Source: Candidatus Latescibacterota bacterium (lineage in GTDB: Bacteria; Latescibacterota; UBA2968; GCA-2709665). Taken from it: a stretch of DNA of 64,000 nt. The stretch covers positions 640,001-704,000 of the forward strand of contig CBDDDZ010000004.1 in assembly GCA_965226795.1 (NCBI GenBank), read 5' to 3'. The translations under genes were made by a program, and so were the position numbers. This document shows positions 1 through 64,000 of this stretch, piece after piece. Positions within the stretch are counted from its first letter, which is position 1; the number at the start of each line of letters is the position of its first letter. Below the pieces are notes generated by a model. The model did no database searches and had not been told where the DNA came from. It saw nothing but the letters and a program-made list of their open reading frames with translations.

Positions 1-2200
1 GCCGGTCTATCCGCCTCGCCTCGTGTCGCTCGGTGCCGATAATATGCAATCCGCAGGGCAACTCCTCCCGGCACCGGTATTCTTCCAGGTGCGGGCACAA
101 CGGGTGACCGCCATTGGCCCCAGGGCCGGGTATCAACGCGCATTGATGCCCTTCCGGCGCCTTGACCACGCCCTCACCCAGCTTGATATCCGTACCGCGC
201 CCCGCCATATTGGTGGCAATGGTCACGGCTGCCGGCTGTCCTGCTCTGGCAACGATCTGGGCTTCCTGCTGGTTGTGGCGGGCGTTGAGCACCGAATGTT
301 TAATCCCCTTTCGCTTCAACATGCGGGATAACAACTCCGATATTTCGACACTGATCGTACCGACGAGTACCGGCAGGTTTATGCCGTTCAACCGCTCTAT
401 CTCATCCACGATGGCGTTATATTTCTCCCGTTTGGTTCTGAAGATCAGATCCTCCGAATCAACCCGCCGCACCGGTTCGTTCGTAGGCATCACCACCACG
501 TCCAGCTTGTAGATCTGAAACAGTTCCGCCGCTTCGGTTTCGGCGGTACCCGTCATCCCCGCCAGTTTGTGGTACAATCGGAAGTAGTTCTGCAAGGTAA
601 TCGTGGCAATCGTCTGGGTGTCCCGTTCCACCTTGACCCGCTCTTTCGCCTCGAGAGCCTGGTGCAGCCCATCCGCGAATCGCCGACCCGGCTGGGGGCG
701 CCCGGTGAAATCGTCTACAATAATCACGTGGCCGCCATCCACGATATACCTTACATCCTTCTCATAGAGCGTATAGGCGACCAGAAGCTGTTGCACACTG
801 TGAATCGCCTCGCTCTTCCGGGCGTAGTCCTGATAGGCGTCGTCCTTAGCCCTGACTTTTTCGTCCGTCGCCAGCGAATCATCCGTTTCGATTTCGTGCA
901 GGACTTCATCCAGGTCCGGCATCACAAAGTCGTCCGGCTTCCTGCTGATCTCGACGCGCCCCGTGTCAGTCAGGTCGATAACGTGACTCTTCTCGTCCAC
1001 GCTGAAGTAGAGACCTTCGTCAATCTCGCCCATTCGCTTGTCGCGCATGTAATCCGACTCAACCCGACCAATCAGGCGTTTGATTCCCTCCTCCTGCACC
1101 AACTTCATGAATCGGCCGTTTTTGGGCATCCCACGCCGAACCTGAAGCAGCCGGACCCCCGCCTCGTATTCCTCTTCGTCGAGAAGTTCCTCCGCTTCGT
1201 TCAAAGTCCCGGTTACAACCCGTGTCTGCGCCCTGACCAACCGCTCCACCAGTGGCCGCATCTCATCGTACCGCTGGTTATCGGCCTCCGCCACCGCTCC
1301 GGAAATGATCAGCGGCGTCCTGGCTTCGTCGATCAATATGCTGTCCGCTTCGTCGATTATCGCGAAATAGTGGTCGCGCTGCATCAGGTCATCCGGGCGA
1401 ACCGTCATATTGTCATAAAGATAATCGAACCCGAACTGGTCCTTCGTGCCATAGATGATATCGGCCCGATAGGCCTCCCGATGATCGCACTCCCGCAGGC
1501 GGTACCCGCCCTTGCCATCCTCCTCGAGGCGATACGCCTCCGCCTCCATGGATCGGTCCTGGATGATGCCCACGCTCATCCCGAGAAAAAGGTAGAGGGG
1601 TCCCAGCCACATGGCGTCCCGCTTTGCCAGGTAGGAGTTCACCGTGACGAGATGCACGCCCCGTCCCGTCAATCCGTTCAAATAAAGCGGCATTCCCGCC
1701 ACCAGCGTCTTGCCCTCGCCAGTGGCCATCTCGGCTATTTTTCCCTGGTGCAGCACGATACCCCCGACCAACTGCACGTCGTAAGGTACCATATCCCAGA
1801 CAATGGATTCCCCCGAACGCTCCCACTGCTTCCCCTCCGCCTTGAAGCGGCGACACGTCTCCTTATAGACCGCATATGCCTCCGGCAATATCCCCTCCAG
1901 AGCCTCCGCCTCAAGTTGCCTGACCTCGTCCTCCAGTTCCGAAATTTCATCCAGCAGCGAGGAACGATCCATTTCGTCCTCACTTTTCAACTCCGCCCGC
2001 AACCGATCCACATGTTCCGTACATTCCTCTGTCGCGTCCTGCAGACTTTGTTTGAACTCAGCCGTCTTGTCGCGCAGACCAGCATCCGAAAGCGCGGAGA
2101 AAGACTTGCAAAGGCCGTTAATTCTGTCCACCATCGGCCAGAGTTTCTTCAGATCCCGATCGTATTTGGTCCCGAAGACTTTTTTGATCACACCCATCAT
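1..2200 (-). CDS. secA: Preprotein translocase ATPase SecA, runs off the left edge of the window
   Basis: Manual minus-strand translation from ATG 2200 (MMGVIKKVFGTKYDRDLKK) gives AEMATGEGKTLVA, HLVTVNSYLAKRD, DEADSILIDEARTPLIISG and LAGMTGTAETE. Absent from the ORF track because there is no stop in the window. Confidence 0.97.
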   Translation of the reverse strand, partial: MMGVIKKVFGTKYDRDLKKLWPMVDRINGLCKSFSALSDAGLRDKTAEFKQSLQDATEECTEHVDRLRAELKSEDEMDRSSLLDEISELEDEVRQLEAEALEGILPEAYAVYKETCRRFKAEGKQWERSGESIVWDMVPYDVQLVGGIVLHQGKIAEMATGEGKTLVAGMPLYLNGLTGRGVHLVTVNSYLAKRDAMWLGPLYLFLGMSVGIIQDRSMEAEAYRLEEDGKGGYRLRECDHREAYRADIIYGTKDQFGFDYLYDNMTVRPDDLMQRDHYFAIIDEADSILIDEARTPLIISGAVAEADNQRYDEMRPLVERLVRAQTRVVTGTLNEAEELLDEEEYEAGVRLLQVRRGMPKNGRFMKLVQEEGIKRLIGRVESDYMRDKRMGEIDEGLYFSVDEKSHVIDLTDTGRVEISRKPDDFVMPDLDEVLHEIETDDSLATDEKVRAKDDAYQDYARKSEAIHSVQQLLVAYTLYEKDVRYIVDGGHVIIVDDFTGRPQPGRRFADGLHQALEAKERVKVERDTQTIATITLQNYFRLYHKLAGMTGTAETEAAELFQIYKLDVVVMPTNEPVRRVDSEDLIFRTKREKYNAIVDEIERLNGINLPVLVGTISVEISELLSRMLKRKGIKHSVLNARHNQQEAQIVARAGQPAAVTIATNMAGRGTDIKLGEGVVKAPEGHQCALIPGPGANGGHPLCPHLEEYRCREELPCGLHIIGTERHEARRIDR

Positions 2201-2285
2201 AAGCGGTTATCCACTTTCTAACGACAATCCATGGGATTTGCCTGCAAACACCCACCTGTTGCCGGTCGTCACACCGGTACCTGGT

Positions 2286-3008
2286 TTATCTGCCCACGGC
2301 AAGGCGTTCCGCCAGAATACCCGGAAGACCGGCGTCCCGGATCTTGGCCTGCGCCAGGGATATGTCATAACACACACGGCAGAGATGCATCTCGTCGGCG
2401 GCCCGGTCCCACATCACAAATGCCGCTCGGGGGTCCCTATCTCGCGGCTGCCCCACGCTGCCCGCATTAACGAGATACCGCAGGGAGGCTTCCACTTTCA
2501 CCGAGCCTTCCCCCAGAATCTCCACGTCTCCGCCCTCGGAACAGATGAACGCGTGGTGAGAATGGCCAACGAAACAGATGCGCGCATTCGTATGGACCAG
2601 ACACATCCGGCCCTCATTCGGACAGCGGATATAGGGAAATGTATCCGGACGGTCCGGCGACGCGTGCGCGTACAGCACCATGTCTTCCTGTACGGTTAAC
2701 GGCCGTCCTTCAAGGTACGCCACGTGGTCTTTGCTTAACTCCGCCGCCGTCCACCGGATCGCGGCCAGCGCGGCGGGGTTGAAGTTGCGTGCGTACCGGA
2801 GAGACACGGCAGCCCGATCGTGATTGCCGGCGAGCACCGTCTCGGCCACGGCCCGCACTTTTGCAATACAGGCATTCGGATCGGCGCCGTACCCCACCAT
2901 GTCTCCCAGACAGACCACACGGTCCGCATGCATTCCTGCGCACCGTTCCAGCACGGACTGAAGCGCCTCTAAATTGCCATGGATATCGGAAATGATCGCG
3001 ATGCGCAT
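2286..3008 (-). CDS. Calcineurin-like metallophosphoesterase
   Basis: Motifs SDIHGN, LGDMVGYG, GNHD, GHSH, NAGSVGQPRD. Confidence 0.92.
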   Translation of the reverse strand: MRIAIISDIHGNLEALQSVLERCAGMHADRVVCLGDMVGYGADPNACIAKVRAVAETVLAGNHDRAAVSLRYARNFNPAALAAIRWTAAELSKDHVAYLEGRPLTVQEDMVLYAHASPDRPDTFPYIRCPNEGRMCLVHTNARICFVGHSHHAFICSEGGDVEILGEGSVKVEASLRYLVNAGSVGQPRDRDPRAAFVMWDRAADEMHLCRVCYDISLAQAKIRDAGLPGILAERLAVGR

Positions 3009-3234
3009 GAGGGCAATACGGGCGGAGAGGAACGGTCGCCCCGTATCGGTTATCCTGCGTGAAAGCGCCAGAACACGACTGGGATCGATACCGGCTGAAC
3101 GTTACAGCCGGAAGCGACACCCTCAATTTCCACTGGGACGTGGAACCGTCTTTTCCACGGAACCCGCTGCGGCGTTTTCTCATCTGGAAAGGAATGCCTG
3201 TCCGAAACGCCCGATGCCGTCGGCTCTTTCCATC

Positions 3235-3663
3235 CTAATCTGCGGTTTCTGGCATTATACCCTGTTGCCTGACCAGCGCATCCAGTATTCCGTTGATAAA
3301 CGTCGGCGCCTTCTCAACGCTGTACCGCTTTGCGAGTTCAATGGCTTCGTTCATCGAGACCCTGACCGGGATATTGTCGAATGCCAGCATTTCGGTAAGC
3401 GCCATCCACAGGAGGATCCGATCGATTCTCGAGATGCGTTCCAATGCCCAGTTCCTTAAAATCCCCTCAACCATACGGTTAAGTTCGTCTTTCCGCGTCC
3501 AGGTCTCCCGACCCAGCGCCTGTGCGAATTCGGCCGCATCCTCTGACAGCTCCGCGCGAACCGCCATGGCATGGAGCGTCTGATGCACGGGGTCTCCCGA
3601 ACTCTCGCTCCAATATAGCGCCTGCAGCGCAACTTCGCGGGCTTTTCGGCGTGAACCCGTCAT
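3235..3663 (-). CDS. nusB: Transcription antitermination factor NusB
   Basis: [13 protein letters not shown] and [11 protein letters not shown]...FINGILD; follows ribH with a 4-bp overlap. Confidence 0.95.
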
Positions 3664-4139
3664 GCCTCGTCTTCTTTCCAGGATGCCAGCAGATTCGCCA
3701 TCTCGACGGCGCCCAGGGCAACTTCCCATCCCTTGTTGCCGGCCTTGGTCCCCGCCCTTTCGATTGCCTGTTCGATGGTATCGGTTGTCAGCACGCCAAA
3801 CAGGCACGGAACACCCGATTCCAGCCCTACCGACGCAATGCCCTTGGAGACCTCATTGGCCACGTAATCGAAATGGGGTGTACTCCCGCGAATCACGGCA
3901 CCCAGACAGATCACCGCGTCGTAGCACCCGCTGCGTGCCATCTTCTGAGCCATCAGCGGGATCTCGAACGAACCCGGAACCCAGGCCACGTCCACGTTCT
4001 CCGGTTCGCATCCATGCCGCTTCAGACAATCCTCGGCACCGTCCAGCAACTGCTTGCTAATCAGCGCGTTGAATCGACTTACCACAATACCGAAGCGTTT
4101 GCCGTCCGCACTCAATCCACCTTCAAACACTCTGGCCAT
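3660..4139 (-). CDS. ribH: 6,7-dimethyl-8-ribityllumazine synthase
   Basis: [37 protein letters not shown]. Confidence 0.97.
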
Positions 4140-5397
4140 ACGTTCCCTCCGGGGCGCCATCGACCAACTTCAGATCTTCTTCGTCAAATAAGTGTCCCAT
4201 CTTCTTCTGTTTGGTGCGTAAATACCGGATATTCCATGGCGTTGGAACAATCTTGACAGGCACTCGCTCCACGATCTCGATTCCATACGCCTCCAGCCCC
4301 ACCCGCTTGGCCGGATTGTTGGTGATCAGTCGCGCCTTTCTGATGCCCAGATCCAACAGGATCTGCGCACCGATGCCGTAATCCCGCTCGTCCATCTTGA
4401 ATCCCAGCTTCAGATTCGCCTCCACCGTATCGTAGCCTTCCTCCTGAAGCTGGTAGGCGTGTATCTTTTCGCGAAGGCCGATACCGCGGCCCTCCTGCCG
4501 CATGTAGACAACGGCACCGCGCCCCTCCCGTTCAATCAACTCGATCGCTGAATGGAGGTTCGTGCTGCAGTCGCACCTTAGCGACCTGAACGTGTCGCCG
4601 GTCAGACACTCGGAGTGCATCCGAACCAGCACGGGATCACCCGTCGACAGGTCTCCCTTGGTCAGTGCCACGTGTTCCCGCCGGTCGACTTCGCTTTCGT
4701 AAAGGTGCAACTTGAACTCGCCGAACTGGGTGGGGAGGCGCACGGTCTCCAGGCATCCGACCAGCTTTTCCGATCGGCGGCGATATGCAATCAGATCGCG
4801 AATTGTGATAATCTTCAGGTTGAACTGACGAGCCATTTCCATCAGCTGCGGCAGCCGGGCCATCGTCCCGTCCGAATTCAATATTTCGCACAGGACACCC
4901 GCCGGATAGAGGCCGGCGAGCCTCGCCAGGTCCACCGTCGCCTCCGTGTGCCCCGCTCGGCGCAATACACCTCCTGGACGGGCACACAGAGGAAAGACGT
5001 GCCCGGGTCTGGCAAAATCAGGTGGCCGGGCGCCCGGGTCCACAAATCGCTGTATTGTGACCGCCCGATCCTGCACCGAAATCCCGGTGGTGGTGCCCTC
5101 TACCGCGTCGATGCTGACCGTGAAAGGCGTTCCGTGCAACGCTGTGTTTCTGCCCACCATCATCTCCAGCTCCAACTCCCGCAGTCGCTCCGGCGTTGCC
5201 GGCAGGCAGACCAGCCCGCGCCCGTGAAGGGCCATGAAATTGATAATTTCAGGCGTGACTTTTTCCGCCGCTGTGATCAGGTCCCCTTCGTTTTCCCGGT
5301 CCTCATCGTCCACGACGATAACCAATTTTCCCGTCCGAATGTCGTCCAGCGCCTCTTCGATGGACGCAAAACAGAACCCGTTGTCGATTTCAGACAT
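4123..5397 (-). CDS. ribBA: Bifunctional DHBP synthase / GTP cyclohydrolase II
   Basis: [35 protein letters not shown]...[11 protein letters not shown]. Confidence 0.97.
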
Positions 5398-5457
5398 GAA
5401 GTGCCGCTCCCGGCAAAGTGACGAAGAGATATGTACAAATCTCAACCCGTGCGAATC

Positions 5458-6114
5458 TCATTGAACCCCTTCTCTTTCACTACCGTACACGATGTCCTGC
5501 GTTGCCGACAATTCCCCATTGGCCGCGTGGCGGCCTGTCAACCTATCCAGATACCGCGCCACCATGTCCACCTCCAGATTCACAGTGTCGCCGACCCGGC
5601 GTTCACTGATCGTTGTCGCTTCCATCGTATGCGGAATCACCGACACCGTGAAGTCGCGTGCGCCTGCGGACACAACCGTCAGGCTGATCCCGTCTACGGC
5701 TATCGAACCCTTATCAGCCACGAACGGGGCGAGTTCGGCCGGCATCCCTATCCGGAACACGACGTTGTCCGCCCATCGCCGCCGCTCAAGCACCCGGCCC
5801 AACCCATCCACGTGTCCGGACACCAGATGGCCACCCAGGCGATCCGACAGTTTTAGCGATCGTTCCAGATTCACCCGGTCGCCCGTTTTCAACTTTCCCA
5901 TGGTCGTCCGCTCCAGGGTCTCCGATACGGATTCGAATGAAAACCCCTGCCGCCCCACTTCGACAACGGTGTGGCAGGCGCCGTCGATCGAGATGCTATC
6001 GCCAATCGCAACATCCGCCAGCACGTGCTTCACTTCCAGTGTCGTTCGCTGATACCCCGTCCGCCTCTGAACCGTACGCACCAGCCCCACTTCCTCGACA
6101 ATTCCCGTAAACAT
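5458..6114 (-). CDS. ribE: Riboflavin synthase alpha chain
   Basis: MFTGIVEE start, [31 protein letters not shown]. Confidence 0.96.
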
Positions 6115-6189
6115 CAAGCCCATCCTTTCGGGGGCCACGGCGTTCGGGAAATCAGAGACACACCAAACAATGAGTCCTGGTTTGGCGTT

Positions 6190-7302
6190 CTATTCCGCGG
6201 CCCATGGCGTCCGTGTCGGAACCGCATCGTCTTTCACCCGTGCCGTGTAGAATAAATCGGGTCCGGTCCAATCCACGTCGACCTCGTTGAGACGAATCGC
6301 ATCGGCCATTCTTGTTATCCCCAGATCGCCCACCGAGGCAATCCCTTTACCCAGAATCGCGGGGGCGATAAACACTGCCAGCCGGTCGACCAACCGGTCT
6401 CGCATGGCGGACGCCGCCACGGCACCCCCGCCTTCGATCAACATATGGGTGATTCCTTCGTTGCCCGCCCGGGAAAGCACGTCTCGAAGCAAGGGCCTTC
6501 CATTTATCTGCGAACAGACCCACACGCGTGCGCCGCATTTTTCCATCGCTTCGATTTTTTTTTTTGATACACCTTCCGCCGCGGCAAGAATCAGAGGCGC
6601 CCCGTCGAATACCTTCGCCCCTCTTGAAATCTCAAGGCGACTGTCCAGCACGATTTTTACCGGATCGACACCGTCCAGATGCCGGACAGACAGCGCCGGA
6701 TCGTCCGCGTCGACCGTCCCCCGCCCAACCATAACCGCCGTTGCTTCGGCACGCAGCCCGTGCGCCCGTGTTCGGGACACATCCGAGGAAATCCATTTCG
6801 ATTCGCCCAATGCGGTCGCAATCCGACCGTCGAGGGTCTGGGCCAGCTTCAGAGTGACAAAAGGAAAACCCGTCGTCCGGTGTTTTATAAAAGCCTCGTT
6901 GAGTCGTCGTGCCTCTCCTTCGAGCACACCGACCTCCACCCGTATGCCCGCCTCGCGCAACCGGTCGATACCTCGGCCTGAAACCCGTCTATCCGGATCC
7001 ACCATTCCGCACACAACCCGCACGACCCCTTTTTTTATCAATAAATCGACACACGGCGGCGTGAGGCCGGTATGGGCGCACGGTTCAAGCGTCACATAGA
7101 GCGTGACGTCCGGCGTTCCGTCCGCCACGCCTTCAAGCGCATAGACCTCAGCGTGTGATTTTCCCGACTCAGGATGATAACCCTTTCCTACAATGTGCCC
7201 GTTCCGGACCGCCACCGCGCCCACCAGCGCACCGTCCCTAACCCGGCCGCGTCCTTTTTCAGCCAAAGACAACGCCAGCCGCATATTATCCACATCCGTC
7301 AT
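6190..7302 (-). CDS. ribD: Riboflavin biosynthesis deaminase/reductase RibD
   Basis: HAE and TLEPCAHTGLTPPC zinc motifs; KLAQTLDG, SKWIS and IEGG reductase motifs. Confidence 0.95.
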   Translation of the reverse strand: MTDVDNMRLALSLAEKGRGRVRDGALVGAVAVRNGHIVGKGYHPESGKSHAEVYALEGVADGTPDVTLYVTLEPCAHTGLTPPCVDLLIKKGVVRVVCGMVDPDRRVSGRGIDRLREAGIRVEVGVLEGEARRLNEAFIKHRTTGFPFVTLKLAQTLDGRIATALGESKWISSDVSRTRAHGLRAEATAVMVGRGTVDADDPALSVRHLDGVDPVKIVLDSRLEISRGAKVFDGAPLILAAAEGVSKKKIEAMEKCGARVWVCSQINGRPLLRDVLSRAGNEGITHMLIEGGGAVAASAMRDRLVDRLAVFIAPAILGKGIASVGDLGITRMADAIRLNEVDVDWTGPDLFYTARVKDDAVPTRTPWAAE

Positions 7303-7351
7303 ATACCACCCAGTGTCGCCGGGACCGGGAATCCCGGAACGTGGAAGGGCT

Positions 7352-9433
7352 CTACTTCAAATCTACCGTCGCCTTGCCAACCCCCACGTTTCCCAGCGAG
7401 TCGGTCACACGGACGACCACCGTGTATTCTCCCGCAGTCAGCTCTGGAATTTCAAAACGCAGGGTTTCGGTCCTGGAATCGAAAATCCGATCTACAGGAA
7501 AAACCACCTTCCAGTCTCCAGAATTCACCGCATAGTCCGCCTTCCAGAGAGGGCTCGCAGCGTCGTTCAGCGAACCCTCGACGACTATGGACCTGTCCGC
7601 AGCCGGCCGTATCTGCAGCCGCACAGCGGGTGGCGTGTGGTCAAGATCGAACGGCTCGCTTACTTTTTCGCCAACCAGCGCGAGTTCTTCCGGATTGTTC
7701 AACCGGTCGGACGCCACCACCCTGACAAGCATCGTGCCTTCGGGGGCAGATTCGGTATGCCACTCGTAGGAATTGGCAAGCAGGTCCTCCTTCAGGAGTT
7801 TCCACTCTTTCTCGGAGCGACCCCGATAATACAACGCGTACACCAGTCGGTCGTCGTTTGCGTCTGCCGCTTTCCAGGAGATTCGCCAGACACCTCTCGC
7901 GTTACCGGGCGCCTGCCGGCCCTTTCCGGCGTCCTGAGGCGGAGCGCCGTTACCCTGGGCCTCAAGGGGCGAGACGACGAGTGCAAGCACCTGCGGGCCC
8001 ATGTTTTCCTGGAGGCCCACCAGACTCACTTCTCGAATCATCGGTGTGGTCGCGCCCGTTACCGAACTCAACTCGGCCCGATACTGCAGGAATCGGGCAG
8101 GCGGACTCGATATCTGACCACCCTGGGCGGCTGAAGACCATTCACTCCAGGTATTGTCCGGTTTTTCGCTGTTTCCCGACCGCGTCTGGAATTGAATCGA
8201 CGCATCCTGTGCGGGTTCTGAATCCCACCGGATCTTACCCCATCTGGAGACCAGGAAGAAATCTCTCGCCCTGGATTCCAACCTGCCTTCGCGTGTGTGT
8301 GCCTTCCCCAACCGGTACACTTTTCCAGCACCCGCGGTTCCCACCCAGAACTCCCCGGATCCGGACCTGCAGAATGCCCACGGCTGTACGTCTTTCAGAC
8401 GGGTCAACAGGGTTGCCCGACCATTCAGGTCCACGCGATAGATGCTCCCCCTGTCTCCCGTCAGCGCGGTAATTTCCCGATCGTCGACGTCCAATGCAAG
8501 AAGCATCGGCTCATCCACCTCCCAAAGACGAACCGTCGCACCCGAGGGCCGTATGGCATACAACACGGAAGCCTGTTGCGAGGAAGAGGATCCCTGACCC
8601 TTGGCGGCTGGCTGGGACCCGCCCTTTCCGCTCCCCTTGGAACGCTTGGACATCGCGCCCGCGAACAGGATCCCGTCCGGTCCCATCGCAAGCGCATGAA
8701 TTTCATCTTCCGCCGCATCGTAAAGCACTTCAACTCGTCCCTTTGCATTGACCCGATAGACCAGACCACTCTGATCCGTACCCGCGTACACCTGCCCGTC
8801 GGCGTCCCGAATCAGCGAAACCACATTGTGGTCTTCGCTCTTATAAACCTCGTCGACCTTTCCGGCCGCGGAAATACGCAGGATGCGTCCGTGTCTGCCG
8901 CCGGTGGCCGCGTACAGGCCTCCCTGTCCATCCACCACCAACACCCAGACGTGTTCGTCTCCGGTTCGACAAAACATCTCAGGCTCTTTGCCAGGAACAA
9001 CCCTGTATACAATCCCGTCCGGGGAGGATCCGGCAAAAAGTGTTCCGGCCGGTCCGACGGCGAGACTGAAAATGGCCACCTCGGGAGAATCAAAGAGAAG
9101 CACCGGCTCACCAGCGCCATCAAACGCAAAGATCTTTCCGCTATTACCCGTCCCAATATACAGACGGCCACCTCGCCCCTCCGCAAGCGCCCACACGAAT
9201 TCTTCGCCCGTATCCGCTGCGGCTTGAAGCTCCGGCGCGAGCAACACCATGCCCTCTCTGGTTATCGAGACGCCGTCGGCTTCGCCCCTGGCAAACGATT
9301 CCTGCGAATGGTCGCGCCAGACGATCGGCTCGACGCCGTCTGATGAACCCGGCAGGCAGCCTAGAACGAAACAAAGGCCCATAAATAATACACGAAACTT
9401 CGCATGTCCGTTTTCTCGATCCAACAGCCTCAT
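7352..9433 (-). CDS. Secreted beta-propeller repeat protein with C-terminal Fn3/Ig-like region, function unknown
   Basis: Signal-peptide-like N-terminus; repeated blades (LYIGTG, LFAGSS, LYAATG, VYAGTD); Ser/Gly linker; lies downstream of the S55 peptidase. Confidence 0.75.
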   Translation of the reverse strand: MRLLDRENGHAKFRVLFMGLCFVLGCLPGSSDGVEPIVWRDHSQESFARGEADGVSITREGMVLLAPELQAAADTGEEFVWALAEGRGGRLYIGTGNSGKIFAFDGAGEPVLLFDSPEVAIFSLAVGPAGTLFAGSSPDGIVYRVVPGKEPEMFCRTGDEHVWVLVVDGQGGLYAATGGRHGRILRISAAGKVDEVYKSEDHNVVSLIRDADGQVYAGTDQSGLVYRVNAKGRVEVLYDAAEDEIHALAMGPDGILFAGAMSKRSKGSGKGGSQPAAKGQGSSSSQQASVLYAIRPSGATVRLWEVDEPMLLALDVDDREITALTGDRGSIYRVDLNGRATLLTRLKDVQPWAFCRSGSGEFWVGTAGAGKVYRLGKAHTREGRLESRARDFFLVSRWGKIRWDSEPAQDASIQFQTRSGNSEKPDNTWSEWSSAAQGGQISSPPARFLQYRAELSSVTGATTPMIREVSLVGLQENMGPQVLALVVSPLEAQGNGAPPQDAGKGRQAPGNARGVWRISWKAADANDDRLVYALYYRGRSEKEWKLLKEDLLANSYEWHTESAPEGTMLVRVVASDRLNNPEELALVGEKVSEPFDLDHTPPAVRLQIRPAADRSIVVEGSLNDAASPLWKADYAVNSGDWKVVFPVDRIFDSRTETLRFEIPELTAGEYTVVVRVTDSLGNVGVGKATVDLK

Positions 9434-9574
9434 CTCCTATCCTTACGCAATAGCTCTTCGCTGTCAGTTACCCCCGCCAGGCCGCGTGCGGTCCATCCGT
9501 TGCTGGCGCGCCAATGCGGGTTCGCGACGGGTTCGTTCCGGCCGGGCGTCTGGCGATGGCGTTCCCGGGATTGG

Positions 9575-11380
9575 CTATTTCCCTTTATCGCCAGCGCTTC
9601 CACCCTCGGCAAAAACGACGCCATTCCGTTTCCTGTTGACATTCAGTACGACGACCTGACTTCCGGAAAGCACATAGTCCGTGGGAATTCGAGCCCTTTG
9701 CACAACGGTCTGCAGAACCCGTTTTACCGCATCCGACGAACGGGAAAACTGAAGCACCGAAAGCACCGAGGACGGCAGCCTTGACACCTCCCGTCCCTCG
9801 ATCGTCACTCCCAGGGCGCCGGACAGCAACTCAACGACCATCTCGTTGTTCCGGCCCACCCGCCCCAACAGGCGGATAAGATGATCCAGATCTCTGGCAT
9901 TATATTCACCCGGCGCTCGCTTGGCCTCCTGTTTGCCGTGGGCGGATGCGCTGGAAACCCTGAGAATCAACCGGCCGCCCGGTGTTTGATTCGGAATGAC
10001 CAGCGCCTCCTGCACTTCCTCCAGGCCGCCCCAATAGGGCTTTAAAGAAACCGTGACGCGCACCGTATCGCCAGGCTGGAACGATGTCTTCTGCAAACCA
10101 ATTGACTTGATGCGGGCAGTGTGCGCCCGCTCAGCTTCAACATCCAGGTCGAAGGTAACCCGCTCGATCTTAACCGGCTCAAATGGATTCCGGATCAGCT
10201 TTGCAAGCGGCGTGGTAACCCCCAGCACGGCATTACTCAGCCCCAGCGGTCCGGCATAGACGTTTTCGGCCTCCACTGATGGACGTCCGTTCAGGTCAAT
10301 TCGCACACGGGACTTCACCGTTACCTCTCCCGTCAGCTTCTCGGACGAAATCATCGCGCTGAATACCGCCATTCTCAACAGAGTGGGGCTGAGATCGCGG
10401 TTTCGCAGAACCTCCATCCGGAACTGCGCCTGCTTGCCCGGGGAACGCAAATTGATCTGCGCCGGCATCATGTCCACCTCGAGGCCGATGGTGCCCGCTA
10501 TGCCGGGCGCGCGGTCCTGAACGATGGCACCTATGGTTTCCCCGACCACACCCAGCTTGAAGGACGCGTATTGACTGGGCAACACTTCGTGAATATAGGC
10601 TGCCGTCATCGGCAACGCCGTGGCGCCGCCGAAAATCATGGAATGCCCGAAACCGACCACGCGGTCTCCGTCGCGATGGGTCAGCGTTCCGATTCCCGTA
10701 ACGCTGAGATCACCACGTACCAGCTGCACACCCATGGCTGCGCCCGGTTCGAACGCACCTGAAGGCAGACCAGGATCCATTCCACCTCCGCCCTGAACCG
10801 GCGTCCATCCCATCCTCGAAAATTCATGTCGGAATTCAGCCACCGCCTGCCGTGCGAAACCGGAGATCACGATCGGCAGGCTGATCGGCGTCAACTCAGC
10901 CGCATTCATCCCCGTCAGATCGACCAGACGGCGCGCGCCGGTTTCCGTCAATCGGGCCGCCGAACTGACGCCCTCTGGCGCTGATGGTCGATTGAACAGA
11001 TCAACCATGGCCGCGATTGGCGTTATCCCGGCGATGGGTTCTTTAGCAAAGGCGCCAACTCGATACGATACCGCTCCTACCAACTTACCATCGATATAAA
11101 CCGGGCTGCCGCTCATCCCCAGGATCACCCCTGTATTCGACAGGGGGCCGCCGGACAGCCGGGCGAGAATCAGGTCGCTTCGTGGACCGATCGCGTTGTG
11201 CAGCACACCCAGGATTTCGACCTGAAACGTATCGATCCGCGTGCCCTGGAAGACCGTCCGGCCGATACCCCGCATGCCTCTCCGGAGCTCTTCGACGGGC
11301 ATGGTCGCCACGGTCCCCCAGGAATTGCCGACAATTATGCCCGACAGCAAAGCGGGGAGCGTTATTTTCAGTAGGCGCAT
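9575..11380 (-). CDS. SpoIVB-family (S55) serine peptidase, exported
   Basis: Signal peptide MRLLKITLPALLSGIIVG; GMRGIGRTVFQG; catalytic GMSGSPVY; FGHS. The track ORF is over-extended upstream. Confidence 0.85.
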   Translation of the reverse strand: MRLLKITLPALLSGIIVGNSWGTVATMPVEELRRGMRGIGRTVFQGTRIDTFQVEILGVLHNAIGPRSDLILARLSGGPLSNTGVILGMSGSPVYIDGKLVGAVSYRVGAFAKEPIAGITPIAAMVDLFNRPSAPEGVSSAARLTETGARRLVDLTGMNAAELTPISLPIVISGFARQAVAEFRHEFSRMGWTPVQGGGGMDPGLPSGAFEPGAAMGVQLVRGDLSVTGIGTLTHRDGDRVVGFGHSMIFGGATALPMTAAYIHEVLPSQYASFKLGVVGETIGAIVQDRAPGIAGTIGLEVDMMPAQINLRSPGKQAQFRMEVLRNRDLSPTLLRMAVFSAMISSEKLTGEVTVKSRVRIDLNGRPSVEAENVYAGPLGLSNAVLGVTTPLAKLIRNPFEPVKIERVTFDLDVEAERAHTARIKSIGLQKTSFQPGDTVRVTVSLKPYWGGLEEVQEALVIPNQTPGGRLILRVSSASAHGKQEAKRAPGEYNARDLDHLIRLLGRVGRNNEMVVELLSGALGVTIEGREVSRLPSSVLSVLQFSRSSDAVKRVLQTVVQRARIPTDYVLSGSQVVVLNVNRKRNGVVFAEGGSAGDKGK

Positions 11381-11423
11381 CACGACACAGACCCTTTCTC
11401 GTAAAACAGTATTGAAGCCACGG

Positions 11424-11452
11424 AATCTACGGTGCGCCCTCAAAAAAGTCAA
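11424..11452 (-). promoter_or_regulatory. Sigma70-type promoter for the S55 peptidase operon
   Basis: Minus strand TTGACT-N17-TAGATT, about 45 nt upstream of the ATG. Confidence 0.55.
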
Positions 11453-11469
11453 GCATTGCCACGTCCTAA

Positions 11470-11619
11470 TGTTCTGTCCCGGAAATAGATTGCCGAAATC
11501 AGGCCGACGAGTCGCCCGGCTCGCAAGGCACTTGAGCGAGGCGACCTGCGCAAGGTCGGAAACGCAGCGAGACGGGATGAATCGACGTAAAAACGGTGAT
11601 ATCTTTCCGGGACAGAACA
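11470..11619. mobile_element. MITE-like element, copy 1 (150 bp)
   Basis: Perfect 16-bp terminal inverted repeats TGTTCTGTCCCGGAAA / TTTCCGGGACAGAACA; interior is homologous to 32793-32954. Confidence 0.8.
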
Positions 11620-11734
11620 CCGGGTTCTTGCGGAACAATATCGGAACGATCTTAATTACGCAGATAAAATACCCGTTTTTGGAGCGTGGAACAAGCCTCT
11701 TGTGTAAATCTGATCTTACCCTTATCATAATTCC

Positions 11735-12205
11735 ATGCAGATCATGTTGCTGGCGGTTGGCAAATGCCGCAAACCTTACCTGCGAGAAGGAGTGTCGGAC
11801 TATATCAATCGCATCCGGAGATACGCCAGCCTGGAGCATATCGAACTGAGAGAGGAACGGACCCCCAGGAAGGGCGCCACGCCGAGTGGCCTTTGCAGAG
11901 AAGGCGAACGCATCCTCCGAAAACTGCCGGAAAACGCTTTCCTTGTTGCCCTGGATCCGACCGGAGACACCTGCAGTTCCGACGCCCTCGCCCGGCGTAT
12001 CCAGAGAATCGGTATTGAGGGCATGCGCCGAATCGTGTTTGTGGTTGGCGGCCCCTCCGGCCTTTCCTCCCCGGTTATCCGGCGTGCCGACTGGCGCCTT
12101 TCGCTTTCTTCCTTCACCTTTCCACACGAAATCGCCCGTCTGATTCTCCTTGAACAGATTTACAGGGCATTTACCATTATGCGCGGCGAACCGTATCACA
12201 GGTAG
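11735..12205 (+). CDS. rlmH: 23S rRNA (pseudouridine1915-N3)-methyltransferase
   Basis: AVGK start, FVVGGPSG, LSLSSFTFPHEIARLILLEQIYRA, GEPYH end. Confidence 0.96.
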   Translation: MQIMLLAVGKCRKPYLREGVSDYINRIRRYASLEHIELREERTPRKGATPSGLCREGERILRKLPENAFLVALDPTGDTCSSDALARRIQRIGIEGMRRIVFVVGGPSGLSSPVIRRADWRLSLSSFTFPHEIARLILLEQIYRAFTIMRGEPYHR

Positions 12206-12254
12206 TCGCCGCCACATACAGACCCTTTGCAACGCGGGAAGAATTCAGGCCGTA

Positions 12255-12517
12255 CATTTCCGGCAGTCTGCAGAAACAAAAAGCCCGGAAAACAGGTTCA
12301 TCCGACAGCCGTGGAGAGATGATTCCGCCACTGGAATCCGGCTGCCGCGAACGTCTCCTGTTTCCGGGCTTTTTAAATGCGGACTGAAATGCCTAAATAT
12401 ACAGTTTCGGGGGAATGGGAGAAATCCGAATCCGACAACCACGGTGAACGGCCGGAGGGGTATCGGCCCGAGGGGTGCCGGAAGAAGGGTTGTCTCAATC
12501 GCATGCCTTTCCAGAGC
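12255..12517 (-). ncRNA. Candidate structured RNA (or small-ORF transcript) convergent with rlmH
   Basis: Promoter immediately upstream; nested inverted repeats including a perfect 14-bp AAAAAGCCCGGAAA/TTTCCGGGCTTTTT stem and a GACAACC/GGTTGTC domain. Confidence 0.4.
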
Positions 12518-12523
12518 AATTGA

Positions 12524-12552
12524 AAGATAAGCCATTGTTTTTTTTTAGTCAA
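12524..12552 (-). promoter_or_regulatory. Sigma70-type promoter, leftward
   Basis: Minus strand TTGACT-N17-TATCTT in an AT-rich patch. Confidence 0.55.
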
Positions 12553-12922
12553 GGGTAAGTTTGTCCTAATATACTGTTTTACATTATCTTGTGGTCTCCA
12601 CGTCGTAACATACCTTAATATATGGATTTTTGCGCGGCGAACCCTCGAAAACCGCATATCGCGTCGCTGGCCGCGAAGGGATTCCCGGATTCGCCTGACA
12701 ACTTCGCCACTTCCCGCCATACCTTATTCTCTGACGATTTCGCAATATCGTCTCCGTTCAATATCGCCACTTCGAGCGAGGAAGGCGGACGTTGCAACCT
12801 CAGGCGTCGAGAGATACTTCTGGACAGGTTCCCTGTTCGGCGCTATCTTCGATGCTCGGTGAACGGAATCCGGTCCTTACATATCCAGCTCACAACCTCT
12901 TCTTCTTCGACGCGATTTCCCC

Positions 12923-14275
12923 ATGCCACATACCCTTACCATCACACAGGCAGCAGCGGAAATCCGGGCGGGCCGTCTTTCTCCCCTGGAGCTTCTACAC
13001 GCCTGTTTTTCACAGATCGACGCCCTCGACAGCCGCCTGCACGCATGGGTCATCGTCGACAGGGAAGGGGCCGAGAATCGCGCACGGCGTCTTCAGGAGG
13101 ATCTCGCCTGCGGCCGGTACCGCGGTCCCATGCACGGAATCCCGGTGGGGATTAAGGACATCATCAACACGAAAGGCTTGCCTACCGCCGCCGGAGCAAG
13201 ACACCTTTACAACATGGCACCGAAGGAAGACGCAACCGTGGTTGCCCGCTTGCTCCGCTCCGGGGCGATCATCCCCGGCAAAACGGTTACCACGCCCTTT
13301 GCATGTTTCGATCCGGCGGAAACCAGGAACCCCTGGAACCCTGATCATACCCCCGGCGGCTCCAGCAGCGGATCCGCCGCCGCGGTCGCGGCGCGTATGT
13401 GTCCCGCCGCCTTGGGGTCCCAGACCGGCGGCTCCATCAGTCGTCCCGCCGCGTACTGCGGCCTCGTGGGTCTCAAACCCACCTTTGGCCGGATCAGCGT
13501 TTATGGGATCCTGCCCGTCAGTTATGAACTGGACCATCCGGGTCCGTTCACACGGTCAGTCGCCGATGCAGCCGTCATCCTGGAGAGCCTGGCCGGGAAA
13601 GATCCGCTGGATCCGCTCAGCACCGACGTTCCTGTTGGGAAATATCGCATCAACCCGTTGACGCGTCCGCCCCGAATCGGCATTATCCGTACATACTTCC
13701 CTGAAAACGCCGACGAAACCATGCGTGCAGCGACCCACTTTGCAACAAGCCGTCTCGACTCCGCCGGCGCCGAATTCACCGACGTGCACATGCCCGGATC
13801 CTTTGCGGAATTGCACGAGAACCACGCCCTTCTGCTTGCCGTCGGCGCGGCAAGCGTTCACCGGGAACGATATGACGCGCACCGCGACCGCTTTCCGCCC
13901 GGCCTCAGCGAAATAATCGAAAGGGGTCGCGCCGCCAGCGCCGTCACCTACGCCGATGCACGACGCCACCAGATTGCATTCAAATCGGAGGTTCTCGCTG
14001 CTTTCAAGGGCGTGGACCTGCTCCTCACCCCCGCAACGCCCACACCGGCTCCGTCAGGCCTGACATCCACCGGCAACCCTGCCTTCAACAGCCCCTGGAG
14101 CTACGCCGGCCTTCCCACGATCGTCCTGCCGGCCACGTGTACCCCCGGCGGACTGCCCGCCGGAATCCAGCTGGTTGCCCGCCCCTTCGCCGAAGCCCGC
14201 CTGCTCTCTATCTCCGCCTGGTGCGAAACCCACCTCGAGTGGACCCGCACTCCATCGAATCTATCTGGCAATTAG
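12923..14275 (+). CDS. Amidase signature family protein
   Basis: GIPVGIKD, PGGSSSGSAAAV, GSQTGGSISRPA (Ser-cisSer-Lys triad). Confidence 0.93.
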   Translation: MPHTLTITQAAAEIRAGRLSPLELLHACFSQIDALDSRLHAWVIVDREGAENRARRLQEDLACGRYRGPMHGIPVGIKDIINTKGLPTAAGARHLYNMAPKEDATVVARLLRSGAIIPGKTVTTPFACFDPAETRNPWNPDHTPGGSSSGSAAAVAARMCPAALGSQTGGSISRPAAYCGLVGLKPTFGRISVYGILPVSYELDHPGPFTRSVADAAVILESLAGKDPLDPLSTDVPVGKYRINPLTRPPRIGIIRTYFPENADETMRAATHFATSRLDSAGAEFTDVHMPGSFAELHENHALLLAVGAASVHRERYDAHRDRFPPGLSEIIERGRAASAVTYADARRHQIAFKSEVLAAFKGVDLLLTPATPTPAPSGLTSTGNPAFNSPWSYAGLPTIVLPATCTPGGLPAGIQLVARPFAEARLLSISAWCETHLEWTRTPSNLSGN

Positions 14276-14279
14276 CACC

Positions 14280-15497
14280 ATGTATCCGCACCGGGCCCTC
14301 AGGCATCTCACGTGTTTGACGCTCCTTTTCCATTTTTCCGGCATCGTCCATGCTTCCCGCGTGCATGTCCCAAGGCAGCATGCCGTCCGCCAGGGAATCG
14401 ACCATGTGCTTAACGAACGGTTTGACCTCTCGCATGCCATATTCGATTCCCTTGTCGCCGTCGAACCCGACCGGCCCGAAGGTTTTCTGGGTAAAGCCCT
14501 TACTTACTGGAACGAAAGTGTGCTTCTGGCAGACGGCGAACGGTTTGCCGACCGCGTCGACCACCTGACCGGACGCGCCATCAAGTCTGCCGAGCAGGCG
14601 CTCAAGACCGACAATGACAACGCGGAGATGGTCTTCCTTCTCGGAAAGGCCTATGGCCTGCGCGCGGGCATGGCGCTCATCCACGGCAGCCCCGTAGACG
14701 GCGTACTCCACGGCTTGAAGTGCCGCGACTACCTCAAGGAAGCCATCCGCCTGGATCCGAACCTGGCGGACGCCTATTTCGGACTGGGCCTCGCAGACTA
14801 CGTCGCCGCCCGCCAGCCGCGTTTCCTCAGGATGGTGAGCCGGCTCCTATCGCTACCCGACGGCAATCGGAAACGCGGCCTCGCACGCCTGCAGCGGGTT
14901 GCCCGGGAAGGCATCTACACCCAGCGGCACGCCGTCTCCAGCCGTGCCTACATCGCCCTCTACTACGAGAAGGACTACGAAGACGCCCGCCGTCGTTTTG
15001 CGGACCTGCACCGACGCTACCCCCACAGCCTGGACTACCGTATCCGTTACCTGGACGCGCTCTTCGGGCTCACCATTCGAGGCAGGCAGGATCAACGCCA
15101 GGCTCTGATCGACTCCGCGAGATCGATCCATCGCCTGGCAAGAGAGCGCAACTGGGACCTGAACCGCTGGTCGCGCACCAAACTGGACTTTATTGAAGGC
15201 TTTGGCCACTATCTTACCGGCAACGTGGATGCAACAAAAAAACATCTGGAAATCTACATACGGGATGCCTCCAGAAAAAGCTGGCTGCTCGGCCCCGCAC
15301 ATCTCATTCTGGGCAAACTGGCCGACCTGCGAAACGACCGGAAAATCGCAATCCGCCATTACCGCCGCGCACGAAAACATGAAGACGTATGGGGCGTCCA
15401 CGACGAAGCCGACACCTATCTTCGGCAACCGTTCGTCGGAGATGAGCCCGTCAGGCGTCCGCCGGACACGGTACGGCGTTATCCTGAAAAACCTTGA
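14280..15497 (+). CDS. Exported tetratricopeptide repeat protein
   Basis: Signal-like N-terminus; TPR-like segments such as AIRLDPNLADAYFGLG. Confidence 0.75.
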   Translation: MYPHRALRHLTCLTLLFHFSGIVHASRVHVPRQHAVRQGIDHVLNERFDLSHAIFDSLVAVEPDRPEGFLGKALTYWNESVLLADGERFADRVDHLTGRAIKSAEQALKTDNDNAEMVFLLGKAYGLRAGMALIHGSPVDGVLHGLKCRDYLKEAIRLDPNLADAYFGLGLADYVAARQPRFLRMVSRLLSLPDGNRKRGLARLQRVAREGIYTQRHAVSSRAYIALYYEKDYEDARRRFADLHRRYPHSLDYRIRYLDALFGLTIRGRQDQRQALIDSARSIHRLARERNWDLNRWSRTKLDFIEGFGHYLTGNVDATKKHLEIYIRDASRKSWLLGPAHLILGKLADLRNDRKIAIRHYRRARKHEDVWGVHDEADTYLRQPFVGDEPVRRPPDTVRRYPEKP

Positions 15498-15526
15498 ATC
15501 TTGCTAAATCTGAAAAACTCCGGCAT

Positions 15527-15640
15527 CGTCCCACAAAGCTCCATACTTCTCCGGCCAAAACGACACGAGAGCAGTGCGTTCCCTTTCTCCCGCAAGGGTT
15601 CCCTGAAACTGCCACGAGATCGATCAATTCTTGTGGGACG
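15527..15640. repeat. Degenerate element bounded by inverted repeats
   Basis: CGTCCCACAA ... TTGTGGGACG ends, resembling the GTCCC/GGGAC core of the MITE termini. Confidence 0.35.
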
Positions 15641-15795
15641 GCCTTGACCACCCTCCCGGAATACGCGTTATTGTATCGGATGGATTGCAGTAAAACCTCT
15701 CAGACGGGACGATCAGCGGAAGAAAGGCTTGAAAAACCCCCCAGCCGTGTTCCCTATTGTGAACATGCCGGAATCTCTTCTCCCAGGGACAGGTT

Positions 15796-16602
15796 ATGGC
15801 GTTCGCGTCCTTATACTCCCTGCGCCATCGAAGGCTCGAGTTTTTCCGGGAGCGTATCCACTACCCCGCGCCTTCGTCAACACCGTGGATCGGGGCCAAC
15901 GTAGTCCGCATTAAAAGCCCGGACGTAGACCTGAAGCGCCACTATCTGAAGACCTTTGGCGTTTCCTTTGTCCTCTCCTCAATACTCCTCGCCGTTCTGT
16001 GCCTCATCTTTCCGAGATATGAATTTCTTAGCAATTCATCCTACCCCGCACCGGTTATCTTCACACTCGAAGACATCCCCGAAACCTTTCAGGCGCCAAG
16101 ACCTGAAACCGAAGAAATGATCCTGGGCTCGGACGACCCGGATGGCGTGGCGGTCGTCGACACCCTCGAAGAAGAGGAATCGGACATCGACTTTCTCGCC
16201 AACCTCCATATCGATGACACGCTTGGAGATATGGATCGGACGCTTGACGAGGAAGCTGTAGATTTCTGGGCCGTCTCAAAAGAACCCGTACTGGTGCGCG
16301 AGGTTCTGCCCGTCTACCCCAAAATCGCCCACGAGTCCGGCCTCGAAGGGGTTGTCTTCGTCAAATTCGCCGTTGGTTCGGACGGACTGGTCAAAGAGAC
16401 CTCCGTTCAGAAAGGCCCCCGGATTTTTCACGCGTCCGCCCTGGAAGCCGTCAACCGGTTTGTCTTCAGGCCGGCCCTTCAAAACGACAAGCCAGTCTCG
16501 GTCTGGATGACGCTTCCCATACGTTTTCGCATTGTGGACAATTTGCTTGAAGCACGACCCGTTCAACATGTCCAAAAGCTGCCGGCCCCCCTATCGCCAT
16601 AG
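15796..16602 (+). CDS. Energy transducer TonB paralog (start uncertain)
   Basis: N-terminal TM segment, acidic linker, TonB C-terminal domain (PVYPKIAHESGLEGVVFVKFAVGSDG...PALQNDKPVSVW). Confidence 0.85.
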   Translation: MAFASLYSLRHRRLEFFRERIHYPAPSSTPWIGANVVRIKSPDVDLKRHYLKTFGVSFVLSSILLAVLCLIFPRYEFLSNSSYPAPVIFTLEDIPETFQAPRPETEEMILGSDDPDGVAVVDTLEEEESDIDFLANLHIDDTLGDMDRTLDEEAVDFWAVSKEPVLVREVLPVYPKIAHESGLEGVVFVKFAVGSDGLVKETSVQKGPRIFHASALEAVNRFVFRPALQNDKPVSVWMTLPIRFRIVDNLLEARPVQHVQKLPAPLSP

Positions 16603-16615
16603 AGGCAGCCTTTCC

Positions 16616-17620
16616 TCAATTTCCCCGATCGCGATCAACCGCTCCTCCTGAATAAATCACTTCCTTTAAACGACCCTGTTCGTCCAGCCGAACCCGCAAG
16701 GTAAATGCTCGCCTTTTCAGAAATTCCGGATTGTGATCCAGCGCCATCCGCAAGGCAAGCGACCCCAGCCAACCCAGGCCGTCGGCCCGTATCCCAAACC
16801 GCAAATCGTGGATCAAAAACGCGCGACCGCTTTCACCGGACTCCGCCACCACCGGGAAACGCGCGAACCAGCGATAAATCTGCCCGACCCTACGTTCCCA
16901 CAGGCGTTCCAGACGGGGCTCGTCAAGCGCCGAACGGTACGTTTTCGGCGTCCCGGCTACTCCTGAAAACATTGACACGGGCACCTCGTACCATTCTCCC
17001 TCACCGAATGCGATTCCCCGCCGGTGCAGAGGTGAAAAAGGCACTGGAACGGCCGCTACGGCCGTCAGGCCCCTTTCGGTTGCCCAGCGGTCCATGTAAA
17101 GGAAGGCGATAGCCGAAACGGCGATATTGAGTGCCATATAGGCGGCAAGCGCCGCTGCACCCATGCGGTACCCCCTTTCTCCCCATCCCTTCCACCCGAG
17201 AACCAGCCCGCCGATCAGAATCAGATCCAGGTACGGGTCGATAATGAACAGCACGTCAAACAACGCCCGGTACCTGGAAAATGGCATAAAGATCATGGTC
17301 CCATAGGAGGTAACCAGGTCGAACAGAATATGCAGCGACAGACCGGAAAGGGCGACAGCATACAGCTTGAGAAACGGAACTTCCTTGAGTATGAATCGCC
17401 GGACAACCCACGCGAGGGCGAGGGCGCCGATTGCAGCACCGAAAAACGAATGTGTCATCCCCCGGTGCGTCTGCAGGCTGTCGAGCGCGTCGCTGGACAG
17501 GAACACATCCACATCGGGCAATACACTGGTGAGGGTAACCAGATTCACGAACCCCCGGTTCTGCGGCCATACGGATCGCGCAACCAGACGGCCAACCAGG
17601 CCGTGCGTCGGGGTGTCCAT
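16616..17620 (-). CDS. Membrane-bound metal-dependent hydrolase (YbcI/DUF457-like)
   Basis: MDTPTH, LPDVD, HRGMTHS, HILFDLVTSYGT, FIIDP. Confidence 0.88.
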   Translation of the reverse strand: MDTPTHGLVGRLVARSVWPQNRGFVNLVTLTSVLPDVDVFLSSDALDSLQTHRGMTHSFFGAAIGALALAWVVRRFILKEVPFLKLYAVALSGLSLHILFDLVTSYGTMIFMPFSRYRALFDVLFIIDPYLDLILIGGLVLGWKGWGERGYRMGAAALAAYMALNIAVSAIAFLYMDRWATERGLTAVAAVPVPFSPLHRRGIAFGEGEWYEVPVSMFSGVAGTPKTYRSALDEPRLERLWERRVGQIYRWFARFPVVAESGESGRAFLIHDLRFGIRADGLGWLGSLALRMALDHNPEFLKRRAFTLRVRLDEQGRLKEVIYSGGAVDRDRGN

Positions 17621-17809
17621 CCTGTCTGCCTCTGCTTCGGAAATGAATGAAACGGCAATCGGCGGCGGCGTTCTCTCGATTCAAACCCCACCCGTCAGGC
17701 ATCACTACCAGCGATCATTTGTCGCCGGAACACTGCGTCTGCCCTTGAACCGCCGGACCCACAGAATATACCCAATGCCCCGGCTGAATCAACCCCGCAC
17801 AAACGCCAC

Positions 17810-17839
17810 TTGACAGCGTGCGTCCTGCCGATGTAACAT
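17810..17839 (+). promoter_or_regulatory. Sigma70-type promoter for the SDR gene
   Basis: TTGACA-N18-TAACAT. Confidence 0.45.
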
Positions 17840-17848
17840 AGGAACAGG

Positions 17849-17866
17849 TTTCCGGGACAGGACGCT
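17849..17866. repeat. Solo right-end fragment of the MITE family
   Basis: TTTCCGGGACAGGACGCT closely matches TTTCCGGGACAGAACAC. Confidence 0.45.
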
Positions 17867-17913
17867 AATTTCCCCTTCCTCACAGATGAAGGGCTGCTGG
17901 GAGGCTGAATGCA

Positions 17914-18645
17914 ATGTCAAAACTCGAAGGTAAGGTCGCGCTGGTAACCGGCGGAAATCAGGGCATCGGAAAGGGAATAGCGCGGGCGCTGGCGAAAGAA
18001 GGCGCGGATCTGGTGTTGACCGCCAGAACGGTCGAGAAGCTGGAATCGGCGGCGGAAGAGATCAGGTCGGAGGGCGTGGAGGCGCTGGTCGCTCCCGCGG
18101 ACGTCACCGACGAATCGCAGGTGGAGGCTGTATTCACTCGAACGATGGAGCGGTTCGGGAGGGTGGATATTCTGGTCAACAACGCAGCGGCCTTTGACGG
18201 GGGACCCATCGACGAACTTTCCGCATCCGCCTGGGATTGGGCGATGGCGGTAAATCTGCGGGGACCCTTTCTGTGCACGCGGGCGGCGTTTCGCATTATG
18301 AAAAAACAGGGCGGGGGCCGGATAATCAATATAGGCAGCATTTCCGCTCAGCGGGTTCGTCCGAATTCCGCTCCGTACAGCACGAGCAAATTCGGCATCA
18401 CGGGCCTGACGCATGCCACGGCGCTGGACGGCCGGGACTACGGGATTGTCTGCTCCTGTCTGCACCCCGGCAATACCCAGGTGGAACGTCGCCAGGAATC
18501 CGTCGCGCCCACGGACGATGAACCGATGATGACGGTGGATGAATTGGCGCAGGCCGCGGTGACAATGGCCACGCTGCCGCTTCACGTCAACATGCTGGAG
18601 GCAATCGTTTTGCCCGTAGGGCAGTTGTACGTTGGAAGAGGATGA
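17914..18645 (+). CDS. Short-chain dehydrogenase/reductase
   Basis: TGGNQGIG, NNAA, NIGS, YSTSK; GGAGG RBS. Confidence 0.95.
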   Translation: MSKLEGKVALVTGGNQGIGKGIARALAKEGADLVLTARTVEKLESAAEEIRSEGVEALVAPADVTDESQVEAVFTRTMERFGRVDILVNNAAAFDGGPIDELSASAWDWAMAVNLRGPFLCTRAAFRIMKKQGGGRIINIGSISAQRVRPNSAPYSTSKFGITGLTHATALDGRDYGIVCSCLHPGNTQVERRQESVAPTDDEPMMTVDELAQAAVTMATLPLHVNMLEAIVLPVGQLYVGRG

Positions 18646-18796
18646 ATAGATACCGGTATGTTTCAAGAACCACCCGGACCCGAAACCCGGTGCCCGCCAC
18701 AGGAAATCACTGGATGGGGACACGGCTGAATCGGGACGGGATTCCAGGACCGTGATGGATCGGGACGGCTCGGTTCTTTCAAATCGAGGAATTTTC

Positions 18797-18825
18797 TTGA
18801 CACTCGTGATATGATTGTTTAATGT
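18797..18825 (+). promoter_or_regulatory. Sigma70-type promoter of the trp/aro operon leader
   Basis: TTGACA-N17-TAATGT. Confidence 0.6.
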
Positions 18826-18910
18826 TAGACCGTTCCTGTCGGCGTGGTCGTTCGGCGTAAGCAGGCGTCGGTGCGAGGCTGGCAGGAACCTGGATCATGG
18901 AGGATCGAAC

Positions 18911-19018
18911 GTGACGGATCATGGTCGGAACGGATTTCCCTGGCGTGGATATTTTTATCGCTCCTACCGGTGGTATTACCGGGAGGTCGCGGAACGTCAT
19001 GTCTGCCCACGAGAGTAA
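18911..19018 (+). CDS. Aromatic-rich leader peptide, 35 aa (MTDHGRNGFPWRGYFYRSYRWYYREVAERHVCPRE)
   Basis: GGAGG at 18899-18903, 7 nt before GTG; 2 Phe, 2 Trp and 5 Tyr in codons 9-23; followed by antiterminator/terminator; upstream of trpE. Confidence 0.85.
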   Translation: MTDHGRNGFPWRGYFYRSYRWYYREVAERHVCPRE

Positions 19019-19043
19019 ACCGTTGACAGAGTCGGGAAATGAG

Positions 19044-19072
19044 CCGTGGGCATCTGCTCACGGTTTTTTTTT
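19044..19072 (+). terminator. Attenuator intrinsic terminator
   Basis: CCGTGGGC-atct-GCTCACGG hairpin plus T9; its 5' arm CGTGGGCA can instead pair with TGCCCACG (19004-19011). Confidence 0.88.
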
Positions 19073-19213
19073 GATCCGGTCGAAACATAAGGCCGGTGCT
19101 GGGACAAAGCGCCAGTCCCGGCCGGCCGGCTACGGATGTATAACAATCGCTCGTCCGGCACAAAGGGACGCGGATGTCTGATTCGCGACTTCTGATATAT
19201 CTTTGGAAGCCAG

Positions 19214-20704
19214 GTGAATCTCGTGAGCACACCCGATTTGAAAACGCTAAAAACGCTGGCTGAAGGCCGGGGGGTGGTTCCGATTTCCAGGGAAATCCTG
19301 GGAGATACGGAAACCCCGGTATCCGCGTACCTCAAACTGCGGCACAGGAGTCCCTACAGCTTTCTTTTTGAGAGCGTGGAAGGGGGAGAGAAGATCGGGC
19401 GCTATTCTTTCCTGGGAGTGGAGCCGTTTCTTGCGTTTCGGTCGTGGAAATCCCGGATAGAGGTGGAGGATCTGAAGCGGGGTGAGGTCCGTGTATATGA
19501 AGGGTCGCCCATTGCCGAACTCAGGCGTCTACTGAAAAAATACCGTTCAGCGCAGTTGGATGGACTGCCCAGATTTACCGGAGGGGCTGTGGGCTATGTG
19601 GGCTACGACGCAATCCGGTTGGTTGAAAATATCCCCGACAGCACGCGCGACGACTACGGTCTGCCAGACGTCGTATTGCTTTTCTACGATACGCTTCTTG
19701 GCTTCGACAACGTTCGACAGAAGATCCATCTGATTTCAAACGTGCATACCTCCGGGGATATTGAAGAGAATTACCGGGCGGCGGAGGCGCGAATCGATGT
19801 GCTGGAACGGGCCCTGTGCGGGCCGATTCCCACGAACGGCGTTCCGGAAAGTGTGCCCCGGCGAGGAGCGCGCGCGATCCGGTCGAATACGGAGCGGTCC
19901 GTCTTTTTGGACAAGGTGCGGCGCTGCAAGGAGTATATCGTGGCGGGCGATATTTTTCAGGTCGTACTTTCGCAGCGCTTTGAGACCGAGATAACCGTCG
20001 GATCACTGGACATTTACCGCGCGCTTCGCACGGTGAATCCGTCTCCATACATGTTCCATCTGGATTTGAAAGAGGTTCAGCTTATCGGCGCATCGCCGGA
20101 GCTGCTGGTTAGGGTCGAGAACGGCGTCGTGCAAGTGCGGCCGATAGCGGGCACACGGTGGAGGGGGGCTACGGAAGAGGAGGATTCCGCTCTCGAGGCG
20201 AATTTGCTGGCAGACGAAAAGGAACGTGCGGAACACATTATGCTTCTGGACCTGGGTCGGAACGACGTGGGGCGGGTATCCCGTTACGATACGGTACGGG
20301 TTACGGAGCAGATGACGATTGAGCGTTATTCTCATGTGATGCATATTGTGTCCAATGTTCAAGGGCATCTCAAAGATGGCGTGGATGCCCTGGATGCGCT
20401 TTTTGCCTGTTATCCGGCAGGCACGGTTTCCGGCGCGCCCAAGATCCGCGCGATGGAGATTATCGACGAACTGGAACCTACACGCCGTGGACCGTACTCG
20501 GGGGCGGTTGGCTATATTGACTTTTCGGGCAACATGGATACGTGCATTGCCATTCGTACGATGGTTTTGCAAGGCAGCAACGCCTATGTCCAGGCAGGCG
20601 GGGGAATTGTGTTCGATTCCGTGCCGGAGAGCGAGCACCAGGAAACAGTAAATAAAGCGAAGGCGCTGTTTAAAGCGGTGGAATTGGCGGAAGGTGCGAT
20701 GTAG
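19214..20704 (+). CDS. trpE: Anthranilate synthase component I
   Basis: DTETPVSAY, FESVEGGEKIGRYSF, GDIFQVVLSQR, NPSPYM, PIAGTR, EKERAEHIML, PAGTVSGAPK. Confidence 0.96.
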   Translation: MNLVSTPDLKTLKTLAEGRGVVPISREILGDTETPVSAYLKLRHRSPYSFLFESVEGGEKIGRYSFLGVEPFLAFRSWKSRIEVEDLKRGEVRVYEGSPIAELRRLLKKYRSAQLDGLPRFTGGAVGYVGYDAIRLVENIPDSTRDDYGLPDVVLLFYDTLLGFDNVRQKIHLISNVHTSGDIEENYRAAEARIDVLERALCGPIPTNGVPESVPRRGARAIRSNTERSVFLDKVRRCKEYIVAGDIFQVVLSQRFETEITVGSLDIYRALRTVNPSPYMFHLDLKEVQLIGASPELLVRVENGVVQVRPIAGTRWRGATEEEDSALEANLLADEKERAEHIMLLDLGRNDVGRVSRYDTVRVTEQMTIERYSHVMHIVSNVQGHLKDGVDALDALFACYPAGTVSGAPKIRAMEIIDELEPTRRGPYSGAVGYIDFSGNMDTCIAIRTMVLQGSNAYVQAGGGIVFDSVPESEHQETVNKAKALFKAVELAEGAM

Positions 20705-20753
20705 TATCAGGGATATATACTGCCATTCTTCAACGATCACGTTTCATTGACCT

Positions 20754-21317
20754 ATGATTCTGGTAATCGACAATTACGATTCGTTCACGTACAATCTGGT
20801 TCAGTATCTGGGCGAGTTGGGTGCGCGGATGGAGGTGTTTCGGAACGATCAGATCGAATTGGACCAGATCTGCGCATACCGACCTGAGAAGATGGTGATT
20901 TCGCCCGGGCCATGTACACCGAACGAGGCGGGAATCTCCGTGGATCTGATCCGGCGGTTTAGCGGAGAGATTCCGATGCTGGGCGTCTGTCTGGGGCATC
21001 AGTGCATCGGACAGGCCTTCGGCGGCACCGTCGTGAGGGCGCCGGCGATTCTACACGGGAAAGTGTCCGAGATTCATCACGACGAACGTTCGATTTTCAC
21101 GGGGATGTCACAGCCCTTTATCGCCACGCGATACCATTCCCTGATTGTCGAACGGGACAGCCTGCCGGACTGCCTCGAGGTTACCGCGCAGACACACGAC
21201 GGAACAATAATGGGGTTGCGGCACAGGGAGTATCCGGTTGAGGGCGTGCAGTTTCATCCGGAGTCGATTCTGACGGCTGAGGGCAAAGTGTTGTTAGAAA
21301 ATTTCCTGAATGGCTGA
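20754..21317 (+). CDS. trpG: Anthranilate synthase component II (glutamine amidotransferase)
   Basis: [34 protein letters not shown]. Confidence 0.96.
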
Positions 21318-21366
21318 ATTCGTGGATCGGAAAGCTGGACCGGATCTCTGTTTACAGGCTGGGGAG

Positions 21367-22392
21367 ATGGCTATGGCGATACAGGATGCGATTGCGAAGC
21401 TGATTGAGGGACAGGACCTGACACGTGACCAGATGATCGGGACGATGGATCAGATTATGTCGGGTGGGGCGACGGACGCGCAGATCGGTGGGTTTCTGGT
21501 GGCTCTGCGTGTCAAGGGGGAGACAGTTGAGGAGATCGCGGGCGCCGCGGAGGTGATGCGGGAGAAGGCAACCCGGGTCGTGACGCGACACACCACGGTG
21601 GTCGATACATGCGGTACGGGGGGGGATGGGTCAGGAACGTTCAATATATCGACGGCCGCGGCGTTTGTGGCGGCCGGTGCCGGGCTGTGTGTGGCCAAAC
21701 ATGGGAACCGCGCGGCGTCCAGCCTGTGTGGCAGTGCGGATGTTTTGAAGGAACTGGGAGTAAATATCGAAGCATCGCCGGAGACGGTGGGGCGGTGTCT
21801 GGATGAGGTGGGCATCGGTTTCCTGTTTGCTCCGGCTCTGCACGGTGCCATGAAATATGCGATTGGACCCAGACGCGAAGTCGGCGTGCGCACGGTTTTC
21901 AACGCTCTGGGGCCGCTGACCAATCCTGCAGGCGCAACCCGACACCTGATCGGGGTATATGGTCGATCGCTTACCGAGAGGCTGGCCGAAGTGTTGCGTA
22001 CATTGGAATCAGAGCGGGCGTTTGTGGTACACGGGTCGGACGGACTGGACGAGATGACGACGACCGGGCCAACACAGGTGAGCGAGTTGAAGAACGGTAG
22101 TGTATCCACGTATGAGATCAGACCCGGGGATCTGGGCATTGCAAGGGCGGCGGCAGATGATCTGGCAGGGGGTAACGCCGAGACCAATGCGTCGATTCTG
22201 CGAAGGGTGCTGCATGGCGAGCCCGGTCATCGGCTGGACATTGTCCTGCTGAATGCGGCAGCCGCCATCGTAGCGGGGGGCGCCGTGGATGATCTGACGT
22301 CCGGTATGGAACTGGCCAGGGAGACCGTGGAATCGGGGCGGGCAATGGACAAACTGGAAAAACTGAAACTCGCCTCCGACGAGGGCAGCTGA
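21367..22392 (+). CDS. trpD: Anthranilate phosphoribosyltransferase
   Basis: DTCGTGGDG, FNIST, KHGNR, GPLTNP, DGLDE. Confidence 0.97.
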   Translation: MAMAIQDAIAKLIEGQDLTRDQMIGTMDQIMSGGATDAQIGGFLVALRVKGETVEEIAGAAEVMREKATRVVTRHTTVVDTCGTGGDGSGTFNISTAAAFVAAGAGLCVAKHGNRAASSLCGSADVLKELGVNIEASPETVGRCLDEVGIGFLFAPALHGAMKYAIGPRREVGVRTVFNALGPLTNPAGATRHLIGVYGRSLTERLAEVLRTLESERAFVVHGSDGLDEMTTTGPTQVSELKNGSVSTYEIRPGDLGIARAAADDLAGGNAETNASILRRVLHGEPGHRLDIVLLNAAAAIVAGGAVDDLTSGMELARETVESGRAMDKLEKLKLASDEGS

Positions 22393-22478
22393 TACCTGGC
22401 GATTTCGCCACTCACGCCCTGAACGTACCCCATGAACGAGATAATCGGGGTTCGCCCGGCGCAACGAAGACGGGAAGC

Positions 22479-23270
22479 ATGGCCACGATCCTGGATGAGA
22501 TTATCGCATATAAACGGCGTGTTGTGGCCGAGGCGAAACAACGGGTCTCACCCGAGGAGTTACAGACGCGGGCGGACCTTGCCCGTGAGCCGGGCTCGTT
22601 GATGGACGGCCTGACAGCCGCCGAGGATATCGCGCTCATAGCCGAGATCAAAAAGGCATCTCCGTCAAAAGGGGTGATTAGAGAAGATTTCGATCCGGTG
22701 GAAATCGGCCGGGCTTACGAGGAGAACGGCGCGTCGGCAATTTCCGTGCTGACGGATGTAAAGTATTTTCAGGGCTCCGACGAGAGTCTGACGGCGGTAA
22801 GCGAAGCCGTGGAATTGCCGGTGCTCCGGAAGGATTTCGTGGTTGATCCCTATCAGATCCATGAAGCCAGAACAATCGGTGCGGCGGCGGTTCTGCTCAT
22901 TGTTTCAGCGCTCTCGCAACGTGAATTGGCAGGGCTGCTCGCTGTTTGCAGGGACTCGAAATTGGACGCGCTGGTAGAAGTTCACACCAGAGAGGAAGCG
23001 AAGATGGCGCTGGACGCGGGAGCGGATCTTGTGGGGGTGAATAACCGCGACTTGAAGACGTTTCAAACGGACCTGCGAACCACATTCGACCTGATTGAAC
23101 ACCTGCCGGAAGATCTGGTAATCGTAAGCGAGAGCGGCATCGAGACCAGGGACCACGTCGTCCGATTGAGGGATGCCGGCGTGGATGCGGTGCTTGTCGG
23201 GGAACATCTGATGCGTCATCCCGATGTCGGTCGGACGCTTCGAACGCTGCTGGGGAAGGAAGGCGGCTGA
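22479..23270 (+). CDS. trpC: Indole-3-glycerol phosphate synthase
   Basis: IAEIKKASPSKG, SVLTD, LRKDF, GVNNRDL, VSESGI. Confidence 0.97.
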   Translation: MATILDEIIAYKRRVVAEAKQRVSPEELQTRADLAREPGSLMDGLTAAEDIALIAEIKKASPSKGVIREDFDPVEIGRAYEENGASAISVLTDVKYFQGSDESLTAVSEAVELPVLRKDFVVDPYQIHEARTIGAAAVLLIVSALSQRELAGLLAVCRDSKLDALVEVHTREEAKMALDAGADLVGVNNRDLKTFQTDLRTTFDLIEHLPEDLVIVSESGIETRDHVVRLRDAGVDAVLVGEHLMRHPDVGRTLRTLLGKEGG

Positions 23271-23278
23271 TTCAGACC

Positions 23279-23911
23279 ATGGTTCGGGTGAAGATTTGCG
23301 GCATCACGAACCCGGAGGATGCCCATTTTTCGGTTGCCCAGGGCGTGGACGCCCTGGGGTTCATCTTTTATGAGCCCAGCCCGCGTTACGTGCATCCTGA
23401 CCGCGTGAGCGAGATCGTGTCGGAGTTGCCGCCCTTCGTGACGCCCGTAGGGGTTTTCGTGAACACGGCCAGGGAGGAGATCCTGGGAATCGTGCGGTCG
23501 ACGGGGCTTCGGGCGGTCCAACTGCACGGCGACGAAACGCCGGCCGATTGCCAGGGGTATCCTTTTCCGGTCATCCGGGCATTGCGGGTCGGCGAGGGAT
23601 TCAAGCCTGCGTCGCTGGGCGATTATCCGGTAAACACGTTTCTGTTGGATACGGCAAAAAAAGGATGGTACGGAGGCACGGGAGAGACCTTTGACTGGCG
23701 GGTCGCAAGGGCGGCTGCGGCACACGGTCGGATCATTCTGTCGGGGGGGATTGATCCGCGAAACGTGGCGGAGGCGGTCCGAACGGTGAATCCGTATGCC
23801 GTGGACTGCGGCAGTGGCGTTGAGGCCGCGCCAGGCAGGAAGGACCACAACAGAATCGTGGAATTTCTCGAGACGCTTCGCTCCGTAACAAGTGTTCTGT
23901 CCCGGAAATAG
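23279..23911 (+). CDS. trpF: Phosphoribosylanthranilate isomerase
   Basis: VKICGIT, QLHGDE, GGTGETFDW; last codons and stop come from a MITE end. Confidence 0.96.
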   Translation: MVRVKICGITNPEDAHFSVAQGVDALGFIFYEPSPRYVHPDRVSEIVSELPPFVTPVGVFVNTAREEILGIVRSTGLRAVQLHGDETPADCQGYPFPVIRALRVGEGFKPASLGDYPVNTFLLDTAKKGWYGGTGETFDWRVARAAAAHGRIILSGGIDPRNVAEAVRTVNPYAVDCGSGVEAAPGRKDHNRIVEFLETLRSVTSVLSRK

Positions 23912-23918
23912 ATTGCCG
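23891..23918. repeat. Solo left-end fragment of the MITE family overlapping the trpF stop
   Basis: TGTTCTGTCCCGGAAATAGATTGCC is identical to the left ends at 11470 and 32794. Confidence 0.75.
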
Positions 23919-23978
23919 GATTCCGAGACCATCAGCGTTCTTGAACCCGCTAACCGAATCGATCTGGAGCCAAACATA

Positions 23979-25241
23979 TTGGATATCTTGGAAGATCTGG
24001 ACTTCCGGGGGCACGTTTTTCAGGTAACGGACGCCAGCGGACTCAAGGCGCGGCTCGACCAGGGGCCGATAACCCTTTATTCGGGGTTCGACCCCACGGC
24101 AGACAGCCTGCACGCCGGCAACCTGATTCCAATTCTGGGACTGCGGCGGTTTCAATTGGCCGGGCATCACGCAATCGGCCTTATCGGGGGCGGAACCGGC
24201 TTGATTGGCGATCCGAGCGGCAGCAAGGAAGAACGCCCGTTGAACCCGCCCGACATAGTCGCGGCATACACCGAGAAGCTGACAGAACAACTGGCCAAGT
24301 TCCTGGATTTCGAAACAGGAACGAATCCCGCCCAGGTGGTCTGCAATATGGGCTGGCTTTCCGAGCTCAAGGCAATTGACTTCCTGAGGGACACGGGCAA
24401 GCATTTCTCCATGGGTTATATGCTGGCGAAAGAGTCTGTGGCTTCCCGGCTGGAATCCGGAATATCGTTCACCGAATTCAGCTATATGGTCATTCAGGCA
24501 TATGATTTCATGGAGTTGTTTCGGACGCGAGGATGCGAGTTGCAAATTGGCGGGAGCGATCAATGGGGTAATATCACAGCGGGTATAGAGTTGATCCGGC
24601 GTCGGCTGGGCGAGCAGGCCCATGGACTGACGTTTCCGCTGCTTCAGAAAGCCGACGGGTCCAAGTTCGGCAAGACGGCATCCGGTACCGTCTGGCTGGA
24701 CACGGGAAGAACAACGCCCTATCAGTTCTACCAGCACTGGATCAATACGGATGACAGGGATGTCGTGAGGTTTCTGAAGCTGTTTACCTTTCTCTCAAAG
24801 GATGAGATTCGAAATCTGGAATTGGACGTGGCACAACACCCCGAGAAGCGAGAGGCACAGCGGGTGCTGGCCGAGGAGGTCACCACATTCGTACACGACA
24901 GGTCCGCCACCGACAGGGCGCGGCGGATTTCCGAGGCATTGTTTTATGGGGATCTGCGGGATCTGAGCGCGCAAGAGATAGAGGAAGGGTTCAGCGACGT
25001 GCCGTCTCATTCGCTCAATGGCGTTTCAGGAGTGGGTCTGGTCAATTTGCTGGTAGATGTCCGCATTTCAACTTCCATGCGCCAGGCGCGAGAAGACATC
25101 AGGTCCGGCGCGATTCATATCAATGGCCTGCGTTGCACGGATATGGGGCGGATCCTTGAACCTTCCGAGAGACTCGCAGGGAAATACCTGGTGGTTCGCC
25201 GGGGCAAACGCCGCTACTTTCTGGTGCGCTGGAACAATTGA
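23979..25241 (+). CDS. tyrS: Tyrosine--tRNA ligase
   Basis: YSGFDPTADSLHAGN, QIGGSDQWGN, KFGKT, C-terminal S4 domain; TTG start after GGAG. Confidence 0.96.
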   Translation: MDILEDLDFRGHVFQVTDASGLKARLDQGPITLYSGFDPTADSLHAGNLIPILGLRRFQLAGHHAIGLIGGGTGLIGDPSGSKEERPLNPPDIVAAYTEKLTEQLAKFLDFETGTNPAQVVCNMGWLSELKAIDFLRDTGKHFSMGYMLAKESVASRLESGISFTEFSYMVIQAYDFMELFRTRGCELQIGGSDQWGNITAGIELIRRRLGEQAHGLTFPLLQKADGSKFGKTASGTVWLDTGRTTPYQFYQHWINTDDRDVVRFLKLFTFLSKDEIRNLELDVAQHPEKREAQRVLAEEVTTFVHDRSATDRARRISEALFYGDLRDLSAQEIEEGFSDVPSHSLNGVSGVGLVNLLVDVRISTSMRQAREDIRSGAIHINGLRCTDMGRILEPSERLAGKYLVVRRGKRRYFLVRWNN

Positions 25242-25337
25242 TGGGCGGGTGTGTGGCCGCTTATGCTTATCGGAATGCAAATCAGGACATGATAATTCGG
25301 AACTCGGCAGGAAAAACAAAAGGAGAGGATTCCTTCC

Positions 25338-26315
25338 ATGAAAGCACCCTGGATTACCTTTCGGCCGGAACTCAAAGTACTTGATTGTACGATTCGAGAC
25401 GGCGGATTGATGAATGACCATCATTTCACCGATGATTTCGTGAAGGCAGTTTACGTAACCTGCGTTGAAGCAGGGGTCGATTATATGGAAATCGGGTACC
25501 GAAACTCCAAGGAGATGTTTCCAAAAGGACAGTTCGGACCCTTCCGACACAGTGACGAAGAAGATATCCGAAAGATTACGGGCGATCACGACCCTGAAAC
25601 GACCGGCCTGAAGCTCGCCATCATGGCCGATGCGGGCAAGAGCGATTGGGCTGAAGACATCCTGCCGGCCAGCGAGAGCGTGGTCAGCATGGTACGCGTA
25701 GCCTGCTATGTCGAGCAGATCCCTGAAACCGTCGAAATGCTGTGCGACGCACATGAAAAAGGATATGAAACCAGTTGTAACATTATGGCCATTTCGACGG
25801 TGCAGGAGGTCGAGATTGACCAGGCGCTGGAAGTCCTGATACAAACGCCGGTTGGAACAATATGCGTTGTAGATAGTTTCGGTGCATTGTACCGCGAGCA
25901 GGTGGATATGCTCATTCGGAAGTATATGGAAGCCGTCAGTGGAACGGGCAAAGAAGTGGGCATTCATGCGCACAACAACCAGCAACTGGCGTTCGCCAAT
26001 ACCCTGGAAGCGCTCATTCTGGGCGCTAACCGCGTTGATGCCACGGTGGACGGACTTGGCCGCGGCGCGGGAAATTGCCCGCTGGAATTGCTGCTCGGTT
26101 TCCTGCGCAATCCCAAGTTCAAAATTCGACCTGTCTACGAGCTGTTGGAAGACCATTTTGTCAAATTGCGCGGTGAACTGACGTGGGGGCCCCTCATTCC
26201 GTACAATATCACGGGTCAGCACAACCAGCATCCCCGCTCGGCAATGGCGCTTCTGGACGGGGACGACCGAAATCGTTATCTGGATTTCTACGATCAGGTG
26301 ATGAGGGAAATTTAA
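25338..26315 (+). CDS. HMGL-like (DRE-TIM) aldolase catalytic domain protein
   Basis: [29 protein letters not shown]; strong AGGAGAGG RBS. Confidence 0.85.
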
Positions 26316-26415
26316 TCGCCGGCGCCCGCGCTTCGGCAGTCCGCGAGAAAACCGCAGAGGTGGGAACGCCCGCCGAAGCGAGGGTCCGGAACGACGACGG
26401 CGGCTGAGTCCGCCT

Positions 26416-27662
26416 ATGTCACCAAACCTAAATGGAATGGAAACAATGGCACTTCTCAAGGCAGATGGATCCAACCGGACATGGCCCGACTCCGGGGGGC
26501 ATTTCGGACCCTACGGCGGGCGCTACGTACCGGAAACGTTGATGCCGTTGTTGGAGGACCTGGAGGCAGCCTACCGCGACGCGAAGGACCGTCCGGATTT
26601 TCAGGAGGAACTGGGCCGTTATCTCAGGGAATTTGTGGGAAGGCCGACGCCACTCTATTTTGCGCAGCGACTGACCGCCGAACTGGGCGGAGCCAGAATC
26701 TATCTGAAGCGGGAGGACCTCGCGCACACCGGCGCGCACAAAATCAACAATACGATACGATGGGGCAGGTCCTGCTTGCCAGGCGGATGGGCAAAACGCG
26801 GATCATTGCGGAAACGGGCGCAGGACAACACGGTGTGGCGACAGCAACCGTGGCGGCAATGTTCGGAATGGACTGCGAGATTTACATGGGCACCGAAGAC
26901 ATGGACCGGCAGGCGTTGAACGTGTTTCGTATGCGGCTTCTGGGGGCGAAAGTGACGGGTGTGGATTCGGGCAGCAGGACTCTGAAAGATGCGATCAACG
27001 AAGCCATCCGGGACTGGGTGACGAATGTGGAGGATACATTTTATATTTTCGGATCCGTCCTGGGACCTCATCCTTATCCGATGATCGTGCGCGATTTTCA
27101 GCGGGTAATCGGGGTGGAAACGCGCGAACAGATCCTGCAGGCCGAAGGCCGGTTGCCGGAATATCTGATCGCATGCGTCGGCGGCGGCAGCAATTCGATC
27201 GGGCTGTTTCACGCCTTTTTGGAGGACACGGAAGTGCGGATGGTTGGTGTCGAAGCGGGAGGGCATGGAATTGCCTCCGGCGACCATGCGGCGCGATTCC
27301 AGGGCGGGGATGTGGGCGTGCTGCACGGGGCAAGGATTTACCTCTTGCAGGACGAGAACGGGCAGATCGCGCTGACCCATTCGGTGTCCGCGGGCCTGGA
27401 TTATTCGGGTGTCGGGCCCGAGCACTGCCTACTGAGGGATGCGGGTCGGATCGAGTATGTGTACGCAACGGACGACGAGGCCCTGAAGGCCTTCCAGCTG
27501 TTGAGTCGTACGGAGGGAATCATCCCTGCACTGGAAAGCGCGCATGCGATCGCTTACGTGTCCAGAGCAGCGTCCGAAATGGGCAAGGATGCCGTTATCG
27601 TCGTGAATCTTTCAGGCCGTGGTGATAAAGACGTACAGCATGCGGCGAAGTACGTGGACTAG
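26416..27662 (+). pseudogene. trpB: Tryptophan synthase beta chain, frameshifted by a 5-bp duplication (may be an assembly artefact)
   Basis: One frame gives [13 protein letters not shown]...[15 protein letters not shown] and another gives MGQ...AETGAGQHG...SAGLDY...NLSGRGDKD; the junction reads ATACG-ATACG at 26750-26759. Confidence 0.9.
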
Positions 27663-27715
27663 GCGGTATTGGACCGATCGTTTTCACGTCGGAATCGAAG
27701 AATGGGGTCGATCGG

Positions 27716-28528
27716 ATGACAAGGATCGGGAAGCGTTTCGAAGCGTTGAAGAGAGCACACAGGACCGGATTTATAGCCTACATCACGGCGGGAGATCCGG
27801 ACCTGGCCACCACCCGCAAACTGGTGCCGGAGTTGGATCGGCGCGGGGTGGACATTCTCGAGTTGGGCGTGCCGTTCTCCGATCCACTGGCGGACGGGCC
27901 GGAGATCCAGCGGGCATCGCAGCGGGCCCTGCGGCATCGGGTGTCAATCAGCGATGTGCTGGATCTGGTGGCGGACCTGCGCCGGGAGACGGAGATACCG
28001 ATCGTGCTGTTTACGTATTTCAATCCGATGCACCGTTATGGTCTGAAACGGCTCGTCGACCGGGCGGCCGAAGCGGGGGTGGACGGTATTCTGGTGCTGG
28101 ATCTTCCGCCCGAGGAGGCAGCCGAGTACAAGGTTCTGATGTCGGAACGGGGATTGGATACGATTTTTCTAATCGCGCCAAATAGCCGTGAGGATCGCAT
28201 TCAACGGATTGCATCTCATAGCAGCGGGTTTGTGTATTACGTGTCACGCACAGGTGTAACAGGCGAACGGGACAGCCTGGAGGTGACGCTCGGGGCAAAA
28301 GTGGCGACCATCCGACGCCACACGTCGCAGCCGGTTGCGGTGGGATTCGGAATTTCGACGCCCGAACAATCCAGGGAGGTCGCAGGTTATGCCGACGCAG
28401 TCGTCGTCGGCAGCGCAATCGTGCGGCGTATTGCCCAGTGGCAAGCCGAACCGGATCTCGTTTCACAAATTGGGGCATTTGTGGAAGAATTAGTGCAACC
28501 GTTGAAGGGAGCATCCGATGGATCTTGA
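27716..28528 (+). CDS. trpA: Tryptophan synthase alpha chain
   Basis: YITAGDP, ELGVPFSDPLADGP, YYVSRTGVTG, VGFGIS, VVGSAIV. Confidence 0.97.
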   Translation: MTRIGKRFEALKRAHRTGFIAYITAGDPDLATTRKLVPELDRRGVDILELGVPFSDPLADGPEIQRASQRALRHRVSISDVLDLVADLRRETEIPIVLFTYFNPMHRYGLKRLVDRAAEAGVDGILVLDLPPEEAAEYKVLMSERGLDTIFLIAPNSREDRIQRIASHSSGFVYYVSRTGVTGERDSLEVTLGAKVATIRRHTSQPVAVGFGISTPEQSREVAGYADAVVVGSAIVRRIAQWQAEPDLVSQIGAFVEELVQPLKGASDGS

Positions 28529-28811
28529 AGACTGGCGCAAGGAAATCGACGCCCTGAATCAACAACTGTTGGAGCTTCTGAATAAGCGAGCCGAATGCGC
28601 ACTTGAGATCGGCAGGATCAAACAGGCAATCGAGCAACCTGTTTATGCGCCGGAGCGGGAGACATCGATCCTGAACCGAATCCGTCAACTGAACACGGGG
28701 CCCCTGGCCGACGAAGCGGTGCAACGGATATTTCAGCAGATAATCGATGAGTCAAGGCGGCTGGAACAGGAACACGGCGAACGGGAAACGGGGGGCACGA
28801 AACACCTCTGA
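28518..28811 (+). CDS. Monofunctional chorismate mutase (AroQ-type)
   Basis: LEDWRKEIDALNQQLLELLNKR, VYAPERE, IFQQIIDESR. Confidence 0.92.
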   Translation: MDLEDWRKEIDALNQQLLELLNKRAECALEIGRIKQAIEQPVYAPERETSILNRIRQLNTGPLADEAVQRIFQQIIDESRRLEQEHGERETGGTKHL

Positions 28812-28882
28812 ATCCGTTTGTGGAACCGGCCGCAACGGCAAACCATATTGACGGTCGCTATAGGAACCGGAGCTGAAGGCAC

Positions 28883-29911
28883 ATGGCGTTCAGAAGAATC
28901 CTGAAGATACCCACACCCGAAGCCGTGCTGGAAAAGATGTCGCTTCCAAAGGAGCTGAAGACCGTAAAGGAGGAACGCGACGCGGAAATCAGGGACATTT
29001 TCGCCCGCCGGAGCGATAAGTTTCTGCTGGTGATCGGCCCATGTTCGGCGCACAACGAAGATGCCGTATGTGAATACGTATCCAGGTTGGCGAAACTGCA
29101 GGAGGCCGTCCGGGAAAAGCTGGTTCTGGTGCCGCGCATCTATACCAACAAACCCCGCACAACCGGCGAGGGGTACAAGGGCATGGGGCATCAGCCGGAC
29201 CCGCGCAAGGCGCCGGACATATCCGAAGGTATTTATGCGGTTCGTCAGATGCATATCCGGGCTGTCCAGGAGTCCCACCTGACGGCGGCCGACGAAATGC
29301 TGTACCCGGGCAACCTGCCGTATGTCGAGGATCTGCTGAGTTATATAGCCGTGGGTGCACGCTCCGTGGAAAATCAACAGCACCGGTTGACCTGTAGCGG
29401 CGTCGGCGTCCCCGTTGGAATGAAAAACCCGACGGGAGGAGATCTTTCGGTAATGCTGAACGCGATCCATGCCTCGCAGATTCCCCACGTCTTCATTTAT
29501 AACGGTTGGGAGGTGGGCACCGACGGCAATCTCCTGACACACGCAGTGCTTCGGGGCGCCGTGGATGTTAACGGGCGCAGTATTCCGAACTATCACTTCG
29601 AAGACCTCATGTACGCGGCGGAACTCTATCGGCAGCGGCAGCTTGCCAATACCACAATCGTTGTGGATACGAATCACAATAACTCCGGCAAGCAGTTCAG
29701 TGAACAGCCCAGGATCGGGTTGGAGGTGATACGCAGCCGGCGGAGTTCAGAGATTTTAAACGACATGATCCGCGGGTTGATGGTGGAGAGTTATCTGGAT
29801 GAGGGCTCACAGAATGTAAATGACGGCGTGTTCGGCAAATCCATTACCGATCCGTGCCTGGGGTGGAAAGATTCCGAGGCGTTTGTCAAAGAACTGGCGG
29901 AAAGGATATGA
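28883..29911 (+). CDS. aroF: DAHP synthase, class I-alpha
   Basis: IGPCSA, KPRTT, VGARS, VGMKN, LRGA, DTNHNNS, GKSITDPCLGW. Confidence 0.92.
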   Translation: MAFRRILKIPTPEAVLEKMSLPKELKTVKEERDAEIRDIFARRSDKFLLVIGPCSAHNEDAVCEYVSRLAKLQEAVREKLVLVPRIYTNKPRTTGEGYKGMGHQPDPRKAPDISEGIYAVRQMHIRAVQESHLTAADEMLYPGNLPYVEDLLSYIAVGARSVENQQHRLTCSGVGVPVGMKNPTGGDLSVMLNAIHASQIPHVFIYNGWEVGTDGNLLTHAVLRGAVDVNGRSIPNYHFEDLMYAAELYRQRQLANTTIVVDTNHNNSGKQFSEQPRIGLEVIRSRRSSEILNDMIRGLMVESYLDEGSQNVNDGVFGKSITDPCLGWKDSEAFVKELAERI

Positions 29912-29989
29912 AAGCGTACGGGTTCTGGAATCCGGAGGAGATTGGAATGTCTTCTAGACGCTTTTGCCGGGTCTTCCGAGGATAACGGT

Positions 29990-31102
29990 ATGGCGAATGA
30001 TCCTCCGTTTGCGCGTGAGACGATCGCATTTGTTGGTGTTGGGTTGATCGGCGGATCTCTTGGTGTGGCACTCAAGGGTCTGGGTATCGGCCGAAGCATC
30101 GTTGGCATCAGCAGGCAGGAGACGCTGGATGCAGCCCTCGAGTTGAATGTAATCGACGCAGGCTATCGCTATGAGGACCTCGAAAGGGGGATTGGCGAAG
30201 CGGCGCTGGTTTTCCTGTGTACACCCATTGTACGTATTCTGGACCTTCTGCCACAGGTGCTGGGGGCGGCGCGGAAGGGTGCGGTCGTGACCGATGTGGG
30301 CAGCACCAAGCACGCGATTGTTTCCGCGGCGACGGCCCATCAACGTGATGGCGTGTATTTTGTGGGCGGGCACCCGATGGCCGGGTCGGAACATCGCGGG
30401 GTAAGCGCGGCGGATCCATTCCTGTTTCAGAACGCAATTTATGTGTTGACGCCGTCACCGGACACGCCCGAATTCGTGGTCGAAAAGCTCGCGCGCCTCG
30501 TAAGGGCGCTCGGAGCGAGACCCATGAGGATGACTCCTCAGGAACACGACAGGGCGGCGGCGGCGGTGAGTCACCTGCCACAGATGATGGCCACAAGCCT
30601 GGTGTCCATGATCGGACGGATGACCGAGGTCGAAGGGTTGCCGATAAGGATGGCGGCGGGTGGGTTTCGGGATCTGACACGCATTGCATGCAGCCCGTAT
30701 GAAATGTGGCGGGATATCTGCCATACGAACGCGGCCCCGATCCGTGAGATGATCGATCTGTATATCGAGTCGCTGACAGCGATGCGCGGAGCAGTGGATC
30801 ATGACCGGCTGGAGCAGGCATTTGTCTACGCCAATCGGGTACGCGGGCAGATTCCGAAGGACTCCAAGGGGTTTTTGCATCCTCTATTCGAAATTCTCCT
30901 GGTCGCGGAAGACAGACCGGGCGTGATTGCCGACGTCGCTCAGACCCTGGCCGGGAAAAATATTAATATCAACGACATCGAGGTATTGAATGTACGGGAG
31001 GGGGAAGGAGGCACCATCCGCATCGGGTTCGATTCGCGTCCATGCGCGGATCAGGCTGTAGACGTGCTGGGGAAGGCGGGATACAACGTCAGGCTGAGAT
31101 AA
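29990..31102 (+). CDS. tyrA: Prephenate/arogenate dehydrogenase with C-terminal ACT domain
   Basis: GVGLIGGS, DVGSTK, GGHPMAGSE, SHLPQ, GGFRDLTRIA, DRPGVIA. Confidence 0.94.
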   Translation: MANDPPFARETIAFVGVGLIGGSLGVALKGLGIGRSIVGISRQETLDAALELNVIDAGYRYEDLERGIGEAALVFLCTPIVRILDLLPQVLGAARKGAVVTDVGSTKHAIVSAATAHQRDGVYFVGGHPMAGSEHRGVSAADPFLFQNAIYVLTPSPDTPEFVVEKLARLVRALGARPMRMTPQEHDRAAAAVSHLPQMMATSLVSMIGRMTEVEGLPIRMAAGGFRDLTRIACSPYEMWRDICHTNAAPIREMIDLYIESLTAMRGAVDHDRLEQAFVYANRVRGQIPKDSKGFLHPLFEILLVAEDRPGVIADVAQTLAGKNININDIEVLNVREGEGGTIRIGFDSRPCADQAVDVLGKAGYNVRLR

Positions 31103-31181
31103 ACGGAAGGATCCGGAACGGGAAACGATGGAACGAAAGAGATCGCTATCCGTCCTTTTGTGACTCGATTTTGAAGAAGGC

Positions 31182-32495
31182 GTGGCTTTGAAATTCGCGG
31201 GTTCAGTAATTTCCCGGGACACGATCAGTCCCTCGCCGGGGCTTGTGGGGGCGTGCGACCTCCCCGGCGATGCCAGCATGTCGATTATGGCCCTTGTGCT
31301 GTCGTCAATATCCGATGGAATCTCACGGATTCACAGGTGTTCCCAACGACGCGAAGTCAAGCGAACCGGAGAATTGCTGGCGGAACTCGGGATTTCGGTG
31401 GCGTGGGACGGTGAGACCGCAACGGTGACCGGCGGCCACATGGAGGCGCCGGCCGACGTGCTGCGCGTGGGTGGGTCCCTTGTTCTGTTTTCCTGTCTTG
31501 CGGGATTGCTGTCCAATGCGCCCTTTGTGACCAGACTTTCCGGGGTTCGGGCGGATGCCGACGTCGACCGGCTTTTCGACGGGCTCCGCGCGTTGGGCGC
31601 ACACGTGAACATTCCGGTTGAAGACCGGACATCGGCGGGTGTCGGAGGGGGTAAGTTAACGCCCGGATCCTTCCGTGTCGGAGCTCCGGATATAGCGGTG
31701 AAGTGTGGAATGCTTATGGCCGGGCTGGGTGTGGGGGGACCGGTTGAACTGGTACAGGACACGGGCGGGGATGACGACCTGGAAGTTTTGCTGCAAGCAG
31801 CAGGATGCGGGCTGAAAAAGAGCCGGATGAAGGGCGCCGGAGGTCATCGGTTGTTGTTGGAAGGACCGGTACGGCTCCGTGGCGTTACACACGAGTTGCC
31901 GGGCTGCTCGGATGCGGGGCTGTTTCTTGCCCTGGCCGCGGCGATGTTGAAACGGTCTGAGTTGACCGTAACCCATTTCGGAATGGATTCGAGAAGCCGC
32001 AGGATCGTGGATATTTTGCGCCGTATGAACGTATCCATGGATATGGAGCAATACCGGACGGATTCCGGTTTTTCCGTGCGTCGAGTTCGGATCAGGGGGT
32101 CCGAATTGCGTGGAATAAGAATCGCTGGCGCAAATGCCAGACTCTTCAGCGACGTGCTCCCACTCCTGGCGGTCGCGGGCGCGGTTTCGCGGGGTGAAAC
32201 GATCATACGGGATGCCGAGGCGTTGAGAGACGGACCCGTAGACTGCATTTCGGTTTTGGTGGAAAACCTCAGGAAGATGCAGATTCAAGTCGGGGAGATG
32301 CCGGATGGGATGGTTGTGAAGGGCGGGCAACTGCAGGGTGCCGAACTGGATGCCGGCGGCGACATCCGTGTGTCAATGGCACTCGCACTGGCGGCGCTGG
32401 CGAGCGAAGGGGAAACACTTGTAATGAACGCCGGGCCCGTGGACCGGAATTTTCCGGGGATCACAAATCGACTGGCTACGGTATTGGAGACGTAA
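31182..32495 (+). CDS. EPSP synthase (AroA)-fold protein with degenerate active site
   Basis: 437 aa, collinear with class II AroA motifs and located after tyrA, but catalytic motifs read PGDASMSIM, GGSLV, DIAVKC, LRDGPVDCI, DIRVSM. Confidence 0.8.
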   Translation: MALKFAGSVISRDTISPSPGLVGACDLPGDASMSIMALVLSSISDGISRIHRCSQRREVKRTGELLAELGISVAWDGETATVTGGHMEAPADVLRVGGSLVLFSCLAGLLSNAPFVTRLSGVRADADVDRLFDGLRALGAHVNIPVEDRTSAGVGGGKLTPGSFRVGAPDIAVKCGMLMAGLGVGGPVELVQDTGGDDDLEVLLQAAGCGLKKSRMKGAGGHRLLLEGPVRLRGVTHELPGCSDAGLFLALAAAMLKRSELTVTHFGMDSRSRRIVDILRRMNVSMDMEQYRTDSGFSVRRVRIRGSELRGIRIAGANARLFSDVLPLLAVAGAVSRGETIIRDAEALRDGPVDCISVLVENLRKMQIQVGEMPDGMVVKGGQLQGAELDAGGDIRVSMALALAALASEGETLVMNAGPVDRNFPGITNRLATVLET

Positions 32496-32587
32496 GTCGT
32501 TTGAATCGTTCAGGTGCCCGCCGCTTATGTTGGCGGCAGGGGCTGCACGAGACCACGTGGGTCAATCATCGGTACGAGGAGAGTCTT

Positions 32588-32728
32588 ATGAGACTGGTTG
32601 TCAGGTTGTTCCTTCTGGCGTTGCTCGTGTTCCTGGGAGGCGTGGTTTTTATTCGGTACACCTACAACTGTTCCTGGAAGGAGAGTTTTGCAATTGCCGA
32701 CCAGTTTGTGTCGGACCTGACCCGTTGA
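32588..32728 (+). CDS. Small single-TM membrane protein, 46 aa
   Basis: GAGGAG RBS; MRLVVRLFLLALLVFLGGVVFIRYTYNCSWKESFAIADQFVSDLTR. Confidence 0.7.
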   Translation: MRLVVRLFLLALLVFLGGVVFIRYTYNCSWKESFAIADQFVSDLTR

Positions 32729-32792
32729 GCAACGCGTTGCCCGTTGCGGTGCGGGGAATCTCAATCGGCCAGACGTAAAATCGGGTATCGCC

Positions 32793-32954
32793 GTGTTCTG
32801 TCCCGGAAATAGATTGCCAGAATTCGGCAGCCGAGTCGCCCGGCTGGCAAGGCGCCTGAGCGAGGCGACCTGGGCAAGGTCGGCGAGCGATGGCAACGCA
32901 GCGAGGCGGGATGAATCGGCGGATGAATGGTAACATATTTCTGGGACGGGACAC
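32793..32954. mobile_element. MITE-like element, copy 2 (162 bp)
   Basis: Ends GTGTTCTGTCCCGGAAA / TTTCTGGGACGGGACAC; interior aligns by eye with copy 1 plus a ~12-nt insertion. Confidence 0.8.
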
Positions 32955-32976
32955 TGATAGGTCAGGGGAGTCTGTT

Positions 32977-33843
32977 TTGAGTATTGTCTCAACCACGCGG
33001 TTGCTTGGGGTAATCGGGGATCCCATTGCCCATTCGTTATCGCCGGACATGCACAATGCGGCCATAAGGAATCTTGAAATAGACTACTGTTACGTAGCCT
33101 TTCACGTATTGCCGGATGGGGTTGAATCGGCGCTTCAGGGTATGCGCGCCCTGCAGATCCGGGGTTTGAACGTAACCCTTCCACACAAGACTGCGGTGAT
33201 GGCGCACCTGGACCGGATTTCGGTAGAAGCGCTGGCCGTGGGCGCGGTGAATACGATTTCTTTCAGGGACGGCGAACTGGTCGGGTACAATACCGACGTG
33301 TACGGGTTGGCTACCGCGCTGGAGCGGACCGCGGGCCTCGCCGTGCTGCCGGAGCATTGCGTGATTCTCGGCGCGGGCGGCGTGGCGCGGGCTGCTGCTT
33401 ATGCGCTGGCTACGCAAAACGAGGTGCGGCGGGTGAGCATTCTCAATCGAACCGTTGCCCGGGCGGAGGCGCTCGCGCGTGATATGGAACGGACCACCGG
33501 CAAGTCCATCGACGCCGGCGATCTGACGACAGACACCCAGACGAGGCGGTTCGCGGATGCCGGCCTCGTCGTAAATTGTAATTCGCTGGGGATGTATCCG
33601 AACGTGGAGCGGACCCCCCTGGCGGATACAGACCCGATACACTCCCAACTGGTACTCTACGATACGGTTTTCAACCCGCTGGATACGCTGCTGATGCGGC
33701 AGTTTCGATCGGCGGGCGCGCCGGCTTTCGGAGGGCTGGACATGCTGGTGCACCAGGGTGCGAGTTCGTTTACCATCTGGACGGGAATCGAGCCGCCCGT
33801 CGACGTCATGAAGCAGGCGGTAATCGGCCGGTTTCGAGCGTAG
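32977..33843 (+). CDS. aroE: Shikimate dehydrogenase
   Basis: GDPIAHSLSP, NVTLPHK, GAVNT, NTD, LGAGG, NRT, GLDMLVHQG. Confidence 0.95.
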   Translation: MSIVSTTRLLGVIGDPIAHSLSPDMHNAAIRNLEIDYCYVAFHVLPDGVESALQGMRALQIRGLNVTLPHKTAVMAHLDRISVEALAVGAVNTISFRDGELVGYNTDVYGLATALERTAGLAVLPEHCVILGAGGVARAAAYALATQNEVRRVSILNRTVARAEALARDMERTTGKSIDAGDLTTDTQTRRFADAGLVVNCNSLGMYPNVERTPLADTDPIHSQLVLYDTVFNPLDTLLMRQFRSAGAPAFGGLDMLVHQGASSFTIWTGIEPPVDVMKQAVIGRFRA

Positions 33844-33845
33844 CG

Positions 33846-34565
33846 GTGGCGCGGTCCAATCTGCAGGAACGCCGGGAAAAGCGGACCCTTGTGCGTCAGA
33901 TGTTCGACGGCATAGCCGGTACGTACGATCTGTTGAACCATCTGTTGAGCGCCGGCATGGATATTCTCTGGAGACGATGGACAGTCGACGCACTGGAATT
34001 GCAGGCAGGCTGGTGGATCCTGGACCTTGCAACGGGAACGGGGGATCTGGGCCTCGAAGCGGCGGCGCGTGATCCGGGAGTGCGGGTTGTGGGTGCGGAC
34101 CTGTCCCTGCCGATGCTTCGGCTTGGAAACAAAAAACTGAATAGAAGATCCGGCCAACAGTTTCTCTTATGTGGAGACGCGGAGCGGCTGCCGTTTCCCG
34201 ATGAGCGGTTTCATGCCGTAACGATTGGTTTCGGCGTACGGAACTTTTCGGAACTGTCCGTTGGCCTTCGGGAAATACAACGGGTTTTGCGCCCCGGAGG
34301 CCGGTTGGCAATTCTGGAGTTTTCCCGGCCCAGGGCGTTTCTATTGCGCAGGGTCTACTTTTTTTATTTTAAATTCATCCTGCCCGGGATCGGCCGGCTT
34401 GTTTCCCGGAATCCTCTGGCGTATCGGTATCTTTATGAGTCTGTTATGGATTTTCCTGAGGGAGAGGCATTCCGAAGCCGGCTGACGCAGGCCGGTTTTC
34501 TAGATCCGGTGGAACGTCGGTTGACCTTTGGGATTGCGACCATCTATTTGGCTTCAAAACCGTAA
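33846..34565 (+). CDS. menG: Demethylmenaquinone methyltransferase (UbiE/MenG)
   Basis: MFDGIAGTYDLLNHLLS, LDLATGTGD, FGVRN, AYRYLYES. Confidence 0.92.
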   Translation: MARSNLQERREKRTLVRQMFDGIAGTYDLLNHLLSAGMDILWRRWTVDALELQAGWWILDLATGTGDLGLEAAARDPGVRVVGADLSLPMLRLGNKKLNRRSGQQFLLCGDAERLPFPDERFHAVTIGFGVRNFSELSVGLREIQRVLRPGGRLAILEFSRPRAFLLRRVYFFYFKFILPGIGRLVSRNPLAYRYLYESVMDFPEGEAFRSRLTQAGFLDPVERRLTFGIATIYLASKP

Positions 34566-34583
34566 CGACTCTTTGCCCGTCAT

Positions 34584-34928
34584 ATGGTCGTTATTAATTC
34601 TTGCCCCAGTTTTATTGGGCGCATCGCTTGTGGCCTTTTGGCGGTTGCGGCAGAACGTGCCTGGCAACACCTGCGTGCGCATCGGTTTGATGGCTTTTAC
34701 TTTCGACGGCAACAAATCATCGACAGCTTTATTGTCGATTTCTACTGTCATTCAGTCGGATTGGCAATTGAAGTCGATGGCGAGGTTCGCCAGAATCAGG
34801 TTGCTTATGGTGCAAAACGAGACGGCATTCTCAAAGCGCGAGGATTCCAAGTTTTACGCATTGCAAATGTTGAAATTCGCACGAATTCAGATGGCGTTCT
34901 CCAATCAATCAGAGCTTATATAAAATAG
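34584..34928 (+). pseudogene. DUF559 (Vsr-like) endonuclease domain, probably 5'-truncated and degenerate
   Basis: AERAWQHLR...FRRQQII..FIVDFYC...LAIEVDG...RD..L...GFQVLRI; lower GC than neighbours; usual N-terminus and the His after EVDG are missing. Confidence 0.7.
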
Positions 34929-34951
34929 TGTATACTCAACACTTAGTTCAA

Positions 34952-34991
34952 CTCCCCCTTTCCTTGTAGGAGGGGAAACTGGGGGAGAGGT
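34952..34991. repeat. REP-like palindrome next to the DUF559 gene
   Basis: CTCCCCCTTTCC-TTGT-AGGAGGGG...GGGGGAGAGG, similar to the CCCTCTCC..GGAGAGGG palindromes that often flank DUF559 genes. Confidence 0.5.
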
Positions 34992-34999
34992 CATCCTTT

Positions 35000-36703
35000 A
35001 TGGTCAATCCTTTTATTGAAGAAATCGTATCGCTTGTGTCAAAAGCGACTGACATGCGCCCCGATGAGGTGAGGGCGCTGATCGAGGTCCCTCCAAAACC
35101 CACTATGGGGGATTACACCCTTCCGTGTTTCAGGCTTGCAAAAACGCTGCGAAAGGCGCCGAATCAGATCGCCGCGGATCTTGGGGAGCGGGTACGGACG
35201 GGCGGACGCATCGCCCGGGTCAGGGCTGAGGGCCCATATCTCAACATTTTCGTTAGCCAGACCGAATTTGTGCGGGAGACGCTTTCGGAAATTCTCGCAA
35301 GGGGCGAGCAATTCGGACGGAGCGAGGCAGGCGCGGGGAAAACGATCGTGGTCGATTTTTCGTCACCGAATATCTCCAAGCCATTCACTATAGCCCACAT
35401 CCGTTCGACAGCGATCGGAAATTCGCTCTGCAGGATATACAGGGCCCTCGGTTGGAACGTGCTCGGTATCAATCACCTTGGTGACTGGGGCGCCCCACAC
35501 GGGATGAATATCGCGGCGTACAAACGCTGGGGAGACGAGAACGCGGTTCGCAGGAATCCGGCCTATGAGCTATTTAATTTGTACGTAAAATTCAATACCG
35601 AGATGGAACGGGATCCGTCTCTCAGAGACGACGTGAAGGACTGGACCAGGAAGCTGGAGGCGGGCGATGCCGAGGCGCTCAGACTCTGGAATTGGTTCAG
35701 GGACGAGACCATAAAGGACTTCAAGCGAATTTATGAATTAATGGACGTGGAATTTAGCGAATATACAGGAGAGAGTTTTTTTCACGATAAGGTGGGGCCG
35801 GTTGTCGACGAACTCAAGGCGAAGGGGCTGGCCGTGGAGAGTGAGGGCGCCCTCGTGGTGATGCTGGACGATGAAGATATGCCTCCGGCCATCATCCAGA
35901 CCGGACACGATACCAGCGTCTATCTCACGCGGGATCTGGCCGCTGCGATTTACCGCAAGCAAACCTACGACTTCGATAAGTTGATCTATGCGACCGACGC
36001 CGGGCAGTCCCTGCATTTTCGGCAGCTTTTCAAGGTGTTGGAACGGATGGGCTATGAGTGGGCGAAAGACTGTGTGCACGTCCCGTTCGGTATCATTTCC
36101 TTCAAAGACGGAAGGATGTCTACGCGCAGGGGCAACGTGATTTTCCTGGAGGATGTGCTGAACCGTGCGATAGAGCTGACACGGGATATTATAGAGGACA
36201 AGAATCCGGATCTTCCCAATAAAGACGGGATCGCCCGGGATGTGGGCATCGGCGCGGTGGTCTACGCGGATCTCGATTCCCGCCGGACGCGGGACGTGGT
36301 GTTCGACTGGGATGAGATCCTTAACTTTAACGGCGAGACCGGCCCCTACGTCCAATATACCCATGCGCGTTATCGCAGTGTCCTACGTAAATACGGAGGC
36401 GCCGTGCCGCCGCCCGATGCAGACCTTTCTCTGTTAACCGAACCCGAGACGGTGGCGGTGGTCAAGTGCCTGGAACGGTATCCGGCGCGAATCCGGAACG
36501 CGGCCGAGGCCTGCGAGCCGTCTCTGATTGCCGGGTTCCTGATCGAACTCTGTACAGAGGCGAACCGGTTTTACAACGCCCACCGGGTCATTTCGGATGA
36601 CCTGACCCTGACGCGGGCGCGCATCGCCCTGGTTTATTCCATCACTGTCGTGCTGTCGGCCGGCCTTCATCTGCTCGGGTTGCGGGCCCCCGAGGAGATG
36701 TGA
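35000..36703 (+). CDS. argS: Arginine--tRNA ligase
   Basis: GPYLN, VDFSSPN, NHLGDWG, YLTRDLAAA, MSTRRG, GETGPYVQYTHAR, PEEM C-terminus. Confidence 0.96.
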   Translation: MVNPFIEEIVSLVSKATDMRPDEVRALIEVPPKPTMGDYTLPCFRLAKTLRKAPNQIAADLGERVRTGGRIARVRAEGPYLNIFVSQTEFVRETLSEILARGEQFGRSEAGAGKTIVVDFSSPNISKPFTIAHIRSTAIGNSLCRIYRALGWNVLGINHLGDWGAPHGMNIAAYKRWGDENAVRRNPAYELFNLYVKFNTEMERDPSLRDDVKDWTRKLEAGDAEALRLWNWFRDETIKDFKRIYELMDVEFSEYTGESFFHDKVGPVVDELKAKGLAVESEGALVVMLDDEDMPPAIIQTGHDTSVYLTRDLAAAIYRKQTYDFDKLIYATDAGQSLHFRQLFKVLERMGYEWAKDCVHVPFGIISFKDGRMSTRRGNVIFLEDVLNRAIELTRDIIEDKNPDLPNKDGIARDVGIGAVVYADLDSRRTRDVVFDWDEILNFNGETGPYVQYTHARYRSVLRKYGGAVPPPDADLSLLTEPETVAVVKCLERYPARIRNAAEACEPSLIAGFLIELCTEANRFYNAHRVISDDLTLTRARIALVYSITVVLSAGLHLLGLRAPEEM

Positions 36704-36972
36704 GTCACGGATAGCCGTACCACCCTTCCGAAAACGGCGCTGAACGCCATCGGAATCCTGATTTCGTCATTATTGAAGGCACCCTGGAGATATTTTTCTC
36801 AGAGGTGGTTGTGAATGGAAACCGGACTGGCTGCGCTTGATTCTGTTACCCCGTTAATGAAGGGGCGACACGCACGCCATTGTACTTCATCCAGAAAGAA
36901 TTCCGCGCCGATCGTAGCCGCTCAGATCAATTGTACAGATCGCCACGCGCGGGCATGGCGGGGGCCCGTGCC

Positions 36973-37518
36973 GTGAACCGGTTGCAGGGCAGACAGATTT
37001 TCCTGACGGGGTTCATGGCGACCGGCAAGAGCAAGATCGGGCGGATTCTGGCGCAGCGCCTGGGTCGGATATTTGTAGATACCGATGCGTTGATCGTGGA
37101 GACGGCCGGGAAGTCGATACCCCGGATCTTTGCGGAAGACGGAGAGACCGCCTTCCGTCGTATCGAGCGCAGTTGCGTGGTGCGGGCGGCCGGGATGAGG
37201 GAGGCCGTGATTGCTCTGGGTGGCGGCGCGGTCACACACGAGGAGAACCGGGATACGATTCGCGCATCCGGTGTGTGCCTGTGTCTGCGGGCATCTGCTG
37301 AGACCATCTTCACGCGCCTGCGCAGGACAGAAGGAGAACGGCCGCTGATGGCTGGATTGAACGATGAAGACCGGATGGCAAAGATCCGGTCGATGCTGGC
37401 CGCCCGGGCGCCGTTTTACGACCGTGCGGATGTATTCGTGGAGTCGACGGAGTGTCGCACGCTGGAAGAGACCGTTGAACTGGCAGTGTCGGCTTTGGAA
37501 GGTCTTGAATTGCAATAA
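36973..37518 (+). CDS. aroK: Shikimate kinase (start uncertain)
   Basis: LTGFMATGKS, FVDTD, IFAEDGETAFR, ALGGGAV, RPL. Confidence 0.95.
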   Translation: MNRLQGRQIFLTGFMATGKSKIGRILAQRLGRIFVDTDALIVETAGKSIPRIFAEDGETAFRRIERSCVVRAAGMREAVIALGGGAVTHEENRDTIRASGVCLCLRASAETIFTRLRRTEGERPLMAGLNDEDRMAKIRSMLAARAPFYDRADVFVESTECRTLEETVELAVSALEGLELQ

Positions 37519-37567
37519 GGATGTTGGAAGACCACTGCCTATGGGATCTCAAGTCGTACAGAGCAGT

Positions 37568-38671
37568 ATGCAGACCGTGCAGGTCGACCTGGGCAGTCGC
37601 AGTTATCCGATCCTGATTGGATACGGGATCCTGTCTGAATTCGGCGAGGCGTACGCGGCGGCCGGATTGGGTTCGACTGCGGCGATCGTGACCAACCCGA
37701 CAGTGGCGCCGCTCTACCTGGATCCGGTCAGGGCCGGACTGGTGGCGCGGGGTGTGGCTGTGACGGTGGTGGAGATTCCGGATGGAGAGGAATTCAAGAC
37801 ACTGGAGACGGCAGGGCGGATATATGGCGAACTGATTCAGGCCGGCCTGGATCGGCGGAGTTGTATCGTAACGCTGGGGGGCGGTGTTGTGGGAGATACG
37901 GCCGGATTCGTGGCGGCGACGTATCTGCGCGGAATCGATTTCGTACAGGTCCCCACCACCCTGGAGGCGCAGGTCGATGCCAGCGTCGGCGGGAAAACAG
38001 GGGTGGATCACCCGCTGGGAAAGAATATGATCGGAGCATTTTATCAGCCGAAGCTGGTCTATGTTGACACGGAAACGCTGATGACCCTACCCAGGAGGGA
38101 GGTGGCTGCCGGGATGGCTGAGGTAATCAAACACGGATTGATCCGCGACGTGGGACTCGTGGAAGTCCTGGAAAATTCGATCGAGATGGTGGCGGATCTG
38201 GCGATCGAACCGGAACAGTTGGTCAGGTTAATCGCGCGAAACTGCCGCATTAAGGCCGATGTCGTGGCGGCGGATGAGACCGAGGCGGGATTACGGGAAA
38301 TCCTCAACTATGGTCACACGGTGGGACACGCCATAGAGGCGGTAACGAATTACACGGTTTACAAACACGGAGAGGCCGTATTGCTGGGCATGCTCGCCGC
38401 GGGTAGAATCGGGGTCATCAAGGGGTTCTGGGAACACGCGGAACTGGAACGGCAGAACGCGTTAATCGGAAGACTCGGGATTCCGTCCGGCGCCGGCATA
38501 CTCGTAGCAGACGAACTGATCGGACGAATGGCGAGCGACAAGAAAGCGCGGGATGGGGTGATCCGGTTTGTCCTGCCGGAGGCGATCGGCCGTGGGGTGT
38601 CGTGCGACACCGTGAATAGACAGGAGATCGAGGACGGGATTCGGTATATGCAGGACCGTTCAGACCGATAG
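37568..38671 (+). CDS. aroB: 3-dehydroquinate synthase
   Basis: DGEEFK, LGGGVVGD, VPTTL..QVDASVGGKTG, GKNMIGAFYQP, LNYGHTVGHA, HGEAV. Confidence 0.97.
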   Translation: MQTVQVDLGSRSYPILIGYGILSEFGEAYAAAGLGSTAAIVTNPTVAPLYLDPVRAGLVARGVAVTVVEIPDGEEFKTLETAGRIYGELIQAGLDRRSCIVTLGGGVVGDTAGFVAATYLRGIDFVQVPTTLEAQVDASVGGKTGVDHPLGKNMIGAFYQPKLVYVDTETLMTLPRREVAAGMAEVIKHGLIRDVGLVEVLENSIEMVADLAIEPEQLVRLIARNCRIKADVVAADETEAGLREILNYGHTVGHAIEAVTNYTVYKHGEAVLLGMLAAGRIGVIKGFWEHAELERQNALIGRLGIPSGAGILVADELIGRMASDKKARDGVIRFVLPEAIGRGVSCDTVNRQEIEDGIRYMQDRSDR

Positions 38672-38792
38672 GTCTACAGGTTGCGATCAGGAGATCGGAC
38701 GGCGCCGTGTTTCGTCTCCCCGAGGAACGGACGCGGTCGATCTGCACCGCCTCAATCTGGCTCGGCCCACTGACCCGTTGAAACGTTCCTCT

Positions 38793-39296
38793 TCAACGGG
38801 TCAGTTGTTTGATAACCGCGCTGTGTTCGGGAAAGCTCCGAATCAGATCGGCCCGGTTCGCCAGTTCAAAGTCTTTAAATTCGAAACCGGGGGCAACCGT
38901 GCCGCCCACCAGCGCGTATGAGCCGGGCTCATTCAGCGTAGCTCCGTACCAGCAGCGGGGGTTGATGACCGCCGTGAACGATTCATCGTCTTCGGGGTTG
39001 TTGCCTAGCAGGATTCGGTTGTATTCGCCGCTTTGATCGATTGTATGGATGGTGATGGACGATCCCGCATAGAAGTGCCAGACTTCGTCGGATTGAATGC
39101 GGTGAAGGGTGGAAAAGTCGTCGCCCTCAAGCAGGAAGTAGATGGCGGTTGAAAACGATCGGGGGCCGTTGAACCGCTCCGGGAGGGCCTGAGCCGCAAT
39201 GGTCTCCTCCGAACGGTATATTTCCCGATAAAAGCCGCCTTCGGGATGCTTTCTGAGTTTCAACTTTGAGATCCAGTAATCGGCACTCTGGCTCAT
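38793..39296 (-). CDS. Cupin_5 (DUF985) family protein
   Basis: HPEGGFYRE, TAIYFLL, HRIQSDEVWHFYAG, VAPGFEFKDFE. Confidence 0.93.
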   Translation of the reverse strand: MSQSADYWISKLKLRKHPEGGFYREIYRSEETIAAQALPERFNGPRSFSTAIYFLLEGDDFSTLHRIQSDEVWHFYAGSSITIHTIDQSGEYNRILLGNNPEDDESFTAVINPRCWYGATLNEPGSYALVGGTVAPGFEFKDFELANRADLIRSFPEHSAVIKQLTR

Positions 39297-39416
39297 GGCT
39301 ATTGGAAAAACCTGCGGAACGCGGGCGAGACAATCTCACCTCTTTTGCTTTCTTTTAGAGGCGATCAGATGACAATCTCAGCTCCGGGGATGGCAACAAA
39401 ACGTGGCGATATGCGC

Positions 39417-40469
39417 CTATGCTATAACACCTCCCCCCAGACAAATGTCGCCATCGTAGAAGACGGCCGATTGTCCGGCGGCCACACCCGGATCCGTTTC
39501 CGACATTTGCACGTTCAGCCGGGTACCGCCGGCGGGCGCAATGCGACACGGGACGGTCCGGGGGCCGTGTCGGATTTTGACGTGAACGTCGCGCCGATCG
39601 GGGGCGCCGGAGATCCAGTTCGGGTTTGATACCGTGAAACGACTGGACGCCCGGTCCGCCAGGTGTGTCCTGTGGGACACGTAGATGACGTTTCCATGGG
39701 TGTCTTTCCTGACCACGTACCAGGGGCCGGCGGCAAGGCCCAGGCCTTCGCGCTGGCCGATGGTGTAAAACCAGTAACCCCGGTGGCGACCGAGCCGGGC
39801 GCCCGATTCCAGTTCGATGATGTCACCGGGCCTTTCTCCAAGATGCACCCTGACAAAGTCGGTGTAACTGATTTTCCCCAGAAAACAGATGCCCTGGCTG
39901 TCCTTGCGGTTGTGGTTGGGCAGACCGAAGTTCCGTGCGTGTTGCCGGACCTGCGGTTTGGTGAGATGCCCGATGGGGAAACATGCGCGTTTGAGCTGCG
40001 CCTGGCTGAGTGCGGAAAGAAAGTATGTCTGGTCCTTGACGGGGTCCGGCGCCCGCCTCAGGTAACAGGTACCGTCTAATTCGTCGATTCGGGCATAATG
40101 CCCCGAAGCGACTTTGTGGTAGCTGCTGTCGATTCGTTTGGCGAACTCACCGAATTTGATGCGCCGATTGCAGACGATGTCCGGGCTCGGCGTGCGTCCG
40201 GCTCTGAGTTCGGACACGGCGTGGGAGACCACCCGGTCCAGGTATTCGGCCTGAAGGGACACAATACGGAGCGGAACACCGGCCTGTTCGGAGACAGCGC
40301 GCACGTACTTGAGGTCTTCCTCCCAGGGGCAGTCGCCCAGGAAGGCCAGTTCGTCTTCAAGCCAGACCTTGAGGTAGAATGCGGTGATCTCGTGGCGCCG
40401 CTCTCTGCACAACAGGTTGAGGGCCACGGAACTGTCGACGCCGCCGGAGAGCAGGAGGGCGATTTTCAT
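39417..40469 (-). CDS. mnmA: tRNA-specific 2-thiouridylase
   Basis: SGGVDSS, TPSPDIVCN..IKFG, SGHYA, KDQTYFL, DSQGICF, TIGQR, GQSAVFY. Confidence 0.96.
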   Translation of the reverse strand: MKIALLLSGGVDSSVALNLLCRERRHEITAFYLKVWLEDELAFLGDCPWEEDLKYVRAVSEQAGVPLRIVSLQAEYLDRVVSHAVSELRAGRTPSPDIVCNRRIKFGEFAKRIDSSYHKVASGHYARIDELDGTCYLRRAPDPVKDQTYFLSALSQAQLKRACFPIGHLTKPQVRQHARNFGLPNHNRKDSQGICFLGKISYTDFVRVHLGERPGDIIELESGARLGRHRGYWFYTIGQREGLGLAAGPWYVVRKDTHGNVIYVSHRTHLADRASSRFTVSNPNWISGAPDRRDVHVKIRHGPRTVPCRIAPAGGTRLNVQMSETDPGVAAGQSAVFYDGDICLGGGVIA

Positions 40470-40604
40470 GGCTGGCTTCAAGATGCACCATCCGCGCAAA
40501 GCGAATTTTTCGAATATCAGGGAACGCGCCCGCTGTTACGCACCGGCTTCCGTAGTGTCCGTTCGAATATCGGCGATGAAGGCATCACAGGCAATATCCA
40601 CACC

Positions 40605-41954
40605 TTACTTCCCGCTCGTCGACCCGCCGCCGCTTCCGCAACGCGCGAGGCATTCGGCCAGCGGCTCTATTGTCCTCAAATCCGCGCAACGCAATACGGT
40701 CTCTACCAGGTGTTCAGCGCGGCATCCGTCCGTGACCTGATCGATGAGACGATGGGCCTTCGAGACGAGGTCGTTTAAGGTGACGCCGCTGTCCGGATCC
40801 CCGGGTGCGGGCAGCGGTCCTATGCTGTGTGTCCGCCCTCCCGAAGTAGTGACGATCACCCTTGCCAGGGCTTCCCCCGGGAATCGGGCCTCGATGTCCG
40901 GGTCGACGGACATTTCAACGCGGTCCGACAGGGCGAGGACCTCTTCATCGTTCATGCCGCGGCCGGCTATTTCGGGAACGCCAACCCGGCCGTGAACAAA
41001 GGCGCAGGCAACCGGATAGGGCAGGCTGTATTGGGCCTCTTCGGTGTTGGCCGGCCGGCGAGTCCCCAGATGGGTCGCGGCCTCAAAGGTTTCGATTCTG
41101 ACCGAGGCGATGTTGTCGGGTGTCAGATCGTGCCTGGTGCGGAGTTCGAGAGCGCCTGCGATGGCAGGTTGGGCCCAACGGCAGCACGGATAAAACTTGT
41201 AATAGACCCTTTCGATCCACCAGTCGGTCCCGAGAGTTTGCATCGATCCGCGGTACTCGTCCGCATATGGAGTCGCGCTCGTGCCCGTGAAACCGCGGGC
41301 CGCGAGCTGAGCGGCAGTGACGCCCACAAAGGCGCCCCAGTGGATACCGTCTTTCACCATGGCCGGATGACGCACGCAAATCATAATGGGCGCGAGGGGC
41401 GCGTGATATTCGGCAATGGCGAGCGCGTGTTCCACCTCTTGAGGTCCGAGTTTCAGCAGACGGGCGCAGGCGGCCGCGGCGCCGAGACTGCCCCACGATC
41501 CGGAACCGTGGTAACTGGGTCCCCTTTGGGGATGGCAGTGCCAGATCGTGCCGGCGCGCATGCCAACTTCGTAACCGATGGCCACCGCCGCAAGAAAATC
41601 GGCCCCCGAAGCGTTTTCGGCCTGTGCCATCGCAAGCGCCGCGGGGATGATGACCTCGCCCGGATGTCCCTTGGCCCCCCGGAACCCGTCGTCGACATCC
41701 AGCGCATTGGCGGCACAGGCGTTTGCCAGGGCGGCGCCTGTGCCGCTGCCTATCCTTCCTCGACCTGCGATCGTGGCTTCGTCGCCCGGGAAGGCCGTTG
41801 CGGCGTAGTCCGCCATAATATTCGCGGCGGGCGTGGCCGTGCCTGCAATGGTTGCGGCGAATAGGTCCAGAAGGTTCTTGCTCAGTAGCTTCCGAACCTC
41901 ATTCGGAAGATCGCCGTATCGGACGTGTGTGATGAAATCGTTTATCGGGTGCAA
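40605..41954 (-). CDS. MmgE/PrpD family protein (C-terminal part of the 728-aa ORF 40605-42791)
   Basis: AANALDVDDG, KGHPG, AIGYEVG, KFYPCCRWAQ, EAQYSLPY; possible TTG start at 41954 without a clear RBS. Confidence 0.85.
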   Translation of the reverse strand: MHPINDFITHVRYGDLPNEVRKLLSKNLLDLFAATIAGTATPAANIMADYAATAFPGDEATIAGRGRIGSGTGAALANACAANALDVDDGFRGAKGHPGEVIIPAALAMAQAENASGADFLAAVAIGYEVGMRAGTIWHCHPQRGPSYHGSGSWGSLGAAAACARLLKLGPQEVEHALAIAEYHAPLAPIMICVRHPAMVKDGIHWGAFVGVTAAQLAARGFTGTSATPYADEYRGSMQTLGTDWWIERVYYKFYPCCRWAQPAIAGALELRTRHDLTPDNIASVRIETFEAATHLGTRRPANTEEAQYSLPYPVACAFVHGRVGVPEIAGRGMNDEEVLALSDRVEMSVDPDIEARFPGEALARVIVTTSGGRTHSIGPLPAPGDPDSGVTLNDLVSKAHRLIDQVTDGCRAEHLVETVLRCADLRTIEPLAECLARCGSGGGSTSGK

Positions 41955-42061
41955 GTTGGTGAGGCGAATCCAAGAAGGTGATCGTGGACATGAGGCACGA
42001 AGACGGACTTTCAAGGTTCGACCGGGCTGATAGTACATTTGGAACGGTCCAGACGGGGCGC

Positions 42062-42791
42062 GCACCACCGACGCGGTCAAGGCGCCTTCCATGGCGCATT
42101 TTGCCGTCTCCAAGAGCGTCGCGTGAAAGGCGTTGCTCCTCAGGACCCGCTGCGCCGCTTCCAGTTCCCTCGGCGCCATATGATCGCTGCCCCGAGCACG
42201 ATTCAGGGACGCGTCCTCAAACAGACCGTTGGACGCTAGTTGACTGCCGCCCTCGCTATGTGGGTGGATATGACTCCAGTCCTTACCCTCCAGATACTTC
42301 GCCGTGGACTCGGGTCCCGCCGCCCGGATCGATTCGGGGATCGCCTCCCAGACCTTCTGTGCCTCGGGCAAGCCGCGTGAGGCGCCTCGTGTCCCGGCGT
42401 ACAGGTACTTTGTCGGCTCCACGTTCGCCCAGTCGAGGTTGAGCGAAAAGCGGGAAAGCTGACCGTAAGCATCCCAGAACGGCATCGGGTCGCGCATCAC
42501 CTCCAACATCTTCTGGAAGGAAGCTGTTGTCCGCACCTTCTCTGAGACGACCAGGACACCCGCCGTCACTCCGGTGATGACCGGCGCGCCATGAGACCGG
42601 GTAACGGACACGACTGCGGCGACGCCCTGGCGAGCCTTATCGGCGGACCAAGCTGCTGAGTCCTTGATTCCGTCCATGGCCTGCGCCGCCCCCTCACGGG
42701 CACTTTCGGCGAATCGTTTCGATTTCTCACCCTGATTCAGTCGCGCCCGGATGGCATGTTTGACCGCGTCAGTCAATGACTTGTCGGTCAT
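42062..42791 (-). CDS. Hypothetical protein with HNH-like motif, apparently truncated and in frame with MmgE/PrpD
   Basis: DWSHIHPHSEGGSQLASNGLFEDASLNRARG resembles the HNH pattern DHIxPxSxGG...N...N; no stop before the MmgE/PrpD domain. Confidence 0.55.
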
Positions 42792-42988
42792 CTAGGCAAG
42801 CCTTCTGGCCGTGGCATGGGTTTGTGCATCATCTACTGTTAGCGCCATGCCTATATCCTCCGCGTCCAGATCAAAAAAAGTGGCATAAACAACCTGAAGT
42901 AGCAACTCTAACCTTGATTCGACATATTTCGGCAGCTTTAGCCGACGACTTGGTCTGAATTATCCGGGTTAGATCCGGTTTTCCCGCT

Positions 42989-43903
42989 TCATTCCATGAG
43001 AATCTGTCTCTGGATGTCCAGTCCGACCCGGTTGCACCACGCAGCCAGCATATCCCGAAACAATGGGCCGGGCTCACCGCTGCCAACTGGTATATTGTTG
43101 AATTTCGTACAGGGGGCGATGCAATATGGCGTAGTGGTCAGCCAGGCCTCGTCGGCATTCGCGACGTCGTATGGCTGAAGATCCTTTTCGATCCAGTTGA
43201 GACCGAGGTCGGCTGACAGTTCCTTGACGGTGAGGAGGCTGACGCCCTGAAGTATGTTGCGTGTGGTGGGGGAGTAGATTGTGCGGTCCACAACGATGAC
43301 AAAGTTGGATCCGGCACATTCCGTGACGTTACCGTCCAGGTCGAGAAGCAGCGTAATCGCTTCCGGGTCTACCGCGTGGGTTTGCTGGTCGGCCAGCCAC
43401 CAGTGCAGGCGGGACCGGTTCTTGGTCTTCGGATCCAGGCATTGGGGCGGCACGTGCCGCACGGCGGGTGTGACAACGTGGGCGCCGACCTCGAAGAGAT
43501 GACGCCAGACGCGGAAGGGCAGCGGAAAGGAATGAATACAGACGGTTGGCGTGAGGCGCGCGCTGCCGGCGGCGCTACCGGCGTAGATTTCGTTTTCGCC
43601 CGGGGTGATGAAGTGTACAATGCCAAGGTCGGCCCCCGGCTCGATCAATTCCCGGTTCGTCTGGATGAGTTCGAGGGTTTTCTCCCGCATCCGGTTCCAC
43701 GTGAGCGGTGGTTGAATGCCGGCGTATTTGCACGATCGGTAGAGCCTGTCCAGGTGATCGTCCAGGCGAAACGGCGCGTGGGCGAAGGTACGGGTCATTT
43801 CGGTGAGCGTGGCGCCCAGAATGATGCCCAAGTCGTAAATCTTGATTGCGGCCTGAGAGGCAGGCACGAAATCTCCATTGAGGTAGACGATGGGTTCCTT
43901 CAT
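42989..43903 (-). CDS. PLP-dependent aminotransferase class IV (IlvE/PabC-like)
   Basis: VYLNGDFVP, FRLDDHLDRL, PKTK, VTECAGSN, ILQGVS, ADEAWLT. Confidence 0.9.
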   Translation of the reverse strand: MKEPIVYLNGDFVPASQAAIKIYDLGIILGATLTEMTRTFAHAPFRLDDHLDRLYRSCKYAGIQPPLTWNRMREKTLELIQTNRELIEPGADLGIVHFITPGENEIYAGSAAGSARLTPTVCIHSFPLPFRVWRHLFEVGAHVVTPAVRHVPPQCLDPKTKNRSRLHWWLADQQTHAVDPEAITLLLDLDGNVTECAGSNFVIVVDRTIYSPTTRNILQGVSLLTVKELSADLGLNWIEKDLQPYDVANADEAWLTTTPYCIAPCTKFNNIPVGSGEPGPLFRDMLAAWCNRVGLDIQRQILME

Positions 43904-43950
43904 ATACTTGCTCTAACCACCGGATTACTGGTGAGACGCCGAAATACGTT

Positions 43951-45264
43951 CTATGTGATCCCCCGGGCCTTGAAGGACTCGAGCGTCCTGTTGACGATTT
44001 CCTCCATGCCGGGCGCCAGCCGTGCCGGATAGCTATATTCCGGGTAGGCGACAACTTCGTAGCCGCCTTCAGGGAGCTGCCGAGACACGGGCAGGTACAT
44101 GGCTTCACCGTTTGAATAACCCAATGGGAACGTGACCCCTTCGCCGTAGAAGACAAGAATGTTGAGACCATGTTCGGCCACGGGTTCCCCCTCGATGGCG
44201 GCGATTCGCAGGCCGTCTCCCAGCCGGATACCCTGAATAAGTACGGAGGCGGCTCCGGGCAGGTTGCGACCCCGGTCGAGCAGGTCCAGTTGCCGGGCGC
44301 CCCAGAGTTCGTAGATACCTTGGTCGTTGACGGGTGCGCCGGGTTTCAGGCCGGCGGCGCGTTCTTCGAATTCGTTCCGGTCGTATGCTTCCAGAGGCCA
44401 ATGGGTTTCGGCCAGGGCTGACTTAAGGCCGGGTTCAATCCGTTTCAGACCGGCGTCCAGAAGGGCGATGACTTCGTCGCCAAGCTTCCTCCCCACCCGT
44501 TCCACAACGTCCCAGTCGTCGCTGAGCCAAGTGTCCCTTTCTTTCCCGGCGACGCTGGTTTTGCCATCTCCGCCGCAGCCCTGGAGAAACATGCTGCATT
44601 CGGCGCCCAGGTGGGAATCCACCCGATCCGTGGCGACGCCTGGATATTCGGCCGAGATCGCTGTGCCGCTGACTATGGAAGGGTGCGCGGAGATGGAGAA
44701 CAGGCAGGCGACCGGCCTGCCATCGCAACCCGTGAAGAGGCAGACGGGCAGGGCATCGCAGACGATGCCCTCGGGAAAGGGCCGATTCTCGATCGACCCG
44801 TTCGGCATGGGTCTGCGCCGGGACATGGGCACCTGGGAACGTCCCATCCCTGCCGTGAGCACGACCTCACGCGCCCGCGCTTTCGCTTCGTTTTCCGCCT
44901 GCACCACCGCGGTTTCCAGTTCCTGGAGGTAGAGCCGGTCATGAGGCATATAGTCACCATAAGCCCAGTAACCCGAAGCCGGACCGACATGGCTGTGGGA
45001 GGCAATCAGAAGAATCTGGCGGGGCTTGAGATCCAGAAGGCGGCCGATTACACCTTTGAAACGATCCGAATCCTCCCGGCCGATAAAACACATATCGAAC
45101 GCAACCACAACCGCCTCCTCGCCGTTGTGGGCGAGATAGAGCGCACGCGTGTAAATGTCGTCTCGAATGGATTCACTGCCCGGGCCTCGGTCCCGGCTGC
45201 CGAAACCCATCATTCGGGTGCCCCTGGGCGGATTCATGCTGACTCTGGAGAAACCCGCTCTCAT
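43951..45264 (-). CDS. Neutral/alkaline ceramidase-like family protein
   Basis: MRAGFSRVSMNP, DDIYTRAL, ASHSHVGP, SAHP, ISAEYPG, FLQGCGGD, GYSNG...Y.P...EGGYE. Confidence 0.75.
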   Translation of the reverse strand: MRAGFSRVSMNPPRGTRMMGFGSRDRGPGSESIRDDIYTRALYLAHNGEEAVVVAFDMCFIGREDSDRFKGVIGRLLDLKPRQILLIASHSHVGPASGYWAYGDYMPHDRLYLQELETAVVQAENEAKARAREVVLTAGMGRSQVPMSRRRPMPNGSIENRPFPEGIVCDALPVCLFTGCDGRPVACLFSISAHPSIVSGTAISAEYPGVATDRVDSHLGAECSMFLQGCGGDGKTSVAGKERDTWLSDDWDVVERVGRKLGDEVIALLDAGLKRIEPGLKSALAETHWPLEAYDRNEFEERAAGLKPGAPVNDQGIYELWGARQLDLLDRGRNLPGAASVLIQGIRLGDGLRIAAIEGEPVAEHGLNILVFYGEGVTFPLGYSNGEAMYLPVSRQLPEGGYEVVAYPEYSYPARLAPGMEEIVNRTLESFKARGIT

Positions 45265-45808
45265 CCGTCTTGACCCCTTACACTGTGTCTGATGAAGACG
45301 ATCGTCACGATAGGTGTTGGTCCTGTCGTACCCCGCGTGATGTTGACTCGGAAATGTAAATGCGGCCGGCACACAACAGCGCACGAGTAGGATGTCTCGG
45401 CCTGTCGAAGGAGCGTGTTGCACGGAAAGGCGCCGGCTCCTGAATTCGACGAATTTGCCATTCGAAGCGGCGGGAAAGAAGGAGCAGAAGCAAGATTCAC
45501 CGCAAGTCTTGCATTGGAAACAGGAGGCCTGGCACTGAGCAATACGGAGTGCCAAACAATCCGTACCTAATATACCGATTGTGCGATCTCAAGACAAATT
45601 GAAAGGGAATTCGCGGCGTTGAGAGGGAGAAACTCCGCTTGACTGCGGAGAGGCGGGTGCTTCCGTGCGGTAAACAGTCGACGACATCCTCTGGGTCTTG
45701 CTTGATTCTTTCGAGACGTGTCGAGCTGGATGTCCTGTCGTTTGGTTTTTTTTACCTGGTCAAGAACACTGACAGGTGTCACGCGGGTATGTCCCAGCCT
45801 GTTCGGCG

Positions 45809-47344
45809 CTACATCCACAGATTCCGGTCCAAACTGCGGTACTGAATGGCCTCCCCGACATGCTGAGGTTTAATTTCGGATTCTTCTTCCAGATCCGCAA
45901 TGGTGCGGCTCACTTTCAAGATACGGTCGTAGGCGCGTGCGGACAGGCCGAGTTTTGTGATTGCCAATTTGAGGAGTTCTTCACCTTTGCCATCGATTCG
46001 GCAATATTCCCGAATTTCCGCGGAACCCATGTGCGCATTGCAGAACAGGTGTTTTTTCTCCTGGAAGCGATGAAGTTGTACCTGACGGGCCGCATTGACC
46101 CCTTCGCGAATGGCGTGGGATGATTCTCCGCCGGGTTCACCGGCAAGTTCAGTGTAGTCGACTCCTGGTACTTCAATGTGAATGTCGATGCGGTCAAGGA
46201 GTGGACCGGAAATTCGGGCCATATACCTCTGAATGCTCGGCGGGGAACACGTGCATTCGTTCTTGGGATCGCCGAAGTATCCGCAGGGGCACGGGTTCAG
46301 GGCGCAGGCAAGCATGAATTGTGCCGGGTAGGTCAGAGAGACCATTGCACGGGCAATGGTGACGAATCCGTCCTCAAGAGGTTGCCGCAGCACTTCGAGG
46401 ACATGCTTCTTGAACTCGGGAAGCTCGTCCAGAAAGAGAACCCCGTGGTGCGCAAGGGAGACCTCGCCCGGTCGCGGGTGAGGTCCGCCACCGATCAGGC
46501 CGGCGTCCGAGATGGTGTGGTGAGGGGAACGGAAGGGCCGGACGGCCACCAGGGTGGTATCCGGAGGCAGCAGTCCGGCGACAGAGTGTATTTTTGTGGC
46601 TTCGAGGGCTTCATCCAGGGTCAGGTCCGGCAGGATGGTGGGAAGGCGGCGGGTGAGCATCGTTTTTCCGGAACCGGGCGGACCGATCATAATAATGTTA
46701 TGGCCGCCGCTGGCCGCCACCTCCAGCGCGCGCTTGGCATGCACCTGGCCCCGGACATCGCGAAAATCAATACGGTAGTCCAGGGCCTGGCTGAGGATTT
46801 GGTCGATATCGACCTGGAGTGGCGGTACGGCACGATAGCCCTCGAGGAAGTCCAGCGTCTCCAACAGATCGCCGACCGGATGGACATCGATGCCGCCCAC
46901 AATGGCTGCTTCGCGGGCATTTTCGCGAGGGAGGATCATACCCTTGAGACCTGCCCGGCGGGTCTCGACAGCCATCGGCAGGACGCCCCGGAACGGCCGG
47001 ACGGCCCCGTCGAGAGCAAGTTCGCCGAGAATCGTGTATTGGGAGAGAATTTCAGGCGAGATATCTCCGGCGGCGGCCAGGATGCCCACCGCAATGGGCA
47101 GGTCGAAGGCCGATCCTTCCTTACGGATGTCCGCGGGAGCGAGATTGACGGTTACACGACGATTCGGAAAAGCCCGACCGGTGTTCTTGATGGCGGCGGT
47201 CACGCGATCCCGGCTCTCCTTGACGGCGTTGTCCGGCAGGCCTACGACCGAGAATGCGGGAACCTGATAGTCCAGATCGGTCTCTATGTGTACGATATAG
47301 GCGTCAATACCCAGAGTGGCGCAGCTCAACACGCGGGACATCAT
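45809..47344 (-). CDS. comM: YifB/ComM Mg-chelatase-like AAA+ ATPase
   Basis: [61 protein letters not shown]. Confidence 0.95.
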
Positions 47345-47609
47345 ATGGGCCTCCTCGGAGCCTGCGAGGAATGCAACTGAACTCCGTGGAAGCGTTTTGT
47401 TCCGCAAGGAGTCCGGTGTTGGCGAAGCGAATCCCCGACAAGGCCTGAAAACGCAAAGGGCGTGCCAGAGAAATCGGATACATCTAACTTGCTGTCCGGA
47501 AAAGAGATGGGGCTGACGACAGGAGCAATGGAAGGAAAGGAGGGAAAGGGATTTTCAACGATCGGCGAAGGGATTGAACAATATGTTGATGGACCGGACC
47601 GGCTGACCC

Positions 47610-48835
47610 CTAGAGGAGCTGGTCCGGGTTTACGTCGGCCGCATAGTCGACCGCAGGAAGGCCGAAGCCGAAGAGCTTGAGGAATTCCTTGCGATAGCCC
47701 TGCAGATCCGCAATCGCCTCCAGATTTTCGGTCGTTACGGAATCCCAGAGGGATGAGATGCACGACTGCACGTCTTCTCTGAACTCGAGGTCATCGATGC
47801 GAATGCGCACGACTGCACGTCTTCTCTGAACTCGAGGTCATCGATGCGAATGCGCCCGCTCCCGTCGGTGGGAACGGGCGGACCGGCGTAGACTCTATCC
47901 TTAAGGAGCCGGTACATCTGTTGAATGCATCCTTCGTGAATGCCTTTCTCTTTCATGATTTTATATAGCAGGGAAATGTATAGCGGCACCACCGGAATCG
48001 CCGCACTGGATTGGGTGACCACGGCCTTGTTTGCGGAGACGTAGGCGCTCCCGTTTCTTTTCTTCATCCGGGCGTCCAATTTCTGAGCCGTGGCCTCAAG
48101 GTGAGTTTTCGCCTTCCCGATCGTACCCTCTCCGTAGATGGGCTGGGTCAGACGAGGTCCAATATAGGTGAAGGCGACCGTGCGTACCCCCTCGGAAAGT
48201 ACGTCTGCTGCTTCGAGGGCCCGAATCCACATCTCCCAATCTTCTCCGCCCATTACGGCAACGGTATTGTCGATCTCGTCGTCGCTCGCCGGTTCTATGG
48301 TCACTTGCGAGACGACGCCCGTGTGGACATCCACCGTTTTGCCCGTGTAGGGTTCGCCCACAGGTTTCAATACGGAGTTGTATTGCACTCCTGTTTGGGG
48401 ATGGCGTCGCCGCGGCGACGCCAGGCTATAGACCACGAGATCGACGTTTCCCAGATCTTTTTTGATGACTGAAATGGTCTGTTCCTTGACATCGTCGGAA
48501 AACGCGTCGCCGTTGATGCTACCTGCAAAATAGGCCGCGTCCCGTGCGGCGCGTTCGAAGGCGACCGAATTGTACCATCCCGCCGTGGCCGTGCGATTCC
48601 TCACAGCCGGTTTTTCAAAGAAAACGCCCACGGTCCTGGCCCCCCCACCGAAGCAGGCCGCAATTCGAGAGGCCAGCCCGTAACCCGTCGACGCACCGAC
48701 AACCAGTACGTTCCGGAAGCCTTTCAGGGGCGGCTGTTTTTTTACCCAGTCGATCTGTTCGTGGACACCGTGTGCGCATCCGACGGGGTGCGCCGTCGTA
48801 CATATGAATCCTCGAATTCTGGATTTGATGATCAT
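47610..48835 (-). pseudogene. fabV: Enoyl-ACP reductase FabV / trans-2-enoyl-CoA reductase, frameshifted near the 3' end by a 47-bp tandem duplication (may be artefact)
   Basis: RGFICTTAHPVGC, GASTGYGLASRI, NGDAFS, YSLASP, VMGGEDW, GTIGKAK, HEGCIQQ; the C-terminus (EFLKLFGF) is in another frame. Confidence 0.9.
47760..47853. repeat. Exact 47-bp tandem duplication
   Basis: GCACGACTGCACGTCTTCTCTGAACTCGAGGTCATCGATGCGAATGC at 47760 and 47807. Confidence 0.95.
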
Positions 48836-48956
48836 TGGACCGTCCTATCCGAAAATCGGGCCTTATATGGCGGGTTCGGTTTCACATTTTCGCCTGTTGC
48901 GGATTACAGGTTTCACGAGATCCTGCACTTGCCGCCGCCGCGAAATCGTTGTGGAA

Positions 48957-50375
48957 TCACGTTTTTCCCTCCGGTTCGGCAGCGGGTCGTGTTTCCCTCC
49001 AGGGCGAGAGCGATTCAAAGGCGGCGGAGGCGCGCAACACACCCACGTCGTCGCGCCAACGCCCGACAATCTGAAGGCCAACCGGCAATCCGTTCCCTGC
49101 AAAACCGGCCGGAACGGTGGCCGCCGGCTGGCCCGTGATATTGAACGGATACGTAAAAGCGGTCCAGCCGAGATAACTGGTCGGATGGCCCGCGATGTCA
49201 CCCGGATGGTCGTGCCCGGCGGTAAAGGCCGTAACCGGAAGTGTCGGGCTGAGAAACAGGTCGAATGCGCTCATGAACTCGCGCCAGCCGTGGTAGTAGT
49301 CATTGCGCCGCCCATAGGCGGTTGACAGTTCGGCGCCGGAGACGCATTTTCCCGTTTCAATCACGGACACAAGGCCGGCGTCCAGCAGGTGCCGGACGTC
49401 GTTCAGATTGTCCTTGAACACGCCCGCGAACGAGGCGGACCAGATCGTGTCTGCAATATCCCAGGGGTCGGACAGTCCGGGATGGGCTTCTTCGACATGA
49501 CAGCCGAGTTCCTGGAACCGCGCGGCCGCCGCGGCCGCGATCGTTCGGACCTCGGGGTCGGTCCGGGCGTACCCGAGATCGGGAGACCACGCAATGCGCA
49601 GGCCGGCAATATCACCGTCCATTTCGTTGAGGTAATCGGTGGAATCGGGCAGCGAGAGGCGGTCCATGGGGTGGGCGCCGGCCATGGCCGTGAGCATCAT
49701 CGCGGCATCCTTCACCGTGCGGGTAATGGGACCGGCGTGGGAAAGCAATTCGACCACACTGGCCGGGTACTGTGGAACGCGCCCCCAGGACGGTTTGAGT
49801 CCGTAGAGGCCGCAGAAACTGCACGGGATGCGGATGGAGCCGGCGCCGTCCGTTCCCTGGGCGATGGGTCCCATACCCAGGGCGACGGCGGCTGCCGCGC
49901 CTCCGCTGGATCCGCCAGCCGTACGGCCGTACATCCAGGGATTGTGCACCGGACCGTTGACGCGGTTTCCGGAGTCTCCCTTCCAGCCCAGTTCCGGGGT
50001 GGTGGTTTTGCCAAGAAGGACCATCCCGGCGTTGGAGAGGCGCTCCGCAAGCGGTGCGTCGTAATCCGGCACCCAATTGTTGTAGAGCAGGGAGCCCCTG
50101 GCGGTGCGAATACCTTTTGTGGGGGTGAGATCCTTGAGCGAACCGGGGATACCGGCCAGAATCCCGGCTTCTCCCCTGATATAGGCACTTTCGGCGCACT
50201 TTGCCTGTTCGAGGGCGCGTTCGCAGGTGACGGTAACGTAGGGGTTGAACGCAGGGTTGAGCCGTTCAATCCGGTGCAGCAGCGTTTTCGTGACTTCGAC
50301 GGGCGAGAGTTCACGCTTCCGATACAGGTTGCGCAGTTCGAATGCCGAAAGATAACAGAGATCGGCTGAATTCAT
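48957..50375 (-). CDS. Amidase signature family protein
   Basis: GIPGSLKD, GKTTTPE, GGSSGG, GTDGAGSIRIP, FNITGQPA. Confidence 0.93.
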   Translation of the reverse strand: MNSADLCYLSAFELRNLYRKRELSPVEVTKTLLHRIERLNPAFNPYVTVTCERALEQAKCAESAYIRGEAGILAGIPGSLKDLTPTKGIRTARGSLLYNNWVPDYDAPLAERLSNAGMVLLGKTTTPELGWKGDSGNRVNGPVHNPWMYGRTAGGSSGGAAAAVALGMGPIAQGTDGAGSIRIPCSFCGLYGLKPSWGRVPQYPASVVELLSHAGPITRTVKDAAMMLTAMAGAHPMDRLSLPDSTDYLNEMDGDIAGLRIAWSPDLGYARTDPEVRTIAAAAAARFQELGCHVEEAHPGLSDPWDIADTIWSASFAGVFKDNLNDVRHLLDAGLVSVIETGKCVSGAELSTAYGRRNDYYHGWREFMSAFDLFLSPTLPVTAFTAGHDHPGDIAGHPTSYLGWTAFTYPFNITGQPAATVPAGFAGNGLPVGLQIVGRWRDDVGVLRASAAFESLSPWRETRPAAEPEGKT

Positions 50376-51001
50376 CCTATCGCTCCGGGTTGGGAACAAC
50401 GCACGTCCGGGGTTGACCACGCCGAAGGGACGGGGTGGCCCACTAGCGCCAGCAACTGCGCGACCAGGCGATATGAAATTCCCCAGAGGACACGCCCGCC
50501 GGGACCCGGCAGATCGATGGCTTTGAAGCGACGTTCCTCGTTGTCGATCCGGAAACTGCGCTCACATTGGCGTCCAGCGTCGGCGAGTACGTTCAACCGG
50601 ATCCAGAAGGCATCTTTCACTTCGTCGTTTGGATGAAGCCGACCGCCAGTTCCGACGTTGTAGACGAAACCCGACACCAGGATGGGCAGCGCGGCGCCGG
50701 TGACGTCGTCCAGGCGACCGAGATACTCGCCGGTTCCGAGATCAAGGCCGATCTCTTCCCGTGTCTCGCGCTCGGCCGCCAGGCGCGCGTTCCCGTCGAG
50801 GGGGTCTATCCTGCCTCCCGGGAACGCGATGTGGCCCGACCACGGATCGTCATCACGCTGCGACCGCTCAATAAAGAGCAGTTGAACTGCTTCCTCCTGT
50901 TGATGCAGAACCATTGCAACCGCAGCGCGGGTTCTATCTCCGGAGGCCAGATGCGGCTGATATCCAGCCAGAACCCGGCGGATGTCTGCAATCGAGGTCA
51001 T
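50372..51001 (-). CDS. Nudix hydrolase, CoA pyrophosphatase-like
   Basis: AAV, WSGHIAFPGG, AAERETREEIG, LWGIS. Confidence 0.9.
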   Translation of the reverse strand: MTSIADIRRVLAGYQPHLASGDRTRAAVAMVLHQQEEAVQLLFIERSQRDDDPWSGHIAFPGGRIDPLDGNARLAAERETREEIGLDLGTGEYLGRLDDVTGAALPILVSGFVYNVGTGGRLHPNDEVKDAFWIRLNVLADAGRQCERSFRIDNEERRFKAIDLPGPGGRVLWGISYRLVAQLLALVGHPVPSAWSTPDVRCSQPGAIG

Positions 51002-51096
51002 AAAGGCCTGGACGGGAAACAATTTCTGGGCCGGCGCCGGTTAGGCCGCGTTTTTGTCGAATCCGCTTAAGCCATTTTATATCAGCGGTTTGGTTA

Positions 51097-51534
51097 TCAC
51101 CTTGCTGGCTTGTATTTCCGATATTGGTTGTAAATGAGATATCCGATGCCGAGACCCGCATTGATCAGCACCGGCATGCGGTATATGCTGACCACTTCGT
51201 ACCTGAACACGGCTCCCGAGGCGCCTGCGGAAACGATCAGAAACGACAGGACGATAAGCGGTTTACAGATTACCGTCGGTACAAACGGCGCCGTTACGAT
51301 TGACAGAAGCGCAGCGTGAAAGATGAAGAACCCGGCGTATCCGTTTCGGACGGCCATCGCGATCTGCCAATCGTACCGGCAGGCCCAGACCAGGTAAACG
51401 TGGGCGACGACAACGAGCGCAACCAGGGCGATGGCCGGACGCTTGCATGTACCTCTGGAGACGAGCACCATATTCACCGAAAGTCCCAGATAGCCCAGAA
51501 AAGCCAGAAGAAACGTGAAGTTTTCGAGCGTCAA
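51097..51534 (-). CDS. Hypothetical multi-pass membrane protein
   Basis: About 145 aa with 4-5 hydrophobic segments; start uncertain. Confidence 0.65.
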   Translation of the reverse strand: MTLENFTFLLAFLGYLGLSVNMVLVSRGTCKRPAIALVALVVVAHVYLVWACRYDWQIAMAVRNGYAGFFIFHAALLSIVTAPFVPTVICKPLIVLSFLIVSAGASGAVFRYEVVSIYRMPVLINAGLGIGYLIYNQYRKYKPAR

Positions 51535-51986
51535 GACGAGGTCGTTATCGGCGACGTTGAAACTTGCCGTGAATGCACAAACCGGTGGACAGCGGGCCGG
51601 AAAGGTGCGCAAAAACCCTGAACGGGAATTTGCCCGTGAAGGCGTTCAGCATCCCGGTAGCCGGAGGCTGTGTGCCGTGCCTGGAGCGGACCATCGAGAC
51701 AGGAAATGGAAACTTCAGGGAATGGGATAGAACTTGGACGCGCGCCGGTTGATGGCTGGCGGGTAAAGGATGTTTCCGGATGAATGCTTGTCCTGAAACC
51801 GGCTCTGGCGAGGTCCGACGACATGAAAACTCTGGCAGGAACGGGGTATACGGGGTATTTGTGAACCTAGCCGATGAAACTCCTCGATTCCCGGCGGGTT
51901 TGCAAGCGCCGGACGCGTCTATTCCGGAGGGCGCCGCATCACCCGCCGCCGGAATCACCGGCGGATGTTTTTTCGCCGGACATTTC

Positions 51987-53198
51987 TTATTCTGTGTCCA
52001 TCGGGTTTTTGATCCGATCGATCTTATCCTCGCAATACTTCTTGAATTTTCGGTCTCTGAGTCCCTTCTGGTAGTTCTGTATCGCTTTTCCCTTCCAGCC
52101 CTGGGGCCGCCAGGCGTCGTATACATCGCCAATTATGACGTATGCCGGAACCCCGTACTTTCGGCTCGAGACGACTCTTCTGGCATGATTAAGGGCGTTT
52201 TGATATTGTTTGAGTTCGAAATAGGCGACCGCCGCCCGGTACTGGGCTTCGCTGTCTCTGGAGTTCAGTGCAAGCGCCTGCCGGTACGCGGAGACCGCGC
52301 TCTGGTAGTTTTTCCCCTGTGCATGGGAGTGTCCCAGCGCCGCGTAGACCTTGACTTTGTCTTTCTTGGTTGGAGCCACGGCAACGGCATTTCGGAGCGT
52401 AGCGACGGCCTTTGAGTGTTGTTTTGTTCGATTGTATACAAGAGCAAGGCTGCGGTAGGCGTTGATATTCTTCTTGTCCTTGCAATTCGGATCGCTATCG
52501 ATCGCCCGTTTGTAACTGCGGATTGCACGGCTGTTTCTCTTGGTGACCCGATACAGGTCCCCCAATTGTCTATGGGCCTTGGCGTACCTCGGGTTGAGCT
52601 CTACGGCCGTTGCAAAGGCCTCCTCGGCCTGTTTGATTTTGCGCGCGAATCTGGCGGCCAGCCCCAGATTGTAGAAATTGGTGCCATCGGTCGGATCGAG
52701 TTGCGTGGCATTTTCGTATTCCCCGATCGCCTTTCTGTAGTTCTTGCGAGAAAGATAGTCGCTGCCCTGCCTTGCATAGGCTGCTTTCAGGAGTTTCCGG
52801 GCACCGCCGTCCTGAAAATCGGCGTCCAGATTCAGGACTGCCTTAAACGACGTCTGTGCGTCTTTGTATTTTTTCAGGTTGTAGTACAGGTTTCCAAGTT
52901 CATAGTGGGCTTCTACGTAATCAGGTTTCACCACAGTGGCCATCTTGAAATTGCTTATTGCTTTGTCGGTATCTTTGAGCTTCTGGTAGGTCTTGGCCAT
53001 GCCGCGAAACGCCTGGGCGTTGTTGCCATCCAGTTTAACGGCGTCTTCGAACGCCTGAAGGGCCTGCTGATAACGCCTTTTCTCGAAAAGCGCCTGACCG
53101 TCGTTGTATTTTTCCGCCGATTCGGGAGCCACTTGAGCCCACGCCGGCTGGAAGACCAGAAAACACAAAAGCAGGGTTAAAGGCTGTCGACAACGCAT
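51987..53198 (-). CDS. Exported multi-TPR protein
   Basis: Signal peptide ending AWA-Q; many TPR motifs (KPDYVEAHYELG, NPRYAKAHRQLG). Confidence 0.88.
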   Translation of the reverse strand: MRCRQPLTLLLCFLVFQPAWAQVAPESAEKYNDGQALFEKRRYQQALQAFEDAVKLDGNNAQAFRGMAKTYQKLKDTDKAISNFKMATVVKPDYVEAHYELGNLYYNLKKYKDAQTSFKAVLNLDADFQDGGARKLLKAAYARQGSDYLSRKNYRKAIGEYENATQLDPTDGTNFYNLGLAARFARKIKQAEEAFATAVELNPRYAKAHRQLGDLYRVTKRNSRAIRSYKRAIDSDPNCKDKKNINAYRSLALVYNRTKQHSKAVATLRNAVAVAPTKKDKVKVYAALGHSHAQGKNYQSAVSAYRQALALNSRDSEAQYRAAVAYFELKQYQNALNHARRVVSSRKYGVPAYVIIGDVYDAWRPQGWKGKAIQNYQKGLRDRKFKKYCEDKIDRIKNPMDTE

Positions 53199-53253
53199 AT
53201 CAGGTGGTCCTCTCAAAGATGCTGGTTGACATGAACGCGATTTACAGACGCAC

Positions 53254-53282
53254 AGTATTGCCGATTTCTGAGTTGATGTCAA
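53254..53282 (-). promoter_or_regulatory. Possible sigma70 promoter for the TPR gene
   Basis: Minus strand TTGACA-N17-AATACT. Confidence 0.4.
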
Positions 53283-53357
53283 CCGTTTTGGACATGCGGA
53301 AAGGCCACCACCGGTTGTGTGATGGCCTCCGCGGAGTTGAAACTGCCTGGCTCGGGT

Positions 53358-54029
53358 TCAATTGTGCAGCTTGAAGGCGATACGCTGGGTCATCCAGACA
53401 TTCACGGGTTTGTCGTTCTGTATGGCCGGTTTGAATACGAACTGTCTCACTGCATCGACGGCCGACTGCCTGAAGATTTCCTGGCCCTTCAACACTCGAA
53501 CCTTGTCCGTCCGCCCATCTCTGCGCACCATAAACTTGACGAAGACATTTCCCTCCAGGCCCGCCTTGCGCGCAATTTCGGGGTAGGTGGGGTTGACCTG
53601 CTTGATTATCTCCGGTTTTTCCTCCACGCTCCAGAATTCCATCACTTCTTCTTCCATCGGAGCTTCGGTAGCGCCCGGCGGAGGGGGCGGAAGATCTACG
53701 GGCGCCTGATCCAGGTTGAGGTCGGTCGTTTCGATGGTCACGTCGTCGGGTACGTCGTCGCTCTCGGTTTCAACCGGCATGGCGGGCCTTGGCGGAGGGG
53801 GCGGGCGCTGAATCTGGCGCGTCTCCGGAATCTCCTCCATCTGGATGATGATCTGGTCTTTCCTGCCCGCCGAGGCCCGTATATCGAACGTGGGGAAAAG
53901 GATAGCCATAAAGATGTGCAGGGCGCAGGAGATGCCGACCGAAGACCAGAAGACTTTGGGATAACGCCTTCTGAGGTCGTATTCAGGGTGTTTCCCGCGG
54001 ACAATATCCTTCCCTTTGATATAGGCCAT
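53358..54029 (-). CDS. tonB: Energy transducer TonB
   Basis: TM anchor, Pro-rich linker (RPPPPPRP, PPPPP), YPEIARKAGLEGNV C-terminal domain; downstream of exbBD. Confidence 0.92.
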   Translation of the reverse strand: MAYIKGKDIVRGKHPEYDLRRRYPKVFWSSVGISCALHIFMAILFPTFDIRASAGRKDQIIIQMEEIPETRQIQRPPPPPRPAMPVETESDDVPDDVTIETTDLNLDQAPVDLPPPPPGATEAPMEEEVMEFWSVEEKPEIIKQVNPTYPEIARKAGLEGNVFVKFMVRRDGRTDKVRVLKGQEIFRQSAVDAVRQFVFKPAIQNDKPVNVWMTQRIAFKLHN

Positions 54030-54034
54030 ATGCG

Positions 54035-54445
54035 TTACCTCTCTCGATCGGTGGCGAAGTTGACGCGAAGGGCGTCGGCTTTGCGAAGTTCCTCGATCAC
54101 TTCGGATACCAGCCCGTAGGGCGCCCGCGTATCGCACTTCAGGGAAACGATCAGGCGCGGGTTCTGGACCCGGCGTTCGTAAAAGATTGACGCAACCTGT
54201 TTGACCTGGGCGATTTTGTCGTCTATGTAGACCTTCCGGTCTGCTGAAATCCAGATATAGGACACGTGACGGCGTGTCTTGATTTCCTCGATTTTTTCAG
54301 CTCTGGGCAGAACAATGCCCGTGACCCGATAGCGGACGAAAACCGTCGTGACCATGAAAAAGATCAGGAGGAGAAAGGCGATATCCGCCATCGAACCGGT
54401 CGGAATGGACGTATGTACCCCTGATTTTTTTGAAAAATCTGCCAT
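54035..54445 (-). CDS. exbD: Biopolymer transport protein ExbD/TolR
   Basis: SMADIAFLLLIFFMVTT. Confidence 0.92.
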   Translation of the reverse strand: MADFSKKSGVHTSIPTGSMADIAFLLLIFFMVTTVFVRYRVTGIVLPRAEKIEEIKTRRHVSYIWISADRKVYIDDKIAQVKQVASIFYERRVQNPRLIVSLKCDTRAPYGLVSEVIEELRKADALRVNFATDRER

Positions 54446-54473
54446 GCTGAGGGTCTCCTGTTGCCGAACGGGC

Positions 54474-54890
54474 TTACTTTTCGGGGGATGCTAGAGAGAT
54501 CCGTGTTGCGCCCGCAAGCTTGATCTCATCCAGAACGTTTATGAATGCGTTATAGGCCGTCTCCTGGTCCGCCTTGAGAGAAACGATCAGCTTATCGTTT
54601 TCGCTCAGACGCCGCTCGATGTCGGTGCGGAGTTGCTCTAGAGCAATTTCCTGTTCCAGGTTGATAAGAATATCACCGGAGGCATTTACCCAAATGTTGC
54701 AGATATTCTTCTTCTGGATCTTTTTGTTTTCTCCGGCGGGCGGAAGCTGCATACCAATGCCCTTGTCCTGGTTCATTGTGGTGGTCACCAGGAAAAAGAC
54801 AATGAGCAGAAAGGCGATATCCGCCATGGACGAAGTCGGGATTTCGGGGTTGGATTTGTTCCGCCTTGACAACGCTGGCTTGTTAGCCAT
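54474..54890 (-). CDS. exbD: Biopolymer transport protein ExbD/TolR
   Basis: SMADIAFLLIVFFLVTT. Confidence 0.92.
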   Translation of the reverse strand: MANKPALSRRNKSNPEIPTSSMADIAFLLIVFFLVTTTMNQDKGIGMQLPPAGENKKIQKKNICNIWVNASGDILINLEQEIALEQLRTDIERRLSENDKLIVSLKADQETAYNAFINVLDEIKLAGATRISLASPEK

Positions 54891-54893
54891 GGC

Positions 54894-55520
54894 TTATTCT
54901 CCCGCAGGCGTATCGTAGCCGGCCTGGATCAGTTCATCTACGAATTGAGAGGAACTTTCCTGCATATCGATGATGATTTTATCGATTTTGGAAACGAAAA
55001 GGTTGTGAAATGCCTGAATTGGAATGGCGATCACCAGGCCGGAGGCCGTGGTAATAAGCGCCTCGGAAATACCCGAAGCCACAATACTGGGCTCTACGTC
55101 GCCGGCTTTTGCAATGGCGTCGAAGGCGCCGATCATACCGCTCACGGTCCCGAGGAATCCGAGCAGCGGGGCGATATTGGCCACGGTGGATAGCCAAACC
55201 ATGCCTTTTTCAAGGAAAGCCATTTCGATGGCGCCGGATTCTTCGATGGCCTTTTCTACGTGTTCAATCCCTCGATCGAGACGGAGAAGGCCGGCATGGA
55301 GAACCGAGGCGACCGGGCCGCGGTGGCTTGCGCAGACTTCGGCGACGCCTTCCGGCCCTCGCTGCTTCAGCGCCTCTTGAACCGCAGCGAAAAACTCCCT
55401 GGTGTCAATTGAAGACCGCCACAGCGACCAGAAACGTTCTATACTAACCGCAATACCGAAAAGCAACATCAGCAGGAGCGGGTGCATAAAGGGCCCGCCG
55501 TTAACATAGAGTTCAACCAT
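54894..55520 (-). CDS. exbB: MotA/TolQ/ExbB proton channel protein
   Basis: GGPFM, APLLGFLGTVSGMI, GISEALITTASGL. Confidence 0.93.
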   Translation of the reverse strand: MVELYVNGGPFMHPLLLMLLFGIAVSIERFWSLWRSSIDTREFFAAVQEALKQRGPEGVAEVCASHRGPVASVLHAGLLRLDRGIEHVEKAIEESGAIEMAFLEKGMVWLSTVANIAPLLGFLGTVSGMIGAFDAIAKAGDVEPSIVASGISEALITTASGLVIAIPIQAFHNLFVSKIDKIIIDMQESSSQFVDELIQAGYDTPAGE

Positions 55521-55706
55521 GCTTCAATCCCCCAGATAACGTTGTGAATGTTCGCTGCGATGGAATAACGCGTGCAAGAAGCGCAGGCAGCCGACAATCG
55601 TCCACGGTTCAATTATGGACCCGGACGATCCGCGAGCCTCGGGATTCGGAATTGTGTCGCGACGGAAGAACGGAGTGTTCGTCGCATTTCCAGAGACCAG
55701 CATGCC

Positions 55707-56909
55707 CTATTTTTTGCCTTCGATATCTACCTCCTCCTCTTTCTTCTTTTTGAAAAATTCCAGTCTCTTTTTTTCTTCGTCGGACATGGGAGGGTCGATT
55801 TCATCGATCATCCGCCTGGCGTTTCCGGCCCAAAGAGGATCCTTGCGGGCTTTCTTGAACCAATTCAGCGCGTCGATGGAATCGCGCGCGGCATTGGATT
55901 TCTTCCACTTCCTGTAATGGAACTCTCCCCTCATGTAATTGAATTTCCCGTTTCCCGGATCCAATCTGAGCCCTCTGTCGACCAGGTTAATATCACCGGT
56001 TAAATCGGCCAACTGTTCGACGACGCTCAGGTTATTGGACTGAAGTCTCATCATTTTTCTCAAAAGGCCAATCTGAAACCGCCTGGGCTTGTTGAGCTGC
56101 TTTCCCAGCACAAGCAACTGGTCCACATAAAGGAAATCTTCCGGGTTGTGGGCGTGGAGTTTCTCATACGCGTTGAATGCCTTCTGGTCCATTCCGAACC
56201 GCCGGTACATTCTGGCGAGATTGTCCAGCGTGCCGTAATCTTCGGGGTTTATTTCCAGAAGCCGCTCCGTCTCTCTCAGGGCTTCCTCTTCGTCGCCCAT
56301 ATGCAGGGTGAGCTTGGCAATCGCATCCTGGACTTCGGGATTGTCCGGCTCCAATTCGCTCCAGCTGCGCGTATGCTTCAGCGCCGATTCATAATCTTTT
56401 ATTTCGATGTAGAGCGTGACCAAATGATGCAGATACTGAATCTGCTGTTCCGGTTTCTTGGAAATGCTGAGAAGCTTTTCGTAAACCTCGATGGCTTTTT
56501 CCGGCATGGCTTCCATTGTGTAGAGCTGGCCGAGATAGTATAGAGCGTTTCGCGCGTTGGGACCTGCGGGATTCATTTCGATTGCTTTAGTGAACCAGGC
56601 AATGGCGTCCCGGGGTTTTTCCGTCTCATTGTATAACTTACCCAGATAGTAGGCGGTTTGGGCATTCCGGGAATTGAAGTCCCACGACTTGTTCAATTGC
56701 ACAAGGGCGTCTTCGTATTGTTTGTTATCCAGATACTTTTTGCCAAAGTAGACGTGTTTCTTTGACATTGCCACCGAATCCACGGGCACCTCCCGTGGCT
56801 TGTGCTCGTCCTTTTTCGACTTGCTTCCGGCCTTGTCGGGCGACAACAGACCCAGGATCAGGAAGCCGCAGAGAAAAATGATGACGCCATCCGAAAGCCT
56901 GGACTTCAT
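55707..56909 (-). CDS. Exported TPR protein
   Basis: Hydrophobic N-terminus and several TPR motifs (TAYYLGKLY, ALYYLGQLY, LEPDNPE). Confidence 0.82.
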   Translation of the reverse strand: MKSRLSDGVIIFLCGFLILGLLSPDKAGSKSKKDEHKPREVPVDSVAMSKKHVYFGKKYLDNKQYEDALVQLNKSWDFNSRNAQTAYYLGKLYNETEKPRDAIAWFTKAIEMNPAGPNARNALYYLGQLYTMEAMPEKAIEVYEKLLSISKKPEQQIQYLHHLVTLYIEIKDYESALKHTRSWSELEPDNPEVQDAIAKLTLHMGDEEEALRETERLLEINPEDYGTLDNLARMYRRFGMDQKAFNAYEKLHAHNPEDFLYVDQLLVLGKQLNKPRRFQIGLLRKMMRLQSNNLSVVEQLADLTGDINLVDRGLRLDPGNGKFNYMRGEFHYRKWKKSNAARDSIDALNWFKKARKDPLWAGNARRMIDEIDPPMSDEEKKRLEFFKKKKEEEVDIEGKK

Positions 56910-57010
56910 GACAACCACTCCTCGACGAGACAACCCCGCCATACTGCCGATTCCACGTAAATCGCTGGTATCAAGACGCATAGATGTTGTGTAACCCTTA
57001 GAAACATAGA

Positions 57011-57039
57011 AATTTAACGAATAGGAAATTGGATGTCAA
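57011..57039 (-). promoter_or_regulatory. Sigma70-type promoter for the TPR-exbBD-tonB operon
   Basis: Minus strand TTGACA-N17-TAAATT. Confidence 0.6.
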
Positions 57040-57157
57040 GGCAAAATCCATACCTGTCCTCAAGGAATTGAAGACGCGACGAGGCGGGAAGATTGACCCG
57101 GAGCGACACGACGGATGAACCGAAAGCTTCTTCCAACCAATCCGCACCAAATGCCTG

Positions 57158-57186
57158 TTGACACAACCTGGCAAATCCGGTAATTT
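57158..57186 (+). promoter_or_regulatory. Sigma70-type promoter upstream of guaB
   Basis: TTGACA-N17-TAATTT. Confidence 0.6.
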
Positions 57187-57352
57187 GGGACACTATTTTT
57201 AGGACGGCTGTACGATCATAGCAGGCGCACCCGGGAGTTTCAAATGTGCAAAAGAATCTGGGCACCCGACCTTGCCGTTAAGGACAGGTCTTCTCCGCCC
57301 GTGCTCACCTGCGCGCGGAGGAGGTGTCCGGCCTTGTAACGGGCAACTATGC

Positions 57353-57385
57353 AAACCCCTTGACCCGTGTGTCAAGGGGTTTCTT
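57353..57385 (+). terminator. Intrinsic terminator-like hairpin in the guaB leader
   Basis: AAACCCCTTGAC-ccgtgt-GTCAAGGGGTTT perfect 12-bp stem ending in TTTCTT, about 65 nt before the guaB ATG. Confidence 0.65.
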
Positions 57386-57449
57386 GTATCCGGATAGGCC
57401 GTGGTGGCTGAGTGTGAATGCGCCGCAATACTAAACGAGGGAGACACTT

Positions 57450-58922
57450 ATGGACAGATCCACGGAAAAAATCGCCAAAGAGGGACTGACTTATGACGAT
57501 GTGTTGTTGATTCCTGGAAAATCCGAAGTATTGCCCAACCAGGTGGATCTGACCACGCAACTCACCCGCAGAATCAGGCTGAATATCCCTCTGGTGAGTG
57601 CCGCCATGGATACGGTTACCGAAGCCCGGCTGGCCATCGCGCTTGCCCAGGAGGGCGGTATCGGAATTGTCCACAGGAATCTGTCCATCGAAGAGCAGGC
57701 CGAAGAAGTGGCCAAGGTGAAGCGGTCGGAAAGCGGGATGATCGTCGATCCGTTGACGCTTTCACCGGACAACTATATTCGAGAAGCGCTTGAGATGATG
57801 TCCAAGTATCGAATTTCCGGTGTGCCGATCGTAGATGGCGTTAAAAGGCTGGTGGGCATCCTGACCAACCGGGACCTCAGGTTCGAGAAAAACGTCCATC
57901 GGAAGGTGTCCGAGGTGATGACACACAAGGGGCTGGTGACGGCCCGGTTGGGGATCTCTCTGGAGGACGCGCAGGAAATCCTGCAGGAACATCGAATCGA
58001 GAAGCTGCCCGTCGTCGATGATAACGGTGTGTTAAAGGGCTTGATCACTGTAAAGGATATAGAGAAAAAAATCCAGTATCCGCACGCGTGCAAAGACAAA
58101 CTCGGAAGGCTTCGCGTCGGTGCCGCGGTGGGGGTGGGGAACGATCTGGAAGCCCGTATCGGAACGCTGGTCGACAGGGATGTGGACGTGATTGTGGTGG
58201 ATACTGCGCACGGACATTCCAGGGGTGTGCTCGAAGCCGTCGAACGCATCAAGAATGCCGTTCCGGGAACCGAAGTGATTGCCGGAAACATCGTAACGGC
58301 CGAAGCGGCACAGGACTTGATTCTGGCTGGAACGGATGCCGTCAAGGTGGGTATGGGGCCTTCGGCAAGTTGCACCACCCGGGTGATCGCCGGAGCCGGC
58401 GTGCCCCAGATATCCGCGATTATGGACTGCGCCGAGGTTGCGGAGAAGGCTGGCATCCCGGTGATCGCGGACGGCGGAATTACCCAGTCGGGAGATATCA
58501 CCAAAGCCGTCGCGGCCGGCGCCAATTCCGTGATGATAGGATTCCTGTTCGCGGGGACGGACGAGAGTCCCGGAGAGACGGTGATTTACCAGGGACGGAC
58601 GTTCAAGGTCTATCGGGGTATGGGTTCGCTCGGGGCAATGCAGCGTGGAAGCAAGGACAGATATTTCCAGGGAGATGTCGAAACCAACAAGCTGGTGCCC
58701 GAGGGAATTGAAGGGCAGGTCCCGTACAAAGGGTCAATTTCAGGATTCATCTATCAACTCACTGGCGGGTTACGAGCAGGCATGGGCTATTGCGGAACGA
58801 GAACCATTGCGGACCTCCGGAGGAACGGCCGATTCGTGAAAGTATCGCCGGCCGGAGTTCGGGAAAGCCACGCACACGACGTGTCGGTTACGAAAGAGGC
58901 GCCAAACTACCGGCTTGAGTAG
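57450..58922 (+). CDS. guaB: IMP dehydrogenase with CBS domains
   Basis: [51 protein letters not shown]. Confidence 0.96.
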
Positions 58923-59007
58923 AACGCGGGCGGCGGGACGGCACACGGCAGATGGTACGTTACATCTGCCGTTTCACATGGATATCCGAGGGGCCCGGGA
59001 GGCGAGC

Positions 59008-60135
59008 GTGCAGATCGATATCGAGGAAATTCGGACCGAGTTCCCGGTTGCGCGGAATTGGATTTATATGAATCACGCCGGTATAGCACCCATCTCACAG
59101 TGCGTCTACAGGGCAATGGACGGCATGCTGCGGGACCTGACCCGCAACGGCATGGCAAACCTGCCCGAATGGGACGAGGTATGTTTGCAGACGCGGGAAT
59201 CGGCCGCCCGTCTGATTGGCGCAAACGCGGCGGAAATTGCCTTTGTCAAGAATACGACCGAAGGTATCTTGATGGTCGCCAACGGATTGACTTGGCGGGA
59301 GGGCGACAACGTCGTGATCCCAGATCGGGGATTTCCAGCCAATGTCTACCCGTGGTTGAACCTGCGTTCGGAAGGCGTCGAGGTCCGGCGCGTTCCCGAG
59401 GTTGACGGCCGTATTCCGCTGCAGGGCTTATTGAATGCCGTCGACGAACGGACGCGGGTGCTATCCGTGAGTTCGGTGGAGTTCGCAAGCGGATTCCGGC
59501 ACAACCTACGGGAAATCGGCAGATTCTGCAGAACGCGGGGCGTTCTTTTTTTTGTAGATGTTATTCAGAGCCTCGGGGTGCTGACCCTGGACGTGGCGGA
59601 AGCCGAAATCGATTTTGTTTCGGCCGACGCTCACAAATGGCTCCTGGGTCCGGAGGGAATCGGCGTCTTCTATTGCTCACGCCGCGCCCGGCCACACCTC
59701 CGTGTGGTGAACCTGGGTTGGGCGAACGTTGTGGAACCGAGGGATTTTCTTTCCTACGATACCACGCTGTTGTCCAATGCGCAGCGGTTTGAATGCGGTA
59801 CATTGAATACCGTTGGCATCCATGGGTTGAAGGCCGGTCTCGAACTCCTTCATCGCGTCGGCATCGAACGGATCGAAGCCAGGGTTTTGTCATTGACCGA
59901 TCAACTCTGCGCCGGGCTCCAGGAAAAAGGCTATCGGGTGGTCAGCTCGAGAGCCAGCGGCGAAAAGTCGGGCATTGTCGTCTTCCACCATTCCCGGATC
60001 GACACGGAAGCCATTTATCGGAAGCTGTGTGAGGCGCGCGTTGTGTGCGCGATACGGGGGGGACGTATCCGACTGTCGCCGCATTTCTACAATACCGAAG
60101 AGGAAGTCGATCGTGTGCTGGAAATCATTCCGTAG
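59008..60135 (+). CDS. Aminotransferase class V (cysteine desulfurase-like)
   Basis: YMNHAG, NTTEG, FPAN, DVIQSLG, AHKWLLGPEG, RFECGT, RLSPHFYN. Confidence 0.92.
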   Translation: MQIDIEEIRTEFPVARNWIYMNHAGIAPISQCVYRAMDGMLRDLTRNGMANLPEWDEVCLQTRESAARLIGANAAEIAFVKNTTEGILMVANGLTWREGDNVVIPDRGFPANVYPWLNLRSEGVEVRRVPEVDGRIPLQGLLNAVDERTRVLSVSSVEFASGFRHNLREIGRFCRTRGVLFFVDVIQSLGVLTLDVAEAEIDFVSADAHKWLLGPEGIGVFYCSRRARPHLRVVNLGWANVVEPRDFLSYDTTLLSNAQRFECGTLNTVGIHGLKAGLELLHRVGIERIEARVLSLTDQLCAGLQEKGYRVVSSRASGEKSGIVVFHHSRIDTEAIYRKLCEARVVCAIRGGRIRLSPHFYNTEEEVDRVLEIIP

Positions 60136-60180
60136 AATTTTTCGCCGCGTGGAAGGCGGCGAAACCCACTCACGGTGCAA

Positions 60181-60600
60181 ATGATGACGGAGAATGTCGC
60201 CGGCGGGATCGAGGATCTACTGGCCTCACTTGAAAATGCCGTAATCGAGCGCGATTCCGAAGCATTGGAAGAGGTCCTTGCGGAGGGTGTCTGCGCGTTT
60301 TTTTCGGGAGGAGACGCACCGGTACGCGGCAGGAAGACGGTGCTGGCGACATGGATACGACACTTCGAGCGCTGGTCTGACGTGCGAATCGTGCGAAGGA
60401 CTACCGGGGTGGAAACTCGCGGAAATGTGGCCTGGGTGCACTTTCTGTGGGACGGCGAAGGCAGGATGGGGGCGCAACGTTACAGGTTGGAAGGCGAGCG
60501 GTGGACCGCGGTTCTGCAATTCGAAAACGGACGCTGGCGGTTCGTACAGATGCATTCGTCCATGCCATACCGGGATTGGGAAGCGCACCGCACGGCGTGA
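60181..60600 (+). CDS. NTF2/SnoaL-like family protein
   Basis: 139 aa with GNVAWV, RWTAV and WRFVQMHSS. Confidence 0.8.
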   Translation: MMTENVAGGIEDLLASLENAVIERDSEALEEVLAEGVCAFFSGGDAPVRGRKTVLATWIRHFERWSDVRIVRRTTGVETRGNVAWVHFLWDGEGRMGAQRYRLEGERWTAVLQFENGRWRFVQMHSSMPYRDWEAHRTA

Positions 60601-60765
60601 TGTTCCGTAGATAACGTCCGGAGGCGGCATACCGGATTCAGGGCGTTGGGAATCCATGTATCCTTTCAGAGCGGGAGGATGCATTTACGCCTCACGATGC
60701 GGATTCCGTACTCCTGGACAACAGGGAAAAACGTCGGAGAAGACGGATTTCGAAAGAGGATCGTG

Positions 60766-61878
60766 ATGGTGGAATTGCCCGAGACGATTCTGCAATTTGG
60801 CGGCGGCGGTTTTCTCCGGGCGTTCGCCGATGTGTTCGTACACGAGGCGAATGCCGGCGGTGAAGCCGTGGGGCGCGTCGTGGTTGTGCAGTCCACCGAA
60901 GGCAATCGCGCGGCTTTGCTGAACGCGCAGAGCGGGCGGTATCACGTGGTCTTCAGGGGGTTGTCGGAAGGGGAAAAAATCGACAGAACACTCGCGGTTC
61001 GAAGTATCAGCCGGGCGGTGCTCGCGAAATCCGAGTGGGCGAAGGTGATGGAGGTCGCCCGGTCGCCGGCGTTACACATGGTCATTTCCAATGCGACCGA
61101 AGCGGGGTACTCGCTCGTTGACAAAGATAATCCCGAAACGCCCCGATCATTCCCCGCCCGACTGCTTTGTGTTCTTCACGCCCGCTACGAAGCCGGCCTG
61201 CCGGGTCTTTCGGTGTTGCCCTGTGAGCTTGTAGAGCCGAATGGCGAGTTGCTTCGGGAACTGGTGCTTGCCCAGGCCGAGGCCTGGCGTCTGGATTCGG
61301 GGTTTCTGGACTGGATCCGCCGGGACGTGCGATGGGTGAACACGCTGGTGGACCGAATCGTAAGCGGCAGGCCGCATGCGCATCCGCTTCTGGCGTCGGA
61401 CGGTTTGCTGACGGTAGCGGAGCCGTTCGCCCTTTGGGTGGTCGAGGCGGGAGCGGGGGATCTTTTCGCGCATCCGTGTGTCCGGTTCGTTGACGACGTT
61501 CGACCGTATGCATTGCGGAAGGTGCGCATCCTGAACGGGGCGCATACGGCACTGGTGTGCAGGGCGCTTCCGTCGGGATTGAAGACGGTTCGGGAGGCGG
61601 TCGAGGATCCGGTGGTCGGGCCGTGGCTGAGGCGCCTGGTTTTCGATGAAATCGTGCCGACGCTTCAAGATGTCGTGGAAGGCGCCGGTCGGTTTGCCGA
61701 ACAGGTTCTGGAGCGATTCGCCAATCCCTTCCTGGATCACCGGCTCGAGGATATCGCGCTGCATCACGAAGAGAAAATAAAAGTCCGTCTGATGCCCACC
61801 TATGAGGCGTTTCTGAAGGCATTTGGCCAGCCACCGGACTTGCTGGGGAACATACTCGCTCGGGAAGCCGGGCGATGA
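60766..61878 (+). CDS. uxaB: Tagaturonate/altronate oxidoreductase (mannitol dehydrogenase family)
   Basis: LPETILQFGGG.FLRAF, ISNATEAG, PCEL, LVDRIV, KVRILNGAHT, ERFANPF. Confidence 0.85.
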   Translation: MVELPETILQFGGGGFLRAFADVFVHEANAGGEAVGRVVVVQSTEGNRAALLNAQSGRYHVVFRGLSEGEKIDRTLAVRSISRAVLAKSEWAKVMEVARSPALHMVISNATEAGYSLVDKDNPETPRSFPARLLCVLHARYEAGLPGLSVLPCELVEPNGELLRELVLAQAEAWRLDSGFLDWIRRDVRWVNTLVDRIVSGRPHAHPLLASDGLLTVAEPFALWVVEAGAGDLFAHPCVRFVDDVRPYALRKVRILNGAHTALVCRALPSGLKTVREAVEDPVVGPWLRRLVFDEIVPTLQDVVEGAGRFAEQVLERFANPFLDHRLEDIALHHEEKIKVRLMPTYEAFLKAFGQPPDLLGNILAREAGR

Positions 61879-62525
61879 CGTCTTCCGAAAATCGCCGATA
61901 TGCGATTCCGGCGGGAGTTTGCCGGAACGAAGAAGAGATTGAACGCAGCCGGTTCATCGCAACTTTAACACACGCGCAGACGGTGGATGCGGCAAGATCG
62001 GTCGTGGAGCGGATGCGCGCGGAGTTCCCGGACGCGAGCCACAATTGCTGGGCTTATCTGATCGGACCGCCGGGCACGACGGGTACGGTGGGAATGAGCG
62101 ACGACGGGGAACCCCGGGGCACGGCGGGACGGCCCATGTTGACGACGTTACAGCATAGCGGCGTGGGCGACGCCGCGGTGGTGGTGACGCGTTTTTTTGG
62201 CGGCAGGAAGCTGGGCAGGGGTGGGCTGGTTCGCGCGTATTCGGGCTCGGTGAAAGCCGTGCTGGAAAAACTCAAACTTGCTGAAAGGGTGGTTTGCCGG
62301 ACGCTGCAGGTCAATATCGATTATGCAGCGGTAACGGCTTTCAAGCGTTTGCTCGCGCGTTACGAGGCAGACGTGGAAGCCGAGACCTTCGCAGGGAAGG
62401 TGGAATATACCCTCCGATTGCCCGCCGAATACGAGAAAGCTTTCAGGGCTGAACTCTTCAATCTGACCCGCGGGGAGGCGATTATCGAGACAATGGCTCA
62501 GGTCAGGGGAGGTGTTGATGGATAA
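61875..62525 (+). CDS. yigZ: YigZ/IMPACT family protein
   Basis: SRFIA, ASHNCWAY, SDDGEP.GTAG.PM, VVTRFFGG.KLG.GGLVRAY. Confidence 0.94.
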   Translation: MTSSENRRYAIPAGVCRNEEEIERSRFIATLTHAQTVDAARSVVERMRAEFPDASHNCWAYLIGPPGTTGTVGMSDDGEPRGTAGRPMLTTLQHSGVGDAAVVVTRFFGGRKLGRGGLVRAYSGSVKAVLEKLKLAERVVCRTLQVNIDYAAVTAFKRLLARYEADVEAETFAGKVEYTLRLPAEYEKAFRAELFNLTRGEAIIETMAQVRGGVDG

Positions 62526-63747
62526 AGCAGCACTTTTGGGCGGAACCCCGGTCCGGTCCGAACCGTTTCCGTCCTGGCCGCAATCGGACGGGCGCGACCT
62601 GGATTATTTGCGCGAAGTACTGGATACCAGCCTCTGGGGAGGTACAATTCACGGCCCGAGGGTGTCGGCGTTCTGCGATGCATTCGCCCGGTATTCGGAT
62701 GCGCGGCACGGCGTGGGGATGGGCAGCTGTACGGCCGGGCTGGAGTTGTCCCTCCGGGCATTTGGCGTCGGACCGGGAGACGAAGTGATCGTCCCCGCCT
62801 ACACGTTCATTGCAACGGCGCTGGCGCCGCTTACGATCGGCGCGGATGTTGTTTTCGTGGACATCGACCCCCGGACGTTCTGCGTAACGCCGGAGACGAT
62901 AGAAAGGGCGATATCCTCGCGCACGAAAGCGGTGATTCCCGTTCATTTTGCCGGGCACGCGGCGGACGTGGAAGGAATTCGGGCATTGGGGGACGAGCAC
63001 GGGCTGAAAGTCGTATGGGACGCGGCCCATGCACACACATCCGGGTGGCGGGGCAGGACGCTGGGCGGTCTGGGCGACGTGGCGGTCTACAGTTTCAACC
63101 ACGCAAAGAATCTGACGTGCGGCGAGGGTGGGATCGTGACCACGAACGACGAAGCGCTCGCGGATTTTCTGAAGTTTACACTTTCTACGTTCGGAAGGAA
63201 AAAGGGCCGGCCCTGGTACGAACATCACCATCTGGGCTTTTCGGATCCGTTGACGGAGTTTCAGGGCGCGATTCTGCAGGCGCAATTCGAGCGGTTGGAG
63301 GAGCAGAGCCTTAGGCGCGAGGAGAATGCCAGGTTGCTGATTCGCGGGCTGACGGAGGTTGAAGGGATCGAACCGCCGTACGTCGCTCCGGACGTCACAC
63401 GCCATGGCTGGCACGTCTTTGTCATGACCTATAACGCAGACGCGTTCAAGGGGCTTCCCAAGGAGACGTTTCACAGGGCGCTCGAAGCGGAGGGAATCCC
63501 GAACGGCGGGTATACCTATCCACTGTATGACAATCCCATGTTCAACAAAGGAACCGGCGAGGTTGCCGGAGCGCAGGGCAGGTGTCGCGTGATGCCGTGT
63601 CCGGTGAGCGAATGGGCATGCGGGGACGGCGTATTCAATATAGCGCAATCAGTGCTGCTGGATGACGCCGACGGCATGAACGATATTGTCACCGCCATGG
63701 AGAAGGTGAAAGCGAATGCCGACGCGCTTCTGGAGTGGAAGGAGTAA
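62518..63747 (+). CDS. DegT/DnrJ/EryC1/StrS family aminotransferase
   Basis: GDEVIVPAYTFIAT, PVHFAG, DAAHAH, SFNHAKNLTCGEGG. Confidence 0.92.
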   Translation: MDKAALLGGTPVRSEPFPSWPQSDGRDLDYLREVLDTSLWGGTIHGPRVSAFCDAFARYSDARHGVGMGSCTAGLELSLRAFGVGPGDEVIVPAYTFIATALAPLTIGADVVFVDIDPRTFCVTPETIERAISSRTKAVIPVHFAGHAADVEGIRALGDEHGLKVVWDAAHAHTSGWRGRTLGGLGDVAVYSFNHAKNLTCGEGGIVTTNDEALADFLKFTLSTFGRKKGRPWYEHHHLGFSDPLTEFQGAILQAQFERLEEQSLRREENARLLIRGLTEVEGIEPPYVAPDVTRHGWHVFVMTYNADAFKGLPKETFHRALEAEGIPNGGYTYPLYDNPMFNKGTGEVAGAQGRCRVMPCPVSEWACGDGVFNIAQSVLLDDADGMNDIVTAMEKVKANADALLEWKE

Positions 63748-63750
63748 GGA

Positions 63751-64000
63751 ATGGCCGAGACGGTTGCACTGACACTGTCCCAGCGGTATCATTTCGACAC
63801 ATACGGGTACGTATTGCTGGAAGACGCGTTGACGCCGGACGAGGTGGGACGCATGAAGGCGGCGCTTTACCGGCTGAAAGCCGATCCCGAATCGGCGGCA
63901 CCGCGCGTGTACGTGCGCCCGAGGGGCGACCACCATGTGCTGTTTGGAAATCTGGTGGAGTACGACCCTGCTTTGCTGAAATATGCGGCCCATCCCGGGC
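63751..64000 (+). CDS. Probable phytanoyl-CoA dioxygenase (PhyH) family protein, runs off the right edge
   Basis: Manual translation MAETVALTLSQRYHFDTYGYVLLEDALTPDEV fits the F...GY.....AL..DEV N-terminus of PhyH proteins. Confidence 0.7.
   Translation, partial: MAETVALTLSQRYHFDTYGYVLLEDALTPDEVGRMKAALYRLKADPESAAPRVYVRPRGDHHVLFGNLVEYDPALLKYAAHPG

Follow-up and report, generated by a model that had tools for sequence, protein, structure and literature searches.

The leaders of the E. coli ilvGMEDA and thr operons are multivalent. Both attenuators are listed in PMC1183508, which together with PMC11802643 also summarises the general attenuation mechanism of trp-type leaders, and the ilvBNC leader of C. 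glutamicum responds to three amino acids (PMC11857589). Among aromatic leaders, the C. glutamicum aroR peptide carries Phe-Tyr-Phe and responds to Phe, not to Tyr (PMC11802643, PMC4046766), so that the presence of a codon is no proof of sensing. Predicted attenuators lie before tyrA-containing supraoperons, such as the aro-phe-tyr-trp supraoperon of Desulfovibrio vulgaris (PMC1173090, Table 7), the Shewanella aroF leader is listed as an “attenuator sensing tyr-tRNA” (PMC2659441), and in PMC4833913 we found nothing on aromatic mixes. With ilvBNC and aroR as examples, the view that accompanied the original prediction for the locus described here, of classic leaders sensing for the most part a single amino acid, understates the precedent. 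Within the literature searched, we found neither a leader with Trp, Tyr and Phe codons together nor any attenuation in Latescibacterota; subscription journals lay mostly outside this search, so this is not proof of their absence. Mixed aromatic leaders may be listed in Vitreschak 2004, Lopatovskaya 2010 and Neshat 2014, or in their supplements.

We describe here a leader located upstream of trpE in a stretch of 64,000 nucleotides from a member of the Latescibacterota, hereafter the window, all features being given on the + strand. As a class, comparison of the sequences makes it very probably a conserved leader-peptide attenuator. More specifically, we propose, with a probability of about 0.7, that it is a ribosome-mediated attenuator sensing mainly Tyr-tRNA and also Trp-tRNA, Phe-tRNA being a weaker possible input. 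The mechanism would be a textbook one, and the novelty lies in its Tyr-dominated, mixed three-aromatic form in an uncultured marine bacterium.

The leader locus and its gene cluster

The leader is preceded by a predicted sigma-70 promoter (18797..18825) composed of TTGACA (18797-18802), a spacer of 17 nt and TAATGT (18820-18825). Its -10 hexamer matches three of the six consensus positions, and the promoter is absent from the listing of a promoter scanner run on the locus; the motif TTGACN-N16-18-TANNNT is present upstream of 70 of the 81 homologous leaders, as a plain motif count. A 5' hairpin of the leader RNA (18832..18889, -34.6 kcal/mol) is specific to the genus, being short or missing in other genera. 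The Shine-Dalgarno sequence GGAGG (18899..18903) is located 7 nt 5' of the GTG; an SD-like motif is found in all 22 leaders of family f1 but in only 4 of 19 in family f4. The leader ORF (18911..19018) has 35 codons, from the GTG at 18911 to a TAA ending at 19018, and encodes the peptide MTDHGRNGFPWRGYFYRSYRWYYREVAERHVCPRE, in which codons 9-23 (18935-18979) form a control region with five Tyr, two Trp and two Phe codons.

Within this region, segment 1 (GGCGUGGAUA, 18942..18951) covers Trp-Arg-Gly-Tyr codons and is predicted to pair with segment 2 when free of ribosomes. Folding also gives an inner hairpin, CCGGT/ACCGG, on Tyr-Arg codons (18961..18985), which is not kept as such outside the genus. 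Segment 2 (TGCCCACG, 19004..19011), the 5' arm of the putative antiterminator, would lie beneath a ribosome positioned at the stop codon; it is complementary to the 5' arm (CGTGGGCA, 19045-19052) of an intrinsic terminator made of segments 3:4 (19041..19072), with a stem at 19041-19066 and T9 at 19064-19072. The promoter, ribosome-binding site, ORF, hairpin, complementarity and terminator of the original prediction were thus all recovered. The locus presents the general layout of a ribosome-mediated attenuator, namely a short upstream ORF with a start codon and a ribosome-binding site, and an intrinsic terminator between this leader and the first gene. The spacer between terminator and trpE, which here contains a G+C-rich hairpin (window 19090-19130), differs in length among members of the genus, with extremes of about 15 and 250 nt.

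Nine aromatic codons within 15 place the leader ORF at the top of 120 comparison ORFs from the whole genome, all of them short, SD-led and with a terminator-like site 25-110 nt beyond their end, the next best having five. Against proteome frequencies, the binomial P is 2e-5 for F+W+Y, 3e-4 for Y, 0.04 for W and 0.20 for F. The leader had been noted to appear in the ORF track only as the tail of a 67-aa ORF, which is rejected. This longer ORF starts at TTG 18815, 5' of the -10 box, so that its start would be absent from the leader transcript, and within the genus gaps disrupt the reading frame of its 5' portion. An overlapping ORF of 86 aa is likewise rejected, its ATG not being conserved.

The putatively regulated cluster extends over about 19 kb (19214..38671), with all its genes on one strand and in an order kept in relatives, from which co-transcription is probable. 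It begins with trpE, trpG, trpD, trpC, trpF, tyrS, an HMGL-like gene, trpB (frameshifted) and trpA, and continues with chorismate mutase, DAHP synthase, tyrA, aroA, aroE, menG/ubiE, DUF559, argS, aroK and aroB. The genes of the shikimate, Trp and Tyr branches and tyrS, initially assigned to the operon, are all present, but the cluster is longer than was proposed and reaches argS, aroK and aroB (38671). No gene for a tyrosyl-tRNA synthetase other than tyrS (23892..25241) was found in the genome, and argS (35000..36703), also found in a single copy, is a conserved member of the cluster, present in 31 of the 34 loci reaching aroE and conserved across the class. The prephenate dehydratase gene pheA is located elsewhere in the genome and the cluster contains no Phe-specific gene.

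Several other features of the window were observed. The sole trpB of the genome is frameshifted at a 5-base tandem repeat (window 26750-26765), which may be an assembly error or a true inactivation. In some genomes (L031, L032, L065, L068) the tyrS at the same cluster position is of a divergent TyrRS type, which suggests an in-place replacement. A putatively MITE-like intergenic repeat of about 150 bases with inverted ends is found at window 11470-11620 and, within the cluster, at 32794-32954, with a similar start at 23892, and an exact 47-base tandem duplication is present at window 47760-47853.

Four RNA runs, including sponge metatranscriptomes, hold the region and were considered as assembled contigs only. 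Two of them, which belong to different studies, each contain a short contig of its own for the leader that ends at 19031-19036, with nominal depths of 55 against 8-11 and of 12 against 3-6 for the leader and trpE contigs respectively, values taken from contigs only, whose depth cannot rank the parts of the locus. One of these leader contigs begins upstream of the promoter, with loose ends, and in the remaining two runs the leader ORF is not covered by any contig. This pattern does not enter into the arguments below.

Conservation and alternative RNA structures

A TrpE match was obtained in 105 of 168 genomes of the phylum and upstream DNA was taken for 103 of them. In 84 of these 103 genomes (81 curated, 2 cut at their 5' end and 1 probable), trpE has a leader ORF and a terminator in front of it, as do 29 of the 30 nearest loci; the closest named TrpE relative, from Latescibacteria bacterium UBA2968 (73% identity), has the same leader type. 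Such a leader was not found before trpE in families f9 (0/2), f10 (0/12, one with only 69 nt upstream) and f12 (0/3), where in most loci another gene extends up to trpE, and the f2 contigs G027 and G036 are too short to be judged. With the query used, 57 of 76 f4 genomes (G056-G110 and others) have no TrpE match, which suggests a wide loss of tryptophan synthesis. A named collection provided 75 trpE loci with enough upstream DNA, which yielded eight candidate leaders: one from Latescibacterota, six of Trp type and one from Acidobacteriota with mixed Trp/Tyr codons. Trp-type trpE leaders with a similar terminator arm occur in Thermodesulfobacteriota and Deltaproteobacteria records (L131, L143 and L174, a set that includes the Acidobacteriota leader).

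The mixed nature of the control codons is conserved: Tyr, Trp and Phe codons are all present in each of the 53 leaders of families f1-f3 and in 75 of the 81 leaders overall, and at least one Trp codon is found in all 81, sometimes at different positions in sister species of genus g8. Inside the ORF, 7 of 9 gaps have a length divisible by three, versus 4 of 27 in the flanks, a difference that exists in part by construction. Across the 15 genomes of the genus, all six variants at the six core Tyr/Phe columns are synonymous or Tyr-to-Phe; F9 is changed in 6 genomes, while W11 is lost in 2 and W21 in 5. When 12 genera are pooled, 34 variants at 93 aromatic columns lead to a non-aromatic residue and 136 at 215 other columns are non-synonymous.

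Covariation was evaluated on an alignment with one sequence per genus for 24 genera, the relatedness of which inflates such tests. The antiterminator is paired in 85% of cells, with 27 two-sided changes distributed over six of its eight pairs; its covariation score was reached by none of 500 shuffles, and slid registers pair in 29-47%. The terminator is paired in 94% of cells, with two-sided changes at 8 of 11 pairs. The antiterminator arms switch plainly between genera, from GGGCA/TGCCC to GGACGCA/TGCGTCC and GGACAT/ATGTCT, and duplexes with their own partner reach -16.2 kcal/mol versus -13.9 kcal/mol with swapped partners (permutation P = 7e-5). Taken alone, the 8-bp complementarity of the source genome is not significant (shuffle P = 0.10), and per-genus shuffle tests give P <= 0.05 in only 11 of the 24 genera, the source genome not among them; the antiterminator is therefore supported by covariation. 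The C-terminal residues of the peptide vary along with the terminator arm and, in genus g10, segment 2 is located 3' of the stop codon in two of three leaders, so that the constraint there acts on the RNA. The trpL/pheL-type geometry proposed for the source genome, together with its mixed F/W/Y codons, is thus supported by the aligned trpE upstream regions, as a conserved aromatic uORF with a covarying antiterminator and terminator.

Folding with ribosome masking agrees with this geometry in part. With A-site codons 9-27 the predicted probability of the 2:3 helix is about 0.9 or more, and it falls to 0 from codon 30-31, the value at the stop being 0 because the masking covers everything upstream. 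At full length, however, the terminator prevails at P 0.85-0.87 for any ribosome position, and the switch would have to be kinetic, since it is not seen at equilibrium. In the absence of a ribosome, the model prefers 2:3 after segment 3 emerges; before this, the 1:2 helix has a probability of 0.78-0.85 for RNA ending at 19035-19044, which becomes 0 from codon F9, while a ribosome at Y22-Y23 lets this helix re-form behind it (P 0.2-0.8). The CCGGT/ACCGG hairpin first described over the control codons is present, but the likely 1:2 helix in these models is GGCGUGGAUA (18942-18951) with segment 2 rather than that hairpin alone. For 21 of 24 genera, segment 2 has a pairing probability within the ORF above 0.5 (a plain count), and the mean P(2:3) at aromatic stalls is at least 0.75 in 16 of 24, the values for g1 and g6 being too low as their segment-2 anchor was misplaced. 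In four genera the start of segment 2 precedes the stop by 20-28 nt, which places it at the limit of what a real footprint covers. According to covariation and the masking model, the antiterminator is exclusive with the terminator, free on a stall and covered at the stop.

In the mechanism that we propose, low charged tRNA-Tyr (mainly) or tRNA-Trp would open the aromatic/tyrS cluster. A ribosome initiating at the GTG at 18911 and stalling at codons 9-23 would hide segment 1 and leave free segment 2, which lies 25 nt beyond the last Tyr codon and could pair with the 5' arm of the terminator as it emerges, allowing the polymerase to read through. With ample charged tRNA, the ribosome would reach codon 30 or the stop and cover segment 2, the terminator would form, and transcription would end at about 19070.

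Control codons and the amino acids probably sensed

Control codon content follows the synthetase carried in the cluster. The leaders linked to tyrS (n=47; f1, f2 and part of f3) have on average 4.7 Tyr, 1.6 Trp and 3.3 Phe codons, those linked to trpS (n=19; f4, where trpS takes the place of tyrS) 1.1 Tyr, 2.9 Trp and 1.0 Phe, a contrast that amounts to about two clades on the TrpE tree. The leaders linked to neither (n=7) have 1.6 Tyr, 2.1 Trp and 2.1 Phe, and eight leaders with too little downstream DNA are left out of these averages; genome G034 keeps three Tyr codons despite an unlinked tyrS. The stand-alone synthetase genes show related leaders. A Trp-type leader precedes the stand-alone trpS in 18 of 20 f1 loci (mean 2.4 Trp, 0.9 Tyr and 0.7 Phe), and none was found before trpS in nine f2 loci. 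In f4, 17 of 27 regions before the stand-alone tyrS have a Tyr-type leader and a terminator-like hairpin, with Trp at 0.3% and Phe at 2.5% of codons; these leaders were selected for at least two Tyr codons and the trpE leaders partly by aromatic content, so that the respective enrichments are partly circular.

These f4 Tyr-rich leader ORFs with terminators (L233-L262, L223) constitute a candidate tyrL attenuator family. At G000:C3:139595-139672 (L192), a Trp-type leader and terminator, conserved in f1, precede the stand-alone trpS, and a second trp-like leader (Arg-Arg-Trp-Trp-Phe, a hairpin and a T run) is found just 3' of trpS at G000:C3:140832-140990; with no clear same-strand gene after it, it is possibly a remnant.

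Upstream of pheS lies a T-box-like leader whose specifier is UUC (Phe) (G000:C5:682482-682780; L222:431-729); it scores 69 bits against a cut-off of 93 bits, and inspection by eye revealed no leader before pheA in the source genome. One T-box match each was also seen in 25 of 31 related genomes, seven of them above the cut-off, the matches being counted irrespective of their position relative to pheS. The control codons of the trpE leader are cognate to downstream products for Tyr and Trp, and for Phe only via the common-pathway genes; in the genus, Phe accounts for 5.5% of leader codons for a background of 4.2%. Given the synthetase swap, this weak Phe enrichment and the T-box-like leader of pheS, we rank Tyr as the main signal and Trp as the second, with about even odds for Phe and arginine as an outside possibility.

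The arginine codons lead to a broader reading, in which the leader would respond to four inputs (Tyr, Trp, Phe and Arg) and serve a cluster that combines the aromatic pathway with the sole TyrRS and ArgRS genes, its codon mix being re-tuned in evolution to the joining synthetase, with a tyrL leader serving the sister-family tyrS. In frame, Arg makes up 15.8% of leader codons; the corresponding figure is 9.5% for the other frames and 7.7% for the proteome. The Arg fraction is lowest (8.7%, from a single genome) before the f8 cluster, which lacks argS. The leaders of the stand-alone tyrS (18.7% Arg) and of trpS are likewise rich in Arg, and these codons may merely provide G+C for pairing; we hold this broader reading to be doubtful. 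An attenuator set by Tyr-tRNA alone, the Trp codons being ancestral remnants held by the segment-1 RNA and the Phe codons drift from Tyr, is also unlikely. It draws on the predominance of Tyr in the genus (14.8% of leader codons versus 4.5% for Trp), on the single losses of each Trp codon and the interchange of Tyr and Phe, on the location of W11 in the 1:2 helix and on the aroR precedent. Against it, Trp is retained in every curated leader, even if never losing both Trp codons in 15 genomes is not significant alone, and the pure Tyr leaders of the stand-alone tyrS almost lack Trp and Phe, whereas the tyrS-linked trpE leaders have 5.1% Trp and 10.2% Phe overall.

We prefer the mainly Tyr- and also Trp-sensing attenuator, and three further explanations appear far less probable. 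MiaA-type A37 modification affects tRNA-Phe, tRNA-Tyr and tRNA-Trp, and every control codon begins with U, so that the leader might report the general decoding speed of such codons or the modification state of tRNAs instead of amino-acid supply. E. coli pheA is indeed derepressed in miaA mutants (PMC3082878), but ordinary attenuators are known to receive such effects as a side input, which does not make them a purpose of their own, and the codon content tracks the downstream synthetase and pathway genes, which renders this explanation very unlikely. Slightly more improbable is a nascent peptide that, like TnaC, itself halts the ribosome when a free aromatic amino acid is bound, or one that acts in trans, a role reported for S. 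meliloti peTrpL. The peptide is rich in Arg and aromatic residues and has a recurrent C-terminal Cys-Pro in f1-f3, but this Cys-Pro follows the terminator sequence and is untranslated in two of three g10 leaders; no residue-level motif, and in particular no arrest motif of the TnaC type, is common to the families. Moreover, biosynthetic genes are expected to be switched on by stalling here, as suits starvation rather than excess. Least probable of all is a T-box, a riboswitch, a TRAP-like protein-dependent antiterminator or a fixed terminator with an ORF present by chance: the sequence GGTGGTA is similar to a portion of the T-box motif and the organism has a T-box-like element elsewhere, but the frame, start, SD and codon class of the leader are conserved. 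The T-box model (RF00230) detects the pheS leader and not the trpE leader, and neither TRAP nor TrpR was found in the genome (96% complete), so that all three types of control are rejected at trpE. At the gathering score Rfam gave no match to the leader, and among hits up to E 10 there was nothing meaningful; likewise, no profile match was obtained with the Rfam Trp_leader and Phe leader families or with the leader-peptide families of NCBIfam and Pfam.

Comparison with described attenuators

With this leader, ribosome-mediated attenuation would reach into an uncultured phylum, in a Tyr-dominated, three-aromatic form absent from Rfam, Pfam and NCBIfam. It offers a natural experiment in which one RNA scaffold carries control codons shifting between Trp-rich and Tyr-rich with the synthetase of the operon. 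The small size of the element should make the weighting of several codon types in one attenuator measurable, and a use as a multi-aromatic biosensor is conceivable.

The closest layout is that of trpL-trpE of E. coli and Salmonella (RF00513), with which it shares its position before trpE, a short ORF with Trp codons, a U-tract terminator, mutually exclusive 1:2, 2:3 and 3:4 helices (the 1:2 helix being a prediction here) and a stop codon near segment 2. It differs by its 35 codons, the predominance of Tyr over Trp, a whole-pathway cluster with tyrS and argS, the absence of an Rfam match and a genome in which no TrpR was found. The pheL-pheA and pheM-pheST leaders (PMC3082878, PMC11802643) have similar runs of aromatic codons, and pheST provides a case of a synthetase under leader-peptide control; both concern Phe only, whereas the synthetase here is TyrRS and is embedded in a biosynthetic cluster. 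The branched-chain leaders (ilvBNC, ilvGMEDA and thr) share the OR-gate principle, a single leader containing codons for more than one end product of a branched pathway; they concern another amino-acid family and are unrelated in sequence. The D. vulgaris supraoperon likewise joins a whole-pathway aromatic cluster to a predicted attenuator, the passages on it in PMC1173090 describing neither a leader peptide nor control codons. Finally, C. glutamicum aroR-aroF resembles the present leader by its mixed aromatic control codons, located before a DAHP synthase gene, but it has three control codons without Trp, whereas nine control codons of three kinds are found here before trp, tyr and aro genes.

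Follow-up and report, generated by a model that had tools for sequence, protein, structure and literature searches.

The gene directly downstream of tyrA in the window (the whole 64,000-nucleotide stretch of Candidatus Latescibacterota DNA that was analysed) encodes an AroA-like protein that has kept the EPSP synthase fold while nearly all of its substrate-binding and catalytic residues are gone. We consider it very probable that this gene is catalytically dead and is kept by selection. With the active site lost and the gene nevertheless kept by selection class-wide, a non-enzymatic role is therefore likely. Our preferred reading, to which we give a little more than an even chance, is that of a folded, dead EPSP synthase under purifying selection that acts as an accessory protein via its C-terminal lobe, with EPSP predicted to come from a canonical aroA. 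The non-catalytic accessory part of this explanation (a binding or regulatory protein), taken on its own, stands at about an even chance.

Table 1. Coordinates of the AroA-like gene, its two parts and its operon neighbours (window positions).
Feature	Position	Strand	Remark
tyrA, prephenate dehydrogenase with ACT domain	29942..31102	+	Upstream neighbour
AroA-like pseudoenzyme gene	31182..32495	+	437 aa; fold of EPSP synthase without its catalytic residues
N-terminal part, residues 1-237	31182..31892	+	Largely equivalent to the shikimate-3-phosphate-binding lobe of real AroA
C-terminal lobe, residues 238-437	31893..32492	+	Unit kept in intact full-length and half-size forms
46-aa small ORF	32588..32728	+	Directly downstream of the AroA-like gene; TM-like N-terminus, conserved tail
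aroE, shikimate dehydrogenase	32890..33843	+	Downstream neighbour

The intact ORF after tyrA described in the sequence-only reading was confirmed: it opens with a GTG at 31182, 79 nt past the tyrA stop, and is stop-free over its full length. Translation could also begin at a TTG at 31188; the protein is listed in the database with 435 aa (P0002). The Pfam profile PF00275 covered the AroA-like protein end to end (residues 21-431 against profile positions 7-417 of 417; 167.9 bits), and the aroA model TIGR01356 gave 148.4 bits, below its equivalog cut-off of 287.25. MurA (UDP-N-acetylglucosamine enolpyruvyl transferase) shares the superfamily fold with the protein, with a much weaker profile match (TIGR01072; 62.3 bits, below the cut-off of 392.7); the MurA-like gene of the same genome sits on contig C5. 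The AF2 model of the AroA-like protein reached a pLDDT of 92.2 and a pTM of 0.91, and Foldseek matched this model to class II EPSP synthases at TM 0.76-0.83 with 24-26% identity. The solved class II enzymes from Coxiella burnetii (3TR1/3SLH/4GFP), Bacillus halodurans (3RMT) and Agrobacterium CP4 (2GG4) have the same two-lobe fold and the same order of motifs, as had been proposed for this ORF, and in the tree the AroA-like protein fell among class II sequences, apart from class I.

Every replacement of a ligand-binding motif that had been listed earlier was visible in phmmer alignments to solved class II enzymes (Coxiella 4gfp/3tr1, Bacillus halodurans 3rmt): PGDKSISHR was changed to PGDASMSIM, GNSGT to GGSLV, RRPM to DADV, SAQVKS to DIAVKC, RDHTE to DDDLE, LRVKETDR to LRDGPVDC and DHR to DIR. 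Residue numbers were taken from a MAFFT alignment of E. coli AroA with the AroA-like protein, in which 22 positions were checked. Nineteen were replaced (K22, R27, N94, G96, T97, R100, P101, R124, S169, S170, Q171, S197, K198, N336, K340, E341, R344, H385, K411) and only S23, D313 and R386 were kept. Within the set that binds S3P and PEP and carries out catalysis (K22, R27, R124, S169-Q171, D313, K340, E341, R344, H385, R386, K411), D313 and R386 were the only survivors. As a control, the same alignment procedure recovered the canonical residues at covered positions in 41 of 41 AroA proteins from other phyla and also in the second aroA of the genome itself, and the alignments revealed no hidden catalytic set in the AroA-like protein. 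Some of the 41 control proteins carried conservative variants, e.g., R100K.

The active aroA that was expected elsewhere in the genome was found on contig C2 (G000:C2:425511-426734) as a canonical class-I-like gene with all key residues present, scoring 454.1 bits against the cut-off of 287.25. It is predicted to make EPSP in place of the AroA-like protein. It stands alone, with a gene for a PHP-domain protein on one side and one for an M48 peptidase on the other, and aroC was likewise located elsewhere in the genome (476.6 bits). Compared with a class II EPSP synthase, the AroA-like protein has no active site, scores below the cut-off, is redundant with a canonical aroA and occurs as a single lobe in relatives. 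It is highly improbable that the protein has remained an EPSP synthase and represents a highly divergent, unclassified class: the full-length fold and the operon position would fit, and some sources name members of the family 3-phosphoshikimate 1-carboxyvinyltransferase, but K22, R27, R124, Q171, K340, E341, R344, H385 and K411 are all replaced, the score is half of the equivalog cut-off, half-size forms exist and an aroA above the cut-off co-occurs in 52 of the 53 genomes of the order. Such naming is a practical annotation problem: schemes that read glyphosate sensitivity from residues would class these proteins as "unclassified EPSPS" (10.1101/2020.05.27.118265), and they are most likely not the target of the herbicide.

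The AroA-like gene had a dN/dS of 0.23-0.34 in seven pairs from the genus (dS 0.06-0.64; bootstrap 0.20-0.40 for one pair), which is about twice as high as that of tyrA and aroE in the genus (about 0.10-0.27, with aroE pairs involving L015 or L016 left out for an alignment problem, dN = -1). It was intact in 13 of the 14 other genomes of the genus. One genus member (G001) displayed a clean deletion of the gene and G016 carried a start-less remnant consisting of residues 279-434 only, which means that some lineages can do without the gene. The deletion and the remnant are what a neutral pseudogene could leave, its decay elsewhere having not yet begun to show, a reading that we find scarcely credible. 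Against it stand the dN/dS values and their bootstrap range, the confident fold and the retention of the gene over the whole class; moreover, in a simple neutral simulation the share of ORFs still free of stops fell to 3.65% by 0.1 substitutions per site and to 0.3% by 0.2, and all 13 intact genus orthologues were stop-free where 3.65% at most would be expected at 0.1 or more substitutions per site. The low dN/dS, which gave no sign of neutral decay, together with the 13 intact orthologues and the confident fold, supports the idea put forward in the sequence-only reading that this candidate pseudoenzyme has been retained to do something else.

Constraint was unequal along the protein, with the N-terminal part less constrained and purifying selection strongest on the C-terminal lobe. 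The N-terminal part displayed a dN/dS of 0.29-0.44 and a mean column entropy of 2.03 bits compared to 1.58 bits in canonical AroA, and the C-terminal lobe a dN/dS of 0.17-0.37 in the genus and a column entropy of 1.60 bits compared to 1.54 bits. The N-terminal part was missing altogether in 21 of 21 genomes of the sister genus (g6), leaving the C-terminal lobe alone (216-219 aa), and two f3 genomes were likewise C-terminal only; the g6 and f3 forms begin at about residue 238-249. In g6, the half-size gene carries an ATG and an AGAGGG-type ribosome-binding site of its own, and its dN/dS of 0.10-0.21 compares with 0.07-0.24 for tyrA and 0.10-0.19 for aroE. The C-terminal half alone was predicted to fold with a pLDDT of 94.9 and matched one EPSPS lobe at TM 0.79-0.81. 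Two of the three independent truncations end at the structural domain boundary. A search for short homologues returned only six proteins, mostly fragments at contig ends. The best reading of these data is that the C-terminal lobe of the pseudoenzyme carries the retained role.

Only seven sites were strongly conserved in the dead family yet variable in real AroA, mostly Gly/Ala/Val/Ser with a single charged residue (R280), and they formed no obvious new binding surface and no new catalytic set. For this reason, of the four roles originally suggested (scaffold, regulator, partner of an active paralog, new substrate), a new substrate is the least supported, and we regard it as unlikely that the fold binds another small molecule or catalyzes another reaction via new residues. 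Newly conserved motifs facing the cleft do occur in the order (Cys at E. coli position 101 in 98%, GDDD-L-E for RDHTE and Gly at K340), and the g6 halves retain the equivalents of E341, R344 and R386. However, the motifs of the order are not class-wide, the f4 orthologues differing at all of them and losing even R386, and an interdomain cleft is impossible in the single-lobe forms; in addition, neutral or acidic residues have replaced the basic ones by which anionic substrates are attracted. RNA binding by abundant arginines was also unsupported, the C-terminal half having a net charge of about -0.6 and an Arg fraction of 0.098 compared to 0.088 in canonical AroA.

Positional orthologues occurred throughout the Candidatus Latescibacterota class to which the window belongs and every one inspected was dead, including 14 of 14 sampled from f4, which have 25-34% identity to the window protein. 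Sampled genomes of other classes in the phylum have kept a class II aroA that is predicted to be active, one of them (L054) at the operon position occupied here by the AroA-like gene. The copies in f5, f6 and f9 are predicted to be active class II enzymes; in f9 the gene immediately precedes aroE, and tyrA lies about 1.5 kb ahead of the pair. All 18 dead sequences formed one clade in the best tree, with an SH-aLRT support of only 69.6%, and the dead state likely arose once, the dead sequences sharing Gly at K340, R273, R280 and G371. The AroA-like gene may represent the original class II aroA of the operon; its catalysis would then have been lost a single time, at the root of the class, following takeover by a class-I-like aroA.

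The order tyrA, AroA-like gene, 46-aa ORF and aroE was constant across the class, and tyrA was the upstream neighbour at every AroA-like locus whose upstream flank could be inspected. The 46-aa ORF is strongly conserved, and in many relatives the stop codon of the AroA-like gene overlaps it or lies right next to it. It had two insignificant matches in Pfam (E 0.17 and 0.25, far below the cut-offs) and none in NCBIfam, and no match of 0.9 or more in the protein atlas. Across 16 f4 loci, the distance from the AroA-like stop to the ATG of the small ORF was -4 nt in nine, -1 in three and +1 to +11 in four, and at most f4 loci tyrA abuts the AroA-like gene; for the g6 halves the distance to the small ORF was -4 in four and +4 in two. 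In the genus of the window, the gaps around the gene measured 56-237 nt on one side (13 of 14 loci) and 73-104 nt on the other, leaving it uncoupled on both sides.

The overlapping and abutting frames in f4 and g6 and the close junction with tyrA in most f4 loci favour an alternative in which the ORF is kept mainly for translational coupling along this series of genes, with ribosomes reading through it and constraint amounting to the avoidance of a misfolded, costly product. The repeated shortening of the N-terminus and the one full deletion, in the genus with gaps widened to 73-104 nt, would then be trimming. We consider this explanation possible but rather doubtful, since the gene is uncoupled on both sides in the genus of the window and is still intact in 13 of its 14 other genomes with a dN/dS of about 0.3, and since constraint on the halves matches that on genuine enzymes. 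The g6 and f3 truncations, furthermore, leave a complete lobe and no arbitrary stub, and persistence at the level of the class, down to 25-34% identity, is hard to explain without a benefit.

Under the preferred accessory reading, the AroA-like protein would be a non-catalytic accessory of the aromatic amino-acid operon acting through its C-terminal lobe, and the retained role would be protein binding. The likeliest partner may be encoded next door, i.e., TyrA upstream or the 46-aa peptide downstream, whose translation is coupled to that of the AroA-like gene in many lineages. Binding of the lobe to TyrA or to a different pathway protein, if it occurs, would make it a novel kind of element for controlling or assembling the synthesis of aromatic amino acids. 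HisZ, a catalytically dead paralogue of histidyl-tRNA synthetase, is the regulatory subunit of ATP phosphoribosyltransferase, with a demonstrated partner and function. By analogy, HisZ, a dead relative of a housekeeping enzyme that has been retained in amino-acid biosynthesis, illustrates the kind of role that is proposed here, although its fold is different and the demonstrated partner and function belong to HisZ alone.

Protein distances over 47 loci did not set TyrA apart from AroE: their partial correlations with the AroA-like protein were 0.51 and 0.50, respectively, and that of the small ORF was 0.17. Open frames of 738-837 aa at three f4 loci (L044-L046) were considered as TyrA fusions and rejected, tyrA stopping 8-17 nt before the AroA-like part and in another frame. 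Because tyrA has its own stop and a different frame, the "Rosetta stone" argument from a TyrA fusion was dropped.

Literature searches on pseudoenzymes or inactive paralogs of EPSP synthase and enolpyruvyl transferases returned no described EPSP synthase pseudoenzyme. The nearest case was the TyrA-AroF fusion of Pseudomonas syringae (AroF being EPSP synthase in Jensen's nomenclature), which contains a truncated EPSPS domain (Song, Bonner, Wolinsky and Jensen, 2005, BMC Biol 3:13, PMC1173090). According to that paper, the tyrA-linked EPSP synthase is non-functional and a stand-alone aroA is present elsewhere; about 200 N-terminal residues are given as deleted, with a C-terminal truncation stated in another place, and the remnant is described as recent and a pseudogene, the authors also raising the idea of a new regulatory domain (PMC1173090). 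On this description the two cases share displacement by a second, stand-alone aroA, and the half deleted in P. syringae is the half missing in the g6 and f3 relatives. As far as the description goes, they differ in that the P. syringae remnant is fused to TyrA, whereas the AroA-like gene is separate (own stop and frame), full length, old across the class and under purifying selection. More speculatively, and with a probability that we put as low, the C-lobe of a displaced EPSP synthase might serve the tyrosine branch as an independent adaptor or regulatory domain, HisZ-like, binding TyrA or tethering pathway enzymes to the membrane via the co-translated 46-aa peptide, and might be a convergent outcome in each case of displacement of an aroA linked to tyrA (this Latescibacterota class, Pseudomonas syringae).

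The system amounts to a natural experiment on dead enzymes, comprising an old gene, whole and single-lobe versions of it, an ancestor-like active copy in a sister class and a recent clean deletion. Across positions 24000-40000 of the window, no Rfam model matched with an E of 0.1 or below. Promoter and terminator scans found sites no commoner than in shuffled sequence (6 vs. 5.2 and 10 vs. 11.6, respectively). Contigs from four RNA-library runs (two studies) cover the AroA-like gene, which indicates its presence in these libraries, carry-over of DNA being possible. Finally, the true start of aroE is probably the TTG at 32978, which is preferred because 32890 falls within a repeat element.

The AroA-like gene starts at GTG 31182 or TTG 31188, downstream of a GAAGG ribosome-binding site, within an aromatic amino-acid cluster ordered trpB, trpA, chorismate mutase (CM_2), DAHP synthase, tyrA (with PDH_N, PDH_C and ACT domains), AroA-like, aroE, ubiE-like methyltransferase, argS and aroK. 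Pfam EPSP_synthase spans the protein end to end (167.9 bits); it scored 148.4 bits to the curated aroA equivalog TIGR01356 (cut-off 287.25), and its top NCBIfam row was the TyrA-EPSPS fusion model PRK14806 (187.3 bits; cut-off 902). Contigs from RNA libraries (four runs, two studies) span three genes (tyrA, AroA-like, aroE) with comparable word depth, which indicates presence in the libraries rather than transcription.

Coordinates of the AroA-like gene and the features downstream of it
Feature	Position	Strand	Remarks
AroA-like gene	31182-32495	+	437 codons, no interruption
Small ORF	32588-32728	+	46 aa, unannotated; GAGGAG ribosome-binding site; between AroA-like gene and aroE
Repeat, ~163 bp	about 32793-32955		between small ORF and aroE

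The sequence-only reading had listed changes throughout the ligand-binding motifs, and all of them were seen when the protein was aligned with class II EPSP synthases of known structure. Among 22 residues checked with MAFFT, using a fetched E. coli AroA sequence as the numbering reference, only S23, D313 and R386 are kept. The same procedure recovered the canonical residues in the second aroA of the genome and, at the positions covered, in 41 of 41 AroA genes of other phyla (a few with conservative variants, e.g., R100K), so the loss is not an alignment artefact. An AlphaFold2 model built on a 45-sequence family alignment has two lobes (pLDDT 92.2, pTM 0.91) and matched class II EPSP synthases in Foldseek at TM 0.76-0.83 with 24-26% identity. 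Judged from sequence and model, this is a real, conserved EPSP synthase predicted to be catalytically dead, a pseudoenzyme in the descriptive sense; that it would retain residual EPSP synthase activity is very unlikely.

An active aroA had been predicted elsewhere in the genome (5.41 Mb, five contigs), and a canonical candidate was indeed found at C2:425511-426734, with all key residues and scores of 454.1 bits (TIGR01356) and 418 bits (Pfam). It is a stand-alone gene flanked by genes for a PHP-domain protein and an M48 peptidase, and chorismate synthase, the user of EPSP, is also encoded (476.6 bits). In the tree this aroA groups with the class I AroA of E. coli (100% SH-aLRT), and the dead copy is placed among class II sequences.

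Neutral decay, in which the ORF would be drifting free of constraint, is very unlikely. YN00 gave dN/dS of 0.29-0.33 for three pairs, and the bootstrap interval between the window and its closest relative was 0.20-0.40. In a simple neutral simulation the window ORF stayed free of stops in 3.65% of cases at 0.1 substitutions per site and in 0.3% at 0.2. In genus g6 of the sister family all 21 genomes have only residues ~238 to the end, as halves of 216-219 aa that begin at an ATG of their own behind an AGAGGG-type ribosome-binding site; one half modelled alone (pLDDT 94.9) matched one EPSPS lobe at TM 0.79-0.81. Column entropy of the C-terminal half is similar in the dead family and in real AroA (1.60 vs 1.54 bits), whereas the N-terminal half is less conserved in the dead family (2.03 vs 1.58 bits). 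The retained value of the protein, as far as these comparisons predict, is in the C-terminal lobe.

Nei-Gojobori dN/dS in the window's genus and in g6 (15 pairs); genus ranges for tyrA and aroE are from the 30 closest pairs
Region	Window's genus	g6
AroA-like, full length	0.23-0.34 (7 spread pairs, dS 0.06-0.64)	not applicable
AroA-like, N-terminal 237 codons	0.29-0.44	absent
AroA-like, C-terminal 200 codons	0.17-0.37	0.10-0.21
tyrA	about 0.10-0.27	0.07-0.24
aroE	about 0.10-0.27	0.10-0.19

An intact full-length orthologue is present in 13 of 14 other genomes of the genus (71-85% identity). In the genus member G001 (contig C15, locus L055) the gene is cleanly deleted (2641-3006), with tyrA ending at 2640 followed by the small ORF (2837-2971) and aroE from ~3007. 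Full-length copies also occur in five genomes of other genera of the family (49-52% identity) and in ten genomes of four genera of the sister family (40-46%). Two further genomes of the family, from other genera, are partial: G018 has AroA-like pieces at contig ends and G016 (locus L029) retains just residues 279-434, and no start codon was found upstream of the aligned part; the latter remnant may be a true pseudogene, in contrast to the complete g6 lobes. As far as the loci reach, the order DAHPS, tyrA, AroA-like, aroE, ubiE is kept in 30 of 30 loci of the order, and canonical aroA was found in 52 of its 53 genomes, the exception (G005) being a 320-contig assembly. Across 168 genomes of the phylum, 146 had a match to the window's AroA-like protein at E 1e-20 or better and 153 had aroA above the cut-off.

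Twenty further loci were fetched, including 14 of family f4 (same class), two of family f3, and loci from f5, f6 and f9 of other classes. All 14 f4 loci have CM, tyrA, AroA-like and aroE in that order, with AroA-like proteins of 25-34% identity to the window protein that lack the catalytic residues, including R386; both f3 loci have half-size dead genes. Class II aroA with every key residue is found in f5, f6 and f9; in f9 it immediately precedes aroE and ubiE, and tyrA lies ~1.5 kb further upstream. Because the f4 copies are dead and those of f5, f6 and f9 retain the key residues, we infer that the dead state is class-wide and that the ancestral operon gene encoded an active class II enzyme. 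Loci L050 (genome G078) and L054 (G050) have ~1.4-1.5 kb between tyrA and the AroA or AroA-like gene. The best tree placed 18 of 18 dead sequences in one clade, with weak support (69.6% SH-aLRT), and the derived residues they have in common (Gly for K340, R273, R280, G371, V378) make a single origin likely. Of 1.84 billion representatives searched with a profile, 1,955 proteins reached E 1e-30 or better; in the top 150, less than half of a set of 11 key residues survives in 18, one further is a dead half, and the remaining 131 are mostly canonical (123 with all 11). Five full-coverage proteins among these 150 have only 6-8 of the 11 and could represent AroA in an intermediate state or degenerating on its own account.

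We prefer to read the gene product as non-catalytic, with a C-terminal lobe that would bind something encoded nearby. This putative binding unit is under as much constraint as the enzymes encoded next to it; of three independent truncations, two (g6, f3) stop at the structural domain boundary and leave a complete lobe; and the gene persists over class-level divergence. Less probably, the ORF might instead serve chiefly as translated spacing within an operon whose genes are tightly coupled: its stop lies over or next to the following ATG in 16 f4 loci (-4 nt in nine, -1 in three, +1 to +11 in four) and likewise in the g6 halves, and the window's genus combines the lowest constraint with the only clean deletion. 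In that genus, however, both flanking gaps are wide (56-237 nt in 13 of 14 loci; 73-104 nt) and the gene is intact with dN/dS ~0.3. As to a candidate partner for the lobe, a distance-correlation test favoured neither TyrA nor AroE as the correlate of the AroA-like protein.

A new catalytic or ligand site was considered and is unsupported. No more than seven positions combine strong conservation among the dead proteins with variability in real AroA (S48, G228, R280, A315, G371, V378, A400), and the order-level motifs (Cys at E. coli position 101, GDDD-L-E, Cys at position 344) are absent from f4.

As far as the available passages go, the closest published parallel is in Pseudomonas syringae (Song et al., 2005; PMC1173090), where an EPSP synthase domain fused to TyrA lost ~200 N-terminal residues while a stand-alone aroA was gained by lateral transfer; the authors suggest that the remnant might turn into a regulatory domain, and another passage calls the same remnant a C-terminal truncation. 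Unlike the gene here, that remnant is fused to TyrA and recent, and it was presented as a pseudogene, no evidence of selection being given. An EPSPS classification preprint (10.1101/2020.05.27.118265) has an 'unclassified' bin, and its available portions make no mention of inactive copies.

The small ORF directly downstream encodes a protein with a TM-like N-terminus and a conserved tail, and often overlaps the upstream stop (ATGA pattern). It was found in each of the 30 loci from the order, in 18 of the 20 further loci (f9 and f5 loci with active aroA among them) and also in G001, despite the loss of the AroA-like gene there. Within the genus it is 93-100% identical, with mean differences of 11.1 nt vs 1.7 aa and dN/dS of 0-0.03. 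It had no significant family in Pfam or NCBIfam, and 16 unnamed proteins in the database correspond to it. The ~163-bp repeat has 47 matches within the window's own genome and depth peaks of 280-570x in the RNA-library contigs. It is missing in a related strain, with contigs of X11 and X13 skipping 32789-32958, and resembles a short MITE-like mobile element. Taken as the longest ORF, aroE would start at ATG 32890, within this repeat, and homologues align only from residue 19-30 on; TTG 32978 is the more likely start.
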